Shown in pieces: positions 1-64,000 of a stretch of 64,000 bases of DNA. A program made the translations under genes and the position numbers. Source of the DNA: Flectonema sp. DT1601. Lineage: Eukaryota. Numbering within the stretch: position 1 is the first letter of the stretch; each line of letters begins with the position of its first letter. The stretch lies in the NCBI GenBank assembly GCA_964019425.1, contig OZ025782.1, forward strand, positions 496,001 to 560,000, in the 5' to 3' direction. Under the pieces are notes generated by a model. The model did not search any database. It had not been told where the DNA came from and saw only the letters and a program-made list of their open reading frames with translations.

Positions 1-356
1 AGGAAGGAAGGGGAATCAAGTTGGAATTGGTATTGTGGCTTATTGTCAATGGTGGGTAATACGGGGAGGGTAACCTTGTCAAATTCGACAAGTCTTTTAA
101 GGGGTGTGTATCGACACACGGGGCCGGACGAAACATTCGACTTTCCACATGCGGGCTTTGAATATGCCCATGTGATAAGCAAGGATGTGTATTGGGATGA
201 GTGGTCCAAAAGGTTAGTTCTAGAAAATGAACAAAAGATGTTAGGCATGTGCCAAAAGGTAACTAATTTGGAATCGCAGGTGGCGTCATTGTTATCGCCA
301 CAGATGCATGGTGCGCAACCCCAGCCACAGATGCATGGTGTGCAACCCCAGCCACA
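1..356 (+). pseudogene. YR-retrotransposon gag, partial (window edge), interrupted in the QP minisatellite
   Basis: Identical to the gag at 10729-12009 up to ccagccaca, then switches to NA-1 sequence. Confidence 0.9.
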
Positions 357-597
357 GAGTTGAATTTCCAGGTGAGATTTGGACTGTTAGCTTTTGGCTA
401 AGGCCCTCCCTGAAGAGCAAGAACAAAAAAACTACTCACACCTGAAGAAAACATACACAAAGAACACACTGTAAGCTGTGTGTGTATTTTGTGTTTGTCA
501 CAACAGGAGAGAAAAGAAAGAATGTCAAGGTTGGTCACCTTGCCTATCAACGCACAACATTGGTGGTCTCTACTAGACCCTGAGTGATCCCACTGGA
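357..597 (-). mobile_element. NA-1 non-coding retroposon, 3'-terminal 240 bp
   Basis: Identical to 18049-18289, with the same junction into gag. Confidence 0.85.
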
Positions 598-634
598 CCA
601 ACGATTCTAAAGCTACAGTTTCTGTACTTTATTG
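597..634 (+). other. Spliced-leader (SL) mini-exon at the 5' end of the LINE
   Basis: ACCAACGATTCTAAAGCTACAGTTTCTGTACTTTATTG matches the recalled diplonemid 39-nt SL (AACCAACGAT...CTACAGTTTCTGTACTTTATTG). It is not followed by the SL-intron GT, so it is not an SL RNA gene. Confidence 0.9.
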
Positions 635-664
635 GAGAGGTAAGACACCCTTTAAAAAAATAAA

Positions 665-2389
665 ATGGCTGGTAAGAAAGCAATGCGTCCGCAAGATAGA
701 AGGGCTGCGGAAAGGAGAGAAAGAGAAAGGAAAGAGGCGAAGAAAATGAGGGAACAAGCCAAGAATGAAATCCGGGAAGAAGAAGAGAGGACACAAAAAC
801 AGCAAGAAGGAGACGAAGACATGGTGATGGGAGGATCACCAGAAGTATCAGAGGGAGAAGCGATGGAAGTGGAAGCACCACAAACAAAAGAAGCAAGCCA
901 AACGGCTGGTCCGAAACCGGAAACAAATCCTCCAACTCTGAAGCCAGAGCATTTCGGATGTAAACCATCAAAAATTATAAAGATGGAAGACGGAATCAAC
1001 AGCTCAACAGACGGCTTATCATTAGTACTGTCCCAACAAGCCTCTAAACTTGGAGAGGAATTCTACAAGACAGCTACGAAAACGAAGAGACTAACCCTGG
1101 TCTTCACCAAACCGCCAACGGAGTTAGCATTAAAATACGCGACAGCATCCCAACAGATTCAAACACCTGTCCAGATGGCAGTGGGACTAAGAATAAGATC
1201 ATGGTGGTTTGTGACTTTTACCGGAGCAACCTACACCCCAACACTAATAGTGGCAACAAACATAAAGCCACCGATCACTCACGAACTCATCGCGTGGGCT
1301 ACAGCAAAGGAGTTAGGAGGAGATGCTATCAGAAACCCAGCATCGCTTACTGCAAAAATCAAGGCAGTGGTTGGTGATCAGGGACGGGTCGACACAAGGA
1401 CATTCCGGATAGTTGGAAAGGGGGATTTTAGTGAAGTCACAGTCCTACCAAATGATGAAAAGGCAGCAATCGCACTGATGCACAACTCAGGGAGTAACAA
1501 AGTTTACTTCAGGATAAAATCGATAGAGGGCCTGACCAAGCATGTCTATGAAACAGTATGGCTTGACAGGAAAACTTCGAATGAGGAAGCCATGGGAGTC
1601 CTGAAGGCACAACAAGACATGTGCATGGGGCTGACTACCAACTATGGGAAGATAGGGATAAGGGTGAGTGCCTCTGCAAACGTAGAGAAAGTACGGAAGG
1701 GTGCCGGGAAATTCGCTGCGCAAGTCTACGGTGCTGGACTGTACCGTATCAGTGGTGCACAGTACAGGTGGTCGAACCGGCTCCAGGGAATGCTCTTGGA
1801 AGCGGGATTAAATTCTAAATTTATTCGCATGGAGAAAGGCGACTTCTTGGTCGCCCTCGATAAAAGTCCGAAAAGCCAGTTCTTACAATGTGGTGAGACC
1901 CTGATGTCTATTGAGAAAATGGAGCTGCCAGAAGACCAAAAACAACCAAAACCAGCCGTACAAAAGTATCGAGATGCGAAAATATCTTATGCGGAAGCAA
2001 CTAAAAAGACACTGCAAGGAAACAAGCAGCCCCAACAACAAGAAAATAAACTGCCCCCATCGCAGGGAAAAACGCAAGAACTGAAGAAAGTAGAAGATGG
2101 TCTCAAGACTATGAAGGAAAGAACTGACGAGACGCTAGCAAAATTACAAACTGAGGTAGCTGACTTGCAAACTAGATTGGATGAAACGATGTCAAAAATG
2201 ACGCAGATAATTGAAGGACTGACCAATGCGACAAAGAAAAATGAAGAAATGATTGTTAAAAATTATCAACAAATGTTGAATGCAATATCTCAAATTGCAA
2301 CCGCCGTCAACAAGATAGAAGCCAAGGTAGGGCTAAGCGGAACTACCCACCAAGTAACAGCAAACCAAAACCACTGTCAAAATGATTGA
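665..2389 (+). CDS. LINE ORF1 (574 aa; charged N-terminus, C-terminal coiled coil)
   Basis: ATG 30 nt after the SL; overlaps the ORF2 start by 8 nt; heptad-rich C-terminus. Confidence 0.8.
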   Translation: MAGKKAMRPQDRRAAERRERERKEAKKMREQAKNEIREEEERTQKQQEGDEDMVMGGSPEVSEGEAMEVEAPQTKEASQTAGPKPETNPPTLKPEHFGCKPSKIIKMEDGINSSTDGLSLVLSQQASKLGEEFYKTATKTKRLTLVFTKPPTELALKYATASQQIQTPVQMAVGLRIRSWWFVTFTGATYTPTLIVATNIKPPITHELIAWATAKELGGDAIRNPASLTAKIKAVVGDQGRVDTRTFRIVGKGDFSEVTVLPNDEKAAIALMHNSGSNKVYFRIKSIEGLTKHVYETVWLDRKTSNEEAMGVLKAQQDMCMGLTTNYGKIGIRVSASANVEKVRKGAGKFAAQVYGAGLYRISGAQYRWSNRLQGMLLEAGLNSKFIRMEKGDFLVALDKSPKSQFLQCGETLMSIEKMELPEDQKQPKPAVQKYRDAKISYAEATKKTLQGNKQPQQQENKLPPSQGKTQELKKVEDGLKTMKERTDETLAKLQTEVADLQTRLDETMSKMTQIIEGLTNATKKNEEMIVKNYQQMLNAISQIATAVNKIEAKVGLSGTTHQVTANQNHCQND

Positions 2390-5300
2390 GATTTGGTCCA
2401 ATAACATAAGATCGATACTACAAAATGAAAACTTCTTCCAATTAAATCGATCGTTAAGAGAGCACAAGCCAGAAATTGTTCTACTACAAGAAACATGGCT
2501 CAATTACGGAAAATTTCTGAATATAGATGGTTATATTATAATTCGAAGAGACAGCCTTCTGAAGGTAGGATACCGAGGTCTGGCCATACTTGTCAGAATG
2601 GATATTAAAAATTATGTGACTAAACTCCCCGACATCTCATACGACCAAACTGAGATACTAACTGTAGAATTGCGATCAACACCGCCATTAAAAATACACA
2701 ATGTATATCACCCGCCTAACGTAACGGCAACCACATGGAAGTTACCAACAGAGCCAGGAACACTGGTAGCAGGCGATATCAACGGACATCATGAGATCTG
2801 GTCAAAAGGAAAGACGAATTCAGCAGGAACAAGCTTCTATAATTGGTCATTAGAAGCTGCCATGGAAGTATTAAACGAGCCCCAGCAGATAACGAGACCA
2901 TTGAGCTCATCCTCCCCAGATATTATTGCTCTGGATAATTCAATGATGGCAAACATAGGACTGCCAAATGGATGGAGTAGCGACCATCTTCCAATAAGTG
3001 TAAAGATTGAAAACATACACTTGACGAAAACCAAACCACAATCGAACGAGATGTGGCAATGGAAATGGAAGTGTGCAAAGTGGCATGCATACTCGGAGGT
3101 TTTAACGACGGCGGCAACGAAGTTAAAGAATATTGAAACAGTGCAAAAACTTGCAACAAGGATCTCTGTAGAAATTCTGAAGGCTGCGAAACAAACCATA
3201 CCGGGCTATAAGAAAAGGACGCAAACCACCTTCTCAGTGAGGGATCCAGAAATAGAAAGACTGCTTGATGAACCCAACCAGGACAAAGTTGACAAGGATG
3301 CCATTGCGGAAGGCATCAGAAAAATTAAAAGAAACATCATCGAATGTGACATGACTGGGATGGACTACCAATGGGCTTTCAGAAAAGTAAAGCAACTTGA
3401 AGGGGGCATTGTTGATAATAACATTAGCGAATTAGAACATGAAGGCAGTACAACAACTGATCCAAAAGAAATGGCAGACATATTTACCACGGCATACGCG
3501 ACACAATTCAATCTGGTAGACGACGAAGTGCCCTCCTTGGTATTTGAGAACAAACCAGGGGACGAAGGCAATGAAGAATTCACAATGAGAGAACTAAAGC
3601 GACAGCTCAAGAAATTAAAAGACAAGAAAGCACCTGGACCGGATGGGGTGTGGAACACTATGTTAAAGAAACTCCCAGAAACATTTATGGTGCAACTCTT
3701 ACGGCTGTTCAACATGACTTGGGAAAAGTCGGCGGTTCCGAGATCTTGGAAGTATGGGATAGTAGTTCCAATCTTAAAATCGGGAAAAGACAAGAAACGT
3801 GTACTCTCTTACCGACCAATAACATTGACGTCAGCAATAAGCAAGTTGTTTGAGAAGATGATGGCAGAAAGGATGCATCATTTACTTGGGGACAGAATGA
3901 GTGCGCGGCAAGCCGCATATAAAAGAGGGCGCAGTGCCGTAGAAAATCTCTGCATGATAACAGAGAGACTACTAGATGGAAGGTACCGAGGTAGGGAATC
4001 GATGTTAATGACGTTTGACCTGCAGAAGGCATTCGATGCCGTCCAACCGAAAATTCTACTGAAGAGGATGTCTGAAGTTGGGATACCGGCGAAATACACA
4101 AGATGGGTCCAGAGCTATTTGACTGGGAGAAAGATCACAACCAGAGTAAACGGCGAAAAGGGAACATTCAAACACATACAAGTTGGAGTACCCCAAGGAA
4201 GTGTCCTAGGACCACAGCTATTCTCGATATACATCGAAAGCCTTATACGAGAATTGAATAGGTATAAACCAGCAGTCTTTGCAGATGATGTTGGGCTCGT
4301 GATGACATCTCCAGATGTTAAAGGACTGGAGGACAAAGCTAACACAGCAGTACGCATCTTCTCAAATTGGGCCGCAGCATCCCACATTTGTATAAACAAG
4401 AGCCCGGGTAAAACAGAGTTCATACATGTGAGGCCGGATACCGATAGCCAAGAAAATAAGTCTCCACAAGTGCTATACCCGGAGGGGCACACCTTCAAAT
4501 ATGTCGTCACAACAGCAGAGGCCATCCGAAAAATGCTAAATAATCAGGACTCAACTACTATAGGCAATTCTAAAAAGGCGATAACACATTTCTATGTGGT
4601 TCCGCAGCATAAAATAAAACGAAAATTACCGACGACAGAAACTGTATTGGTAGACATGCAGATGGAACCTAGTAAATGCTCACAACTGCAAAAGGTTCGC
4701 ACCAGAGGAGACATCCTGAGGATGCTACAAGGAACTGGATCTGGTCTCAAGGCTTTTGCATTTTCGGTGGTGGACAAACTACATGAAACGGATGTAGTTA
4801 GATACTTGGGAGTTCTGTACGACAAAAACCTCGACTTCAAAACTCACATGCGAAAGATGATGACGGCAGCCTCCAGAGGACTGGGGCTCCTGCTAAGACT
4901 CTCCAGGATGGGATGCAGGAAGAGAACCCTCATCTGTGTTCTGGTGACCGTTGTAATGGCGAGAGTGCTCTATGGGGTTGAAAGTTTTGCCTGGCTGCTG
5001 CCAAAGAGAGGTGACGTCAGTCTTGAGAGGCTAAACATCTTAATAAACAGAGCCGCTAGACAGGTAACGGGATGTCTGCCAAGCACCAGACTGAGGAACT
5101 TGTACCATGAAGCAGATATGCCGAAATTACAAGAACACATACGCTACAAGATGTGTAGGGCCTATGAAGAATTCAAATTAAGTCCCCACCTACCAGCTTG
5201 TAGCCTCACAATGACGGAGGGAGGCCTAAACTACCCACCAAAAACAGCTTGGGGTCGCATAGTTTGGGATGAATATGTGTCGGGGATCCCGGGACTCGAC

Positions 5301-6347
5301 AAACACAGAAGCTCGTATCACTCGGAAATCAATCCAAAGCACTATAAGATGCGATCATGGAAGGTAACTAATGCAATGGAATTCAACTACTGTTTTGGAA
5401 AAGAAGAGGCAAAAGACAAAGAAGCCGGTCTACCAATTGAAGACGTGAAGGTGTACACAGATGGGTCTATTAGACATAGGACGAAGACGTACATGACTAA
5501 GTCAGGAGCATCTGTGATAATAGTGAAGGGTAAGGAAGTTAGCATGACCGGATTCAGAATACCTGTAGCAGGAAGCTCCTACAGAACTGAACAGATAGCC
5601 GTGGAACAAGCGATGAGGATACTCCTGGAAAACAAAAAGGCATCCGAAGGAATACTTCCCACAACAAAGACGCATATTCTAACTGACTCAATGTCGCTAA
5701 TACAGGCACTTGAGCGAGGACCTGAAGAACAGAAATCTGCTACAAACGCATCAATCTGGAAGTTAGCACTGAAACTGGAACACAGAGGTGTTAATATTAA
5801 CATGCAGTATGTCCCAGCACATATGGATGTGCTGTATAATGAAATAGCAGACAAGGTGGCAAAACACGCTGCAGGTACGATAAAGAAACCTCCAGATGAC
5901 AGTGTGGTACTCGAGAGTTTAGTTACTAGACTGGATATGGGAACCCTTATGACTTTTCACAAGAGAAGAAAACGAGAGGAGTGGATTGGAGCCGGCGAAC
6001 AGAGGCATCCACCTTTTGTAGAAGAACTGACGAGACCACAAGAAGTCCTAATGTCCCGCTTCAGAGTTGGACACTGTAGATCTCTTAAACTAAAAGGAAT
6101 AAACGAACAGTGCATCTTCTGTCATGGAGATACTGCAACACCGCATCATGTGCTTTTCAAGTGCAACCACTGGTGTATCCAAAAGATGAGATCATTGTAC
6201 ATACACAGCATGATTAATACCGAAACTGGTGAAGTAGTGAGTAAAGTAGAGGACTGCTTCTTAAAGGAGAATCAACGCAGCATGTCCAACTTTGTAGTGG
6301 TACTGGACCAAATAGCTGAAATACTCGGAAGACCTGGAAATCCATAA
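2382..6347 (+). CDS. LINE ORF2: AP endonuclease, reverse transcriptase, RNase H, CCHC
   Basis: LQETW, GDINGH, SDHLPI (APE); APGPDG, YRPITL, PQGSVLGP, FADD, YLGV (RT); YTDGS, TDSMS, VPAH, NEIAD (RNase H); CIFC..H..C. Confidence 0.96.
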   Translation: MIEIWSNNIRSILQNENFFQLNRSLREHKPEIVLLQETWLNYGKFLNIDGYIIIRRDSLLKVGYRGLAILVRMDIKNYVTKLPDISYDQTEILTVELRSTPPLKIHNVYHPPNVTATTWKLPTEPGTLVAGDINGHHEIWSKGKTNSAGTSFYNWSLEAAMEVLNEPQQITRPLSSSSPDIIALDNSMMANIGLPNGWSSDHLPISVKIENIHLTKTKPQSNEMWQWKWKCAKWHAYSEVLTTAATKLKNIETVQKLATRISVEILKAAKQTIPGYKKRTQTTFSVRDPEIERLLDEPNQDKVDKDAIAEGIRKIKRNIIECDMTGMDYQWAFRKVKQLEGGIVDNNISELEHEGSTTTDPKEMADIFTTAYATQFNLVDDEVPSLVFENKPGDEGNEEFTMRELKRQLKKLKDKKAPGPDGVWNTMLKKLPETFMVQLLRLFNMTWEKSAVPRSWKYGIVVPILKSGKDKKRVLSYRPITLTSAISKLFEKMMAERMHHLLGDRMSARQAAYKRGRSAVENLCMITERLLDGRYRGRESMLMTFDLQKAFDAVQPKILLKRMSEVGIPAKYTRWVQSYLTGRKITTRVNGEKGTFKHIQVGVPQGSVLGPQLFSIYIESLIRELNRYKPAVFADDVGLVMTSPDVKGLEDKANTAVRIFSNWAAASHICINKSPGKTEFIHVRPDTDSQENKSPQVLYPEGHTFKYVVTTAEAIRKMLNNQDSTTIGNSKKAITHFYVVPQHKIKRKLPTTETVLVDMQMEPSKCSQLQKVRTRGDILRMLQGTGSGLKAFAFSVVDKLHETDVVRYLGVLYDKNLDFKTHMRKMMTAASRGLGLLLRLSRMGCRKRTLICVLVTVVMARVLYGVESFAWLLPKRGDVSLERLNILINRAARQVTGCLPSTRLRNLYHEADMPKLQEHIRYKMCRAYEEFKLSPHLPACSLTMTEGGLNYPPKTAWGRIVWDEYVSGIPGLDKHRSSYHSEINPKHYKMRSWKVTNAMEFNYCFGKEEAKDKEAGLPIEDVKVYTDGSIRHRTKTYMTKSGASVIIVKGKEVSMTGFRIPVAGSSYRTEQIAVEQAMRILLENKKASEGILPTTKTHILTDSMSLIQALERGPEEQKSATNASIWKLALKLEHRGVNINMQYVPAHMDVLYNEIADKVAKHAAGTIKKPPDDSVVLESLVTRLDMGTLMTFHKRRKREEWIGAGEQRHPPFVEELTRPQEVLMSRFRVGHCRSLKLKGINEQCIFCHGDTATPHHVLFKCNHWCIQKMRSLYIHSMINTETGEVVSKVEDCFLKENQRSMSNFVVVLDQIAEILGRPGNP

Positions 6348-6556
6348 TTTAAAGATGCGGTTCTTAGACCAAATGAGGAAGTAAACTGAACTCTTTAGTA
6401 ATTGATAAACAAAGAAAACAAAGAAGATACGAAGCCTACGGGAACCCCCCATCCCATCCCCAATCCCCACAAAAAGAAAGTTTACAGAAGAAAGAAAGAA
6501 CAACCGCGCCTAACAGCGCAAACAGCAAAGCAGGTCGAAGGAACCTGCAGTGCACA

Positions 6557-6590
<34 letters not shown>

Positions 6591-6592
<2 letters not shown>

Positions 6593-8053
6593 CCAGCCAC
6601 AGATGCATGGTGTGCAACCCCAGCCACAGATGCATGGTGCGCAACCCCAGCCACAGATGCATGGTGCGCAACCCCAGCCACAAATTCAACAAGAGAGTGG
6701 TATGATGCAACAAATGATGGCACTATTATCGCAAAATCAACAATTATGTCAGATGCAGTTGCAGCATTCATCGGGATTATTAAAAAAGAAGTCAGCAGAT
6801 GTGTGTCAATTGTCACCAGAGAACATCGAATGTCTGGATTTTGATCTAGCGACGGATGCGACTAACGTGTTACAATGGCGCGATATTTTGGCGCAGGGTG
6901 GATCAGAAAGGTTGCTGGATAAACTAGAAAACAAATACTGGTCAGTGCACAGGGGTAAATTGGCCACGAGGGAGTTAAGGGAGTTGAAGGCAGCCTTTGA
7001 AATTGTAAGAGATAATGTGAGGGTGGCAAGTACTAGATCAGCGGACTGGATTACTTCCAAACCATTGGTTCGGAGTATGAATAAATCATTGGAGTCGTTG
7101 ATTATGAAATGGGAGTACACGACGAAAAGGATTAGCTCTGACGATATTGAACGAAGGGTCAAATCAGGGATGTTGTTTGAGAAGGCAGTGAGGATGGCAG
7201 AGGTTGATGCAGAGAAAAAGCACAAGATAGAAATGAGCGGGAAAGGGTATAAGGGGAGTTGGAATCCACGGAATTTCGAGTACAGGGGAAAAGGGTTCTC
7301 GGGAAACGTTGGGGGGGCTGGCAAAGGTCACAAATGAACCGAGGTCAGCCCCGAGTTAGTAAAGCGGTTTTTAAGCCGCGATCAGGGAGGCACTTGCCAA
7401 AGAAGGTCAGTGTCAGAAGAGTTAGCTCAAGTTCCAGATCGTATTTTGGAAATAAGGGAGAAGATTCTGCGATCAGAAGGGGCCGAGGTGTCGACGTTGA
7501 TCGGCAGTCTTATGAAGAACCGAATCGAGGATCAGGTGAGGAGGGTCCAAAGAGGTCGGAACAAAGAGTTTTCAATGGACCTGAACGAGTCGCTGTTAGT
7601 TATGGAAGAGATCGCAGGAAAGATGTGGGCCCAAAGTACGATGCGAAACCGCCAGTGCTTGTGGGATCGTTTATTGATTTGGGTGGAGCGGAACGATGTT
7701 CCGGTAAACCAGGACACAGTGGCGCTGTTTGTGACAGCAACGAAAGTTTCAAAGCAGGGAATGCTGGCTTATTCAAAGGCATTCTCAGGCATGCTGAAGA
7801 GGATGGGATTGGAGAACGAAACGTTGAAGCAGTTGGCAGCGGCGTTGAGAGCGGACGGGGCTGCAGTCCCATTAGATCAAGCGGAGCCAATAGATCGGTT
7901 TACTTTAATCGCATGGGCGATGAGACAAGATGTCCAGTTGAGAGTGGGCTTGTTGATCGCTTGGAAGTCGGTAGCGAGATGGGGAGAAGTTTGGAAGTTG
8001 GGAAGGAGAAATTTCATTTTCGTTTCTGTGGAAGAGATCATTGTGGACTGGTG
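6591..8053 (+). pseudogene. Rest of the interrupted YR element copy (gag 3' half plus truncated YR)
   Basis: Matches 11263-12725, then a deletion jumps to spacer sequence through a tgg microhomology. Confidence 0.9.
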
Positions 8054-8462
8054 GTTTGTATCCCCTGGGTGTTTAGCGTCACCTGTTGAGGTGTAATGTA
8101 TTCTGTTTACTTCTATCCCTTTGTTTTTTTTTTTTTTTTTTTTTATTTCAAACAGGACAGCAGGGGGAAAGTTTGTTTCGTACCCCCCGGGTGCTTAGCG
8201 TCACCCTCCATGCGATGCTTGCGCAGGGAGAGCCAAGGGTCGAGAACCCTGGAGATTACCTTTGTTTCTTTTTGTGACTGGATTGCAGTGGCGCAACCCA
8301 TCACCCCACCTGTTGGTATCTTTTTATTTTTTTTATTTAAAGAAAAAAGCAGGCTAAGTCGCCTGAGCTGGCATCGCCAGAATATTCAACTTCACATGGC
8401 AATGTCAGCTCGTGAAGGGATCCAGTTGGATCAAAGGTTTTCTCCCCCCCCACTCTATTTAT

Positions 8463-9018
8463 CGTCATTGGTGCGCACCTTCGAACAGGAAGGCCAACAC
8501 TGACGGAATTTTTTACTTCTCTTTCATAGTTTACTCAGGGAATGATCACCAAGTCCACTTTTGTGCCTTTTTCTTACTGTTTTTTACTTTAAATTTTTCT
8601 GGTTAAAAATACCAAAAATTGTGCCGTGATCGGGAATTGAACCCCCGACCACGGTTACGTAAGCGATTTAAGGTCGACGACCATAACAACTCGGCTATGC
8701 AGGCTCTGGTACGTCGAAAATTATTTTATACTTATTACTTTTCTGTCCTAACGGAACGGAAAATGAAAAATGTCCTTCCTTATCTAAAATGCACTCTGCA
8801 CCTATTATGTTGGTTCAGCAGTGGCTTATCGAACTTATTAGCTCTCGTTGCACTGGTTAGCGCTGTGTTTGAGACGTTATATTATATCGGTACACTTTTA
8901 ACTAATATGTTACTTCCTTTCCTTAGCAAATTTTGCTCTTTTTGTTATTTCTCTAAAACAAAAGAATGTCTACACCACCAATTGTGGAAATTCCGCATGT
9001 AGAATCTGAGATGGATTT
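8463..9018 (+). repeat. 556-bp local tandem duplication (spacer end, SDR-a, gag start)
   Basis: Sequence restarts at cgtcattggtgcg at 9019; ORF track offset 8619 to 9175. Confidence 0.85.
8622..8704 (-). ncRNA. tRNA-like Pol III unit in SDR-a (also 9178-9260, 15165-15247, 17133-17215, 23940-24022, 26116-26198)
   Basis: Minus strand GCCTGCATAGCCGAGTTG...GGTTCAATTCCC...GGCA then TTTTT: A box, B box and terminator. Acceptor and anticodon stems are mispaired, so not a canonical tRNA. Confidence 0.65.
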
Positions 9019-9265
9019 CGTCATTGGTGCGCACCTTCGAACAGGAAGGCCAACACTGACGGAATTTTTTACTTCTCTTTCATAGTTTACTCAGGGAATG
9101 ATCACCAAGTCCACTTTTGTGCCTTTTTCTTACTGTTTTTTACTTTAAATTTTTCTGGTTAAAAATACCAAAAATTGTGCCGTGACCGGGAATTGAACCC
9201 CCGACCACGGTTACGTAAGCGATTTAAGGTCGACGACCATAACAACTCGGCTATGCAGGCTCTGG

Positions 9266-10467
9266 TTTTTTTTTTTTTTTTTTTTGGTTACACTCGTCTG
9301 TGCTTCCAGACTCTTTGTTTTTGTTCTTTTCACTTCTTTGTTTTGTCTTTCTTTTATACTTTCTTTTGGTTTAAGTCTGACAAATTGGAAAACACGGGAA
9401 ACATAGGTAGGCTCCGCCTGAGGACGTAAGAAGAGCGGCAACGGAAAAATAAGTGGTCACGCGTCCTTGAAATTGGACACATGAAGCTAATTCGGTTACC
9501 ATTCCTACCATCGATAAGGAAAAACAAAGAATCGAGCATATAACTAGAGCGGTGGTCAAAGACCACTTGAACAGCCCGAAGGCCTGCCCTCAAGAGAAAT
9601 TTATAAGGAGAATAGGAGAAGAAGGAGAAAGGAGTATTGGAAGGGACACTGAGACAACACCGAAGGTGATGTGCAGTTACCCAACCAGGAGATGATTGAT
9701 AATGATGAAAATACTAAATATTGATAAAACACTTAAATGGCGACTACGTGTCACCTACACAATTCCAAAGTCTCAGGTTGGATGCTTGTTCCATCCACCT
9801 GATCAACATCGCTACTGAAGGAAGCCAGCTGGTGGCAAAGATTGAGCCAAGACTGGCAGGAATGCCGTTGATGAGGATTAGATCACTTGATCGGTCCCAT
9901 TTGCCTGTCAATGTAGAAAAGCCAAGGATTTCATATCTGGCTGCATCGAGTTTCTGTGATGGACAGCCTACGAGTAGGTGGAGTTGGTTGGATGGAGCGC
10001 TATGGCAGAATGGACATATGATGGCTTTCCGCCAGTTTTGCATCAGTGGATGACACCCCGTTCTAAAATTCGCAATTCTGATTTCATCGCTCCTTTTCAT
10101 GTCGGGAGGATATTTTATCGCGGCACCTTTGACGGTGTTTTTATAGCAAGTGTAACCAATTCTGTTCCAAATGTCCTTCGTGATCCCCCTCCTCACTCGG
10201 GATTTGTGATAGAAGAAGGATCCTCGGATTGGGATTTGAGGGAGGTATCTGTTGTGAGCCGATTTCTTAGCAAGTTCATCAACTTCGTCGTGTGCTTCTA
10301 TCCCCATGTGAGAAGGGATGAATTGAAGATGTACTTTCATACCGCAGTTCCGTAGGTTCTCGAGGATGCCGAGGGATCTGGTGTTTCTCTGTTTACACCT
10401 GCCACCCTTCAACTCGTCCAACAATGATTTTGAGTCGGTATAGATTCTGACTGACTTAGTTAGCCCG
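9266..10467 (-). mobile_element. 5'-truncated second APE-type LINE (RNase H C-terminus, CCHC, 3' UTR, poly(A))
   Basis: YTDSKS, FIPSHMGIEAHDEVDELAK, CPFC..H..C in ORF 9744-10424; poly(T) at 9266-9286; TSD tctgg(t) at 9261 and 10468. Confidence 0.9.
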
Positions 10468-10728
10468 TCTGGTACGTCGAAAATTATTTTATACTTATTA
10501 CTTTTCTGTCCTAACGGAACGGAAAATGAAAAATGTCCTTCCTTATCTAAAATGCACTCTGCACCTATTATGTTGGTTCAGCAGTGGCTTATCGAACTTA
10601 TTAGCTCTCGTTGCACTGGTTAGCGCTGTGTTTGAGACGTTATATTATATCGGTACACTTTTAACTAATATGTTACTTCCTTTCCTTAGCAAATTTTGCT
10701 CTTTTTGTTATTTCTCTAAAACAAAAGA

Positions 10729-12009
10729 ATGTCTACACCACCAATTGTGGAAATTCCGCATGTAGAATCTGAGATGGATTTAGATTCAATTCTGTTTGAG
10801 GATTTGAGGACGGTGAGAGCACAATCACCACGTGCCACCATCGGGGAAGCAGGGACGTTTTGGGATCCCCAATCCAAAATGTCCGAAGAGATGATGAAAA
10901 ACAATTCGTTGGCCTTGATAGGAAGAGAAGCGGTGTATTGTATGAGGAAGGAAGGGGAATCAAGTTGGAATTGGTATTGTGGCTTATTGTCAATGGTGGG
11001 TAATACGGGGAGGGTAACCTTGTCAAATTCGACAAGTCTTTTAAGGGGTGTGTATCGACACACGGGGCCGGACGAAACATTCGACTTTCCACATGCGGGC
11101 TTTGAATATGCCCATGTGATAAGCAAGGATGTGTATTGGGATGAGTGGTCCAAAAGGTTAGTTCTAGAAAATGAACAAAAGATGTTAGGCATGTGCCAAA
11201 AGGTAACTAATTTGGAATCGCAGGTGGCGTCATTGTTATCGCCACAGATGCATGGTGCGCAACCCCAGCCACAGATGCATGGTGTGCAACCCCAGCCACA
11301 GATGCATGGTGCGCAACCCCAGCCACAGATGCATGGTGCGCAACCCCAGCCACAAATTCAACAAGAGAGTGGTATGATGCAACAAATGATGGCACTATTA
11401 TCGCAAAATCAACAATTATGTCAGATGCAGTTGCAGCATTCATCGGAATTATTAAAAAAGAAGTCAGCAGATGTGTGTCAATTGTCACCAGAGAACATCG
11501 AATGTCTGGATTTTGATCTAGCGACGGATGCGACTAACGTGTTACAATGGCGCGATATTTTGGCGCAGGGTGGATCAGAAAGGTTGCTGGATAAACTAGA
11601 AAACAAATACTGGTCAGTGCACAGGGGTAAATTGGCCACGAGGGAGTTAAGGGAGTTGAAGGCAGCCTTTGAAATTGTAAGAGATAATGTGAGGGTGGCA
11701 AGTACTAGATCAGCGGACTGGATTACTTCCAAACCATTGGTTCGGAGTATGAATAAATCATTGGAGTCGTTGATTATGAAATGGGAGTACACGACGAAAA
11801 GGATTAGCTCTGACGATATTGAACGAAGGGTCAAATCAGGGATGTTGTTTGAGAAGGCAGTGAGGATGGCAGAGGTTGATGCAGAGAAAAAGCACAAGAT
11901 AGAAATGAGCGGGAAAGGGTATAAGGGGAGTTGGAATCCACGGAATTTCGAGTACAGGGGAAAAGGGTTCTCGGGAAACGTTGGGGGGGCTGGCAAAGGT
12001 CACAAATGA
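10729..12009 (+). CDS. Gag-like ORF1 of the YR element (426 aa)
   Basis: First ORF after SDR-a; QMHGxQPQP repeats; G/K-rich C-terminus; repeated in each array unit. Confidence 0.8.
   Translation: MSTPPIVEIPHVESEMDLDSILFEDLRTVRAQSPRATIGEAGTFWDPQSKMSEEMMKNNSLALIGREAVYCMRKEGESSWNWYCGLLSMVGNTGRVTLSNSTSLLRGVYRHTGPDETFDFPHAGFEYAHVISKDVYWDEWSKRLVLENEQKMLGMCQKVTNLESQVASLLSPQMHGAQPQPQMHGVQPQPQMHGAQPQPQMHGAQPQPQIQQESGMMQQMMALLSQNQQLCQMQLQHSSELLKKKSADVCQLSPENIECLDFDLATDATNVLQWRDILAQGGSERLLDKLENKYWSVHRGKLATRELRELKAAFEIVRDNVRVASTRSADWITSKPLVRSMNKSLESLIMKWEYTTKRISSDDIERRVKSGMLFEKAVRMAEVDAEKKHKIEMSGKGYKGSWNPRNFEYRGKGFSGNVGGAGKGHK
11245..11352 (+). repeat. 27-bp coding minisatellite x4 (CAGATGCATGGTGYGCAACCCCAGCCA)
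   Basis: Direct tandem repeat. Confidence 0.95.
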
Positions 12010-14795
12010 ACCGAGGTCAGCCCCGAGTTAGTAAAGCGGTTTTTAAGCCGCGATCAGGGAGGCACTTGCCAAAGAAGGTCAGTGTCAGAAGAGTTAGCTC
12101 AAGTTCCAGATCGTATTTTGGAAATAAGGGAGAAGATTCTGCGATCAGAAGGGGCCGAGGTGTCGACGTTGATCGGCAGTCTTATGAAGAACCGAATCGA
12201 GGATCAGGTGAGGAGGGTCCAAAGAGGTCGGAACAAAGAGTTTTCAATGGACCTGAACGAGTCGCTGTTAGTTATGGAAGAGATCGCAGGAAAGATGTGG
12301 GCCCAAAGTACGATGCGAAACCGCCAGTGCTTGTGGGATCGTTTATTGATTTGGGTGGAGCGGAACGATGTTCCGGTAAACCAGGACACAGTGGCGCTGT
12401 TTGTGACAGCAACGAAAGTTTCAAAGCAGGGAATGCTGGCTTATTCAAAGGCATTCTCAGGCATGCTGAAGAGGATGGGATTGGAGAACGAAACGTTGAA
12501 GCAGTTGGCAGCGGCGTTGAGAGCGGACGGGGCTGCAGTCCCATTAGATCAAGCGGAGCCAATAGATCGGTTTACTTTAATCGCATGGGCGATGAGACAA
12601 GATGTCCAGTTGAGAGTGGGCTTGTTGATCGCTTGGAAGTCGGTAGCGAGATGGGGAGAAGTTTGGAAGTTGGGAAGGAGAAATTTCATTTTCGTTTCTG
12701 TGGAAGAGATCATTGTGGACTGGTGGGATGTTCCGAAGGGACGAAGGGAAGATCCCTTCAGGCCGTCCAGATGGGTAGTGATAAGAGGATACCTGACATC
12801 GGAGATAGCACAGGGCTTGCAAATGATGGGAAACTTTATAGCTCTAACAAGGGTATCAACAAGAAGTCTGGATGCTTTGTGGAGAAAGGACCTGTTAATG
12901 AAGAAGTTTTCAGCCCATTCAATAAAAAGGGGATCGATTTCTCATATTATGGGTCTGATGTCAACTGGAAGCAAAATCGACGAGGTCGTCATGGGAAGAC
13001 TGCTGAAGCATTCTTCGAAGAGCGATCCCTTTTCAGGGGTAACGATTCGGTATGGAGGAGACCCGGTGAGCATGGCCCGAGCATTGAGAACGGGAGAGAT
13101 AACGGTGTTGTTGTGAGAAGACATAATATTTGTAGACGACCGAAACGATCGGTATTACCAAGATCTTTAGAAGAAAAGAATTCCCCCCTGCATGTAACGA
13201 AAATTGAACCCATGTCCATTTTATTTGTAAAGGAAAGAATGTCGCAAAAACGGCTGAAAAGATTTAATTTTGTATGGGACTTAACATTTTATCCACACAA
13301 AGTATGCCACAATACCAGTTCCACAGGTCCGCTTGATCCTCATGCTTCAACCCTTGACTTCCATTCTGATTTTGATCATGTGATGAATTTTTCGGAGAAG
13401 GTGAGTTCGTTTTCTCGACTGCATGCTGATTTACTTGTGGAGAACGGGATCGCTCAGGAGACATCACAACCGAGTGAAGTTGAGAACATTCCGTTCACTG
13501 TGGTTGAGCAGAAGGCAACTGGTCTGCGCCAGAGGTTCATTCTTTGGACGAAGGAGTCAAATGAACGTTTGGTTGATGATGGTTATGTTGCTGATGTGCC
13601 CTTGGGGCATATCTCGGAATATCTGGACTCGGTGCTTCTTGATTGTGCAAGCGGAAGGGATTTCAGGACTGGTTTTTATCAGGTCGAGATTCCTCATGAT
13701 GCTCGCAAGTTCTTTAGTTTTAGATCAGACGATGGCCAGTTTTTTGAATTGACTCGGTTACCTATGGGTCATTCATGTGCACCAGAAATTATGCACACAT
13801 TAGCTGCTACCATCGCAGGTCATCCTGATTATGTGAAGCCGGACATCGCGATTCATGATGTAAGAGTAGATGTTTGGATCGATAACATTAGGTATTCTGG
13901 TCCAGCGAAGGAGGTGAAAGCTAGGACGACTGAACTTGATGGAACAGCTATGAGGGCTTCTGCAACTTGGAAGCAGGCTGATTCTTTCGATCTCTCTGTG
14001 GAGTATGAATTTTTAGGTGTCCAGTTTAGCCATCTAAGTAAGACTGTTGTTGTTTCTAAGAGATTACAGAGCAAGATTACTTCTGTGGATTTATTTTTGG
14101 TGTCAGCCTCTGGCTTGGAATCGTTGATGGGTAGATTGATGCATGCATCGGCTGTTTCTGGTGTATCTCCTGGGAGATTCTGGTTTGCCTTGAAGTTTAT
14201 TAGACGGATTATTAATAAGATTAATCGAGGTATTCTTGGTCTTGACGATGCGGTGCATGTCCCTCGTTCGGTACGATTGGAATTGTCTAGGTGGATGGTT
14301 GATGCTGTTAAATTGCGAACTATTAAAAAGATACTCCATGCTTCGAAACTGTTGACTGTATTTGTGGACGCTTCCTTAGAGGGATGGGGAGGTGTTGTAG
14401 TAGAACAGTCAGGTGCCCTTACTGTTGTAGGCGACATTTGGAGGCAAGAAAAAGGACTTCACATTAATATTCTCGAGGCAAAGGCTTTGCTTAATACTTT
14501 GTTAGCGTTGGACTTGTGGGATCTAAAAGGATTTAGGCTTGATATCAGGGTAGACAATACTTCTGTTATGGGGGCAGTTAGGAAAAGACAATGCCAGAAG
14601 AACAAAATCCTGAATGATGTAGTTTTGGCAGTTTCTGATTGGCTAATTTTTAAAAAGGTAGTTTTCAGTGTCAAGTATATTAAGTCTGCGTTGAATCCTG
14701 CAGACGGTCCTTCCAGAACTTCTATGGGCCTACTTTCATCTGATAAACTGCGATCTCAAGTCATACAAGCGGTGGGGCTGTTCTTCCGCACATAA
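12006..14795 (+). CDS. Reverse transcriptase-RNase H of the YR element (also 20781-23570)
   Basis: DFRTGFYQV, RLPMG..APE, WIDN, FLGV (RT); VDAS..GWG, INILE, VDNT, NPAD..SR (DIRS-type RNase H). First in-frame ATG is at 12006. Confidence 0.92.
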   Translation: MNRGQPRVSKAVFKPRSGRHLPKKVSVRRVSSSSRSYFGNKGEDSAIRRGRGVDVDRQSYEEPNRGSGEEGPKRSEQRVFNGPERVAVSYGRDRRKDVGPKYDAKPPVLVGSFIDLGGAERCSGKPGHSGAVCDSNESFKAGNAGLFKGILRHAEEDGIGERNVEAVGSGVESGRGCSPIRSSGANRSVYFNRMGDETRCPVESGLVDRLEVGSEMGRSLEVGKEKFHFRFCGRDHCGLVGCSEGTKGRSLQAVQMGSDKRIPDIGDSTGLANDGKLYSSNKGINKKSGCFVEKGPVNEEVFSPFNKKGIDFSYYGSDVNWKQNRRGRHGKTAEAFFEERSLFRGNDSVWRRPGEHGPSIENGRDNGVVVRRHNICRRPKRSVLPRSLEEKNSPLHVTKIEPMSILFVKERMSQKRLKRFNFVWDLTFYPHKVCHNTSSTGPLDPHASTLDFHSDFDHVMNFSEKVSSFSRLHADLLVENGIAQETSQPSEVENIPFTVVEQKATGLRQRFILWTKESNERLVDDGYVADVPLGHISEYLDSVLLDCASGRDFRTGFYQVEIPHDARKFFSFRSDDGQFFELTRLPMGHSCAPEIMHTLAATIAGHPDYVKPDIAIHDVRVDVWIDNIRYSGPAKEVKARTTELDGTAMRASATWKQADSFDLSVEYEFLGVQFSHLSKTVVVSKRLQSKITSVDLFLVSASGLESLMGRLMHASAVSGVSPGRFWFALKFIRRIINKINRGILGLDDAVHVPRSVRLELSRWMVDAVKLRTIKKILHASKLLTVFVDASLEGWGGVVVEQSGALTVVGDIWRQEKGLHINILEAKALLNTLLALDLWDLKGFRLDIRVDNTSVMGAVRKRQCQKNKILNDVVLAVSDWLIFKKVVFSVKYIKSALNPADGPSRTSMGLLSSDKLRSQVIQAVGLFFRT
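12082..13116 (+). CDS. Tyrosine recombinase (also 20857-21891); true start uncertain
   Basis: Catalytic R (ARWGE), HSIKRG, LLKH, TIRY. Confidence 0.9.
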   Translation: MSEELAQVPDRILEIREKILRSEGAEVSTLIGSLMKNRIEDQVRRVQRGRNKEFSMDLNESLLVMEEIAGKMWAQSTMRNRQCLWDRLLIWVERNDVPVNQDTVALFVTATKVSKQGMLAYSKAFSGMLKRMGLENETLKQLAAALRADGAAVPLDQAEPIDRFTLIAWAMRQDVQLRVGLLIAWKSVARWGEVWKLGRRNFIFVSVEEIIVDWWDVPKGRREDPFRPSRWVVIRGYLTSEIAQGLQMMGNFIALTRVSTRSLDALWRKDLLMKKFSAHSIKRGSISHIMGLMSTGSKIDEVVMGRLLKHSSKSDPFSGVTIRYGGDPVSMARALRTGEITVLL

Positions 14796-14842
14796 TTACA
14801 CTTAATCTTAATATTTCAATATCATTCTCTTTACTGGCGTTG

Positions 14843-15752
14843 GGGTGTTTCTTCTTGAGGTTCGCTATTGGTGTACCTGTTGTTTCTGGCTTGTTGCACC
14901 TCTTGCCTCGGTGTTTTTCAAAGTCTTGGGTAACCGACCTCTCGAAGATGCAACATTACCCCGACGTCAGTTGTTTGTGTTTAATCTCTTTAACATTATA
15001 ATTATAATTTAGTATCCATTTATTTATTCAGTCTTAATTACACAATATGGACGATGATGGTCATTCTCATAGTTTACTCAGGGAATGATCACCAAGTCCA
15101 CTTTTGTGCCTTTTTCTTACTGTTTTTTACTTTAAATTTTTCTGGTTAAAAATACCAAAAATTGTGCCGTGACCGGGAATTGAACCCCCGACCACGGTTA
15201 CGTAAGCGATTTAAGGTCGACGACCATAACAACTCGGCTATGCAGGCTCTGGTACGTCGAAAATTATTTTATACTTATTACTTTTCTGTCCTAACGGAAC
15301 GGAAAATGAAAAATGTCCTTCCTTATCTAAAATGCACTCTGCACCTATTATGTTGGTTCAGCAGTGGCTTATCGAACTTATTAGCTCTCGTTGCACTGGT
15401 TAGCGCTGTGTTTGAGACGTTATATTATATCGGTACACTTTTAACTAATATGTTACTTCCTTTCCTTAGCAAATTTTGCTCTTTTTGTTATTTCTCTAAA
15501 ACAAAAGAATTTCCCACCCTCCCACCCTGGGTGTTTCTTCTTGAGGTTCGCTATTGGTGTACCTGTTGTTTCTGGCTTGTTGCACCTCTTGCCTCGGTGT
15601 TTTTCAAAGTCTTGGGTAACCGACCTCTCGAAGATGCAACATTACCCCGACGTCAGTTGTTTGTGTTTAATCTCTTTAACATTATAATTATAATTTAGTA
15701 TCCATTTATTTATTCAGTCTTAATTACACAATATGGACGATGATGGTCATTC
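14843..15752 (+). repeat. Split direct repeats: b1 14843-15066, a2 15067-15510, b2 15529-15752 (a1 = 17035-17478 type)
   Basis: 224-bp b repeated; 444-bp a identical to the sequence immediately before the gag ATG. Confidence 0.92.
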
Positions 15753-16146
15753 CCCAGGGTTGAACCTTGGGAAAAAAACAAACAATAAACACAGTGTAGA
15801 CAAACACCCGCCGGACATCTGCAGAGCAGCGATCGATGTCGATGTCTTCGTTGTCGAACTTCCTGGCGTTTATGTTTTTGTTTTTAACAACAACACAACA
15901 CCAACTAACAGGTTTGTCTCATTGCCCGTTCTTTCTTGTTTCCCTTTGCCGCCGGAAGAACGAAGGTCGACGGAGGTCCGAAGCATTGCTTGCGATGATG
16001 TTCCGGTATGTGTTGCGTCTCTGTTATTTGTTTGTTTCAACTCAATTGGTTCATCTCAGGTTTTAGAAGTCTTCGTCCTGTTCGTTGGGAAGGGCCTGAA
16101 TCAAAAGTTCACTGCCCCTATTCCTCTCCCAAATTTCTTATTCAGC
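15753..16146 (+). mobile_element. NA-3, putative retroposon 3' end inside the spacer (also 24736-25129); 5' limit uncertain
   Basis: 16051-16146 aligns by eye with the NA-1 3' end, including the GGGC/CAAAA stem-loop and an attcagc terminus. Confidence 0.55.
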
Positions 16147-17034
16147 TTGCCACATGACTGTGTGACATTATTGCTACATTGTAGCTCCCCTACAAAAACC
16201 TTATTTTTTGCAGTTGTCTTTTGGTTGTAGCAACTTTTATTTTATGCTTTTCTAATGTCCCAAAGTTGGTTTATTTTACTTTTTTTTTTCTGCAAGGGAA
16301 CAGTCCAAAGCATAAGTCCGAACAGCCCTAAGGCCAGTGAACGCACTGATTGTTAGGTATTGTATTCCAGGGAAAGTTTGGTTTGTATACTTTATTTTTA
16401 TTTTATTTTATTTAATTTGTTAAAAGAAAACAGGTAACTTTACATGAGCATCGGCTCGAACGGCTCTGGCGAAGCGAGTGAACGAGTCTGATTGCTGAGT
16501 ATTGTATTCTGTTTTCTTGTTCTTTTTTTAATTTATTTCAAACAGGGCAACAGGGGGAAAGTTTGGTTTGTATCCCCTGGGTGTTTAGCGTCACCTGTTG
16601 AGGTGTAATGTATTCTGTTTACTTCTATCCCTTTGTTTTTTTTTTTTTTTTTTTTTATTTCAAACAGGACAGCAGGGGGAAAGTTTGTTTCGTACCCCCC
16701 GGGTGCTTAGCGTCACCCTCCATGCGATGCTTTCGCAGGGAGAGCCAAGGGTCGAGAACCCTGGAGATTACCTTTGTTTCTTTTTGTGACTGGATTGCAG
16801 TGGCGCAACCCATCACCCCACCTGTTGGTATCTTTTTATTTTTTTTATTTAAAGAAAAAAGCAGGCTAAGTCGCCTGAGCTGGCATCGCCAGAATATTTA
16901 ACTTCACATGGCAATGTCAGCTCGTGAAGGGATCCAGTTGGATCAAAGGTTTTCTCCCCCCCACTCTATTTATCGTCATTGGTGCGCACCTTCGAACAGG
17001 AAGGCCAACACTGACGGAATTTTTTACTTCTCTT
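15753..17034. repeat. Constant 1.28-kb non-coding spacer of the YR array (also 24736-26017; partial 8051-8522)
   Basis: Identical between units; contains internal imperfect duplications and hairpins. Confidence 0.85.
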
Positions 17035-18048
17035 TCATAGTTTACTCAGGGAATGATCACCAAGTCCACTTTTGTGCCTTTTTCTTACTGTTTTTTACTT
17101 TAAATTTTTCTGGTTAAAAATACCAAAAATTGTGCCGTGACCGGGAATTGAACCCCCGACCACGGTTACGTAAGCGATTTAAGGTCGACGACCATAACAA
17201 CTCGGCTATGCAGGCTCTGGTACGTCGAAAATTATTTTATACTTATTACTTTTCTGTCCTAACGGAACGGAAAATGAAAAATGTCCTTCCTTATCTAAAA
17301 TGCACTCTGCACCTATTATGTTGGTTCAGCAGTGGCTTATCGAACTTATTAGCTCTCGTTGCACTGGTTAGCGCTGTGTTTGAGACGTTATATTATATCG
17401 GTACACTTTTAACTAATATGTTACTTCCTTTCCTTAGCAAATTTTGCTCTTTTTGTTATTTCTCTAAAACAAAAGAATGTCTACACCACCAATTGTGGAA
17501 ATTCCGCATGTAGAATCTGAGATGGATTTAGATTCAATTCTGTTTGAGGATTTGAGGACGGTGAGAGCACAATCACCACGTGCCACCATCGGGGAAGCAG
17601 GGACGTTTTGGGATCCCCAATCCAAAATGTCCGAAGAGATGATGAAAAACAATTCGTTGGCCTTGATAGGAAGAGAAGCGGTGTATTGTATGAGGAAGGA
17701 AGGGGAATCAAGTTGGAATTGGTATTGTGGCTTATTGTCAATGGTGGGTAATACGGGGAGGGTAACCTTGTCAAATTCGACAAGTCTTTTAAGGGGTGTG
17801 TATCGACACACGGGGCCGGACGAAACATTCGACTTTCCACATGCGGGCTTTGAATATGCCCATGTGATAAGCAAGGATGTGTATTGGGATGAGTGGTCCA
17901 AAAGGTTAGTTCTAGAAAATGAACAAAAGATGTTAGGCATGTGCCAAAAGGTAACTAATTTGGAATCGCAGGTGGCGTCATTGTTATCGCCACAGATGCA
18001 TGGTGCGCAACCCCAGCCACAGATGCATGGTGTGCAACCCCAGCCACA

Positions 18049-20074
18049 GAGTTGAATTTCCAGGTGAGATTTGGACTGTTAGCTTTTGGCTAAGGCCCTC
18101 CCTGAAGAGCAAGAACAAAAAAACTACTCACACCTGAAGAAAACATACACAAAGAACACACTGTAAGCTGTGTGTGTATTTTGTGTTTGTCACAACAGGA
18201 GAGAAAAGAAAGAATGTCAAGGTTGGTCACCTTGCCTATCAACGCACAACATTGGTGGTCTCTACTAGACCCTGAGTGATCCCACTGGATCTCTCATCGT
18301 TCATAGTACCCTGTGTGAAGTTATAAAATCAAAGGTAAACTATGAACTACAAATGACTTAGCCTGTTATTATAATGCCACAGGCAGGCCCTGCATTCAGC
18401 AACTATCCAGCAGTGCTTGGATGTCCTGATTTTCTTCTAAAAAAAAGAAAGAAAAACAAAACTGTAGCTGGGATCACTCAGGATCAACAGACTACCAATG
18501 CTACCTGTTGTACTTGCTCACTATGGGGGGTGATGCCAAACACCCAGAAGTACTAAACTGCTTTCCTTCTTGCTGCCCAGGAGTTTCTGACCAGAACTAA
18601 TAGAAAATAAAAAGTAGATGGGAAACAATAAAAAGTAAAATGGATATAACTGAAGTTAAACAAGACAAATGAAGTAACAGACCAGAACAGAAAGAGGATT
18701 GTAATAGAAGATTACAAATAAAAAAATGCAAGTATCAACACATAATCAAGATACACCAGCAGCTAACAAACAACATAAAATTGAAGATCAGTTGCCAGAG
18801 TATTTCAACCATGGTAGAATACTCGCCCCTCTGGCAGGGATTATCCCAGACTTGTCCTTTAATTTAGTTGGACACCATGGCTTACAACCCTTCCAGAGGG
18901 AAGCACCATTATGACTTCTATTTTTTTTCTTCAAGAAAATCATAAGGTGGGAACAAAGAAAAATGCTAAGAGGAACCCCCTATTAACACCTAAGACATCT
19001 AAACTGCAGCCCAGCTTATGCCCAATGCACTAACAGGTCATTCCCTCACACTCAGATCAAAAAATCAAAGTTCAGAGTGCATCTTAGCGTGAATGAGAGA
19101 ATTTCCTCCCGCTTATTTTGAACAAAAGGGATAGGAGAAGGGATAGAAAACGAACATAAAAATAAAATTCTAAGTGAGAAACACTTAGCAGAAACACTTA
19201 GCAGCTTTTAAGGAGCTGAAAAGCAAAAAAAAAATCTAAGTGAGAAACACTTAGTAGAAACAATTTGTAGCTAATTAAGCTGAAAATAAAAAAATAAAAA
19301 ATTTCTAAGTGAGAAAAACTTAGCAACTTTTAGAACAAATATTTCAGTAAATAACCTGTAATGATTAAACCATTACAAGTTTGATGCCAAAACTGACAAG
19401 GACTGAGTTGAATTTCCAGGTGAGATTTGGACTGTTAGCTTTTGGCTAAGGCCCTCCCTGAAGAGCAAGAACAAAAAAACTACTCACACCTGAAGAAAAC
19501 ATACACAAAGAACACACTGTAAGCTGTGTGTGTATTTTGTGTTTGTCACAACAGGAGAGAAAAGAAAGAATGTCAAGGTTGGTCACCTTGCCTATCAACG
19601 CACAACATTGGTGGTCTCTACTAGACCCTGAGTGATCCCACTGGATCTCTCATCGTTCATAGTACCCTGTGTGAAGTTATAAAATCAAAGGTAAACTATG
19701 AACTACAAATGACTTAGCCTGTTATTATAATGCCACAGGCAGGCCCTGCATTCAGCAACTATCCAGCAGTGCTTGGATGTCCTGATTTTCTTCTAAAAAA
19801 AAGAAAGAAAAACAAAACTGTAGCTGGGATCACTCAGGATCAACAGACTACCAATGCTACCTGTTGTACTTGCTCACTATGGGGGGTGATGCCAAACACC
19901 CAGAAGTACTAAACTGCTTTCCTTCTTGCTGCCCAGGAGTTTCTGACCAGAACTAATAGAAAATAAAAAGTAGATGGGAAACAATAAAAAGTAAAATGGA
20001 TATAACTGAAGTTAAACAAGACAAATGAAGTAACAGACCAGAACAGAAAGAGGATTGTAATAGAAGATTACAAA
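18049..20074 (-). mobile_element. Tandem NA-1: full copy 18049-19401 plus truncated copy 19405-20074
   Basis: gagttgaatttcc restarts at 19405; gag resumes at 20078 with no clear TSD. Confidence 0.88.
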
Positions 20075-23000
20075 GATTGCATGGTGCGCAACCCCAGCCA
20101 CAGATGCATGGTGCGCAACCCCAGCCACAAATTCAACAAGAGAGTGGTATGATGCAACAAATGATGGCACTATTATCGCAAAATCAACAATTATGTCAGA
20201 TGCAGTTGCAGCATTCATCGGAATTATTAAAAAAGAAGTCAGCAGATGTGTGTCAATTGTCACCAGAGAACATCGAATGTCTGGATTTTGATCTAGCGAC
20301 GGATGCGACTAACGTGTTACAATGGCGCGATATTTTGGCGCAGGGTGGATCAGAAAGGTTGCTGGATAAACTAGAAAACAAATACTGGTCAGTGCACAGG
20401 GGTAAATTGGCCACGAGGGAGTTAAGGGAGTTGAAGGCAGCCTTTGAAATTGTAAGAGATAATGTGAGGGTGGCAAGTACTAGATCAGCGGACTGGATTA
20501 CTTCCAAACCATTGGTTCGGAGTATGAATAAATCATTGGAGTCGTTGATTATGAAATGGGAGTACACGACGAAAAGGATTAGCTCTGACGATATTGAACG
20601 AAGGGTCAAATCAGGGATGTTGTTTGAGAAGGCAGTGAGGATGGCAGAGGTTGATGCAGAGAAAAAGCACAAGATAGAAATGAGCGGGAAAGGGTATAAG
20701 GGGAGTTGGAATCCACGGAATTTCGAGTACAGGGGAAAAGGGTTCTCGGGAAACGTTGGGGGGGCTGGCAAAGGTCACAAATGAACCGAGGTCAGCCCCG
20801 AGTTAGTAAAGCGGTTTTTAAGCCGCGATCAGGGAGGCACTTGCCAAAGAAGGTCAGTGTCAGAAGAGTTAGCTCAAGTTCCAGATCGTATTTTGGAAAT
20901 AAGGGAGAAGATTCTGCGATCAGAAGGGGCCGAGGTGTCGACGTTGATCGGCAGTCTTATGAAGAACCGAATCGAGGATCAGGTGAGGAGGGTCCAAAGA
21001 GGTCGGAACAAAGAGTTTTCAATGGACCTGAACGAGTCGCTGTTAGTTATGGAAGAGATCGCAGGAAAGATGTGGGCCCAAAGTACGATGCGAAACCGCC
21101 AGTGCTTGTGGGATCGTTTATTGATTTGGGTGGAGCGGAACGATGTTCCGGTAAACCAGGACACAGTGGCGCTGTTTGTGACAGCAACGAAAGTTTCAAA
21201 GCAGGGAATGCTGGCTTATTCAAAGGCATTCTCAGGCATGCTGAAGAGGATGGGATTGGAGAACGAAACGTTGAAGCAGTTGGCAGCGGCGTTGAGAGCG
21301 GACGGGGCTGCAGTCCCATTAGATCAAGCGGAGCCAATAGATCGGTTTACTTTAATCGCATGGGCGATGAGACAAGATGTCCAGTTGAGAGTGGGCTTGT
21401 TGATCGCTTGGAAGTCGGTAGCGAGATGGGGAGAAGTTTGGAAGTTGGGAAGGAGAAATTTCATTTTCGTTTCTGTGGAAGAGATCATTGTGGACTGGTG
21501 GGATGTTCCGAAGGGACGAAGGGAAGATCCCTTCAGGCCGTCCAGATGGGTAGTGATAAGAGGATACCTGACATCGGAGATAGCACAGGGCTTGCAAATG
21601 ATGGGAAACTTTATAGCTCTAACAAGGGTATCAACAAGAAGTCTGGATGCTTTGTGGAGAAAGGACCTGTTAATGAAGAAGTTTTCAGCCCATTCAATAA
21701 AAAGGGGATCGATTTCTCATATTATGGGTCTGATGTCAACTGGAAGCAAAATCGACGAGGTCGTCATGGGAAGACTGCTGAAGCATTCTTCGAAGAGCGA
21801 TCCCTTTTCAGGGGTAACGATTCGGTATGGAGGAGACCCGGTGAGCATGGCCCGAGCATTGAGAACGGGAGAGATAACGGTGTTGTTGTGAGAAGACATA
21901 ATATTTGTAGACGACCGAAACGATCGGTATTACCAAGATCTTTAGAAGAAAAGAATTCCCCCCTGCATGTAACGAAAATTGAACCCATGTCCATTTTATT
22001 TGTAAAGGAAAGAATGTCGCAAAAACGGCTGAAAAGATTTAATTTTGTATGGGACTTAACATTTTATCCACACAAAGTATGCCACAATACCAGTTCCACA
22101 GGTCCGCTTGATCCTCATGCTTCAACCCTTGACTTCCATTCTGATTTTGATCATGTGATGAATTTTTCGGAGAAGGTGAGTTCGTTTTCTCGACTGCATG
22201 CTGATTTACTTGTGGAGAACGGGATCGCTCAGGAGACATCACAACCGAGTGAAGTTGAGAACATTCCGTTCACTGTGGTTGAGCAGAAGGCAACTGGTCT
22301 GCGCCAGAGGTTCATTCTTTGGACGAAGGAGTCAAATGAACGTTTGGTTGATGATGGTTATGTTGCTGATGTGCCCTTGGGGCATATCTCGGAATATCTG
22401 GACTCGGTGCTTCTTGATTGTGCAAGCGGAAGGGATTTCAGGACTGGTTTTTATCAGGTCGAGATTCCTCATGATGCTCGCAAGTTCTTTAGTTTTAGAT
22501 CAGACGATGGCCAGTTTTTTGAATTGACTCGGTTACCTATGGGTCATTCATGTGCACCAGAAATTATGCACACATTAGCTGCTACCATCGCAGGTCATCC
22601 TGATTATGTGAAGCCGGACATCGCGATTCATGATGTAAGAGTAGATGTTTGGATCGATAACATTAGGTATTCTGGTCCAGCGAAGGAGGTGAAAGCTAGG
22701 ACGACTGAACTTGATGGAACAGCTATGAGGGCTTCTGCAACTTGGAAGCAGGCTGATTCTTTCGATCTCTCTGTGGAGTATGAATTTTTAGGTGTCCAGT
22801 TTAGCCATCTAAGTAAGACTGTTGTTGTTTCTAAGAGATTACAGAGCAAGATTACTTCTGTGGATTTATTTTTGGTGTCAGCCTCTGGCTTGGAATCGTT
22901 GATGGGTAGATTGATGCATGCATCGGCTGTTTCTGGTGTATCTCCTGGGAGATTCTGGTTTGCCTTGAAGTTTATTAGACGGATTATTAATAAGATTAAT

Positions 23001-24140
23001 CGAGGTATTCTTGGTCTTGACGATGCGGTGCATGTCCCTCGTTCGGTACGATTGGAATTGTCTAGGTGGATGGTTGATGCTGTTAAATTGCGAACTATTA
23101 AAAAGATACTCCATGCTTCGAAACTGTTGACTGTATTTGTGGACGCTTCCTTAGAGGGATGGGGAGGTGTTGTAGTAGAACAGTCAGGTGCCCTTACTGT
23201 TGTAGGCGACATTTGGAGGCAAGAAAAAGGACTTCACATTAATATTCTCGAGGCAAAGGCTTTGCTTAATACTTTGTTAGCGTTGGACTTGTGGGATCTA
23301 AAAGGATTTAGGCTTGATATCAGGGTAGACAATACTTCTGTTATGGGGGCAGTTAGGAAAAGACAATGCCAGAAGAACAAAATCCTGAATGATGTAGTTT
23401 TGGCAGTTTCTGATTGGCTAATTTTTAAAAAGGTAGTTTTCAGTGTCAAGTATATTAAGTCTGCGTTGAATCCTGCAGACGGTCCTTCCAGAACTTCTAT
23501 GGGCCTACTTTCATCTGATAAACTGCGATCTCAAGTCATACAAGCGGTGGGGCTGTTCTTCCGCACATAATTACACTTAATCTTAATATTTCAATATCAT
23601 TCTCTTTACTGGCGTTGGGGTGTTTCTTCTTGAGGTTCGCTATTGGTGTACCTGTTGTTTCTGGCTTGTTGCACCTCTTGCCTCGGTGTTTTTCAAAGTC
23701 TTGGGTAACCGACCTCTCGAAGATGCAACATTACCCCGACGTCAGTTGTTTGTGTTTAATCTCTTTAACATTATAATTATAATTTAGTATCCATTTATTT
23801 ATTCAGTCTTAATTACACAATATGGACGATGATGGTCATTCTCATAGTTTACTCAGGGAATGATCACCAAGTCCACTTTTGTGCCTTTTTCTTACTGTTT
23901 TTTACTTTAAATTTTTCTGGTTAAAAATACCAAAAATTGTGCCGTGACCGGGAATTGAACCCCCGACCACGGTTACGTAAGCGATTTAAGGTCGACGACC
24001 ATAACAACTCGGCTATGCAGGCTCTGGTACGTCGAAAATTATTTTATACTTATTACTTTTCTGTCCTAACGGAACGGAAAATGAAAAATGTCCTTCCTTA
24101 TCTAAAATGCACTCTGCACCTATTATGTTGGTTCAGCAGT

Positions 24141-24348
24141 GAGTTGAATTTCCAGGTGAGATTTGGACTGTTAGCTTTTGGCTAAGGCCCTCCCTGAAGA
24201 GCAAGAACAAAAAAACTACTCACACCTGAAGAAAACATACACAAAGAACACACTGTAAGCTGTGTGTGTATTTTGTGTTTGTCACAACAGGAGAGAAAAG
24301 AAAGAATGTCAAGGTTGGTCACCTTGCCTATCAACGCACAACATTGGT
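24141..24348 (-). mobile_element. 5'-truncated NA-1 (208 bp) in SDR-a2
   Basis: Splits cagcagt|ggcttatc; fixed gagttg end; gtgg microhomology at the other end. Confidence 0.9.
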
Positions 24349-26017
24349 GGCTTATCGAACTTATTAGCTCTCGTTGCACTGGTTAGCGCTGTGTTTGAGA
24401 CGTTATATTATATCGGTACACTTTTAACTAATATGTTACTTCCTTTCCTTAGCAAATTTTGCTCTTTTTGTTATTTCTCTAAAACAAAAGAATTTCCCAC
24501 CCTCCCACCCTGGGTGTTTCTTCTTGAGGTTCGCTATTGGTGTACCTGTTGTTTCTGGCTTGTTGCACCTCTTGCCTCGGTGTTTTTCAAAGTCTTGGGT
24601 AACCGACCTCTCGAAGATGCAACATTACCCCGACGTCAGTTGTTTGTGTTTAATCTCTTTAACATTATAATTATAATTTAGTATCCATTTATTTATTCAG
24701 TCTTAATTACACAATATGGACGATGATGGTCATTCCCCAGGGTTGAACCTTGGGAAAAAAACAAACAATAAACACAGTGTAGACAAACACCCGCCGGACA
24801 TCTGCAGAGCAGCGATCGATGTCGATGTCTTCGTTGTCGAACTTCCTGGCGTTTATGTTTTTGTTTTTAACAACAACACAACACCAACTAACAGGTTTGT
24901 CTCATTGCCCGTTCTTTCTTGTTTCCCTTTGCCGCCGGAAGAACGAAGGTCGACGGAGGTCCGAAGCATTGCTTGCGATGATGTTCCGGTATGTGTTGCG
25001 TCTCTGTTATTTGTTTGTTTCAACTCAATTGGTTCATCTCAGGTTTTAGAAGTCTTCGTCCTGTTCGTTGGGAAGGGCCTGAATCAAAAGTTCACTGCCC
25101 CTATTCCTCTCCCAAATTTCTTATTCAGCTTGCCACATGACTGTGTGACATTATTGCTACATTGTAGCTCCCCTACAAAAACCTTATTTTTTGCAGTTGT
25201 CTTTTGGTTGTAGCAACTTTTATTTTATGCTTTTCTAATGTCCCAAAGTTGGTTTATTTTACTTTTTTTTTTCTGCAAGGGAACAGTCCAAAGCATAAGT
25301 CCGAACAGCCCTAAGGCCAGTGAACGCACTGATTGTTAGGTATTGTATTCCAGGGAAAGTTTGGTTTGTATACTTTATTTTTATTTTATTTTATTTAATT
25401 TGTTAAAAGAAAACAGGTAACTTTACATGAGCATCGGCTCGAACGGCTCTGGCGAAGCGAGTGAACGAGTCTGATTGCTGAGTATTGTATTCTGTTTTCT
25501 TGTTCTTTTTTTAATTTATTTCAAACAGGGCAACAGGGGGAAAGTTTGGTTTGTATCCCCTGGGTGTTTAGCGTCACCTGTTGAGGTGTAATGTATTCTG
25601 TTTACTTCTATCCCTTTGTTTTTTTTTTTTTTTTTTTTTATTTCAAACAGGACAGCAGGGGGAAAGTTTGTTTCGTACCCCCCGGGTGCTTAGCGTCACC
25701 CTCCATGCGATGCTTTCGCAGGGAGAGCCAAGGGTCGAGAACCCTGGAGATTACCTTTGTTTCTTTTTGTGACTGGATTGCAGTGGCGCAACCCATCACC
25801 CCACCTGTTGGTATCTTTTTATTTTTTTTATTTAAAGAAAAAAGCAGGCTAAGTCGCCTGAGCTGGCATCGCCAGAATATTTAACTTCACATGGCAATGT
25901 CAGCTCGTGAAGGGATCCAGTTGGATCAAAGGTTTTCTCCCCCCCACTCTATTTATCGTCATTGGTGCGCACCTTCGAACAGGAAGGCCAACACTGACGG
26001 AATTTTTTACTTCTCTT

Positions 26018-27581
26018 TCATAGTTTACTCAGGGAATGATCACCAAGTCCACTTTTGTGCCTTTTTCTTACTGTTTTTTACTTTAAATTTTTCTGGTTAA
26101 AAATACCAAAAATTGTGCCGTGACCGGGAATTGAACCCCCGACCACGGTTACGTAAGCGATTTAAGGTCGACGACCATAACAACTCGGCTATGCAGGCTC
26201 TGGTACGTCGAAAATTATTTTATACTTATTACTTTTCTGTCCTAACGGAACGGAAAATGAAAAATGTCCTTCCTTATCTAAAATGCACTCTGCACCTATT
26301 ATGTTGGTTCAGCAGTGGCTTATCGAACTTATTAGCTCTCGTTGCACTGGTTAGCGCTGTGTTTGAGACGTTATATTATATCGGTACACTTTTAACTAAT
26401 ATGTTACTTCCTTTCCTTAGCAAATTTTGCTCTTTTTGTTATTTCTCTAAAACAAAAGAATGTCTACACCACCAATTGTGGAAATTCCGCATGTAGAATC
26501 TGAGATGGATTTAGATTCAATTCTGTTTGAGGATTTGAGGACGGTGAGAGCACAATCACCACGTGCCACCATCGGGGAAGCAGGGACGTTTTGGGATCCC
26601 CAATCCAAAATGTCCGAAGAGATGATGAAAAACAATTCGTTGGCCTTGATAGGAAGAGAAGCGGTGTATTGTATGAGGAAGGAAGGGGAATCAAGTTGGA
26701 ATTGGTATTGTGGCTTATTGTCAATGGTGGGTAATACGGGGAGGGTAACCTTGTCAAATTCGACAAGTCTTTTAAGGGGTGTGTATCGACACACGGGGCC
26801 GGACGAAACATTCGACTTTCCACATGCGGGCTTTGAATATGCCCATGTGATAAGCAAGGATGTGTATTGGGATGAGTGGTCCAAAAGGTTAGTTCTAGAA
26901 AATGAACAAAAGATGTTAGGCATGTGCCAAAAGGTAACTAATTTGGAATCGCAGGTGGCGTCATTGTTATCGCCACAGATGCATGGTGCGCAACCCCAGC
27001 CACAGATGCATGGTGTGCAACCCCAGCCACAGATGCATGGTGCGCAACCCCAGCCACAGATGCATGGTGCGCAACCCCAGCCACAAATTCAACAAGAGAG
27101 TGGTATGATGCAACAAATGATGGCACTATTATCGCAAAATCAACAATTATGTCAGATGCAGTTGCAGCATTCATCGGAATTATTAAAAAAGAAGTCAGCA
27201 GATGTGTGTCAATTGTCACCAGAGAACATCGAATGTCTGGATTTTGATCTAGCGACGGATGCGACTAACGTGTTACAATGGCGCGATATTTTGGCGCAGG
27301 TTGGATCAGAAAGGTTGCTGGATAAACTAGAAAACAAATACTGGTCAGTGCACAGGGGTAAATTGGCCACGAGGGAGTTAAGGGAGTTGAAGGCAGCCTT
27401 TGAAATTGTAAGAGATAATGTGAGGGTGGCAAGTACTAGATCAGCGGACTGGATTACTTCCAAACCATTGGTTCGGAGTATGAATAAATCATTGGAGTCG
27501 TTGATTATGAAATGGGAGTACACGACGAAAAGGATTAGCTCTGACGATATTGAACGAAGGGTCAAATCAGGGATGTTGTTT
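26018..27581 (+). pseudogene. Third YR copy, truncated within gag at the NA-2 junction
   Basis: gag matches up to GMLF, then NA-2 terminus at 27586. Confidence 0.9.
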
Positions 27582-27585
27582 AGCA

Positions 27586-27974
27586 GGGAAGTAACGGACT
27601 GGGAGCTTTTGGCTCCTGCCCTATTCCCGATGTAAACTTTCTTTTTATTTTTTTTTTTTTTTTAACAGGCCCAGAGGGCGACAATGACTGTTGCTGACCA
27701 AGGAATAATATTCAAATGAATTTTCGTTTCAAAGAAACGAACAGAATTAAGAGAGAGGCAGAGAAAAAAAAAAAAAAAAGAAAGAAAAGAAAAAAAAAAT
27801 ATGAAGAGGAAATAATCAAACATGAAAAAAATAAAAAAAAAAAATAAAATATAAATAAAAAACGTTGTATGAAAAAGGAAAAAAAAAAAAAAAAAAAAAA
27901 AAAAAGACCAGAAAAGGAAAGAGAAAATGAAAAGGTATAATATTATTGTGGGGATATGAGGATAGCAGGGAGAT

Positions 27975-28005
<31 letters not shown>

Positions 28006-31000
28006 ATTTATTATTTAAAAAAAAGGAAACAATCAGTTTAGCGTCTCGATCGGGACGGAAAATAGAAATTAATCGACATAGTCGATCGATAGAAAAAAAA
28101 ACAATGATAACATTGTTTATTCATTTTTTTTTTTTTTTTTTTTTTTAAATCCTTTTAATTATTTTAAAGAAAAAACAATCAGTTTAGCGTCTTGACCAGG
28201 ACGGAAAATAGAAAGTGATCGACATAGTCGATCGATAAAAAAACAATGATAACATTGTTTATTCTTTTTTTTTTTTTTTTTTAAATTCTTATTATTTATT
28301 TTTTAAAGAAAAAAAACGGAAAATAAAAATTAGTCGACAAAGTCGAACGATAAAAAAAAAAAAAAAAACAATGATAACATTGTTTATTCTTTTTTTTTTT
28401 TTTTTTTTTTTTTATATTCTTTTTTATTAATTTTGAAAAAAAAAAACAATCAGTTTAGCGTCTTGACCAGGACGGAAAATAGAAAGTAATCGACATAGTC
28501 GATCGATAAAAAAAGCAATGATAACATTGTTTAATCTTTTTTTTTTTTAATTTTTTTTTTATTTATTTTTTAAAGAAAAAAAAAACGGAAAATAGAAATT
28601 AGTCGACAAAGTCGAACGATAAAAAAACAATGATAACATTGTTTATTCTTTTTTTTTTTATTTTTTTTATATTTTTTTTTTTTTAATTAATTTTGAAAAA
28701 AAAAAACAATCAGTTTAGCGTCTTGACCAGGACGGAAAATAGAAAGCGATCGACATAGTCGATCGATAAGAAAACAATGATAACATTGTTTATTCTTTTT
28801 ATTATTTTAAATTCTTTTTATTTATTTTTTAAAGAAAAAAAAAACGGAAAATAGAAATTAGTCGACAAAGTCGAACGATAAAAAAAAACAATGATAACAT
28901 TGTTTATTCTTTTTTTTGTATTTTTTTTATATTCTTTTTTATTAATTTTGAAAAAAAAAAAAAAACAATCAGTTTAGCGTCTTGACCAGGACGGAAAATA
29001 GAAAGTGATCGACATAGTCGATCGATAAAAAAAAAAAAAAAAACAATGATAATATTGTTTATTCTTTTTTTTTTTTTTTTTTTTTTAAATTCTTTTTATT
29101 TATTTTTTAAAAAAAAAAAATGGAAAATAGAAAATAGTCAACAAAGTCGAACGATAAAAAAAAACAATGATAACATTGTTTATTCTATTTTTTTATTTTT
29201 TTTTTTTTTTCTATTCTTTTTTATTAATTTTGAAAAAAAAAAAAAACAATCAGTTTAGCGTCTTGACCAGGACGGAAAATAGAAAGTAATCGACATAGTC
29301 GATCGATAAAAAAAACAATGATAACATTGTTTATTCTTTTTTTTTTTTTTTTTTAAATTCTTTTTATTTATTTTTTAAAAAGAAAAAAAACGGAAAATAG
29401 AAATTAGTCAACAAAGTCGAACGATAAAAAAAAAAACAATGATAACATTGTTTATTCTTTTTTTTTTTATTTTTTTTATATTCTTTTTTATTAATTTTGA
29501 AAAAAAAAAACAATCAGTTTAGCGTCTTGACCAGGACGGAAAATAGAAAGTGGTCGACATAGTCGATCGATAAAAAAACAATGATAACATTGTTTATTCT
29601 TTTTTTTTTATTTTTAAAGAAAAAAAAACGGAAAATAGAAATTAGTCGACAAAGTCGAACGATAAAAAAAACAATGATAACATTGTTTATTCTTTTTTTT
29701 TTTTATTTTTTTATTATTTTTTTATTTTTTTTTATTTTTTTTTTTTATATTCTTTTTTATTAATTTTGAAAAAAAAAAAAAACAATCAGTTTAGCGTCTT
29801 GACCAGGACGGAAAATAGAAAGTAATCGACATAGTCGATCGATAAAAAAAACAATGATAACATTGTTTATTCTTTTTTTTTATTTTAAATTCTTTTTATT
29901 TATTTTTTAAAGAAAAGAAACGGAAAATAGAAATTAGTCGACAAAGTCGAACGATAAAAAAACAATGATAACATTGTTTATTCTTTTTTTTTAATTTTTT
30001 TATATTCTTTTTTATTAGTTTCGAAAAAAAAAACAATCAGTTTAGCGTCTTGACCAGGACGGAAAATAGAAAGTGATCGACATAGTCGATCGATAAAAAA
30101 ACAATGATAACATTGTTTATTCTTTTTTTTTATTTTAAATTCTTTTTATTTATTTTTTAAAGAAAAGAAACGGAAAATAGAAATTAGTCGACAAAGTCGA
30201 ACGATAAAAAAACAATGATAACATTGTTTATTCTTTTTTTTTAATTTTTTTATATTCTTTTTTATTAGTTTCGAAAAAAAAAACAATCAGTTTAGCGTCT
30301 TGACCAGGACGGAAAATAGAAAGTGATCGACATAGTCGATCGATAAAAAAACAATGATAACATTGTTTATTCTTTTTTTTATTTTAAATTCTTTTTATTT
30401 ATTTTTTAAAGAAAAGAAACGGAAAATAGAAATTAGTCGACAAAGTCGAACGATAAAAAAACAATGATAACATTGTTTATTCTTTTTTTTTTTTTTTTTT
30501 TTATTTCTTTTTATTTATTAAAAAAAAAAAACAATCAGTTTAGCGTCTTGACCAGGACGGAAAATAGAAAGTGATCGACATAGTCGATCGATAAAAAAAA
30601 CAATGATAACATTGTTTATTCTTTTTTTTTATTTTAAATTCTTTTTATTTATTTTTTAAAGAAAAGAAACGGAAAATAGAAATTAGTCGACAAAGTCGAA
30701 CGATAAAAAAACAATGATAACATTGTTTATTCTTTTTTTTTAATTTTTTTATATTCTTTTTTATTAGTTTCGAAAAAAAAAACAATCAGTTTAGCGTCTT
30801 GACCAGGACGGAAAATAGAAAGTGATCGACATAGTCGATCGATAAAAAAACAATGATAACATTGTTTATTCTTTTTTTTTATTTTAAATTCTTTTTATTT
30901 ATTTTTTAAAGAAAAGAAACGGAAAATAGAAATTAGTCGACAAAGTCGAACGATAAAAAAAACAATGATAACATTGTTTATTCTTTTTTTTTATTTTAAA

Positions 31001-31893
31001 TTCTTTTTATTTATTTTTTAAAGAAAAGAAACGGAAAATAGAAATTAGTCGACAAAGTCGAACGATAAAAAAACAATGATAACATTGTTTATTCTTTTTT
31101 TTTATTTTATTTTTATATTCTTTTTTATTAATTTTGAAAAAAAAAACAATCAGTTTAGCGTCTTGACCAGGATGGTAAATAGAAAGTAATCGACATAGTC
31201 GATCGATAAAAAAAACAATGATAACATTGTTTATTCTTTTTTTTTATTTTAAATTCTTTTTATTTATTTTTTAAAGAAAAGAAACGGAAAATAGAAATTG
31301 GTCGACAAAGTCAAACGATAAAAAAACAATGATAACATTGTTTATTCTTTTTTTTTTTTTTTTTTTTTATTTCTTTTTATTTATTAAAAAAAAAAACAAT
31401 CAGTTCAGCGTCTTGACCAGGACGGAAAATAGAAAGTGATCGACATAGTCGATCAATAAAAAAAACAATGATAACATTGTTTATTCTTTTTTTTTATTTT
31501 AAATTCTTTTTATTTATTTTTTAAAGAAAAAAAACGGAAAATAGAAATTAGTCGACAAAGTCGAACGATAAAAAAAAACAATGATAACATTGTTTATTCT
31601 TTTTTTTATTTTTTTTTTTTTTATTCTTTTTTTATTAGTTTTGAAAAAAAAAAAACAAACAGTTTAGCGTCTTGACCAGGACGGAAAATAGAAAGTAATT
31701 GACATAGTCGATCGATAAAAAAAACAATGATAACATTGTTTATTCTTTTTTTTTATTTTAAATTCTTTTTATTTATTTTTTAAAGAAAAAAACTGAAAAT
31801 AGAAATTAGTCGACAAAGTCGAACGATAAAAAAAACAATGATAACATTGTTTATTCTTTTTTTTTATTTTAAATTCTTTTTATTTATTTTTTA
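27586..31893 (-). repeat. NA-2 unit: about 450-bp unique 3' tail plus an array of 120/240-bp AT-rich satellite (about 28030-31893)
   Basis: Repeating aaacaatgataacattgttt, gatcgacatagtcgatc and cagtttagcgtcttgaccaggacgg separated by variable A/T runs. Confidence 0.92.
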
Positions 31894-34800
31894 ACAGGAG
31901 TTAAGATCACTTACATGAGTTAACACAACACAGATACGAGAGTCGCAAACTGAGGTAACACTACCAATTCAACAAAAAATAATCAGGATCGGACACAAGG
32001 AGGAGAGTTCATTCTACCTCTCATTGTCCTTGCTGGTATCTTAAGTGTCTTGGTATCTCTTGTGTGTCGGTATCTCGGAAGTGCTGGTATCTCGTTTGTG
32101 CGTTGGTATCTCTTGCGTGTTGGTATCTCTTGCACATAAAAAAAAAAAATATTGAGTTAACATGATCAGTATTATTTAACATTAAAGACAGACCGGAACT
32201 ATTTGAAAATAAAATGTAGATGGGAAACAGTGAAAATTAAAATGAATGATAAAATTAAATGAGATTTATGACATAACAGACCAGATAGAGAGTAATAAAG
32301 GGAAAAGGAAAACGGGAAGGGTTTATTCACTTAGTTAAAGTTAAGACCGATTAGTCAGTTTAAGGTCTTGACTAGGACCAACAAAAAAAAAAAAATAAAT
32401 AAATAAATAAATAACGATCAAGCTGAGCTGATCTTGTTTTTATTAAAATAAGGGGAGCGGGAGGGATGGGAGGAATAAAGGAAAAAAAAAAGAAAAGGTC
32501 GATCAATTGGGTCTGATCGTCGAGAAGAAGAAGACAATTATTTTAAAGGTCGATCGGCATAGCCGATCGTTGAGAAAAAATAACCATATATAAATACAAT
32601 CAGTTTAAATTTAAAAAAAAAAAAAAAAAAAGATTAACGATCAAGCTGAGCTGATCTTGTTTTTATTAAAATAAGGGGAGCGGGAGGGATGGAAGGAATA
32701 AAGGAAAAAAAAAAAAAGGTCGATCAATTGGATCTGATCGTCGAGAAGAAGAAAACAATTATTTTAAAAAAATGATCGGTATAGCCGATCGTTGAGAAAA
32801 GAACAGATATAAATACAATCGGTTTTGGTGATCGACGAGTGGAGCGATCACTTGACAAGAAGGAAAAAAGAAAGGACCGATTAATTGGGGCTTTGGTTGT
32901 ATTCCCAAGGCATGTTTTTTTTTTTTTTTTTTTTATTATTCATTTACATTATTTTTTTTTTTTTTTTTTAAATTAATAATCACATTTTATTCAAAAATAT
33001 TTCATATTAGAGTAAAAGAAAAAGAAAAAAAAGAGATAAGAGAAAAAAAAAAAAAAAAAAAAAAACCATTGCTGGCCCCCTCACCACTCATAGAGGATGA
33101 GGAGGCCAGTAAGGCGTCACTCAAAAACTATGCCAAGCCTTGGGAACTTGGATTGGGGTTTAGACCATTTATAATTAACAATTAACAATTAACCTGATTA
33201 ACGTTATGATCTGACGGACATAAACATATCGATAAAATAATACAAACAAAAACGAACAATAAATAATAAATAAGCTAAAAAACTAAATAAACAAAGTGAT
33301 GTGAAAGTAAGGAAAAAGAGAATTACAAGGGGGTGGAGTCACCGTGAACGTCATCAGCAGAACATCTCCTTCGATTGTAACGATATCTTGATGGAGGGGT
33401 TCGTTTTTTCAGAGTTGAACGCTCAGACTTTCTCGGCGGAGTTTCATTTTCCTCATGTTCTTCTGTGTCTGGCGGACTCAAACCTTCTGCCCATGAAGCT
33501 AATTGGAACTTCAGGGCCGCAATTTGAGACCGTGCCAAGGCGAGTTGAGCATTTAAATCGCTCGCCAGTCCCGTTAACATCATGGATTGCTCAAGCTGCT
33601 CTGCGTGAGTTGTACACCGTTGGTGATTCAGCTCCGAGAGGCGAAGTTGGGCATCCAGAAGTTGTTCTGAGAGCTCTGCCGCTTTCTCGTTTGTTTCGAG
33701 AGAGTCATCTACTGCTCGACAGTAATTCTCGAGTAAGTCAATCCTACCCTCGGACCATTGTCTCGCAATAGGTGTATTCTCTTTAACGGAGATAACGTGA
33801 CTTTCTTGTCGTAAAATCTTGGTCGGCGTGCGGTCGAGAGCTTCACTCTGCGGCATTGTCGGAGGAATTGAAGCTAGAGGACAAAGAGGGGTGATATAAT
33901 TAAGGGTAGGGATAAGGGGTTTAATAAGAGGAGTAAAAAGACTACTCGTAGTTGTAAAGAGCGAGAGGTAGTTCTTTGCTATCTTCATCATAGCAACAGA
34001 TTCATACAGAACGGGGGTTCGGGGGGAAACTTGTTGACTAAAGTGGGTCATACGGGGACGCGCGGCACGCAAACTCTCGACCTCCTGTTGAGTATAGAAA
34101 AGTCTTATTTTACTTTCTCTTTCCTCATTACATTTGGTCTCCAATTCGTTCGACAGAAGAACAAACCTTTGATGGTAATTAAAGAGCGCCATTTCCGATA
34201 GGTCTGCTCTCTGAGTCAGATTTGCGAGCTCACGTTTCCTGTAATCTTCCACTAAGTCATATTGTCGAACTAGTGCAGAAAGAGAAGTCTTCGATTCATC
34301 GCGTTCTGCTGTTAACCGTTGAATTACTCCTTCCAGAAGTTCATATTCTTTTCTATCTTTTTCAATAATTAAAACAGGGGGCGCAGGAGGAAGTGAGGAT
34401 GGATCCTGGTTGGTAGCTTTGATCTCAACAGGTAATCCATTTAGTAACTGCTTGTCTTTCTCGAGGGAGGCTGACATCGCATTAAAGTAAAATAAAAATA
34501 GAACATAAAAAATTCGTTCTTTCATTTGCTCTAATTCGTTTTCTAAAATCTGGCATTTCAAGGAAAGTTTCAGCCTTAATTTTCCTTCTTTTTTTTTGTA
34601 CAAGGGGGTTTGAGAACCCATGTCAGATTGAGTTCTTATCACTATAGCGAAATCAGCAGGAAGTGTTTGCGATCCCGTTGACATGAGTTCAGGTGGGGGA
34701 GTCTGGAAAGAGATGGAAGAAATAGAAGAGAATGACAAGGAGAGTCCAGTGAGCTCATCCTCATCTAACAAAACAGAAGGGGCCGGGGAGGAAGAACCAT

Positions 34801-37800
34801 TGGCAATAAGTAGAATAGAAAGAGCCGATGCGTAACAAGTTTGCCAGATAAAACATTTCTCAAGCCACGATCTTTCAATGGTGAGCTTTTCGATCGTTTT
34901 CAGTTTTGTTACTTTGTGGATTTTGACTTCTTCCACAGGGAAGATTTCTTTACCATCTTTTATAAAACTTGCAGTGGCAGGTTCTTCTTTAATGCTGCGC
35001 ATTAGTGGTCTTGAATGCCACGTGGGGAGGTTCCTCGTCTGGAACAGAACATATGAGCACTGTCTGGCGATTCTGGTGCATTCACAAAATAAAGCTTTTG
35101 TTGGTGCTAAAGGTGAACCGATGTGACGTGTCCAGATGTTCAGCTGGTCCATGCAGATGTTTCCTCGTACGCCAACTTCAATAGTAAAAATGTTACAGTC
35201 GAAGCCATTAGCGATGATCGAGTCTCTTAGCTTTAGGTATTTCTTTTCCTTTAAGACATGAGAGGTTTCGAAACGATCTTCATTTGGACACGTCAGCTCC
35301 AGAATCAGTGCTCTTTTCGCAAAAAAAGAATAAATAAAAATGTCTGGTCTTAGAGAGGACGAGACATGGCACACTTCAAGAGGAACAATTAGGCGGTTAT
35401 CACCGACATCGTCGAGGATGACCCAATCATTCGCTAGTGAAAGTTCGCCTGTCTCTTTAGAAATTCTTTCTAGGGGTTTATTTTCCCCCGTTTTTAAAAA
35501 AGTTTGAGAGGGAGGCGGGAGGTTTTCTTTTCTTTTGTTGGCTTTTATTATCAACTCTTCCAAGAAGATAACAATGCGTTTTAGAACGCTGTCGTGACGC
35601 CACGTGAACCTCCCTTGTGTTAAAGAGACAGGACAGCCTGTTAAGACATGCCTGAGGGTAGGATTCACTTTGCCACACAAAACACAATTTTGGTCCACAT
35701 TGGTGATGTTCCACCTCTTTAAATTATCTTGTGAGGGGAGGGTGTTTGTAACCGCTTTCAGTTGAAATGAGATATAGGCAGGATTTCCCTCCCTAAGTAC
35801 CTTATTCCAGGTGAAGTCGTTTATCATACATTTAGACCACTCCTTCCACTGACCTTGGACTTGTAATTTATTCAAAGAGTTCAGTAGTTCATCTGTGGCT
35901 TCCACTTCAAAACGCTTAAGGAGATCGGGGCGAGTAGTACGTAGATCGCGCAATCGGTGACCAAGACCAGCTGATTGCTTCGCAAGAGAACGGTAAGAAA
36001 AAAACTTAATAAGGCGCTCCCACTCAGCAGAAGCTGAAAACTTTTTCGACCAGTTGGACGATTTCTCCATAATAACATTGTAGACACCGTGCATGTCAGA
36101 GTCCTGTGAGGATCTGAGGATGTCTAGTTTAATTGATTGCGCTTGTTTATATAGCGTCTCAACTCTTTTGTGTCTGAGACCAACAGTGTTCTTTGAACCG
36201 GTAAAAAGGATGACTGTGTTCGCAGAGCGGACAAATCCCCACCATTTCTTCAAAAAAGGTTTAATAATTTTGTCCATTTTTTTGGCAAAAGGGAGAGATA
36301 AGTCATGGATCATTAAACTCCATGTTAACCTTGACAATAACAAGTGTTGGACAGACCAAGCCTTCTGAGACCCATATAGTGGCATGGCGTCGACTTTTTT
36401 TAAAAAATTCCTGGTAAAAGTGGTCAGGCGCTCTCGCAATTTCTGTTCTTTGGCGTTCGGCTCAAACCAACGCCCGAGGTATTTGAACTCTCCAGCTTCC
36501 TGGAGATTCGTAATCGGAACATTGTTAATCTTCAGGTCCGGGTTAGCTGGTTTCCCTTGTACAAAGCTGTGGGCAATGCATTTCTGGGGTTTCGCTTTCA
36601 TACCACGAGACCAGGAAAGAAACTGTTCGAGCGACTTGATTAGCAATTTTGCCCCCGCCTTTGATGACGTGGTAAGTTGTAAATCATCAGCAAAAGCTGC
36701 AACTAATAGTTGGAGGGATTTATTGTTAAACTCGTAGGCTTCCTGTTGATGAACTGCTAAGGAAAAGAGCAGTAGTTGGAATACCAAATTAAAAAGGGTT
36801 GGGGAGGAAACGCAGCCTTGAAAGACACCAACTTCAAAAGGGATAGTGGGCGTCAGGCCTTCTCCAACTCTGATTTGGACGCGCATGGAGGAATAATACC
36901 TTTTATAGAAACCGATTATTCTTTCGTGAATTCCGAAATATTTTAAAGCAAAGAAAATTAATTGATGTTTGACTGATCCGAAAGCATCTGCCAAATCCAC
37001 CCAGACAATTGTTAGGTTTTTCCGGAGAGCTTTCACTTCTTTAAAAATCTCTGAGGTGATCGTGGCATGTTCGATACACCCAGAGACACCTTTCCTAAAG
37101 CCTTTTTGAAAATTAAATTTAGAAAGAGTGTGGTTTGCGACGGCTTCCTGAATGACCGTATTAAAAATTTTCCCGTCGCAGTTGCCCACAGCTATCGGTC
37201 TCGTTTTCGAGATGTCTTTCCCATCGGAGTTGGGCTTTGGGAGCATTGTTACAAATGCTAAGCCCCAACTATCCGGATAGGCCTTGAGTTCGAAAATTCT
37301 CTTTAATACCTTGTAAAGTGCTTCCATAAAAGTTGGGACCTTTTTCCATACAACATAAGGTATGCAATTGGGACCAGGGGCACATTTGTTTTTTTTCTTT
37401 GATAAGAGAATACCAAACTGTTCGAAGCTCGGGAACTGGATATCATCCATTGTCTTGTAGTCAGACTTAGGTAAAAAAGAGGGATGGGTGAAATCAGTTT
37501 TTTTTTTTTCATTGTCACAATAATTGTTTTTAAAATGTTCAATTATTTTTTCCTCTGGAATATCAAGGGAGGGGGGTTGAGGATCTTCTTTTTGGAGTTC
37601 TTCTTTTATGGCAGTAAACGGATTTTGACGAAATTTATCTTGTAATTTTTTGAATAAATTTTTCTTTTCTAAATTCCGATACATTCGGAAAATCCTTTTC
37701 ATTCTCGTTCTTGCCTCTTTCCATTTGACAGCGTTCTCTATAGAAGGCCCAGATTTGCGGAGCTCCTGTCTTAGCTGTTTCATTTCCAGACGACATTCAA

Positions 37801-38890
37801 GTTTTTCTTGGTCGAGGATGACCTCTTCCCTTGATTTCTGTTTGCGGGGTAAATTCCGCTTTGTTTCTTCAAAGAAACTGCTACAAATTTGATAAACCGT
37901 TTTGAGTAGTTTATCAAGTTGGTCGGCAGGTTTTAAAGAGTTTTCTGTTTCGACGGTGAAAGTTTGGAGTTTTTCTGTAGCAGAAACGTCGATGTCCTTC
38001 CATTCAGTTCCAAAAGATCGGAATTTGAGACGAGACGGGTGTAACGGGGTAAAAGTGGGTGTTGTAGAGTTACAAGGAACGAAAGCTGTTTGTGAAGTTT
38101 TAAAATCTACAGATTCTCCTACAAAGGGAGGTTCCAGGTCTGAATTATTCCCTGTGAGGGGAGACAGAGGTGTACCTTTACATGTACCGTTAGCACAGTG
38201 TTTCGCTCTCGTAGCGATACTTTTGAAAAGCTTACCACATTCTGGACAAGGTAAGTGGTAACAATCTTTAACTTGGGAGTGGGTAGATGGGGGAAAACGT
38301 GACTTATAGTCCTTAAATTCTTTACTAAACTTACAGTTACGTCTAAAATGCGCAACTGGACCTTTGAGGTATGTCTCAAAACATAAAGGACATTTGGCTA
38401 CTAAAGTTTTATCCCCATCCAGAGCCGATCTCGAAATAGCCTCTTGTAAAGCCTCGGGGGCTGGGTTGGCTGAGAGATGGTTGCCAGTATCTTTATGACA
38501 CCGCCGGCCCGGTGTTTCTTTTTTTTTTTGTTGTGAAGTAGCAATAATAAAAAAAAAAAAAAAATAGAAAAGAGAATGGCTCAGAAACAATATCGATGAG
38601 TTAAGATCTTTTTTTTTAAACTAATTCTTTTTTTTTTAATTTCGGGCAGCTAACCCTAGAGTTTTTTTTTGGTAAATACTGTTTAAAGGAAAACGAGCTA
38701 CGCTCTAAAACAGAAAAATCGGAGTAACTACTTGTTTATAATATATATTTTGATAAATAATGTGGTTGGCAAATGAATGCCGAAGAGGCAACTTGAGAAA
38801 AGCAATTGGATGAGAAGAAACATTGGGTCTTATAAAGCAAAGGAGATAGAGGGGCCTAAAAAGACCGCAGAGTGGATAGCTCCACAAAAG
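31894..38890 (-). mobile_element. HERO/R2-like RLE non-LTR retrotransposon, apparently full length, 1.4-kb 3' UTR ending gatcttaactcctgt
   Basis: Single long ORF; 3' terminus shared with the copy ending at 41897; 5' boundary uncertain (38598-38890). Confidence 0.85.
33323..38590 (-). CDS. Zn fingers, RT, CCHC, restriction-like endonuclease, coiled-coil extension (up to 1755 aa)
   Basis: CPLC..H..C and CPEC..H..C; QKGF, DLADAFGSV, GVFQGC, FADD, YLG; CVLC..H..C QGRFTWRHDSVL; RPD..ELTCP..KEKKY, typical of the HERO clade. Confidence 0.93.
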   Translation of the reverse strand: MFLSHSLFYFFFFFIIATSQQKKKETPGRRCHKDTGNHLSANPAPEALQEAISRSALDGDKTLVAKCPLCFETYLKGPVAHFRRNCKFSKEFKDYKSRFPPSTHSQVKDCYHLPCPECGKLFKSIATRAKHCANGTCKGTPLSPLTGNNSDLEPPFVGESVDFKTSQTAFVPCNSTTPTFTPLHPSRLKFRSFGTEWKDIDVSATEKLQTFTVETENSLKPADQLDKLLKTVYQICSSFFEETKRNLPRKQKSREEVILDQEKLECRLEMKQLRQELRKSGPSIENAVKWKEARTRMKRIFRMYRNLEKKNLFKKLQDKFRQNPFTAIKEELQKEDPQPPSLDIPEEKIIEHFKNNYCDNEKKKTDFTHPSFLPKSDYKTMDDIQFPSFEQFGILLSKKKNKCAPGPNCIPYVVWKKVPTFMEALYKVLKRIFELKAYPDSWGLAFVTMLPKPNSDGKDISKTRPIAVGNCDGKIFNTVIQEAVANHTLSKFNFQKGFRKGVSGCIEHATITSEIFKEVKALRKNLTIVWVDLADAFGSVKHQLIFFALKYFGIHERIIGFYKRYYSSMRVQIRVGEGLTPTIPFEVGVFQGCVSSPTLFNLVFQLLLFSLAVHQQEAYEFNNKSLQLLVAAFADDLQLTTSSKAGAKLLIKSLEQFLSWSRGMKAKPQKCIAHSFVQGKPANPDLKINNVPITNLQEAGEFKYLGRWFEPNAKEQKLRERLTTFTRNFLKKVDAMPLYGSQKAWSVQHLLLSRLTWSLMIHDLSLPFAKKMDKIIKPFLKKWWGFVRSANTVILFTGSKNTVGLRHKRVETLYKQAQSIKLDILRSSQDSDMHGVYNVIMEKSSNWSKKFSASAEWERLIKFFSYRSLAKQSAGLGHRLRDLRTTRPDLLKRFEVEATDELLNSLNKLQVQGQWKEWSKCMINDFTWNKVLREGNPAYISFQLKAVTNTLPSQDNLKRWNITNVDQNCVLCGKVNPTLRHVLTGCPVSLTQGRFTWRHDSVLKRIVIFLEELIIKANKRKENLPPPSQTFLKTGENKPLERISKETGELSLANDWVILDDVGDNRLIVPLEVCHVSSSLRPDIFIYSFFAKRALILELTCPNEDRFETSHVLKEKKYLKLRDSIIANGFDCNIFTIEVGVRGNICMDQLNIWTRHIGSPLAPTKALFCECTRIARQCSYVLFQTRNLPTWHSRPLMRSIKEEPATASFIKDGKEIFPVEEVKIHKVTKLKTIEKLTIERSWLEKCFIWQTCYASALSILLIANGSSSPAPSVLLDEDELTGLSLSFSSISSISFQTPPPELMSTGSQTLPADFAIVIRTQSDMGSQTPLYKKKEGKLRLKLSLKCQILENELEQMKERIFYVLFLFYFNAMSASLEKDKQLLNGLPVEIKATNQDPSSLPPAPPVLIIEKDRKEYELLEGVIQRLTAERDESKTSLSALVRQYDLVEDYRKRELANLTQRADLSEMALFNYHQRFVLLSNELETKCNEERESKIRLFYTQQEVESLRAARPRMTHFSQQVSPRTPVLYESVAMMKIAKNYLSLFTTTSSLFTPLIKPLIPTLNYITPLCPLASIPPTMPQSEALDRTPTKILRQESHVISVKENTPIARQWSEGRIDLLENYCRAVDDSLETNEKAAELSEQLLDAQLRLSELNHQRCTTHAEQLEQSMMLTGLASDLNAQLALARSQIAALKFQLASWAEGLSPPDTEEHEENETPPRKSERSTLKKRTPPSRYRYNRRRCSADDVHGDSTPL

Positions 38891-39085
38891 GCTGAATTCG
38901 ATAGAGTGGGAAGTAACGGACTGGGAGCTTTTGGCTCCTGCCCTATTCCCGATGTAAACTTTCTTTTTATTTTTTTTTTTTTTTTAACAGGCCCAGAGGG
39001 CGACAATGACTGTTGCTGACCAAGGAATAATATTCAAATGAATTTTCGTTTCAAAGAAACGAACAGAATTAAGAGAGAGGCAGAG

Positions 39086-39116
<31 letters not shown>

Positions 39117-39297
39117 AAAAAATATGAAGAGGAAATAATCAAACATGAAAAAAATAAAAAAAAAAAATAAAATATAAATAAAAAACGTTGTATGAAAAAG
39201 GAAAAAAAAAAAAAAAAAAAAAAAAAAAGACCAGAAAAGGAAAGAGAAAATGAAAAGGTATAATATTATTGTGGGGATATGAGGATAGCAGGGAGAT

Positions 39298-39328
<31 letters not shown>

Positions 39329-39534
39329 ATTTATTATTTAAAAAAAAGGAAACAATCAGTTTAGCGTCTCGATCGGGACGGAAAATAGAAATTAATCGAC
39401 ATAGTCGATCGATAGAAAAAAAAACAATGATAACATTGTTTATTCATTTTTTTTTTTTTTTTTTTTTTTAAATCCTTTTAATTATTTTAAAGAAAAAACA
39501 ATCAGTTTAGCGTCTTGACCAGGACGGAAAATAG
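38891..39534 (-). mobile_element. NA-2 3' tail plus about 1.5 satellite monomers
   Basis: Near-identical to 27586-28212. Confidence 0.88.
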
Positions 39535-41897
39535 CCAACCAAGATTTTACGACAAGAGAGTCACGTTATCTCCGTTAAAGAGAATACACCTATTGCGAGA
39601 CAATGGTCCGAGGGTAGGATTGACTTACTCGAGAATTACTGTCGAGCAGTAGATGACTCTCTCGAAACAAACGAGAAAGCGGCAGAGCTCTCAGAACAAC
39701 TTCTGGATGCCCAACTTCGCCTCTCGGAGCTGAATCACCAACGGTGTACAACTCACGCAGAGCAGCTTGAGCAATCCATGATGTTAACGGGACTGGCGAG
39801 CGATTTAAATGCTCAACTCGCCTTGGCACGGTCTCAAATTGCGGCCCTGAAGTTCCAATTAGCTTCATGGGCAGAAGGTTTGAGTCCGCCAGACACAGAA
39901 GAACATGAGGAAAATGAAACTCCGCCGAGAAAGTCTGAGCGTTCAACTCTGAAAAAACGAACCCCTCCATCAAGATACCGTTACAATCGAAGGAGATGTT
40001 CTGCTGATGACGTTCACGGTGACTCCACCCCCTTGTAATTCTCTTTTTCCTTACTTTCACATCACTTTGTTTATTTAGTTTTTTAGCTTATTTATTATTT
40101 ATTGTTCGTTTTTGTTTGTATTATTTTATCGATATGTTTATGTCCGTCAGATCATAACGTTAATCAGGTTAATTGTTAATTGTTAATTATAAATGGTCTA
40201 AACCCCAATCCAAGTTCCCAAGGCTTGGCATAGATTTGAGTGACGCCTTACTGGCCTCCTCATCCTCTATGAGTGGTGAGGGGGCCAGCAATGGTTTTTT
40301 TTTTTTTTTTTTTTCTCTTATTTCTTTTTTTCTTTTTCTTTTACTCTAATATGAAATATTTTTGAACAAAATGTGATTATTAATTTAAAAAAAAAAAAAA
40401 AAAATAATAATGTAAATGAATAATAAAAAAAAAAAAAAAAAAACATGCCTTGGGAATACAACCAAAGCCCCAATTAATCGGTCCTTTCTTTTTCCTTCTT
40501 GTCAAGTGATCGCTCCACTCGTCGATCACCAAAACCGATTGTATTTATATCTGTTCTTTTCTCAACGATCGGCTATACCGACCATTTTTTTTTATAAATA
40601 ATTGTTTTCTTCTTCTCGACGATCAGATCCAATTGATCGACCTTTTTTTTTTTTTTTTTTTTCCTTTATTCCTTCCATCCCTCCCGCTCCCCTAATTTTA
40701 AATAAAAACAGGATCAGCTCAGCTTGATCGTTAATCTTTTTTTCTTTTTTTAATTTAAACTGATTGTATTTATATCTGTTTATTTTTCTCGACGATCGGC
40801 TATACCGATCAACCTTTAAAATAATTTCTTCTTCTCGACGATCAGATCCAATTGATCAACCTTTTCTTTTTTTTTCCTCTATTCCTTCCATCCCTCCCGC
40901 TCCCCTATTTGTAATAAAAACAAGAGCAGCTCAGCTTGATCGTTAATCTTTTTTTCTTTTTTTAATTTAAACTGATTGTATTTATATCTGTTTATTTTTC
41001 TCAACGATCGGCTATACCGATCAACCTTTAAAATAATTTCTTCTTCTCGACGATCAGATCCAATTGATCAACCTTTTCTTTTTTTTTCCTCTATTCCTTC
41101 CATCCCTCCCGCTCCCCTATTTGTAATAAAAACAAGATCAGCTCAGCTTGATCGTTAATCTTTTTTTCTTTTTTTAATTTAAACTGATTGTATTTATATC
41201 TGTTTATTTTTCTCAACGATCGGCTATACCGATCAACCTTTAAAATAATTTCTTCTTCTCGACGATCAGATCCAATTGATCAACCTTTTCTTTTTTTTTC
41301 CTCTATTCCTCCCATCCCTCCCGCTCCCCTATTTGTAATAAAAACAAGATCAGCTCAGCTTGATCGTTAATTTTTTTTTCTTTCTTTTTTGTTGGTCCTA
41401 GTCAAGACCTTAAACTGACTAACCGGTCTTAATTTTAAATAAGTGTTAACCTAGTTTCTCTTTTCCTTTTCAATTTCCTTTTAATACTCTCTATCTGGTC
41501 TGTTATGTCATATTTCTCATTTAATTTTATCATCCATTTTACTTTTCACTGTTTCCCATCTACATTTTATTTTCAAATAGTTACGGTCTGTTAAAAAAAA
41601 AAAAAAAGTTTAAATAAGTTAAATTGAACATGTTAACTCAATTCCTCAATTCTTCCGTCATGGTCATGACATTCTTTTTCGTTTCTCCAATGCACAAGAG
41701 ATACCATCACTCATGAGATACCAACGCACATACGAGATACCAGCACTCCAGAGATACCGACACGCTAGAGATACCAAGTCACTTGAGATACCTCCTTGTA
41801 AATTAATTCCCGGTATTTCAAATTTGAATTGATAGTGTCAACTCTGCTTGCTGCTCTTGTTAATGTGTTGTCTCCTGAAAGTGATCTTAACTCCTGT
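39534..41897 (+). mobile_element. 5'-truncated HERO-like copy (ORF C-terminus plus 3' UTR)
   Basis: Reverse complement of about 33826-32330 at very high identity apart from repeat number; same terminus. Confidence 0.92.
40537..41370 (+). repeat. 212-bp tandem repeat (about 4 units) in the HERO 3' UTR; about 2 units at 32414-32830
   Basis: ORF-track period 40764/40976/41188; three gatc...gatc hairpins per unit. Confidence 0.92.
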
Positions 41898-42029
41898 AAA
41901 AAGAAAAAAAAAAAGAAATCAAAAAAGAAGAATTTTCAAACGAAGTTATAACAACCCCTACCACCCATTATGTTCAATTCCGCTTGTTTTTTTTTTTTTT
42001 TTAAAACAAAAAAAAAAATAAAAAATTAT

Positions 42030-42818
42030 AAAAGATTAAACAATGTTATCATTGTATTTTTATCGATCGACTATGTCGATTACTTTCTATTTTCCGTCCT
42101 GGTCAAGACGCTAAACTGATTGTTTTTTTTTTTTTTTTTCAAAATTAATAAAAAAGAATATAAAAAAAAAAATAAAAAAAAGAATAAACAATGTTATCAT
42201 TGTTTTTTTATCATTCGACTTTGTCGACTAATTTCTATTTTCCGTTTTTCTTCTTAAAAAATAAATAAAAAGAATTTAAAAAAAAAAAAAAAAAAAAAAG
42301 AATAAACAATGTTATCATTGTTTTTTTATCGATCGACTATGTCGATTACTTTCTATTTTCCGTCCTGGTCAAGACGCTAAACTGATTGTTTTTTTTTTTT
42401 TCAAAATTAATAAAAAAGAATAAAAAAAAAAAAATAAAAAAAAGAATAAACAATGTTATCATTGTTTTTTTATCGTTCGACTTTGTCGACTAATTTCTAT
42501 TTTCCGTTTTTTTTTTTCTTTAAAAATAAATAAAAAGAATTTAAAAAAAAAAAAAAAAAAAAGAATAAACAATGTTATCATTGTTTTTTTATCGATCGAC
42601 TTTGTCGACTAATTTCTATTTTCCGTCCTGGTCAAGACGCTAAACTGATTGTTTTTTCTAAATAAATAAAAAGAATAAAAAAAAAAATAAAAAAAAAAGA
42701 TTAAACAATGTTATCATTGTTTTTTTTTATCGATCGACTATGTCGATTACTTTCTATTTTCCGTCCTGGTCAGGACGCTAAACTGATTGTTTTTTCTTTA
42801 AAAAATAAATAAAAAGAA

Positions 42819-42849
<31 letters not shown>

Positions 42850-43245
42850 TAAACAATGTTATCATTGTTTTTTTATCGATCGTCTATGTCGATCACTTTC
42901 TATTTCCCGTCCTGGTCAGGACGCTAAACTGATTGTTTTTTCTTTAAAAATAAATAAAAAGAATAAAAAAAAAAAAAAAAGGAATAAACAATGTTATCAT
43001 TGTTTTTATTTTATCGATCGACTATGTCGATTACTTTCTATTTTCCGTCCTGGTCAAGACGCTAAACTGATTGTTTTTTCTTTAAAAAATAAAAAGAAGG
43101 ATTTAAAAAAAAAAAAAAAAAAAAAAAAAGAATAAACAATGTTATCATTGTTTTATTTTATCGATCGACTATGTCGATCACTTTCTATTTTTCGTCCTGG
43201 TCAAGACGCTAAACTGATTGTTTTTTCTTTAAAAATAATAAAAAG

Positions 43246-43283
<38 letters not shown>

Positions 43284-43654
43284 ATAAACAATGTTATCAT
43301 TGTTTTTTTATCGATCGACTATGTCGATCACTTTCTATTTTCCGTCCTGGTCAAGACGCAAAACTGATTGTTTTTTTTCAAAATTAATAAAAAAGAATAC
43401 AAAAAAAAATAAAAAAAAAAGAATAAACAATGTTATCATTGTTTTTTTTTTATCGTTCGACGTTGTTGACTAATTTCTATTTTCCGTTTTTTTCTTTTCT
43501 TTTTAAAAAATAAATAAAAAGATTTAAAAAAAAAAAAAAAGAATAAACAATGTTATCATTGTTTTTTTTATCGATCGACTATGTCGATTACTTTCTATTT
43601 TCCGTCCTGGTCAAGACGCTAAACTGATTGTTTTTTCTTTAAAAAAAAAAAAAG

Positions 43655-43690
<36 letters not shown>

Positions 43691-43804
43691 ATAAACAATG
43701 TTATCATTGTTTTTTTTTTATCGATCGACTATGTCGATCACTTTCTATTTTCCGTCCTGGTCAAGACGCTAAACTGATTGTTTTTCTTTAAAATAATAAA
43801 AAGG

Positions 43805-43839
<35 letters not shown>

Positions 43840-43952
43840 ATAAACAATGTTATCATTGTTTTTTTATCGATCGACTATGTCGATCACTTTCTATTTTCCG
43901 TCCTGGTCAAGACGCTAAACTGATTGTTTTTTCTTTAAAAAATAATTAAAAG

Positions 43953-43986
<34 letters not shown>

Positions 43987-44524
43987 TAAACAATGTTATC
44001 ATTGTTTTTTTATCGATCGACTATGTCGATCACTTTCAATTTTCCGTCCTGGTCAGGACGCTAAACTGATTGTTTTTTCTTTAAAAATAAATAAAAAGAA
44101 TAAAAAAAAAAAAAAAAAAAAAGGAATAAACAATGTTATCATTGTTTTTTTTTTATCGATCGACTATGTCGATTACTTTCTATTTTCCGCCCTGGTCAAG
44201 ACGCTAAACTGATTGTTTTTTCTTTAAAATAATTAAAAGGATTTAAAAAAAAAAAAAAAAAAAAAAAAGAATAAACAATGTTATCATTGTTTTTTTTCTA
44301 TCGATCGACTATGTCGATCACTTTCAATTTTCCGTCCTGGTCAGGACGCTAAACTGATTGTTTTTTCTTTAAAAATAAATAAAAAGAATAAAAAAAAAAA
44401 AAAAAAAAAAGGAATAAACAATGTTATCATTGTTTTTTTTCTATCGATCGACTATGTCGATTAATTTCTATTTTCCGTCCTGATCGAGACGCTAAACTGA
44501 TTGTTTCCCTTTTTTAAATAATAA

Positions 44525-44559
<35 letters not shown>

Positions 44560-54940: not shown

Positions 54941-57900
54941 TAGGGGGGGGTACAAGCATCGATTTTACGGAGATTTTGGGCACTTTCGGTTTTTTTCCGG
55001 AGAACAAGTTTTTTGGGCACCCAAATTATGAAAACTGCAACATATACCCCAAAAATGGGGATTGCGATCCAAAGAAACAGTTCTTCGGCACTTTAGAGCA
55101 AGTCTTTGAAAAATCTCAAAAAGTGTGGACCGTGTGGTACCTGAGGGGGTGAAAACAAGGGGTGTGTTAGGAGGGCTCACAAAAATTACAAGTAATTCCG
55201 TGCATTGGGCAATCCATAACCAGGGTTTCCCTCTGAGTTGAGTGGGGAATGAAATGGGAACCCAATTTTTATTTTTATCGGCCTGATTTGAACCTTAATA
55301 ATATGCTCCACCAGACCGGGCTTGTTAATTCCCCCATCTTCGATGCTTAGGCTACTGGCCTTCTCTTGAACATCCCATGTGCTCAGCTTTCGAAATTTGG
55401 CCCGAAGCTGTGCTTCTTTCTGTACAAGATAGACAGAGGACCAATTCTTGGATGCAGATGGCAGATTTGCATTAGACCTTGCTGTCTAGAGGTCTTCCCC
55501 GTGAGGACGGGGTGGTACGTTCAGCCCCTGTAGCGCCTCCTGTTGTGCTTGTTCTTGCCAATCTGAAGAGGGTCGGTGGTCCTGCGTTGATGTGGTAGCC
55601 TTTTGGAAGCCCATGTGCCTCTGGAATATGTTGTACATTATCAGTAGGGCAGCATTCACGCCACCGGTTCTGTCAGTTGACCAAGAACTATCAACAACAC
55701 TGAATAACCTCCCCATCCCTTGAGGGGTGTGGGATGACAACGAACACAACGGTTGTTAGCTTCATCCCACGAGCACGACGGGCACTAGAGGAAGTATCAT
55801 GCTGCAGCGATGTGACGGAGGGTGAGGAGGAAGCTGCTGCTTCAAGAAGTCAGGTCACCGACAGATCACCTGTGAATCCATTAACAAGTCGGACTGTCCT
55901 TCGAGATATAATTGGTGACTTCGACCCGCTTCCCTTCTGTCTGCGCACCTGCGACAGCTTCAACTATGTCACTCACTCAGGACTTAGTTGGATGTCTCTG
56001 CGCCGATCCCTTCTTGCCGCAATATCTGCAGTGTTGTTACGACTCCAAGACTCCAGGAGTATATCCCCCTCGTTTGGGTACAGTTGCAAGCGGATGTGTC
56101 TCCGTACTTCTTCGTATGCTGCATGTACTGGAGTGTCCTGCGTTGATGTGGTAGCCTTTGGAAGTCCGTGTGCCTCTGGAATATGTTGTACGTTATCAGT
56201 AGGGCAGCCCTCACTCCAATGGTTCCGTTAGTTGACTAAGAACTATCAACAACAACACACTGAATAACCTCCCCATTCCTTGAGGGGTGCGGGATGACAA
56301 CGAACGCCACGGTTGTTGGCTTCAGCCCGAGCATGACGGGCACTAGAGGAAGTATCATGTTGCAGCGATGTGACGGAGGGTGAGGAGGAAGCTGCTGCTT
56401 CAAGAAGTCAGGTCACTGACAGATCACCTGTGAATCCATCAACATGTCGGACTGTCCTTCGAGATATAGTCGGGGACTTCGACCCGCTTCCCTTCTGTCT
56501 GTGCACCGGCGACGTCAACTGTGTCACTCACTCAGGGCTTTGTTGGATCTCTCTGCGCCGATCCCTTGTTGCCGCAATATCTGCAGTGTAGTTACGACTC
56601 CAAGACTCTAGGAGTAAATCCCCCTCACTTGGGTACAGTTGCAAGCGGATGTCTCTTCCGTACTTCTTCGAATGCTGCATGCACTAGAGTGTCTTGTATG
56701 CCCTGCTGGAGTATGGTTGGGTCTTCTGAAGTGATGCCTTGAATGGCTTTTTGGATGGGGCATGTTGCCCTATGTCGCTGCTGCTTATCTATGGCACTAC
56801 TATTTGAGGCACCACCACTACAGCTGTCTTCAGGCTTATCCCTGTTTGGGGTACAGACGTGGCGCTTTCTCTATTCTCTGAGCCTTCTGTGATCGCGATT
56901 CAGATACTGGACGTTTCTGGACCCCTTTCTCACGCGTATCTTACTTCCGACTGTCCAAGTGCTGTTGAGTGACTTCAGGGATGCCTCAGGAGGTGTTTTT
57001 CATGCACTCTGGGATCAATGCTCTCCTCCGCAGAATGACTTTGTGAGCTGCCCTGCAGAACATCGTTTTCAGCTGCGTTATCCTGCCCGTGAGCCTCGTG
57101 ACCTCAAGCATGGCCGGGCGAGAGCGATGCTCTCTTTCGTGGCGTGTTCTTGAGGTGGAAACTGATACGGAAATGGTATATTAGCAAACTGCGCATACGG
57201 GGGCACACCAAGACTCACCTCTTCTCATTGTAAAAAAAAATTATTTGAAGGTGCATTTCACAGGCCTCAAAATTGGACCCCCAGGTACCACACGGTCCAC
57301 ACTTTTTGAGATTTTTCATTCCTTTGCCGAAATCAGCCAAATCGAGGTTTTTTCGGCCCCGAAATCACATTTTTGGGGGTTCTGATGGGGTCCTGGGTAA
57401 TTTTTGCCCCCGGGAAGGTTATATTTACCAAAATTCGGAAAAAGTACTTTATCGACAGCTTGTACCCCCCCCTACCCCCCCCCCCCCCCCCCCCCTAGGG
57501 GGGGGTACAAGCATCGATTTTACGGAGATTTTGGGCACTTTCGGTTTTTTTCCGGAGAACAAGTTTTTTGGGCACCCAAATTATGAAAACTGCAACATAT
57601 ACCCCAAAAATGGGGATTGCGATCCAAAGAAACAGTTCTTCGGCACTTTAGAGCAAGTCTTTGAAAAATCTCAAAAAGTGTGGACCGTGTGGTACCTGAG
57701 GGGGATGAAAACAAGGGGTGTGTTAGGAGGGCTCGCAAAAATTATAAGTAATTCCGTGCATTGAGCAATCCATAACCAGGGTTTCCCTCTGAGTTGAGTG
57801 GGGGATGAAAAGGGAACTCAATTTTTATTTTTATCGACCTGATTTGAACCTTAATTATATGCTACACGAGACCCGGCGTGTTAATTCCCCCTTGTCCGAT

Positions 57901-58642
57901 GTTTAGGCTACTGGCCTTCTCTTGAACATCCCATGTGCTCAGGTTTCGAAATTCGGCCCGAAGCTGTGCTTCTTTCTGTACAAGATAGACAGAGGACCAA
58001 TCCTTGGATGCGGATGGCAGATTAGCATTAGGCCTTGCTGTCTAGAGGTCTTCCCCGTGAGGACGGAGTGGTACGTTCAGCCCCTGTGGCGCCTCCTGTT
58101 ATGCTTGTTCTTGCCAATCTGAAGAGGGTCGGTGGTCCTGCGTTGATGTGGTAGCCTTTGGAAGCCCGTATGCCTCTGGAATATGTTGTACGTTATCAGT
58201 AGGGCAGCATTCACGCCACTGGTTCCATCAGTTGACTAAGAACTATCAACAACACTGAATAACCTCCCCATCCCTTGAGGGGTGCAGGATGACAACGAAC
58301 ACAACGGTTGTTAGCTTCATCCCACGAGCACGACGGGCACTAGAGGAAGTATCATGCTGCAGCGATGTGACGGAGGGTGAGGAGGAAGCTGCTGCTTCAA
58401 GAAGTCAGGTCACCGACAGATCACCTGTGAATCCATCAACAAGTCGGACTGTCCTTCAAGATATAGTTGGTGACTTCGACCCGCTTCCCTTCTGTCTGCG
58501 CACCTACGATAGCTTCAACTATGTCCCTCACTCAGGACTTAGTTGGATCTCTCTGCGCCGATCCCTTCTTGCCGCAATATCTGCAGTGTTGTTACGACTC
58601 CAAGACTCCAGGAGTATATCCCCCTCGTTCGGGTACAGTTGC
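54941..58642. repeat. Diverged tandem duplication (about 54941-56085 vs 57496-58642) with an internal 550-bp repeat (about 55581-56136 vs 56137-56690); degraded coding-like content, family not recognised
   Basis: Parallel ORFs 55734/58289 and 54965/57520; repeated tcctgcgttgatgtggtagcc. Confidence 0.8.
57282..57698. mobile_element. 417-bp foldback/MITE-like unit with 37-bp perfect inverted repeats
   Basis: 57282-57318 is the reverse complement of 57662-57698; central palindrome around poly(C). Confidence 0.6.
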
Positions 58643-59043
58643 CAGACAAAGTTGCTAGACAAAAAGACTGTGATTATGATGTTTGTTTAAGTTGTTTGGG
58701 ATTATTCGTTTGCACTGCGTGTGGTGCCACGGAATCTCAGGCCGGAAGACAATTTAATTTACGAGGCTTAAGATCACACCAAACTCACTGCACAGTCTTT
58801 CGAGAGCAAAGCAAACGTAGTTAATTATCACTCGCAGCAAAGTATTGCGAGATGTGCTCCACTGGTAGTGTGCTACGAACCGGAAATAATTTATATTTTA
58901 TTTTTATTCTTTATTTCCTTTATTATTTTTGCAAAATAGTTTTCCTTTTTTTTAATTTTCCTTTAATATTTATTTACCTTTGAAGTGTGAAGGAATACTA
59001 TTTAAGCTGTAACGGGCTACAGGACATGGGGCGCTCAACCTGT

Positions 59044-59435
59044 AGTACGTGGCCCCCGAATCCCCATATTCGACAGCACATATGGGATTTTTTATCGATA
59101 CCAACTGTTGATTTCTTATATTGCAACCAGGTTTGGCCGAACCCTATTCTAGTTTTTGCCAGTTTCAAGTTGCTTTCCATTTAATATTAGTATCAAGTTA
59201 CCCCCCAAGAAGTACAATAATACCTAAAGTTGTTACTGTTTTTACATTGTCAAAGTTTCACTCCCAAGAAGTACGTGGCCCCCGAATCCCCATATTCGAC
59301 AGCACATATAGGATTTTATCGATACCAACTGTTGGTCTCTTTTCATTGCGACCAGGTTTGGCCGAACCCTATATTCGTTTTAGCCAGTGTCAAGTTGCTT
59401 TATATTTAATCACAGTATCAAGTTACCCCCAAGAA
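59044..59435 (+). repeat. About 165-bp imperfect direct repeat x2
   Basis: agtacgtggcccccgaatccccatattcgacagcacatat...ccccaagaa at 59044 and 59270. Confidence 0.85.
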
Positions 59436-59797
59436 ACGAAAAAAAAAATCAAAAAAGTACAGGAACATACCAAAATTAAAAAAAGCGGAAGGTGGTAAAA
59501 GAAGCTGAATAGCTTAGCTTTAGCTTTTTAAACAAGTATGTATTAGCTCAATGCGGTTTCTGGAGCTCTGGATGAAATAAATAAAAAATGGAGCAAACAT
59601 TTTCAGTTTTTGACCTATGAAACCCAGTAATGGAAATTATCACTTTACCTTGGTGCCAGAAATATTGCGTCAACCTTTCTAGAGATGCGTCGACTATTTG
59701 CCAACTACATTCTACGATTACCAATTTGTTAGTTTTTATGTATCGGAAATCCGTTGTCCTTAATCATACTTGACTACAGACCAAAAAGGGAAACAAA

Positions 59798-61027
59798 ATG
59801 TTGTCCAGGTTCAGCCAGCGTCGCTTCATGGGAAAGGGAAGAGATATAGTCAAAAACATAATCGCGGGGCAGATAGAGGAAATCAAGGCGGCCGGTACTT
59901 TTAAGAATGAAAGAGTAATCACGTCTCCACAGGCTGGAGGGGTGACAACGACTGAAACAACGGGAACGGTACTGAACTTTTGTTCGAATAACTACTTGGG
60001 GTTGTGCAACAACGATGATATTAAGAAAACTACGGCGGCTTCAGTCATGGAAAGAGGATTTGGGCTCTCCAGTGTTCGATTTATCTGCGGTACGACTGAC
60101 ATGCACAAGGAGCTCGAGCACAAAATCTCAGAGTTTCTTGGAACTGAAGATACCATCCTCTACCCTTCTTGCTTTGATGCCAATGCTGGAATCTTTGAGT
60201 GCATTCTGACTAGCGAAGACGCAATCATTAGTGATTCCCTCAACCATGCATCCATTATCGACGGCATTAGATTGTGCAAGGCCGAGCGTCATCGTTATGC
60301 CCATCTTGACATGAATGCGTTAGAGGAATGCCTTAAGAAGTCCCAGGATAAGAGAATCCGTCTTATTGCGACCGATGGAGTGTTTTCAATGGATGGTGAT
60401 GTTGCTCCTCTCGATAAGATTGTGGAACTCGCTGAGAAATACGACGCAATCATCTTTGTCGATGATTGCCACGCAACTGGTAATTTTGGTCCTGGTGGAA
60501 AGGGAACTCCTGCGTACTTTGGAGTTCAAGATAAAATTGACGTTGTAAACAGTACCTTGGGAAAAGCCATGGGTGGTGCTTCGGGAGGGTTTTCAACTGG
60601 TGTCAGCGAGATAGTGGCATTACAGCGCCAGCGTTCTAGGCCGTACCTGTTCTCTAATGCTATTGCTCCGATGGTAGTAAAGGGATCGTTGCGCGCATTT
60701 GAAATTGTTCAAGAAGATACTACTTCGTTGGACAAGCTTCATCAAAATACAAAATTATTTAGATCTGAGATGAAAGCGGCAGGGTTCACAATTTCCGGAA
60801 ATGACGAGTGTGCCATTGCCCCAGTAATGATTGGAGACGCTGCATTGGCCAGTAGCATTGCTGAGCGCATGTTGGAACTCGGTATTTACGTTGTTGGATT
60901 TTCGTACCCTGTTGTTCCAAAGGGTGAAGCTCGTATTAGAGTCCAGCTTTCTGCTGCTCATTCAACTGATGATGTTGAGACTCTCATTAATGCATTTATT
61001 GTTGCCAAGAAGGATCTTGCATTCTAA
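59798..61027 (+). CDS. kbl: 2-amino-3-ketobutyrate CoA ligase (glycine C-acetyltransferase), probably mitochondrial
   Basis: NFCSNNYLGL, SVRFICGT, LNHASIIDGIRLCKA, DDCHATG, PLP lysine STLGKAMGG, RQRSRPYLFSN; short R-rich presequence. Confidence 0.96.
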   Translation: MLSRFSQRRFMGKGRDIVKNIIAGQIEEIKAAGTFKNERVITSPQAGGVTTTETTGTVLNFCSNNYLGLCNNDDIKKTTAASVMERGFGLSSVRFICGTTDMHKELEHKISEFLGTEDTILYPSCFDANAGIFECILTSEDAIISDSLNHASIIDGIRLCKAERHRYAHLDMNALEECLKKSQDKRIRLIATDGVFSMDGDVAPLDKIVELAEKYDAIIFVDDCHATGNFGPGGKGTPAYFGVQDKIDVVNSTLGKAMGGASGGFSTGVSEIVALQRQRSRPYLFSNAIAPMVVKGSLRAFEIVQEDTTSLDKLHQNTKLFRSEMKAAGFTISGNDECAIAPVMIGDAALASSIAERMLELGIYVVGFSYPVVPKGEARIRVQLSAAHSTDDVETLINAFIVAKKDLAF

Positions 61028-61596
61028 TCGTCGCTGTGATTTTAGTGTTTTATCACAGCCGTTTTTACCAGAAAGTAAGATCGGCAACGTTGTTGAAGTG
61101 GTCAGATTGAACAACACAGCGTTCCTATGTGTCTGTAGGCGTTGATGTTGAACTCGTTATAAGGCTCTTGCAATGATGAAAGAAAGAAAAAAGAGAACAG
61201 AATAGTGACACACCACGCACGAATTATATAATTAAGAGGCCTTGTTTCCAAAAAAACGTACGTCAACCCCTTTCTCCATGCAGCTTCACCCTTAGTCTAA
61301 TTTACTGCCTCAGGGCATTAATTTATTTTGAGGCGTCAATGAAAGAAAGAAATAAAAAAAAAAAAGGGAGGAAGGGGAAAGATAAAAAAAAAAAAAAAAA
61401 AGAAAGGCTTGTGGTGCCACCCAAAACGTTTCCTAAATGGTTAGTGCATGCATTTATTATTGAAAGTTGTGTTGGAATCTTAATGTTACATTTTTCTGTA
61501 GGTTCATTGAAAATGTTTTTAATTGATGTCAACTTATCATCAGTATGTAATGTTTTGTTTTAAAAACAGGAGTATCAAACTAACACAACTAACACC

Positions 61597-62344
61597 ATGA
61601 TATTCGAGGCAGTACTGTACGGACTGACCAGCTGTCTTATGATGGGATGCGGACCAGCTTATATTGTCCAGTGGTTGATCCCATTCTTGAGTAGCAGTGA
61701 AGGAATTGATTTAAAGCATCCAGCTATACTGTTCTATGGTCTTGGTGCAGTGCTTGGTGATATCCCGGTGTATATTATTTCAAAAGAGCTTTTTAGAAGT
61801 ACCCGAGTTAAGTTAGACAGAAAACGATGTGATAATTCATTTCTCACTACCATGCATGCTCACTTGTCGAATCACCGAAGTGGAGCGGGGTTCTTTTTTA
61901 TAATTGCGCTGTGTTTGTTTAATCCTCTACCGATCGATTTCGTTGCGATCTTATGTGCTGCTTGCGGTACTTCTCTGGCTGACTTTCTGTGTGCATCGAT
62001 TGTAGGCAAAGGGTTATTGAGAACTCAGTTAGTCATTTACTTATTCTCTGATTGCAGCGCGCTAACAACCGTTACGCCAATGGAAGAGAACTCAAAGGTA
62101 TGTCTTGTTTTACTTAATCGTTTCATAATAATAATAATAATAATAATAAAAAACAAACAAACAAACTGAAACAGTTATTATTCAGCGTGTGTTTGTCAAT
62201 TCTCGTCTCAGGAGCTGCGTGGTGGAGAAAGAAACTGGATACGGTATGCATTATCTTGAGTATTATTTTTTACGGAATATCGACGGTTTTTGTTCTTCTT
62301 AAAAAATCCAAAATAATCAGATTGAAATAGACACTGACGAGTGA
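61597..62344 (+). CDS. VMP1/VTT-domain membrane protein, exons 61597-62097, 62175-62243, 62321-62344 (197 aa)
   Basis: GAVLGDIPVY and NPLPIDFVAILC..IVGK resemble VMP1 motifs; two GT-AG introns keep the frame and add a TM helix. Confidence 0.7.
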
Positions 62345-62695
62345 CAACCTACTTCGGTTGATACAGTCTGGCCTACAGCAAATCTTTAGGACACATGTAT
62401 GTTAAAAAATATGTTGTAATAAAGTAAAAGAAACAATAAAAGGGATCCTTCCCAGGTCATTTTTCAACTTCTGTGGTACAACCGCCGAAGCAAATGACTA
62501 CAAATTGGTAGTTTTCTTTATAGCTCTTACGTACAGTTTTGAAATGCTTCTGCATTGCGGCTTGCTGCGGTGAGGAGAAACCTTTGATTAGGCTCTTCGC
62601 AGTATTTCCCTCACTCTTCCCACCATCCAATCTTGCCCAGTAGCTGTAACTGATGTCTGTCGTGTTTAAATGGAAAGAAAATCTGTAGGAAGGGG

Positions 62696-62730
<35 letters not shown>

Positions 62731-63012
62731 GTTTCCTGGCTAATCTGTTTAGCAGTTGATTGCACGTATCACTGTAGAATAAAAACAGCTCTTGGTCATG
62801 TTAGCCAGGTCTTTGTGAAGTATAAATCTGTTTCCCTGAAAAGTATTATACGAAAAATGCTTTGCATACTCTTCTTTGCCATTCTAGTACTCAATTCAAC
62901 AGCTAAGAATATGCCTGAAGAACATCTCTTTGTATGCAATCAACCATTATAACTTCGTAAGAGCCTCCGTGAAAAGGCTACTTCATTTTTTTTGCCAAGT
63001 TTATCGGGGAAT

Positions 63013-63558
63013 ATGAGCTCCAAGAAGGCTGCTCGCATTGCGGCTGTCAAAGACCCATGGGTAGTATTAAATATAAAAAAAGGATCTGACCCGAAAGCCT
63101 TGAAGACAGCATTTCAAAAGGCTGCAATGCGGCATCATCCTGATGCTGGAGGATGCACTACAGAATTTATGGAAGTTCAAAAAGCTTACAAAACTGTACA
63201 GCAATTGGAACACATAGCAAGGCGCTCTACTTCTGGTGATGTATCTGACAGCTCGAGTGCTAGAGCGGGTAAGATTGCCTCTCTGAAATACAAGAGCCCT
63301 CGTAAAGCAAGAAACTCTAAAGCCTGGTCATACTTCGACTCATGGAAATATAACGAAGATGGTAAAGTAAGCCCCACGGGAGAGAACATTCGCAAGAATG
63401 CCATGTTTCGTAATTATTATACAGCTGCGGATGATGTTAAAGTTGAAAACGTGCACGCGCATCGATACATTATTATCGGATCCGTCATTGTCATATATGT
63501 TGTTATGAATTTATTAAAGGATGTAGAAGTACCCAGGAGATCTAAGTCTCTGGTATGA
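63013..63558 (+). CDS. DnaJ-domain protein with C-terminal TM segment
   Basis: DPWVVLNI..AFQKAAMRHHPD..FMEVQKAY; hydrophobic YIIIGSVIVIYVV. Confidence 0.85.
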   Translation: MSSKKAARIAAVKDPWVVLNIKKGSDPKALKTAFQKAAMRHHPDAGGCTTEFMEVQKAYKTVQQLEHIARRSTSGDVSDSSSARAGKIASLKYKSPRKARNSKAWSYFDSWKYNEDGKVSPTGENIRKNAMFRNYYTAADDVKVENVHAHRYIIIGSVIVIYVVMNLLKDVEVPRRSKSLV

Positions 63559-63807
63559 GGATAGGCGGAAGTTTGGTTTTGGTTTGTCAAAGTCTGGTGA
63601 CGCACGCGATAGTGATTGGGAAATTCGTTTGTTTTACCTACACAGGCATCGTACGATATGTGAGTTCTTGATGATGACTGCGTTAACAAGTATTTTAGAA
63701 AATTTCATCTTCGAGACACTCTCGTCACCTGCGGCGAGTTTAAAAGTTTTCAAATGGACGGTATTCGTTACGTCATATTTTTATTAGCAAATTCCATTAT
63801 CAGCACA

Positions 63808-64000
63808 ATGCGCGTGCTACTGCGAGGCAGTGCTCTCACTAAACAGCGTGGGAGAGCGTGGATAATGAATAAACTGGACTGGACTGAAGACTGGGACTTA
63901 GACGTATCGGATTCCACTACACCACTGACTTCAGAAGTACTTGAGAAGATCAGAGCTGTTCCAATCGAAACAGCTCATGTACAACAACAGATGAAATCTT
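63808..64000 (+). CDS. Partial ORF running off the window, unknown function
   Basis: ATG after a T-rich tract with AG; open for 64 codons to the window end. Confidence 0.5.
   Translation, partial: MRVLLRGSALTKQRGRAWIMNKLDWTEDWDLDVSDSTTPLTSEVLEKIRAVPIETAHVQQQMKS

Follow-up and report, generated by a model that had tools for sequence, protein, structure and literature searches.

The window analyzed here, a 64-kb stretch of DNA from Flectonema sp. DT1601, carries near its left end an intact two-ORF LINE that begins with a spliced leader (SL) exon, ends in a poly(A) tract, and is embedded in copies of two other repeats, referred to as X and Y (Table 1). Both ORFs are open, and the start of ORF2 overlaps the stop of ORF1 by 8 nt. 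ORF1 has no Pfam family at the cut-off, and its matches in the Atlas are all at 0.84 or lower. ORF2 has the Pfam domains PF14529/PF03372, PF00078, and PF00075, and its nearest named relatives are transcripts of Flectonema neradi, with 44-59% identity across the RT region. A good match to the cis-splice donor consensus (AG/GTAAG) lies at 635-644, 5 nt behind the leader. On its letters, this 5'-UTR donor could be a possible route for skipping ORF1; no pyrimidine-rich acceptor is evident before ORF2.

Table 1. Coordinates of the LINE, its flanks, and related features (window positions unless a contig is named).
Feature	Position	Strand	Remark
Host element Y (TATE/VIPER-like, DIRS-order), left flank	1..358	+	motifs read by eye in translations
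Repeat X, first 241 bp (left flank, outside LINE)	357..597	+	
SL exon, nt 2-39	597..634	+	0 mismatches to exons of L037, L069, L070; single in window
LINE 5' UTR, 30 nt	635..664	+	upstream ATG absent; three AG dinucleotides in first 10 nt
ORF1, 574 aa	665..2389	+	charged N-terminus, probable C-terminal coiled coil
ORF2, 1321 aa	2382..6347	+	APE, RT, RNase H, C-terminal Cys/His motif
3' UTR	6348..6557	+	
Poly(A), 33 A	6558..6590	+	last two A fit target too
Host element Y, right flank, continuing as in copies that lack X (11261, 26992)	6589..6630	+	repeats 317-358 (42 bp)
X copies/fragments (five more)	18049, 19405, 24141, 47652 (-), 52342		
X stretches in window	18049-20074, 24141-24350, 46467-47652, 51955-53454		
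Leader in contig L160	4397-4416	-	5'-truncated
Leader in contig L161	5524-5588		euglenozoan-type, without intron

Flanking repeats and the insertion site

Repeat X is a 2-kb element that looks non-coding; its direct repeats measure 673 bp, and it shows no clear duplication of its target. Three of its copies reach the point of the LINE junction, and all three continue without SL. Because the DNA upstream of the LINE is X, whose other copies go on in this way, the 5' boundary of the LINE is fixed independently, and the 241 bp of another repeat ahead of the leader place the start of the element within one base of the cap position. X fragments break at X positions 210, 221, and 241; the copy at 51955 is broken at the same position as at the LINE junction, which may be a favored break site.

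Element Y was assigned using the TATE/VIPER layout described in the available text of PMC12278014. It is tandemly repeated and contains gag-like, tyrosine-recombinase-like, and RT/RNase H-like frames, none with a significant Pfam match, together with split repeats. The near-identical TATE/VIPER-like tandem array with split direct repeats spans 10468-27581, 1-358, and 6589-9266, with several units interrupted or deleted. Positions 1-597 have an identical counterpart at 17693-18289, where a Y copy contains X, and the right flank resumes 42 bp upstream of the X site. A simple target-site duplication is absent at the LINE insertion: 42 bp of Y are repeated, yet 241 bp of X stand between this repeat and the element. 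The window contains a Y unit with X and, next after it, one without, the matching points lying 8,702 bp apart. Two routes fit these flanks, i.e., a deletion of ~8.7 kb between neighboring Y units or a switch of the completed cDNA to a Y copy with X in it; under either route, the 5' end of the leader was where the LINE template stopped.

Some other interpretations of this region were discarded. A 12-bp ingi-like duplication, suggested by a 27-bp tandem repeat, was dropped once X had been mapped; 357-596 was ruled out as the LINE's own promoter/ribozyme, being repeat X; and a sigma-70 scan is inapplicable to a eukaryote. Elsewhere in the window, a second non-LTR element on the reverse strand (33323-38620) has a 1765-codon open frame with RT, as well as zinc and RLE-like motifs read by eye, and no SL at its 5' end. 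A 28S rRNA fragment of 238 bp lies at 54437-54674 (reverse strand), and long arrays of A/T-rich 110-290-bp satellites, on both strands, lie within 27977-51030.

The spliced leader in the LINE and elsewhere

The leader equals nt 2-39 of the exons of SL RNA genes in public contigs; SL nt 1 is missing from the LINE copy, which thus holds 38 of the 39 letters. Since A597 fits both SL and the flanking repeat X (a 1-bp overlap), the unambiguous SL amounts to 37 nt, and the first base of the LINE is SL nt 2 or 3. No other match occurs in the window on either strand with up to 6 mismatches in 38 allowed, and the chance expectation for 37 fixed SL bases in the window is ~7e-18. After the exon, the window has GA where true SL genes have GT, and the locus lacks the arrangement of an SL gene, in which a 39-nt exon runs into a GT intron. 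Both the SL intron and the LINE 5' UTR begin with G, and the gene match can be read as one base longer. In Rfam, the SL region had no match and the 5' region of the LINE gave chance matches only.

The first-pass annotation had described 38 nt of SL, 30 nt before the ORF1 ATG (665), with no SL intron and a poly(A) end, and its coordinates proved exact. It had proposed to give up the idea if the host SL differed from this sequence, and the leader turned out to equal the exons of real genes. Its concern about SL gene arrays is answered, for this copy, by the flanks, which are repeats X and Y, and by the single SL match in the window. The locus has the marks of an SL-tagged retrocopy, i.e., an intronless DNA-encoded SL exon at the 5' boundary, upstream of an ORF, and poly(A) at the 3' boundary.

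Metagenome contigs were scanned with the 3' 23 nt of the leader, giving at least 121 stretches, of which 120 loci were classed. Among the matches listed, 108 resemble mRNAs in having one leader, placed at the end of the contig, eight have two stacked leaders (seven exact, one with a mismatch), and four are SL-gene-like. Three of these four (L037, L069, and L070) have a 39-nt exon, the last 38 nt of which match the window with 0 mismatches, followed by GT; the fourth (L047) has five differing positions, and an additional exact SL gene was found in L158. Sequencing runs X1 and X2 match 597-635; of the loose ends of this match, one looks like upstream DNA with A as its last base and the other like an intron beginning with GT. 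LINE pieces also occur in X1 and X2, 8 of 10 and 8 of 12 records, respectively, being 99+% alike, and we infer that the loose ends come from one contig and from the window's own species. We take the leader type to be the diplonemid one, in agreement with the Flectonema neradi matches, and the host is accordingly likely a diplonemid, probably marine. As described in the available text of PMC10161547, the SL exon of Diplonema papillatum measures 39 bp, and essentially all mRNAs of this species carry the SL.

The spacing between leader and start codon can be compared with that of other SL-headed contigs: among the matches listed, the median SL-to-ATG distance is 39.5 nt (IQR 33-47), with 30 nt or less in 19 of 116, placing the 30-nt UTR of the LINE within this range, at its short end. 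Three AGs in the first 10 nt, as in the LINE, recur in one of the 116 SL-headed contigs among the matches listed, a feature noticed post hoc and therefore weak. The eight contigs with two stacked diplonemid-type leaders (L009, L015, L041, L055, L060, L099, L116, and L124) are either expressed SL retrocopies or library artefacts; among the matches listed, the second leader starts at SL nt 6 in five, nt 7 in two, and nt 19 in one. Intronless euglenozoan-type leaders were also seen in five contigs filed under bacterial genomes (L159, L160, L161, L162, and L163). In L160, direct repeats, each at least 47 bp long, enclose the truncated leader and ~24 nt, with a homolog of the TATE-like RT nearby.

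Giant-virus contigs also carry DNA copies of euglenozoan SL before ORFs (L001-L004 and L125-L149), in IMGVR_UViG_3300046534_001516, GVMAG-M-3300027833-19, and 3300035665_000006; one locus, L131, has another leader type. Four of the leaders are exact 39-nt copies, and the others are worn or retain the 5' part only. A total of 140,656 bp of IMGVR_UViG_3300046534_001516 was read, in stretches selected around exact matches to the leader; here, a leader-like start lies 10-30 nt downstream of 19 of 53 AAAA[AT]TGAA-type motifs, at a spacing of exactly 17 nt in 15 of those 19, and the motif stands upstream of 19 of the 22 leader starts. The same arrangement of motif and leader occurs in L150, filed as a bacterial genome. 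For comparison, the mimivirus early motif is given as AAAATTGA in the available text of PMC5294985. Among the proteins encoded by contig IMGVR_UViG_3300046534_001516 are an NCLDV major capsid protein and probable cap methyltransferases resembling PCIF1 and VP39. The viral leaders likely point to a diplonemid host and to host-like ends of viral mRNAs. For Bodo saltans virus, independence from trans-splicing has been suggested, and the available text of PMC5871332 does not mention an encoded leader. Among the papers listed in a literature search largely outside subscription journals, none reports a virus-encoded SL, and the giant-virus leaders may merit more attention than the LINE itself.

The LINE has close relatives in other contigs. 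Clustering at 90% placed 39 ORF2 proteins in one cluster and 11 ORF1 proteins in another, and, by these sequences, the family is young and multi-copy. Two related families comprise 31 and 91 ORF2 proteins. Four ORF1 sequences on eight contigs have a common start, some copies are apparently 5'-truncated, and an identical ORF1 protein is found on three contigs. The ORF1 cluster of 11 contains variants of 574 and 630 aa; the two variants represented by P0153 and P0156 have their N- and C-terminal parts in common and differ in the middle, a pattern that suggests recombination between subfamilies. No listed piece in three sequencing runs bridges the SL-LINE junction; the nearest run contig covers 654-859, apparently belongs to the 630-aa variant, and ends four letters further. 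The ORF1-start pattern had 0 matches in metagenome contigs, and a profile of the LINE family gave 80 pattern matches in viral contigs, none confirmed. Likewise, tblastn with ORF1, ORF2, and eight relatives found no match in 124 SL loci, 41 of them of only ~320 bp, and no LINE match in nine loci from genome contigs.

Template of the copy and competing readings

We consider it highly probable that the template of this intact LINE copy, which starts at SL nt 2, was a LINE mRNA that had been trans-spliced and polyadenylated, and that reverse transcription reached the capped end of this message. A mature trans-spliced mRNA as template would account for the exon-exact 3' junction of the leader, the lack of an intron, an end within one base of the cap, the UTR length, and the poly(A) tract. 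Copying to the very end of such a message, as the first-pass annotation had proposed, is thereby supported for one copy, with SL nt 1 missing. In this scheme, the parent element would have been transcribed, probably by read-through, and the SL trans-spliced to an AG lying immediately 5' of what is now base 635. As in LINE biology generally, a nick in Y at 6589 would then have been the site at which ORF2 began reverse transcription from the poly(A). The copy runs to SL nt 2 or 3, and the first nucleotide may have been lost at a base-methylated cap A that cannot be copied: the trypanosome cap 4 carries m6,6A at nt 1 (PMC13069679, available text), a base that would block pairing and could account for the loss, with the proviso that this is one case and the diplonemid cap may differ. 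At this same end, the cDNA is joined to X through the 1-bp overlap, presumably by way of either the Y-array deletion or a template jump. Against this reading stands the missing normal target duplication, and the 5' junction may have been reworked after insertion. Further points against it are the single copy, the absence of any listed run piece across the SL-LINE junction and of a LINE ORF behind the leader in the 124 loci, the G that the SL intron and the UTR share, a UTR at the short end of its range, and the unspliced RNAs reported for trypanosomatid ingi/L1Tc (PMC1874656).

A new round of expression could proceed by read-through and fresh trans-splicing at AG 636, 638, or 643, for which the 3' half of the leader copy, rich in pyrimidines, is a putative tract; the 20 nt preceding these three AGs contain 65, 60, and 45% pyrimidines, respectively. 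Re-use of an AG inside the SL, which the first-pass annotation had also considered, is not seen here. Such use should leave a stacked relic, of which there is none near 597, and none of the eight stacked leaders begins right after an SL-internal AG. A second leader fragment near 597 would be expected only in second-round copies, so its absence is compatible with a first-round copy.

The same junction has also been weighed against other origins. An exon-exact junction is equally expected from a one-off chimera in which the RT, having come to the end of a LINE RNA that had not been spliced, switched templates to an unattached SL exon, the splicing intermediate that ends in a 3' OH. U6-L1 fusions are template-jump chimeras of this sort, and the odd 5' flank could itself be the product of such a jump. 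However, this would require a LINE template whose end lies 30 nt ahead of the ORF1 start codon, just where a splice acceptor is expected, and the 30-nt UTR of an unspliced RNA leaves no space for a 77-nt promoter/ribozyme; a search of 301-1000 for an HDV-like pattern, with an unbenchmarked descriptor, gave 0 matches. A jump is, for these reasons, unlikely. The viral contigs, which keep the same leader in DNA before genes, raise instead the idea of an SL captured once and carried in cis as a fixed 5' part of the family, with transcripts that start or are cut at the leader and are never re-spliced. The absence of stacked relics is compatible with such unchanged inheritance. Yet the viral leader lies 17 nt behind a promoter-like motif, whereas unrelated repeat DNA precedes 597 with no early-promoter-like motif, which counts against a virus-like cis leader, and the loss of nt 1 would accumulate across cycles without re-splicing; we regard this origin as quite improbable.

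Left and right flanks that represent different states of the host repeat, and the want of an independent contig bridging the junction, are what an assembly or library chimera joining X to the SL-LINE would produce. But the two ends lie within one and the same 27-bp repeat tract of Y, three contigs have an identical ORF1 protein, and a false joint between X and SL leaves the fusion of SL and LINE in DNA unexplained, making an artefact very unlikely. Finally, the leader could be a target remnant, i.e., the exon kept after insertion into an SL RNA gene. In the available texts of PMC12278014 and PMC4640811, the CRE clade (SLACS, CZAR, and CRE1/2), whose members insert in SL RNA genes (PMC12278014), and the nematode NeSL elements likewise bring SL next to a non-LTR retrotransposon. 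These elements use RLE and target SL RNA genes, whereas the LINE described here encodes APE and is inserted in a DIRS-order repeat. Moreover, SL promoter DNA is absent upstream, no remainder of the SL exon or intron follows the poly(A), and the window has no second SL, so a target remnant is hardly credible.

A broader extension of the mRNA-template reading concerns the whole lineage, and taken jointly it is no more than tentative. Diplonemid LINEs of this kind might have no promoter/ribozyme of their own, every full-length copy being headed by the host leader, transcribed by host polycistronic read-through, and re-capped. The pyrimidine-rich half of the copied leader might direct splicing to the next AG, and the spare AGs behind it might form a stock of acceptors consumed a few bases per generation. 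The proposal that trans-splicing defines the 5' end of the family draws on one copy.

Relation to known elements

Like Tbingi and L1Tc of the INGI clade, as presented in the available texts of PMC12278014 and PMC1874656, the LINE has APE, RT, and RNase H, a poly(A) tail, and a euglenozoan host with universal trans-splicing; the three domains (by Pfam) and the poly(A) are all found here. In contrast, ingi and L1Tc start with the 77-nt promoter/ribozyme and have unspliced RNA, whereas the copy described here starts with SL and has a separate ORF1. SL and the 30 nt behind it occupy its whole 5' end, and since the ingi 5' signature is absent, the element was not filed as INGI. No trypanosomatid-named protein appears among the 103 listed matches or the best 120 of 383, most of which are nameless. 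In the accessible part of PMC1874656, the authors describe unspliced RNA as a general trait of trypanosomatid LINEs, whose RNAs avoid trans-splicing so that new copies keep the 5' promoter.

Outside the Euglenozoa, the SL-tagged retrogenes of dinoflagellates, with their DinoSL/DinoRL relics (PMC12014239, as far as its text is available), also have the leader in DNA upstream of a coding sequence, an arrangement attributed to a reverse-transcribed trans-spliced mRNA. They differ from the present case, in which the cargo is an autonomous retrotransposon, the host is a euglenozoan, the leader is near-complete, and there is no stacked relic. Along similar lines, six SL-bearing transposable elements of Schistosoma mansoni were proposed to be trans-spliced and retro-transcribed (PMC5832876). 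The available part of that paper leaves chimeric assembly open and gives no anatomy, while the present analysis maps the boundary, ORFs, tail, and flanks of one intact copy.

A euglenozoan LINE capped by SL was not met with among the papers listed in the literature search, subscription journals being largely outside its coverage. A diplonemid LINE copied from an SL-capped message would represent the other solution to that of trypanosomatid LINEs: it would take the capping and translation route of the host and give up a 5' end of its own. SL-capped copies would, in addition, record the natural stop of reverse transcription on a euglenozoan cap.

Follow-up and report, generated by a model that had tools for sequence, protein, structure and literature searches.

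What links three repeat families that carry the same small RNA hairpin close to their 3' ends? How RLE retrotransposons recognise their RNA is understood for little besides R2. A natural triplet with a common 26-nt hairpin amounts to a ready-made mutational scan, predicting which bases mark identity and which matter for shape alone, and so opens the choice of template by HERO-like elements to direct tests. Such a triplet is present in the stretch of DNA analysed here, a window of 64,000 nucleotides from a likely euglenozoan, and was initially annotated as three non-coding families, NA-1, NA-2 and NA-3, forming an undescribed group whose driver was not known. That description has to be revised, as the autonomous element itself proves to be among the three and the kind of signal is an established one. 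The accompanying prediction, that poly(A)-less retroposons carry a signal for RT recognition at their 3' ends, has fared better: the hairpin ends an RT-RLE element, and the junctions of NA-1 are of the type expected from target-primed reverse transcription (TPRT).

A shared core hairpin

The core consists of a 4-bp helix, a 1x2 loop, a 5-bp helix and a CAAAA loop. In its NA-3 variant it lies at 16092..16117 (+) and again at 25075..25100 (+), the latter within a 100% identical segmental duplicate and not independent. The cores at 16092 (NA-3), 47603 (NA-1) and 44911 (NA-2) were confirmed with the sequences originally given for them; the CAAAA loop is identical in all three variants, and the stems differ at four of five pairs. 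Scanning the 64-kb window for the pattern GGGC-N-stem-CAAAA-stem-CN-GYCC recovered 13 copies (six NA-1, five NA-2, two NA-3) with the 5-bp stem fully paired in every one, and a covariance model of the hairpin, run with filters off, returned exactly these 13 and no fourteenth. The pattern did not occur in any of 200 local dinucleotide shuffles, and a structure-only version of it appeared at a mean of 0.195 per shuffle as against the 13 observed. As a control, a DNA-pattern scan of viral contigs yielded 103 matches to the pattern, 75 of them distinct, none of which had a stem paired at all five positions; a separate scan of viral contigs found no relative.

When the three variants are aligned, nine pairs by three sequences give 27 cells, all of them paired, with four pairs invariant, two changed on one side and three changed on both; in slid registers just 26–48% of cells pair. 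The compensatory change claimed for the 5-bp stem is present with modest support, its level being reached in 15 of 500 column shuffles of only three sequences, and the core covariation, drawn from three sequence variants, is suggestive rather than decisive. G-U pairs are workable on one strand only, the sense strand, where the minimum-energy core fold is the same in all three variants, as against three different folds on the antisense strand; this comparison was made by minimum-energy folds alone, the antisense motif energies, non-canonical pairs included, being set aside. Folding z-scores against shuffles are clear for NA-2 (-2.4 to -3.1) and weak for NA-3 (-1.06) and NA-1 (-0.20). About 14 nucleotides of the core are conserved, all within one unbranched hairpin.

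Two further features of the original description survive in part. An outer helix, said to covary as well, does fold in each variant; its spacing differs between the families, and since it is out of register column-wise covariation cannot be claimed. Termini of the form ATTCA(G/A)C had been placed 25–30 nt past the core, and NA-1 does have a fixed end at 24 nt, but the termini are not uniform across families. The hairpin is real as a structured repeat motif. Rfam, searched at E ≤ 1, gave no credible match to it; an Rfam lncRNA fragment model lying over two NA-2 copies scored 25.9 and 22.4 bits against a cut-off of 55 and was put down to chance.

The RT-RLE element, its tail and its relatives

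NA-2 had been taken for a non-coding family, and the HERO copies of the window were thought to be without the motif at their own ends. Neither statement holds, as NA-2 is collinear and continuous with the RT-RLE ORF in two copies, and the hairpin stands 5.7 kb past the stop codon, behind a satellite. The autonomous RT-RLE (HERO-like) element is about 11.3 kb long (27586..38890, -), its 5' end being placed from a head-to-tail joint, and contains a single open frame of 1765 codons (33323..38620, -), without Met in its first ~290 codons. The frame encodes, in order, N-terminal zinc-finger-like Cys/His motifs, RT, a CCHC knuckle and RHD/PD-ExK endonuclease motifs, followed by a C-terminal extension of about 570 aa (33326-35050, -) for which no match was found in 86 related loci. 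Residues C609, C612, H621, C626, R638, H639, P722, D723 and E738 are invariant in 21 aligned proteins. The best solved-structure relatives in the PDB are R2 proteins (E=4e-32), and a single ORF in which RT is followed by a CCHC knuckle and a PD-(D/E)xK endonuclease is the arrangement of the R2 (RLE) group; the N-terminal 330 aa had no usable match in the ESM Atlas.

The 3' UTR (27586..33322, -; 5.7 kb) comprises a unique part, 212-bp repeats, a spacer, an AT-rich satellite of ~140-bp units (27977-31894, 3.9 kb in this full-length copy) and the ~390-nt tail called NA-2, with the core hairpin (27596..27621, -) at the 3' end of the full-length element. A 5'-truncated copy of the same 3' end (38891..39534, -; core 38918-38943) lies head-to-tail directly upstream of the full-length copy, with a tail that matches 27586-27976 at 100% identity. 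Another 5'-truncated copy, in inverted orientation (39535..44961, +; core 44911-44936) includes the ORF end, UTR, repeats, satellite and tail, and further NA-2 tails behind satellite are found at 48445..48853 (+; core 48805-48830) and 51033..51433 (+; core 51381-51406, end ATTCAGC). All five NA-2 tails follow the satellite at the same joint. In two copies the order is ORF end, UTR, 212-bp repeats, satellite and tail, with identities of 99.4% over the ORF end, 90% over the spacer and 98% over the tail; as this common order goes together with differing repeat numbers, the linkage of ORF and tail is likely a family trait and not one accident. The NA-2 ends adjoin unrelated flanks and agree within a few nucleotides in four of the five copies. 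Two have the end ATTCAGC, 27 nt after the core, and the other three are shorter by a few to 17 nt, the full-length copy falling 17 nt short of the ATTCAGC form. Whether the hairpins are 3' ends of RLE-ORF elements, a check proposed with the initial annotation, can therefore be answered for NA-2: its hairpin ends the window's own RT-RLE element.

The 212-bp repeats (32392-32825, 40532-41388) and the satellite are internal parts of the 3' UTR, built of small GATC-flanked palindromes. Satellite blocks lie at 27977-31894, 41984-44557, 44962-46467, 47654-48444 and 49773-51032; the satellite spreads with 5'-truncated RT-RLE copies and is itself a target of NA-1.

A protein search gave 24 matches, the RT-RLE proteins among which are 27–36% identical to that of the window, and an alignment-seeded scan assembled 86 loci, 79 from metagenomes (the best 79 of 525) and seven from a genome collection. 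The HERO label is provisional; we take it from a RYTWRHD-type motif and from the initial annotation, and the RT tree has no reference HERO elements. In that quick tree of 76 rows, from which loci with stops or less than 270 aa of RT were left out, the window's RT occupies a long branch and is at most 40% identical to any relative found. Its single ORF with RT and C-terminal RLE, and the lack of a strict target site, are as described for the HERO clade, whose members are mostly not site-specific according to the accessible text of PMC4640811 and PMC3636483. The hairpin covariance model found nothing significant in any of the 86 loci (best E=4.1), an absence that does not extend to elements with long UTRs, since the sequence past the stop reaches at least 300 nt in 45 of the 86 loci and at least 3000 nt in only six.

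One clade of the relatives carries a different module of ~90 nt, a three-way junction with an H-type pseudoknot, about 100 nt past the RT-RLE stop where that region is present. In 10 sequences both partners change at 16 of its 27 pairs, a level met in 0 of 500 shuffles, and it had no Rfam match in the 15 loci scanned. The pseudoknot model is strong in 14 loci (L003, L008, L010, L014, L020, L024, L053, L055, L056, L057, L058, L063, L066 and L067; for example L008:3222-3312), with the module on both sides of the ORF in L010, L056 and L067 and upstream of it in L053, L057 and L063. It is a candidate for an RT signal or a new ribozyme, and possibly more interesting than the CAAAA hairpin. The window holds a single copy (59003-59090, +; 36 bits, E=2.9e-9), situated behind an AT-rich stretch, after which comes a 168-bp partial duplication (59044-59211 / 59270-59435); the RT-RLE element and the NA-1 and NA-3 families are not recognised by the model (best E among them 0.71). 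This copy suggests a second RLE lineage in the genome, which could be another driver. The CAAAA hairpin seems specific to its lineage, and UTR modules with RNA structure seem to be a general feature of the branch. A long GC-rich hairpin about 190 nt past the RT-RLE stop (33063-33150, -; 40239-40295, +) resembles the relatives' pseudoknot by eye; the copy at ~33063-33150 is not counted as its homologue, as the model does not match.

NA-1, NA-3 and the head-to-tail joints

The full NA-1 unit is non-coding and 1353 bp long (18049..19401, -; core 18073-18098). Its 5' end is discrete in two independent copies, at 19401 and at 53454, the latter in an older NA-1-like copy (51955-53454) whose 5' end is the same as that of the full unit; since no coding remnant was found in NA-1 either, it is a true short element and not a random truncation. 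One 5'-truncated copy stands head-to-tail upstream of the full unit (19402..20074, -; core 19429-19454). Others lie in the RT-RLE satellite (46468..47652, +; core 47603-47628), in the A repeat of a tyrosine-recombinase (YR) element (24141..24350, -; 210 bp, core 24165-24190) and in the older NA-1-like copy (52342..52562, -; 221 bp, core 52366-52391), and a 3' piece at 357..597 (-; core 381-406) is a duplicate of the 18049 junction.

At five of five independent junctions the 3' end of NA-1 is ATTCAACTC, ending on the same base, 24 nt past the core; the 5' ends fall at unit positions 1, 170, 684, 1133 and 1144. Three insertions can be compared with an empty target in the window (a YR gag repeat, the YR A repeat and the satellite), and a fourth was judged from a homologous segment. 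These four occupy unrelated sites, which speaks for no strict target site. They show a duplication of 0–3 bp and no poly(A), and their 5' joints have microhomology or a few added bases; in three of the four, element end and target overlap by 1–2 nt at the 3' joint. A fixed 3' end, variable 5' truncation and little or no target duplication are what is expected of the R2 group, and NA-1 behaves as a retroposed non-coding element with TPRT-type junctions. The window's APE-type element, an Ingi-like APE-RT-RNaseH element (598-6589, +) with an intact 1329-codon frame and an upstream 577-codon ORF1-like frame, ends in a poly(A) tail, which NA-1 does not have; the direct repeats of the YR element are split. 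Neither is therefore a fitting driver of NA-1. The RT-RLE element does fit, we infer, and its 3' UTR shares with NA-1 a 99-nt same-sense segment of 79% identity. A twister-like reading of NA-1 (GAGGG...UAA) was dropped, as the other two variants are without these bases.

The weakest of the three members is NA-3, in which no coding remnant was found. Its 3' part (15753..16146, +; duplicate 24736-25129) has a putative terminus ATTCAGC, 29 nt after the core, with identical sequence beyond it in both copies; because both belong to one segmental duplicate (15364-18050 = 24347-27033, 100% identical, containing both NA-3 cores), ATTCAGC as a terminus rests on one independent copy. A putative 5' part of the next NA-3 unit follows at 16147..17034 (+; duplicate 25130-26017; 5'-truncated copy 8052-8523). 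Between the two NA-3 parts lies the YR element (17035..24735, +), a VIPER/Ngaro-like retrotransposon of the order A1-gag-YR-RT/RH-B1-A2-B2, a repeat layout like the A1...B1-A2-B2 set out in the accessible text of PMC6681497, and itself a carrier of NA-1 insertions. With the YR element removed, 16147-17034 joins 24736-25129 and the unit ends in the hairpin and ATTCAGC; NA-3 is probably one unit of ~1.28 kb, split by the YR element and arranged head-to-tail. As the window has no empty copy or independent flank, the unsplit NA-3 is a parsimonious reconstruction and not an observation.

Copies or parts of the YR element at 10468-15752, 17035-24735, 26018-27585 and 6589-8054 are 99.9–100% identical and young, with split direct repeats and a tandem unit of ~9 kb. 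The intact frames, presumably gag-like (429 codons), YR (368) and RT-RNaseH (956), were named from motifs and recall, with no Pfam match.

In all three families a 3' end adjoins a 5' start of the same family, and a 5'-truncated copy of the 3' end stands directly upstream of both the full RT-RLE element (38891-39534) and the full NA-1 (19402-20074). End-to-end template jumping is our preferred cause; the alternatives are read-through templates or repeated insertion, the latter reportedly proposed in a published study as a route to head-to-tail copies. R2 makes end-to-end template jumps in vivo, according to the accessible text of PMC3414825. Among the related loci, 16 of the 39 that were testable have the ORF flanked by direct repeats, pointing to tandem or LTR-like organisation (L002, L003, L009, L010, L032, L033, L037, L038, L039, L044, L048, L052, L054, L055, L067 and L075). 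Most of these repeats are exact overlaps between contig ends, an outcome to be expected of collapsed tandem arrays as well as of terminal repeats, and a few are diverged (83% identity in L010, 66% in L055 and 94% in L067). Several relatives run into simple repeats, namely (TATC)n, (TC)n, (CAT)n, telomeric (TAACCC)n or poly(A).

Proposed template recognition, competing explanations and neighbouring features

The reading we favour, at a probability of roughly 0.65, is that the RT-RLE protein uses the hairpin as a template-recognition signal for TPRT and that NA-1, and probably NA-3, are non-autonomous riders. In both the RT-RLE element and NA-1 the hairpin lies 24–27 nt from the 3' end. The protein would bind the RNA hairpin and start target-primed reverse transcription, and the riders would keep this structure alone, the CAAAA loop and the GGGC/GYCC helix serving as marks of identity and the 5-bp stem counting for its shape alone. 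It would nick DNA without strict site choice and might prime on the last 1–2 nt of the RNA; reverse transcription would often stop early, and after a full-length pass it would sometimes jump end-to-end to a second RNA, leaving head-to-tail partial copies. Against this reading count the small number of variants, only three, the 15 of 500 shuffles that equal their covariation and the weak z-scores of NA-3 and NA-1, as do the shortened ends of three of the five NA-2 copies, the single independent copy behind the NA-3 terminus, the absence of the motif from the 86 related loci within the sequence available there, and the possible second RLE lineage.

By analogy, the system likely works like a stringent LINE/SINE tail. 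As in zebrafish ZfL2-1/ZfL2-2, eel UnaL2/UnaSINE and the monocot L1/SINE pair, a subterminal stem-loop with a conserved loop and a variable, paired stem is common to driver and partner; in ZfL2 recognition is bipartite, the stem being read generally and the loop specifically (accessible text of PMC4176376). Those LINEs have an APE endonuclease, short-repeat or poly(A) ends and SINEs that are usually tRNA-headed, whereas here the endonuclease is an RLE and there is no tail repeat. The plant (monocot) L1/SINE pair has a 3' stem-loop tail in common, and the tails of SINEs and LINEs are typically ~100 nt long and near-identical, as stated in the accessible text of PMC3747384; here only the 20–27 nt of the core align. 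ARAGORN called no tRNA genes, Rfam gave no 5S, 7SL or tRNA match, and a Pol III head may have decayed. Since no such head was found and there is no long shared tail, we do not file NA-1 and NA-3 as classical SINEs.

R2 and the Drosophila SIDEs provide the second parallel, with an RLE-group protein, a structured 3' end, which R2 needs for TPRT, partners that keep the fold, and template jumps. The 3' ends of R2 SIDEs retain their structure through compensatory changes (accessible text of PMC3414825), and for R2Tg the last ~65 nt of the 3' UTR suffice (accessible text of PMC12222951). R2 is 28S-specific, uses a core of two helices or a pseudoknot and has a 5' HDV-like ribozyme, which SIDEs retain; here, unlike in R2, the targets are varied, the signal consists of a single hairpin at the far end of a 5.7-kb UTR, and no HDV-like fold was found. 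NA-1 and NA-3 had no blastn match to the driver's 5' region, where the descriptor search likewise found no HDV-like fold, and with no shared 5' end or ribozyme they are not filed as R2-type SIDEs. Penelope-like elements have a GIY-YIG endonuclease, a hammerhead-bearing pseudo-LTR and a partial-tandem architecture. The 5'-truncated copy lying head-to-tail upstream of a full one, with inverted partial copies nearby, is reminiscent of that pseudo-LTR, but the endonuclease here is an RLE and not GIY-YIG, and no hammerhead core was found.

The principle of a shared 3' stem-loop is long established. What is new is a HERO-like driver in a likely euglenozoan, with a 26-nt structure alone in common, no tail repeat and head-to-tail copies. 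A literature search that covered mainly the main texts of openly accessible papers found no HERO 3' RNA structure and no HERO-dependent non-autonomous elements. As to the host, the best labelled matches of a housekeeping protein are transcriptome entries of 67–73% identity with the prefixes Rhum, Sspe and Hpha, which presumably stand for diplonemids, ahead of named kinetoplastids at 63–65%; taken with the Ingi-like and VIPER-like elements, these matches indicate a euglenozoan, likely a diplonemid. The locus also places an RLE lineage other than CRE/SLACS on record in a likely euglenozoan: in their accessible text, trypanosomatid surveys list INGI, CRE, VIPER and TATE only (PMC12278014), and the D. 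papillatum genome paper has R2-like RT annotations and no curated families (PMC10161547). A template signal that is very small and tail-less is relevant to tools for RNA-templated gene insertion.

The three tails cannot be aligned beyond the 26-nt core, and NA-1 and NA-3 may accordingly depend on sister proteins. In that case the same signal would have different drivers, NA-1 and NA-3 descending from sister HERO-like families with proteins of their own and an ancestral hairpin, which we regard as unlikely yet worth keeping in mind. Old divergence is indicated by the unalignable tails and by the longer shared segment, only 79% identical; the stems differ at four of five pairs, and the further RLE-type RNA module at 59003 suggests that several RLE families coexist. 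Set against this are the discrete 5' end of NA-1 (19401, 53454) without coding remnant and the loop, identical in all three families and a mark of specificity in ZfL2.

It is improbable, to a greater degree, that RT recognition lies elsewhere and the hairpin is a 3'-end-forming or self-cleaving RNA signal at the head-to-tail joint, in which case a multimeric read-through transcript would be cut at the joint, giving a fixed 3' end and a discrete 5' end. The adjoining of 3' end and same-family 5' start in all three families, the lack of a poly(A) or repeat tail and the direct repeats around the ORF in 16 of 39 testable relatives would suit such cleavage, and ribozymes are known in non-LTR elements (accessible text of PMC3414825). 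However, the conserved part comprises only about 14 nucleotides in one unbranched hairpin, the 3' ends of NA-2 vary by several bases, Rfam gave no ribozyme match at E ≤ 1, and a descriptor search detected neither a hammerhead core nor an HDV-like fold at the hairpins or joints. For the self-cleaving ribozymes on record (hammerhead, HDV-like, twister and others in Rfam 15) there was no match to a family model or catalytic core. An HDV-like descriptor match at 9353 is away from any hairpin and was judged a chance hit.

A long shot of similar standing goes beyond the favoured reading: the 26-nt hairpin alone would make any RNA a template, and its CAAAA loop would pair with UUUUG at the RNA's own 5' end, closing a ring from which end-to-end RT jumps would arise routinely and leave pseudo-LTRs; NA-3 might even be copied as a 9-kb unit with the whole tyrosine-recombinase retrotransposon as cargo. 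Both the driver and NA-1 do have UUUUG within their first 16 nt, compared with 2–5% of such windows in the background; NA-3 does not.

Far less probable still is a DNA-level role for the hairpin, as a single-stranded stop or start signal of rolling-circle (Helitron-like) or other transposition. Helitrons have a subterminal hairpin, no poly(A) and almost no target duplication, a pattern also seen here, together with a 3' CTRR, a fixed 5' end and a Rep/helicase partner. In the window the motif marks the end of an RT-RLE element, it is the hairpin-bearing end that is fixed and the opposite one that varies, the termini are not CTRR, and no HUH or helicase ORF was recognised among the long ORFs scanned; Helitron membership is disfavoured. 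That three unrelated repeats came by a common motif through chance or convergence, for which its shortness and the frequency of CAAAA (313 in the window) might be cited, can practically be dismissed in view of the 0 of 200 shuffles, the 0 of 75 fully paired control sequences and a similar terminal word at the same distance.

The remainder of the window is of mixed content. A second, different RNase H-bearing remnant lies on the other strand from the Ingi-like element (9267-10467, -). Between two NA-2 copies stands a MITE-like element with terminal inverted repeats of ~20 bp (48854-49722), in which a decayed tRNA-like stretch near 49580-49650 was not called by ARAGORN. An LSU rRNA fragment (54360-54830, -) starts about 12 nt before what we take to be the conserved R2/I-PpoI-type site and adjoins a poly-G/poly-C hairpin repeat, which also occurs in tandem at 48926-49522; 54827-54950 and 57480-57500 belong with these features. 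Three apparently intron-less host genes follow on one strand (59774-63558, +), encoding a 2-amino-3-ketobutyrate CoA ligase, a VTT-domain protein and a DnaJ-domain protein.

Follow-up and report, generated by a model that had tools for sequence, protein, structure and literature searches.

NA-1, a non-coding retroposon and likely partner of a neighbouring HERO-like LINE

In a stretch of 64,000 nucleotides from Flectonema sp. DT1601 (contig OZ025782.1, positions 496,001 to 560,000; this whole stretch is called the window below) pieces of a non-coding sequence, NA-1, recur with one end in common. NA-1 had been predicted to be a retroposon and a non-autonomous partner of a HERO-like element. The locus raises the question whether NA-1 is an element in its own right and, if so, which enzyme has copied it.

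Retroelements are nested in one another in the window, next to a few intronless genes. The host, a marine protist, most probably belongs to the diplonemids, to which both a spliced leader and the best protein matches point. For the gene at 59798-61024 the best named matches carry the EukProt prefixes Rhum, Sspe, and Hpha, taken here to stand for Rhynchopus humris, Sulcionema specki, and Hemistasia phaeocysticola, all of them diplonemids. An element that we call DIRS-like on account of its motifs is present in tandem copies and has a 956-aa ORF without a Pfam RT match. The spliced leader entered as 'Euglenozoa 14' is presumably that of diplonemids. The ingi-like element starts with 38 bases, 36 of which match this entry as given in PMC3795323.

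598-6588: ingi-like element with APE, RT, and RNase H; poly(A) tail

Copies of NA-1 and their ends

By blastn the window contains eight NA-1 pieces of at least 210 bp with 98-100% identity; the seven pieces of the original prediction are obtained if 51955-53454 is taken as a single interrupted copy.

18049..19401, minus strand: full-length copy, 1353 bp (sense is the minus strand; 5' end at 19401, 3' end at 18049)
19405..20074, minus strand: 5'-truncated copy, 670 bp, adjoining the full copy on its upstream side
24141..24350, minus strand: 5'-truncated copy, 210 bp, within the DIRS-like element
46467..47652, plus strand: 5'-truncated copy, 1186 bp
51955..53454, minus strand: older variant (98%) that retains the complete 5' end (53454) and lacks the 3' end
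52342..52562, minus strand: 5'-truncated copy, 221 bp, nested in the 51955..53454 variant
357..597, minus strand: piece of 241 bp, duplicate of the insertion junction at 18049

Six of the eight pieces start at the identical base of GAGTTGAATTTCC, and their opposite ends vary (210, 221, 241, 670, 1186, and 1353 bp). The two pieces ending at 19401 and 53454 stop at the identical CTGACAAGG, as predicted, the latter next to an unrelated flank. The expected polarity, a fixed 3' end with variable opposite ends, is thereby seen in the window. The six shared ends do not, though, correspond to six events as had been assumed. The pieces at 357 and 18049 also share their flank (1-597 equals 17693-18289 at 100%), and the former is a duplicated junction and no independent insertion. 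The window consequently holds five distinct 3' junctions, all at one base; four of them lead into foreign DNA and one into the 5' end of NA-1 itself.

The surroundings of the copies are varied. The full-length copy lies in 27-bp repeats of the DIRS-like element, and the 210-bp copy is a clean insertion when compared with the empty site at 15366. The 1186-bp copy sits in the tandem tract of a HERO-like 3' fragment in identical orientation. The older variant is recovered by blastn as two pieces, 52751-53454 (704 bp) and 51955-52329 (376 bp), and contains an extra segment (52330-52341 and 52563-52690) matching pieces of the HERO 3' UTR in inverted orientation. The 241-bp piece ends at 597, where the spliced-leader-capped ingi-like element starts. 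This piece and the one starting at 51955 are exact complements in unit coordinates (1-241 and 242 on). That both are halves of one split copy was considered and rejected: the flank at 51955 carries no ingi 3' end.

Two further properties of the original prediction held true. None of the pieces in the window carries a poly(A), and target duplication or microhomology at the insertions amounts to 0-3 bp when compared with the empty sites in duplicate DIRS-like copies. The longest stop-to-stop frame comprises 68 aa and the longest ORF starting with Met 62 aa (six frames of the doubled unit). NA-1 is a real, recently active non-coding retroposon, and the repeat is young.

The head-to-tail junction and the 1356-bp unit

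The full-length copy and the 670-bp copy are separated by three bases only and form a tandem of 1.5 units (18049-20074).

19402..19404, minus strand: three-base head-to-tail junction, AGT in the sense orientation; completes the 1356-bp unit

Parts of the stretch are present in 16 of the 20 sequencing runs listed. Contigs of three of them (X1, X2, and X6) were used for NA-1, and the closed joint was present in two. In X1 and X2, which belong to two studies, the joint from 19401 to 18049 carries the same three bases; X6, of which 39% was read, covers only 18060-18743 of NA-1, and no joint occurs in that part. An RNA run, X20, gave 0 reads in the quarter covered, a count that is no measure of expression. 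The unit therefore is 1356 bp and not 1353 bp as first stated, and it exists as a tandem or a circle, the contigs fitting either. X1 or X2 could be the source of the window itself, though each departs from the 18049 copy, at positions that vary in other copies of the window as well. A jump at random would not yield one and the same triplet in three data sets; the junction must therefore have been inherited or templated.

In X1 the whole of NA-1 is one unbranched loop of 1366 bases with no loose end. In X2 it forms two loops sharing 627 bases, again with no loose end at the NA-1 5' end. The second loop consists of the NA-1 3' end, 232 bases of the HERO ORF on the opposite strand, and NA-1 from 18675 on; it is absent from the window, and its NA-1 3' end brings the distinct 3' junctions at the fixed base to six. 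This chimera is a single 291-base contig at a depth of 2.0 and may represent one molecule.

34506..34737, plus strand: piece of the HERO ORF found in the X2 chimera between the NA-1 3' end and NA-1 from 18675

The 627 bases at the 3' side of NA-1 have a depth of 6.0 in X2 and the 5' part 2.6-2.8; contig depth is no copy number, and the second loop accounts for 2.0 of the difference. These depths match the predicted polarity. The contig spanning the junction is as deep as the 5' half (2.8 and 2.6), and together with the X1 loop this is as compatible with an array or circle as with dispersed retrocopies. At unit position 383 both halves of the window tandem have a T, and a C is found in the other two window copies covering this position and in X1, X2, and X6. 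Copying of a single template over 1.5 units would produce such a shared T, and so would a local duplication of the insertion.

A HERO-like element and the 3' terminus it shares with NA-1

The putative driver of NA-1 is present in the window with two copies bearing ORF sequence and with further tails.

33323..38620, minus strand: HERO-like ORF, 1765 aa from stop to stop, first Met at residue 280
27586..33322, minus strand: 3' tail of the full copy, 5.7 kb, joined to DIRS-like DNA
38891..39534, minus strand: truncated HERO 3' fragment, head to tail and directly upstream of the full copy; stem-loop core 38918-38943
39535..44961, plus strand: second HERO-like copy, 5'-truncated inside the ORF; core 44911-44936
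44962..48855, plus strand: HERO 3' fragment starting in the tandem tract and containing the 1186-bp NA-1 copy; core 48805-48830
49773..51433, plus strand: HERO 3' fragment starting in the tandem tract; core 51381-51406

The ORF contains two N-terminal zinc-finger motifs (residues 77 and 125), the RT motif FADD at 643, a CCHC knuckle at 979, RHD at 1008, and PD..D/E at 1092, followed by a C-terminal extension of 550 aa. RVT_1 and zf-RVT are the Pfam matches, and among ten matches to solved structures the top three are R2 proteins. The ESM Atlas gave no family for the extension (best 0.89) and only unnamed RT clusters for the core. Judged by its motifs, the putative driver is an RLE-type non-LTR element having a single ORF with zinc fingers, RT, CCHC knuckle, and a PD-(D/E)XK-type motif. 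The clade label 'HERO' is a tentative one that can be checked at the motif level. None of the 64 homologues, which reach 34% identity, bears this label; at least three of them share an R(Y/F)xWRHD motif, which we take to be HERO-like, and the label would rest on such motifs and on the absence of a fixed site. The spacing CX2-3CX7-8HX4C of the knuckle of RLE non-LTR retrotransposons is described in PMC5678591.

Among the four runs used for HERO, the ORF is covered from 33075 to 38509 in X1, at a depth of 9.1-9.3 in the 3' part and 4.8 in the 5' part, which has a variant branching off; this run holds both the ORF and the NA-1 loop. X5 covers the ORF in pieces, and one of its contigs (1382 bases) ends in the HERO terminus. 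X2 covers just the 232 bases mentioned, and X3 yielded only two short unrelated matches. The HERO 5' junction (38890) is not bridged in X1, X2, X3, or X5, missing cover being uninformative.

The 5.7-kb tail consists of the UTR, about 3.9 kb of tandem repeats of 110-250 bp (27977-31894), 390 unique bases, and a stem-loop with its core at 27596-27621; the tail of the second copy measures 4.9 kb. The original prediction had both NA-1 and HERO ending in aactc(ct). The letters are present, but the aactcct at 31896-31902 lies inside the element ahead of about 4 kb of tandem repeats, and both HERO-like copies run 3-4 kb further to a common terminus. All five HERO-derived tails of the window, those of the two ORF-bearing copies and of three more 5'-truncated fragments, end at one stem-loop (ends 27586, 38908, 44946, 48840, and 51416).

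18049..18105, minus strand: predicted 3'-terminal stem-loop and short tail of NA-1, core 18073-18098, shared with the HERO-like unit
18589..18686, minus strand: internal NA-1 segment with about 80% identity to the 3' UTR of the HERO-like element, matching 32191-32285 and 41494-41588

The fixed end of NA-1 and the HERO-like terminus have a stem-loop in common: GGGC, a 5-bp stem, the identical loop CAAAA, and then CAGTCC. In all five rows of the alignment 11 of 11 pairs are kept, three of them changed on both sides, and slid controls gave 27-53% paired positions; the alignment comprises just two distinct sequences, with four of the five rows from one family, so that a shuffle control gives no probability. 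Both stem-loops fold to one shape on the sense strand, where the middle stem carries a G.U pair that reads correctly on this strand only. The fold z values are -1.65 and -3.34 for the sense and -0.27 and -2.23 for the antisense strand. With up to three mismatches the pattern matches 11 places in the window, namely six NA-1 ends and five HERO ends, and nowhere else; having been derived from these same ends, it is informative for placement only.

The alignment score of the last 75 bases of NA-1 against the HERO end was reached by 2 of 2000 shuffles. By blastn the terminal match went undetected, and local alignment of the whole element to the HERO terminal regions gave 36 against a shuffle maximum of 36 and 35 against 34. 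Searching other contigs with the pattern yielded six metagenome loci (three identical), none similar to HERO or NA-1, which we take to be chance, and no viral locus. With the HERO alignment three viral loci at 22-24% identity were found, none with the stem-loop pattern.

A second homology links NA-1 to the HERO-like tail. As originally noticed, the segment 18589-18686 aligns with the HERO UTR at 32191-32285 (78.8%, E 5e-17); with 41494-41588 identity rises to 80.8% (blastn, E 9e-20), in the same orientation as the HERO UTR. For this 98-bp segment the local scores of 94 and 108 compare with shuffle maxima of 45 and 39 (30 shuffles each). The NA-1 5' end scored 24 against the HERO 5' UTR (38600-38890, the single candidate HERO 5' end), with a shuffle maximum of 35, and NA-1 had no match at E<=0.01 to the ingi-like, DIRS-like, or other regions tested. 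All homology detected for NA-1 is to the HERO-like tail. Three features that stringent definitions of a non-autonomous non-LTR retroposon name are found in NA-1: a non-coding unit, a fixed 3' end with variable 5' truncation, and a 3' end shared with a LINE. Transcription and mobilisation in trans by the RT of the partner, a further part of such definitions, would be predicted for it.

The tail itself may have been exchanged as a module and so have a history separate from that of the ORF. Between the two HERO copies identity is 99.4% in the ORF end and the first part of the UTR (501/504) and 89% in the next segment (398/448 aligned), and tails therefore were apparently exchanged between subfamilies. 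The current driver of NA-1 may accordingly be a sister subfamily of the HERO-like element present in the window.

Mode of copying, alternatives, and related systems

We conclude that NA-1 is likely a non-autonomous partner copied by the neighbouring HERO-like LINE, or by a sister subfamily, via the shared predicted stem-loop. This reading builds on the fixed end, the variable opposite ends, the missing ORF and poly(A), and the duplications of 0-3 bp, as well as on the co-varying terminus, the second UTR segment, and the invariant head-to-tail junction, all of them observed for NA-1. The original proposal of such a partnership remains the best reading; it had misplaced the HERO 3' end and so overlooked the shared terminus, and the head-to-tail joint had gone unnoticed.

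In the mechanism we propose, the RLE protein would bind the stem-loop in NA-1 RNA and nick DNA with little specificity. Target-primed cDNA would then start at a fixed distance from the stem, and early stops of the RT would give the 5'-truncated copies. A blunt or near-blunt second cut would leave no duplication. Copying beyond the 5' end, on multimeric or circular RNA or by a template jump, could have produced the 1.5-unit insertion at 18049-20074; template jumping in vivo has been described for the R2 RT (PMC3414825). The HERO-like element shows the same partial-tandem layout once, with the truncated tail 38891-39534 directly ahead of the full copy.

As to the template, we tentatively suggest a transcript of a tandem array or a circular RNA, either of them opened at the point where the last C of the fixed end meets the three junction bases; this is possible, though we would not count on it. 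A single opening there would yield the 3' end of the dispersed copies and a 5' end three bases beyond that at 53454. A doubtful reading, but worth stating, is that of NA-1 as a replicon of the retrozyme kind for which an RLE LINE, in place of a Penelope element, provides the machinery. Such a replicon would comprise a 1356-nt circular or multimeric RNA, one undescribed self-cleaving or protein-guided cut, rolling-circle target-primed reverse transcription, and free circles including chimeras, the HERO-like element following the same strategy.

Searches for a known ribozyme or a Pol III head gave no match. Rfam gave no hammerhead in the whole window (E<=1) or in 18900-19800 (E<=10), and a purpose-made scan for the hammerhead core, run without positive control, gave none in NA-1. 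For an HDV-like ribozyme there was no Rfam match at the junction and none with our own descriptor (likewise without positive control). At the NA-1 and HERO-like junctions Rfam returned only sub-threshold unrelated families, and in the NA-1 unit no family scored above gathering. No tRNA gene (ARAGORN), no Rfam head of the tRNA, 5S, or 7SL type, and no A or B box by a crude pattern was found in NA-1, which would place it outside the strict SINEs as defined by Pol III and a tRNA, 5S, or 7SL head. The junction reads A-GUC-C, which resembles the substrate of the hairpin ribozyme; this candidate was rejected, since neither a loop-B motif nor a loop-A partner of the site turned up. Elsewhere on the NA-1 sense strand there are eight other loop-A-like pairings (six distinct; 0-3 in shuffles).

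Against copying by the HERO-like LINE stands the idea that NA-1 is the unit of a host tandem array, a satellite or RNA gene, of which the LINE captured a related unit as its tail, the dispersed pieces being passive retrocopies. The unbranched closed loop of 1356 bp in X1, the X2 junction that is as deep as the body, and the jump in divergence from 99.4% at the HERO ORF end to 89% in the downstream module would suit it, and multicopy repeats are described as targets of most RLE clades (PMC4640811). The tail of the full HERO copy, however, joins DIRS-like DNA and no array, and the unit contains no Rfam family above gathering score, tRNA, or Pol III box. Moreover, at least four recent dispersed insertions have one exact end, so the RNA must serve the RT efficiently as a substrate, and a non-autonomous element is defined operationally by just this property. 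We consider an array origin unlikely. Largely refuted, and the remotest of possibilities in our judgement, is that NA-1 is merely the 3' UTR of a longer unseen RLE element. With a HERO-like tail of 4.9-5.7 kb, long non-coding 3' fragments are to be expected; yet no copy extends 5' into an RT ORF, in the window, X1, and X2 the 5' end is joined to the 3' end of NA-1 itself, the copy at 53454 breaks off at that base too and has an unrelated flank, and neither X1 nor X2 has a loose 5' end.

The closed loop in two runs also recalls the mitochondrial DNA of diplonemids, which consists of many small, very abundant circles, and more than 1400 NUMTs including 11 whole chromosomes are described for D. 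papillatum (PMC7049700, PMC10161547). NA-1 could then be a small mitochondrial chromosome or another extrachromosomal circle, with the window copies being NUMTs, and the 627 bases shared by the two X2 loops would look like a constant region with two cassettes. This is highly improbable: NUMTs derived from circles should break randomly, whereas a single base is common to six pieces, the second 'cassette' consists of nuclear sequence from the HERO ORF, both NA-1 homologies are to a nuclear LINE tail, and diplonemid chromosomes are reported at 2-12 kb compared with 1.36 kb for the loop. A different enzyme could also have mobilised NA-1, be it Penelope-like or that of the ingi-like or DIRS-like elements of the window. 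Partial tandem and loop resemble non-LTR retrozymes and Penelope pseudo-LTRs (10.64898/2026.07.22.740005), and intact-looking ingi-like ORFs lie nearby. We regard this as very unlikely, as no hammerhead was detected by Rfam or the crude scan, poly(A) terminates the ingi-like copies but no copy of NA-1, and nothing is shared with ingi-like or DIRS-like DNA, every homology detected being to the HERO-like tail.

As a partner of a HERO-like LINE, NA-1 would work like MoTeR2, the R2 SIDEs, or the EhSINEs but be arranged like a non-LTR retrozyme. MoTeR2 of Magnaporthe oryzae is likewise a kb-scale non-coding partner of an RLE element, MoTeR1, with an unrelated middle, head-to-tail arrays, and 5' truncation, and it shares a short 3' end of 77 bp with its driver, comparable to the short shared 3' end of NA-1 (10.1101/845669). 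According to the same source it differs in sharing 860 bp of 5' end as well, in targeting telomere repeats, and in having TTAGGG tracts as spacing. NA-1 in contrast has no detectable shared 5' end, varied insertion DNA, and a fixed 3-base junction, and the shared 5' end of internal deletion derivatives of the SIDE/RIME/MoTeR2 type is lacking. The R2 SIDEs of Drosophila are non-autonomous too, with a 3' end recognised by an RLE-type RT (PMC3414825). They possess a 5' HDV-like ribozyme, a fixed 28S site, and cotranscription with the rDNA, whereas NA-1 has no detected ribozyme and no fixed site. In Entamoeba the EhSINEs share 3' ends with the EhLINEs, which are of the RLE type. EhSINE1-3 and the EhLINEs are protist pairs of a non-autonomous element and a LINE, some of them chimeric (PMC2657916). 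The EhSINEs measure about 0.6 kb and have target duplications, 21 bp in the case described there, whereas NA-1 is larger, has 0-3 bp, and occurs in a tandem or loop form.

The head-to-tail arrangement of retrozymes is found in NA-1, with 1.5 units in the window and the joint in X1 and X2. Non-LTR retrozymes have units of a few hundred bases with a type I hammerhead in each and derive from Penelope, whereas the NA-1 unit of 1356 bp yielded no hammerhead and is linked to an RLE LINE. Like NA-1 these animal elements are non-coding tandem units, and for them circular RNA and rolling-circle copying have been proposed (10.64898/2026.07.22.740005). The putative driver resembles the HERO clade in its single ORF with zinc fingers, RT, CCHC knuckle, and RLE; the clade is described as mostly not site-specific (PMC4640811). 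It is set apart by the 3' tail of 4.9-5.7 kb with tandem repeats, the 550-aa C-terminal extension, and the lack of an early AUG.

A literature search covering mostly titles, with Repbase and Dfam outside its scope, yielded neither a non-autonomous partner of the HERO clade nor this element in diplonemids, and seven supplementary files on D. papillatum contain no HERO, NeSL, non-autonomous, retroposon, or SINE. PMC10161547 describes diplonemid transposons as still uncatalogued. Partners of RLE-type LINEs are few. NA-1 and HERO constitute a natural compensatory experiment that points to an RNA signal of about 50 bases for the choice of template. This signal would serve an RLE protein that is not site-specific and would be relevant to the RNA-guided insertion of cargo with R2-type proteins. 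If the junction reflects a circular or self-processing RNA, biology of the retrozyme type would occur in a second class of retrotransposons, and a new ribozyme might be hidden in NA-1.

A heptamer is associated with several of the ends. TTATCGA directly follows two HERO 3' ends and, more loosely, two more. It also abuts two of seven variable NA-1 ends, in the orientation opposite to that at the HERO 3' ends, and this orientation at two NA-1 5' junctions is left unexplained by the HERO-driven model. Counting duplicates, 53,715 non-tandem bases contain the heptamer 21 times. It may represent the target of the nuclease or a tail that was templated, or a combination of the two.

The HERO-like element: open reading frame, ends and adjoining motif

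The open reading frame (ORF) of the HERO-like RLE-type LINE continues for about 550 aa beyond the nuclease domain (window 33323-34975, minus strand). This C-terminal extension is coiled-coil-like in part, and no family match was found for it in Pfam or Atlas. The first methionine of the ORF is residue 280, which is located downstream of the zinc fingers.

At position 39534/39535 two HERO-derived copies of opposite orientation meet 5' to 5', both carrying the terminal stem–loop at the outward end. The sequence TTATCGA or a near variant adjoins four HERO 3' ends (48844, 51419, 38907-38891, and 44947-44961). It also adjoins two 5' junctions (24352 and 53455) of NA-1, the non-coding repeat, there in the orientation opposite to that at the HERO 3' ends. 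Possibly this motif is the nuclease target or a templated tail. In sequencing run X5 a contig of 1382 bases (depth 6.35) holds the HERO terminus (window 38897-38951) followed by 1327 other letters, which may represent a further unit in head-to-tail arrangement.

Variant pieces of NA-1

An older NA-1 variant contains, within 52330-52750, about 140 additional bases consisting of two pieces of the HERO 3' UTR, which are swapped in order and inverted in orientation relative to NA-1. Of the NA-1 pieces at 597 and 51955, one stops at unit position 241 (counted from the fixed 3' end) and the other begins at 242; the flanks at both sites do not support a single split copy.

Neighboring elements and host genes

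Further features of the window
597-6588: ingi-like element of full length, with ORFs of 577 aa (ORF1) and 1329 aa (APE-RT-RNase H)
8052-27581: DIRS-like element, tandem copies, 429-aa and 956-aa ORFs
9266-10467, minus strand: second ingi-like piece, truncated, RNase H-bearing, poly(A)-tailed
54437-54674 and 54772-54874, minus strand: 28S rRNA fragments amid repeats
59774-63558: intronless host genes for 2-amino-3-ketobutyrate CoA ligase, a VTT-domain protein, and a DnaJ protein

The full-length ingi-like element starts with a spliced leader and ends in a poly(A) tail; it is a retrocopy of a trans-spliced RNA. The DIRS-like element has RT-RNase H-like motifs with WIDN replacing YxDD; it is without a Pfam RT match, and no recombinase was seen in 8052-27581. 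Its tandem copies are 100% identical and differ solely by insertions, reflecting either a very recent amplification or an effect of the assembly.

For the diplonemid D. papillatum, 28S pieces are reported to be scattered. Additional non-coding repeat families are situated at 48860-49772 and 54820-58650, comprising three copies of long, G/C-rich hairpins, stretches that resemble tRNA without an ARAGORN call, and a duplicated 1.15-kb unit with 560-bp repeats inside.
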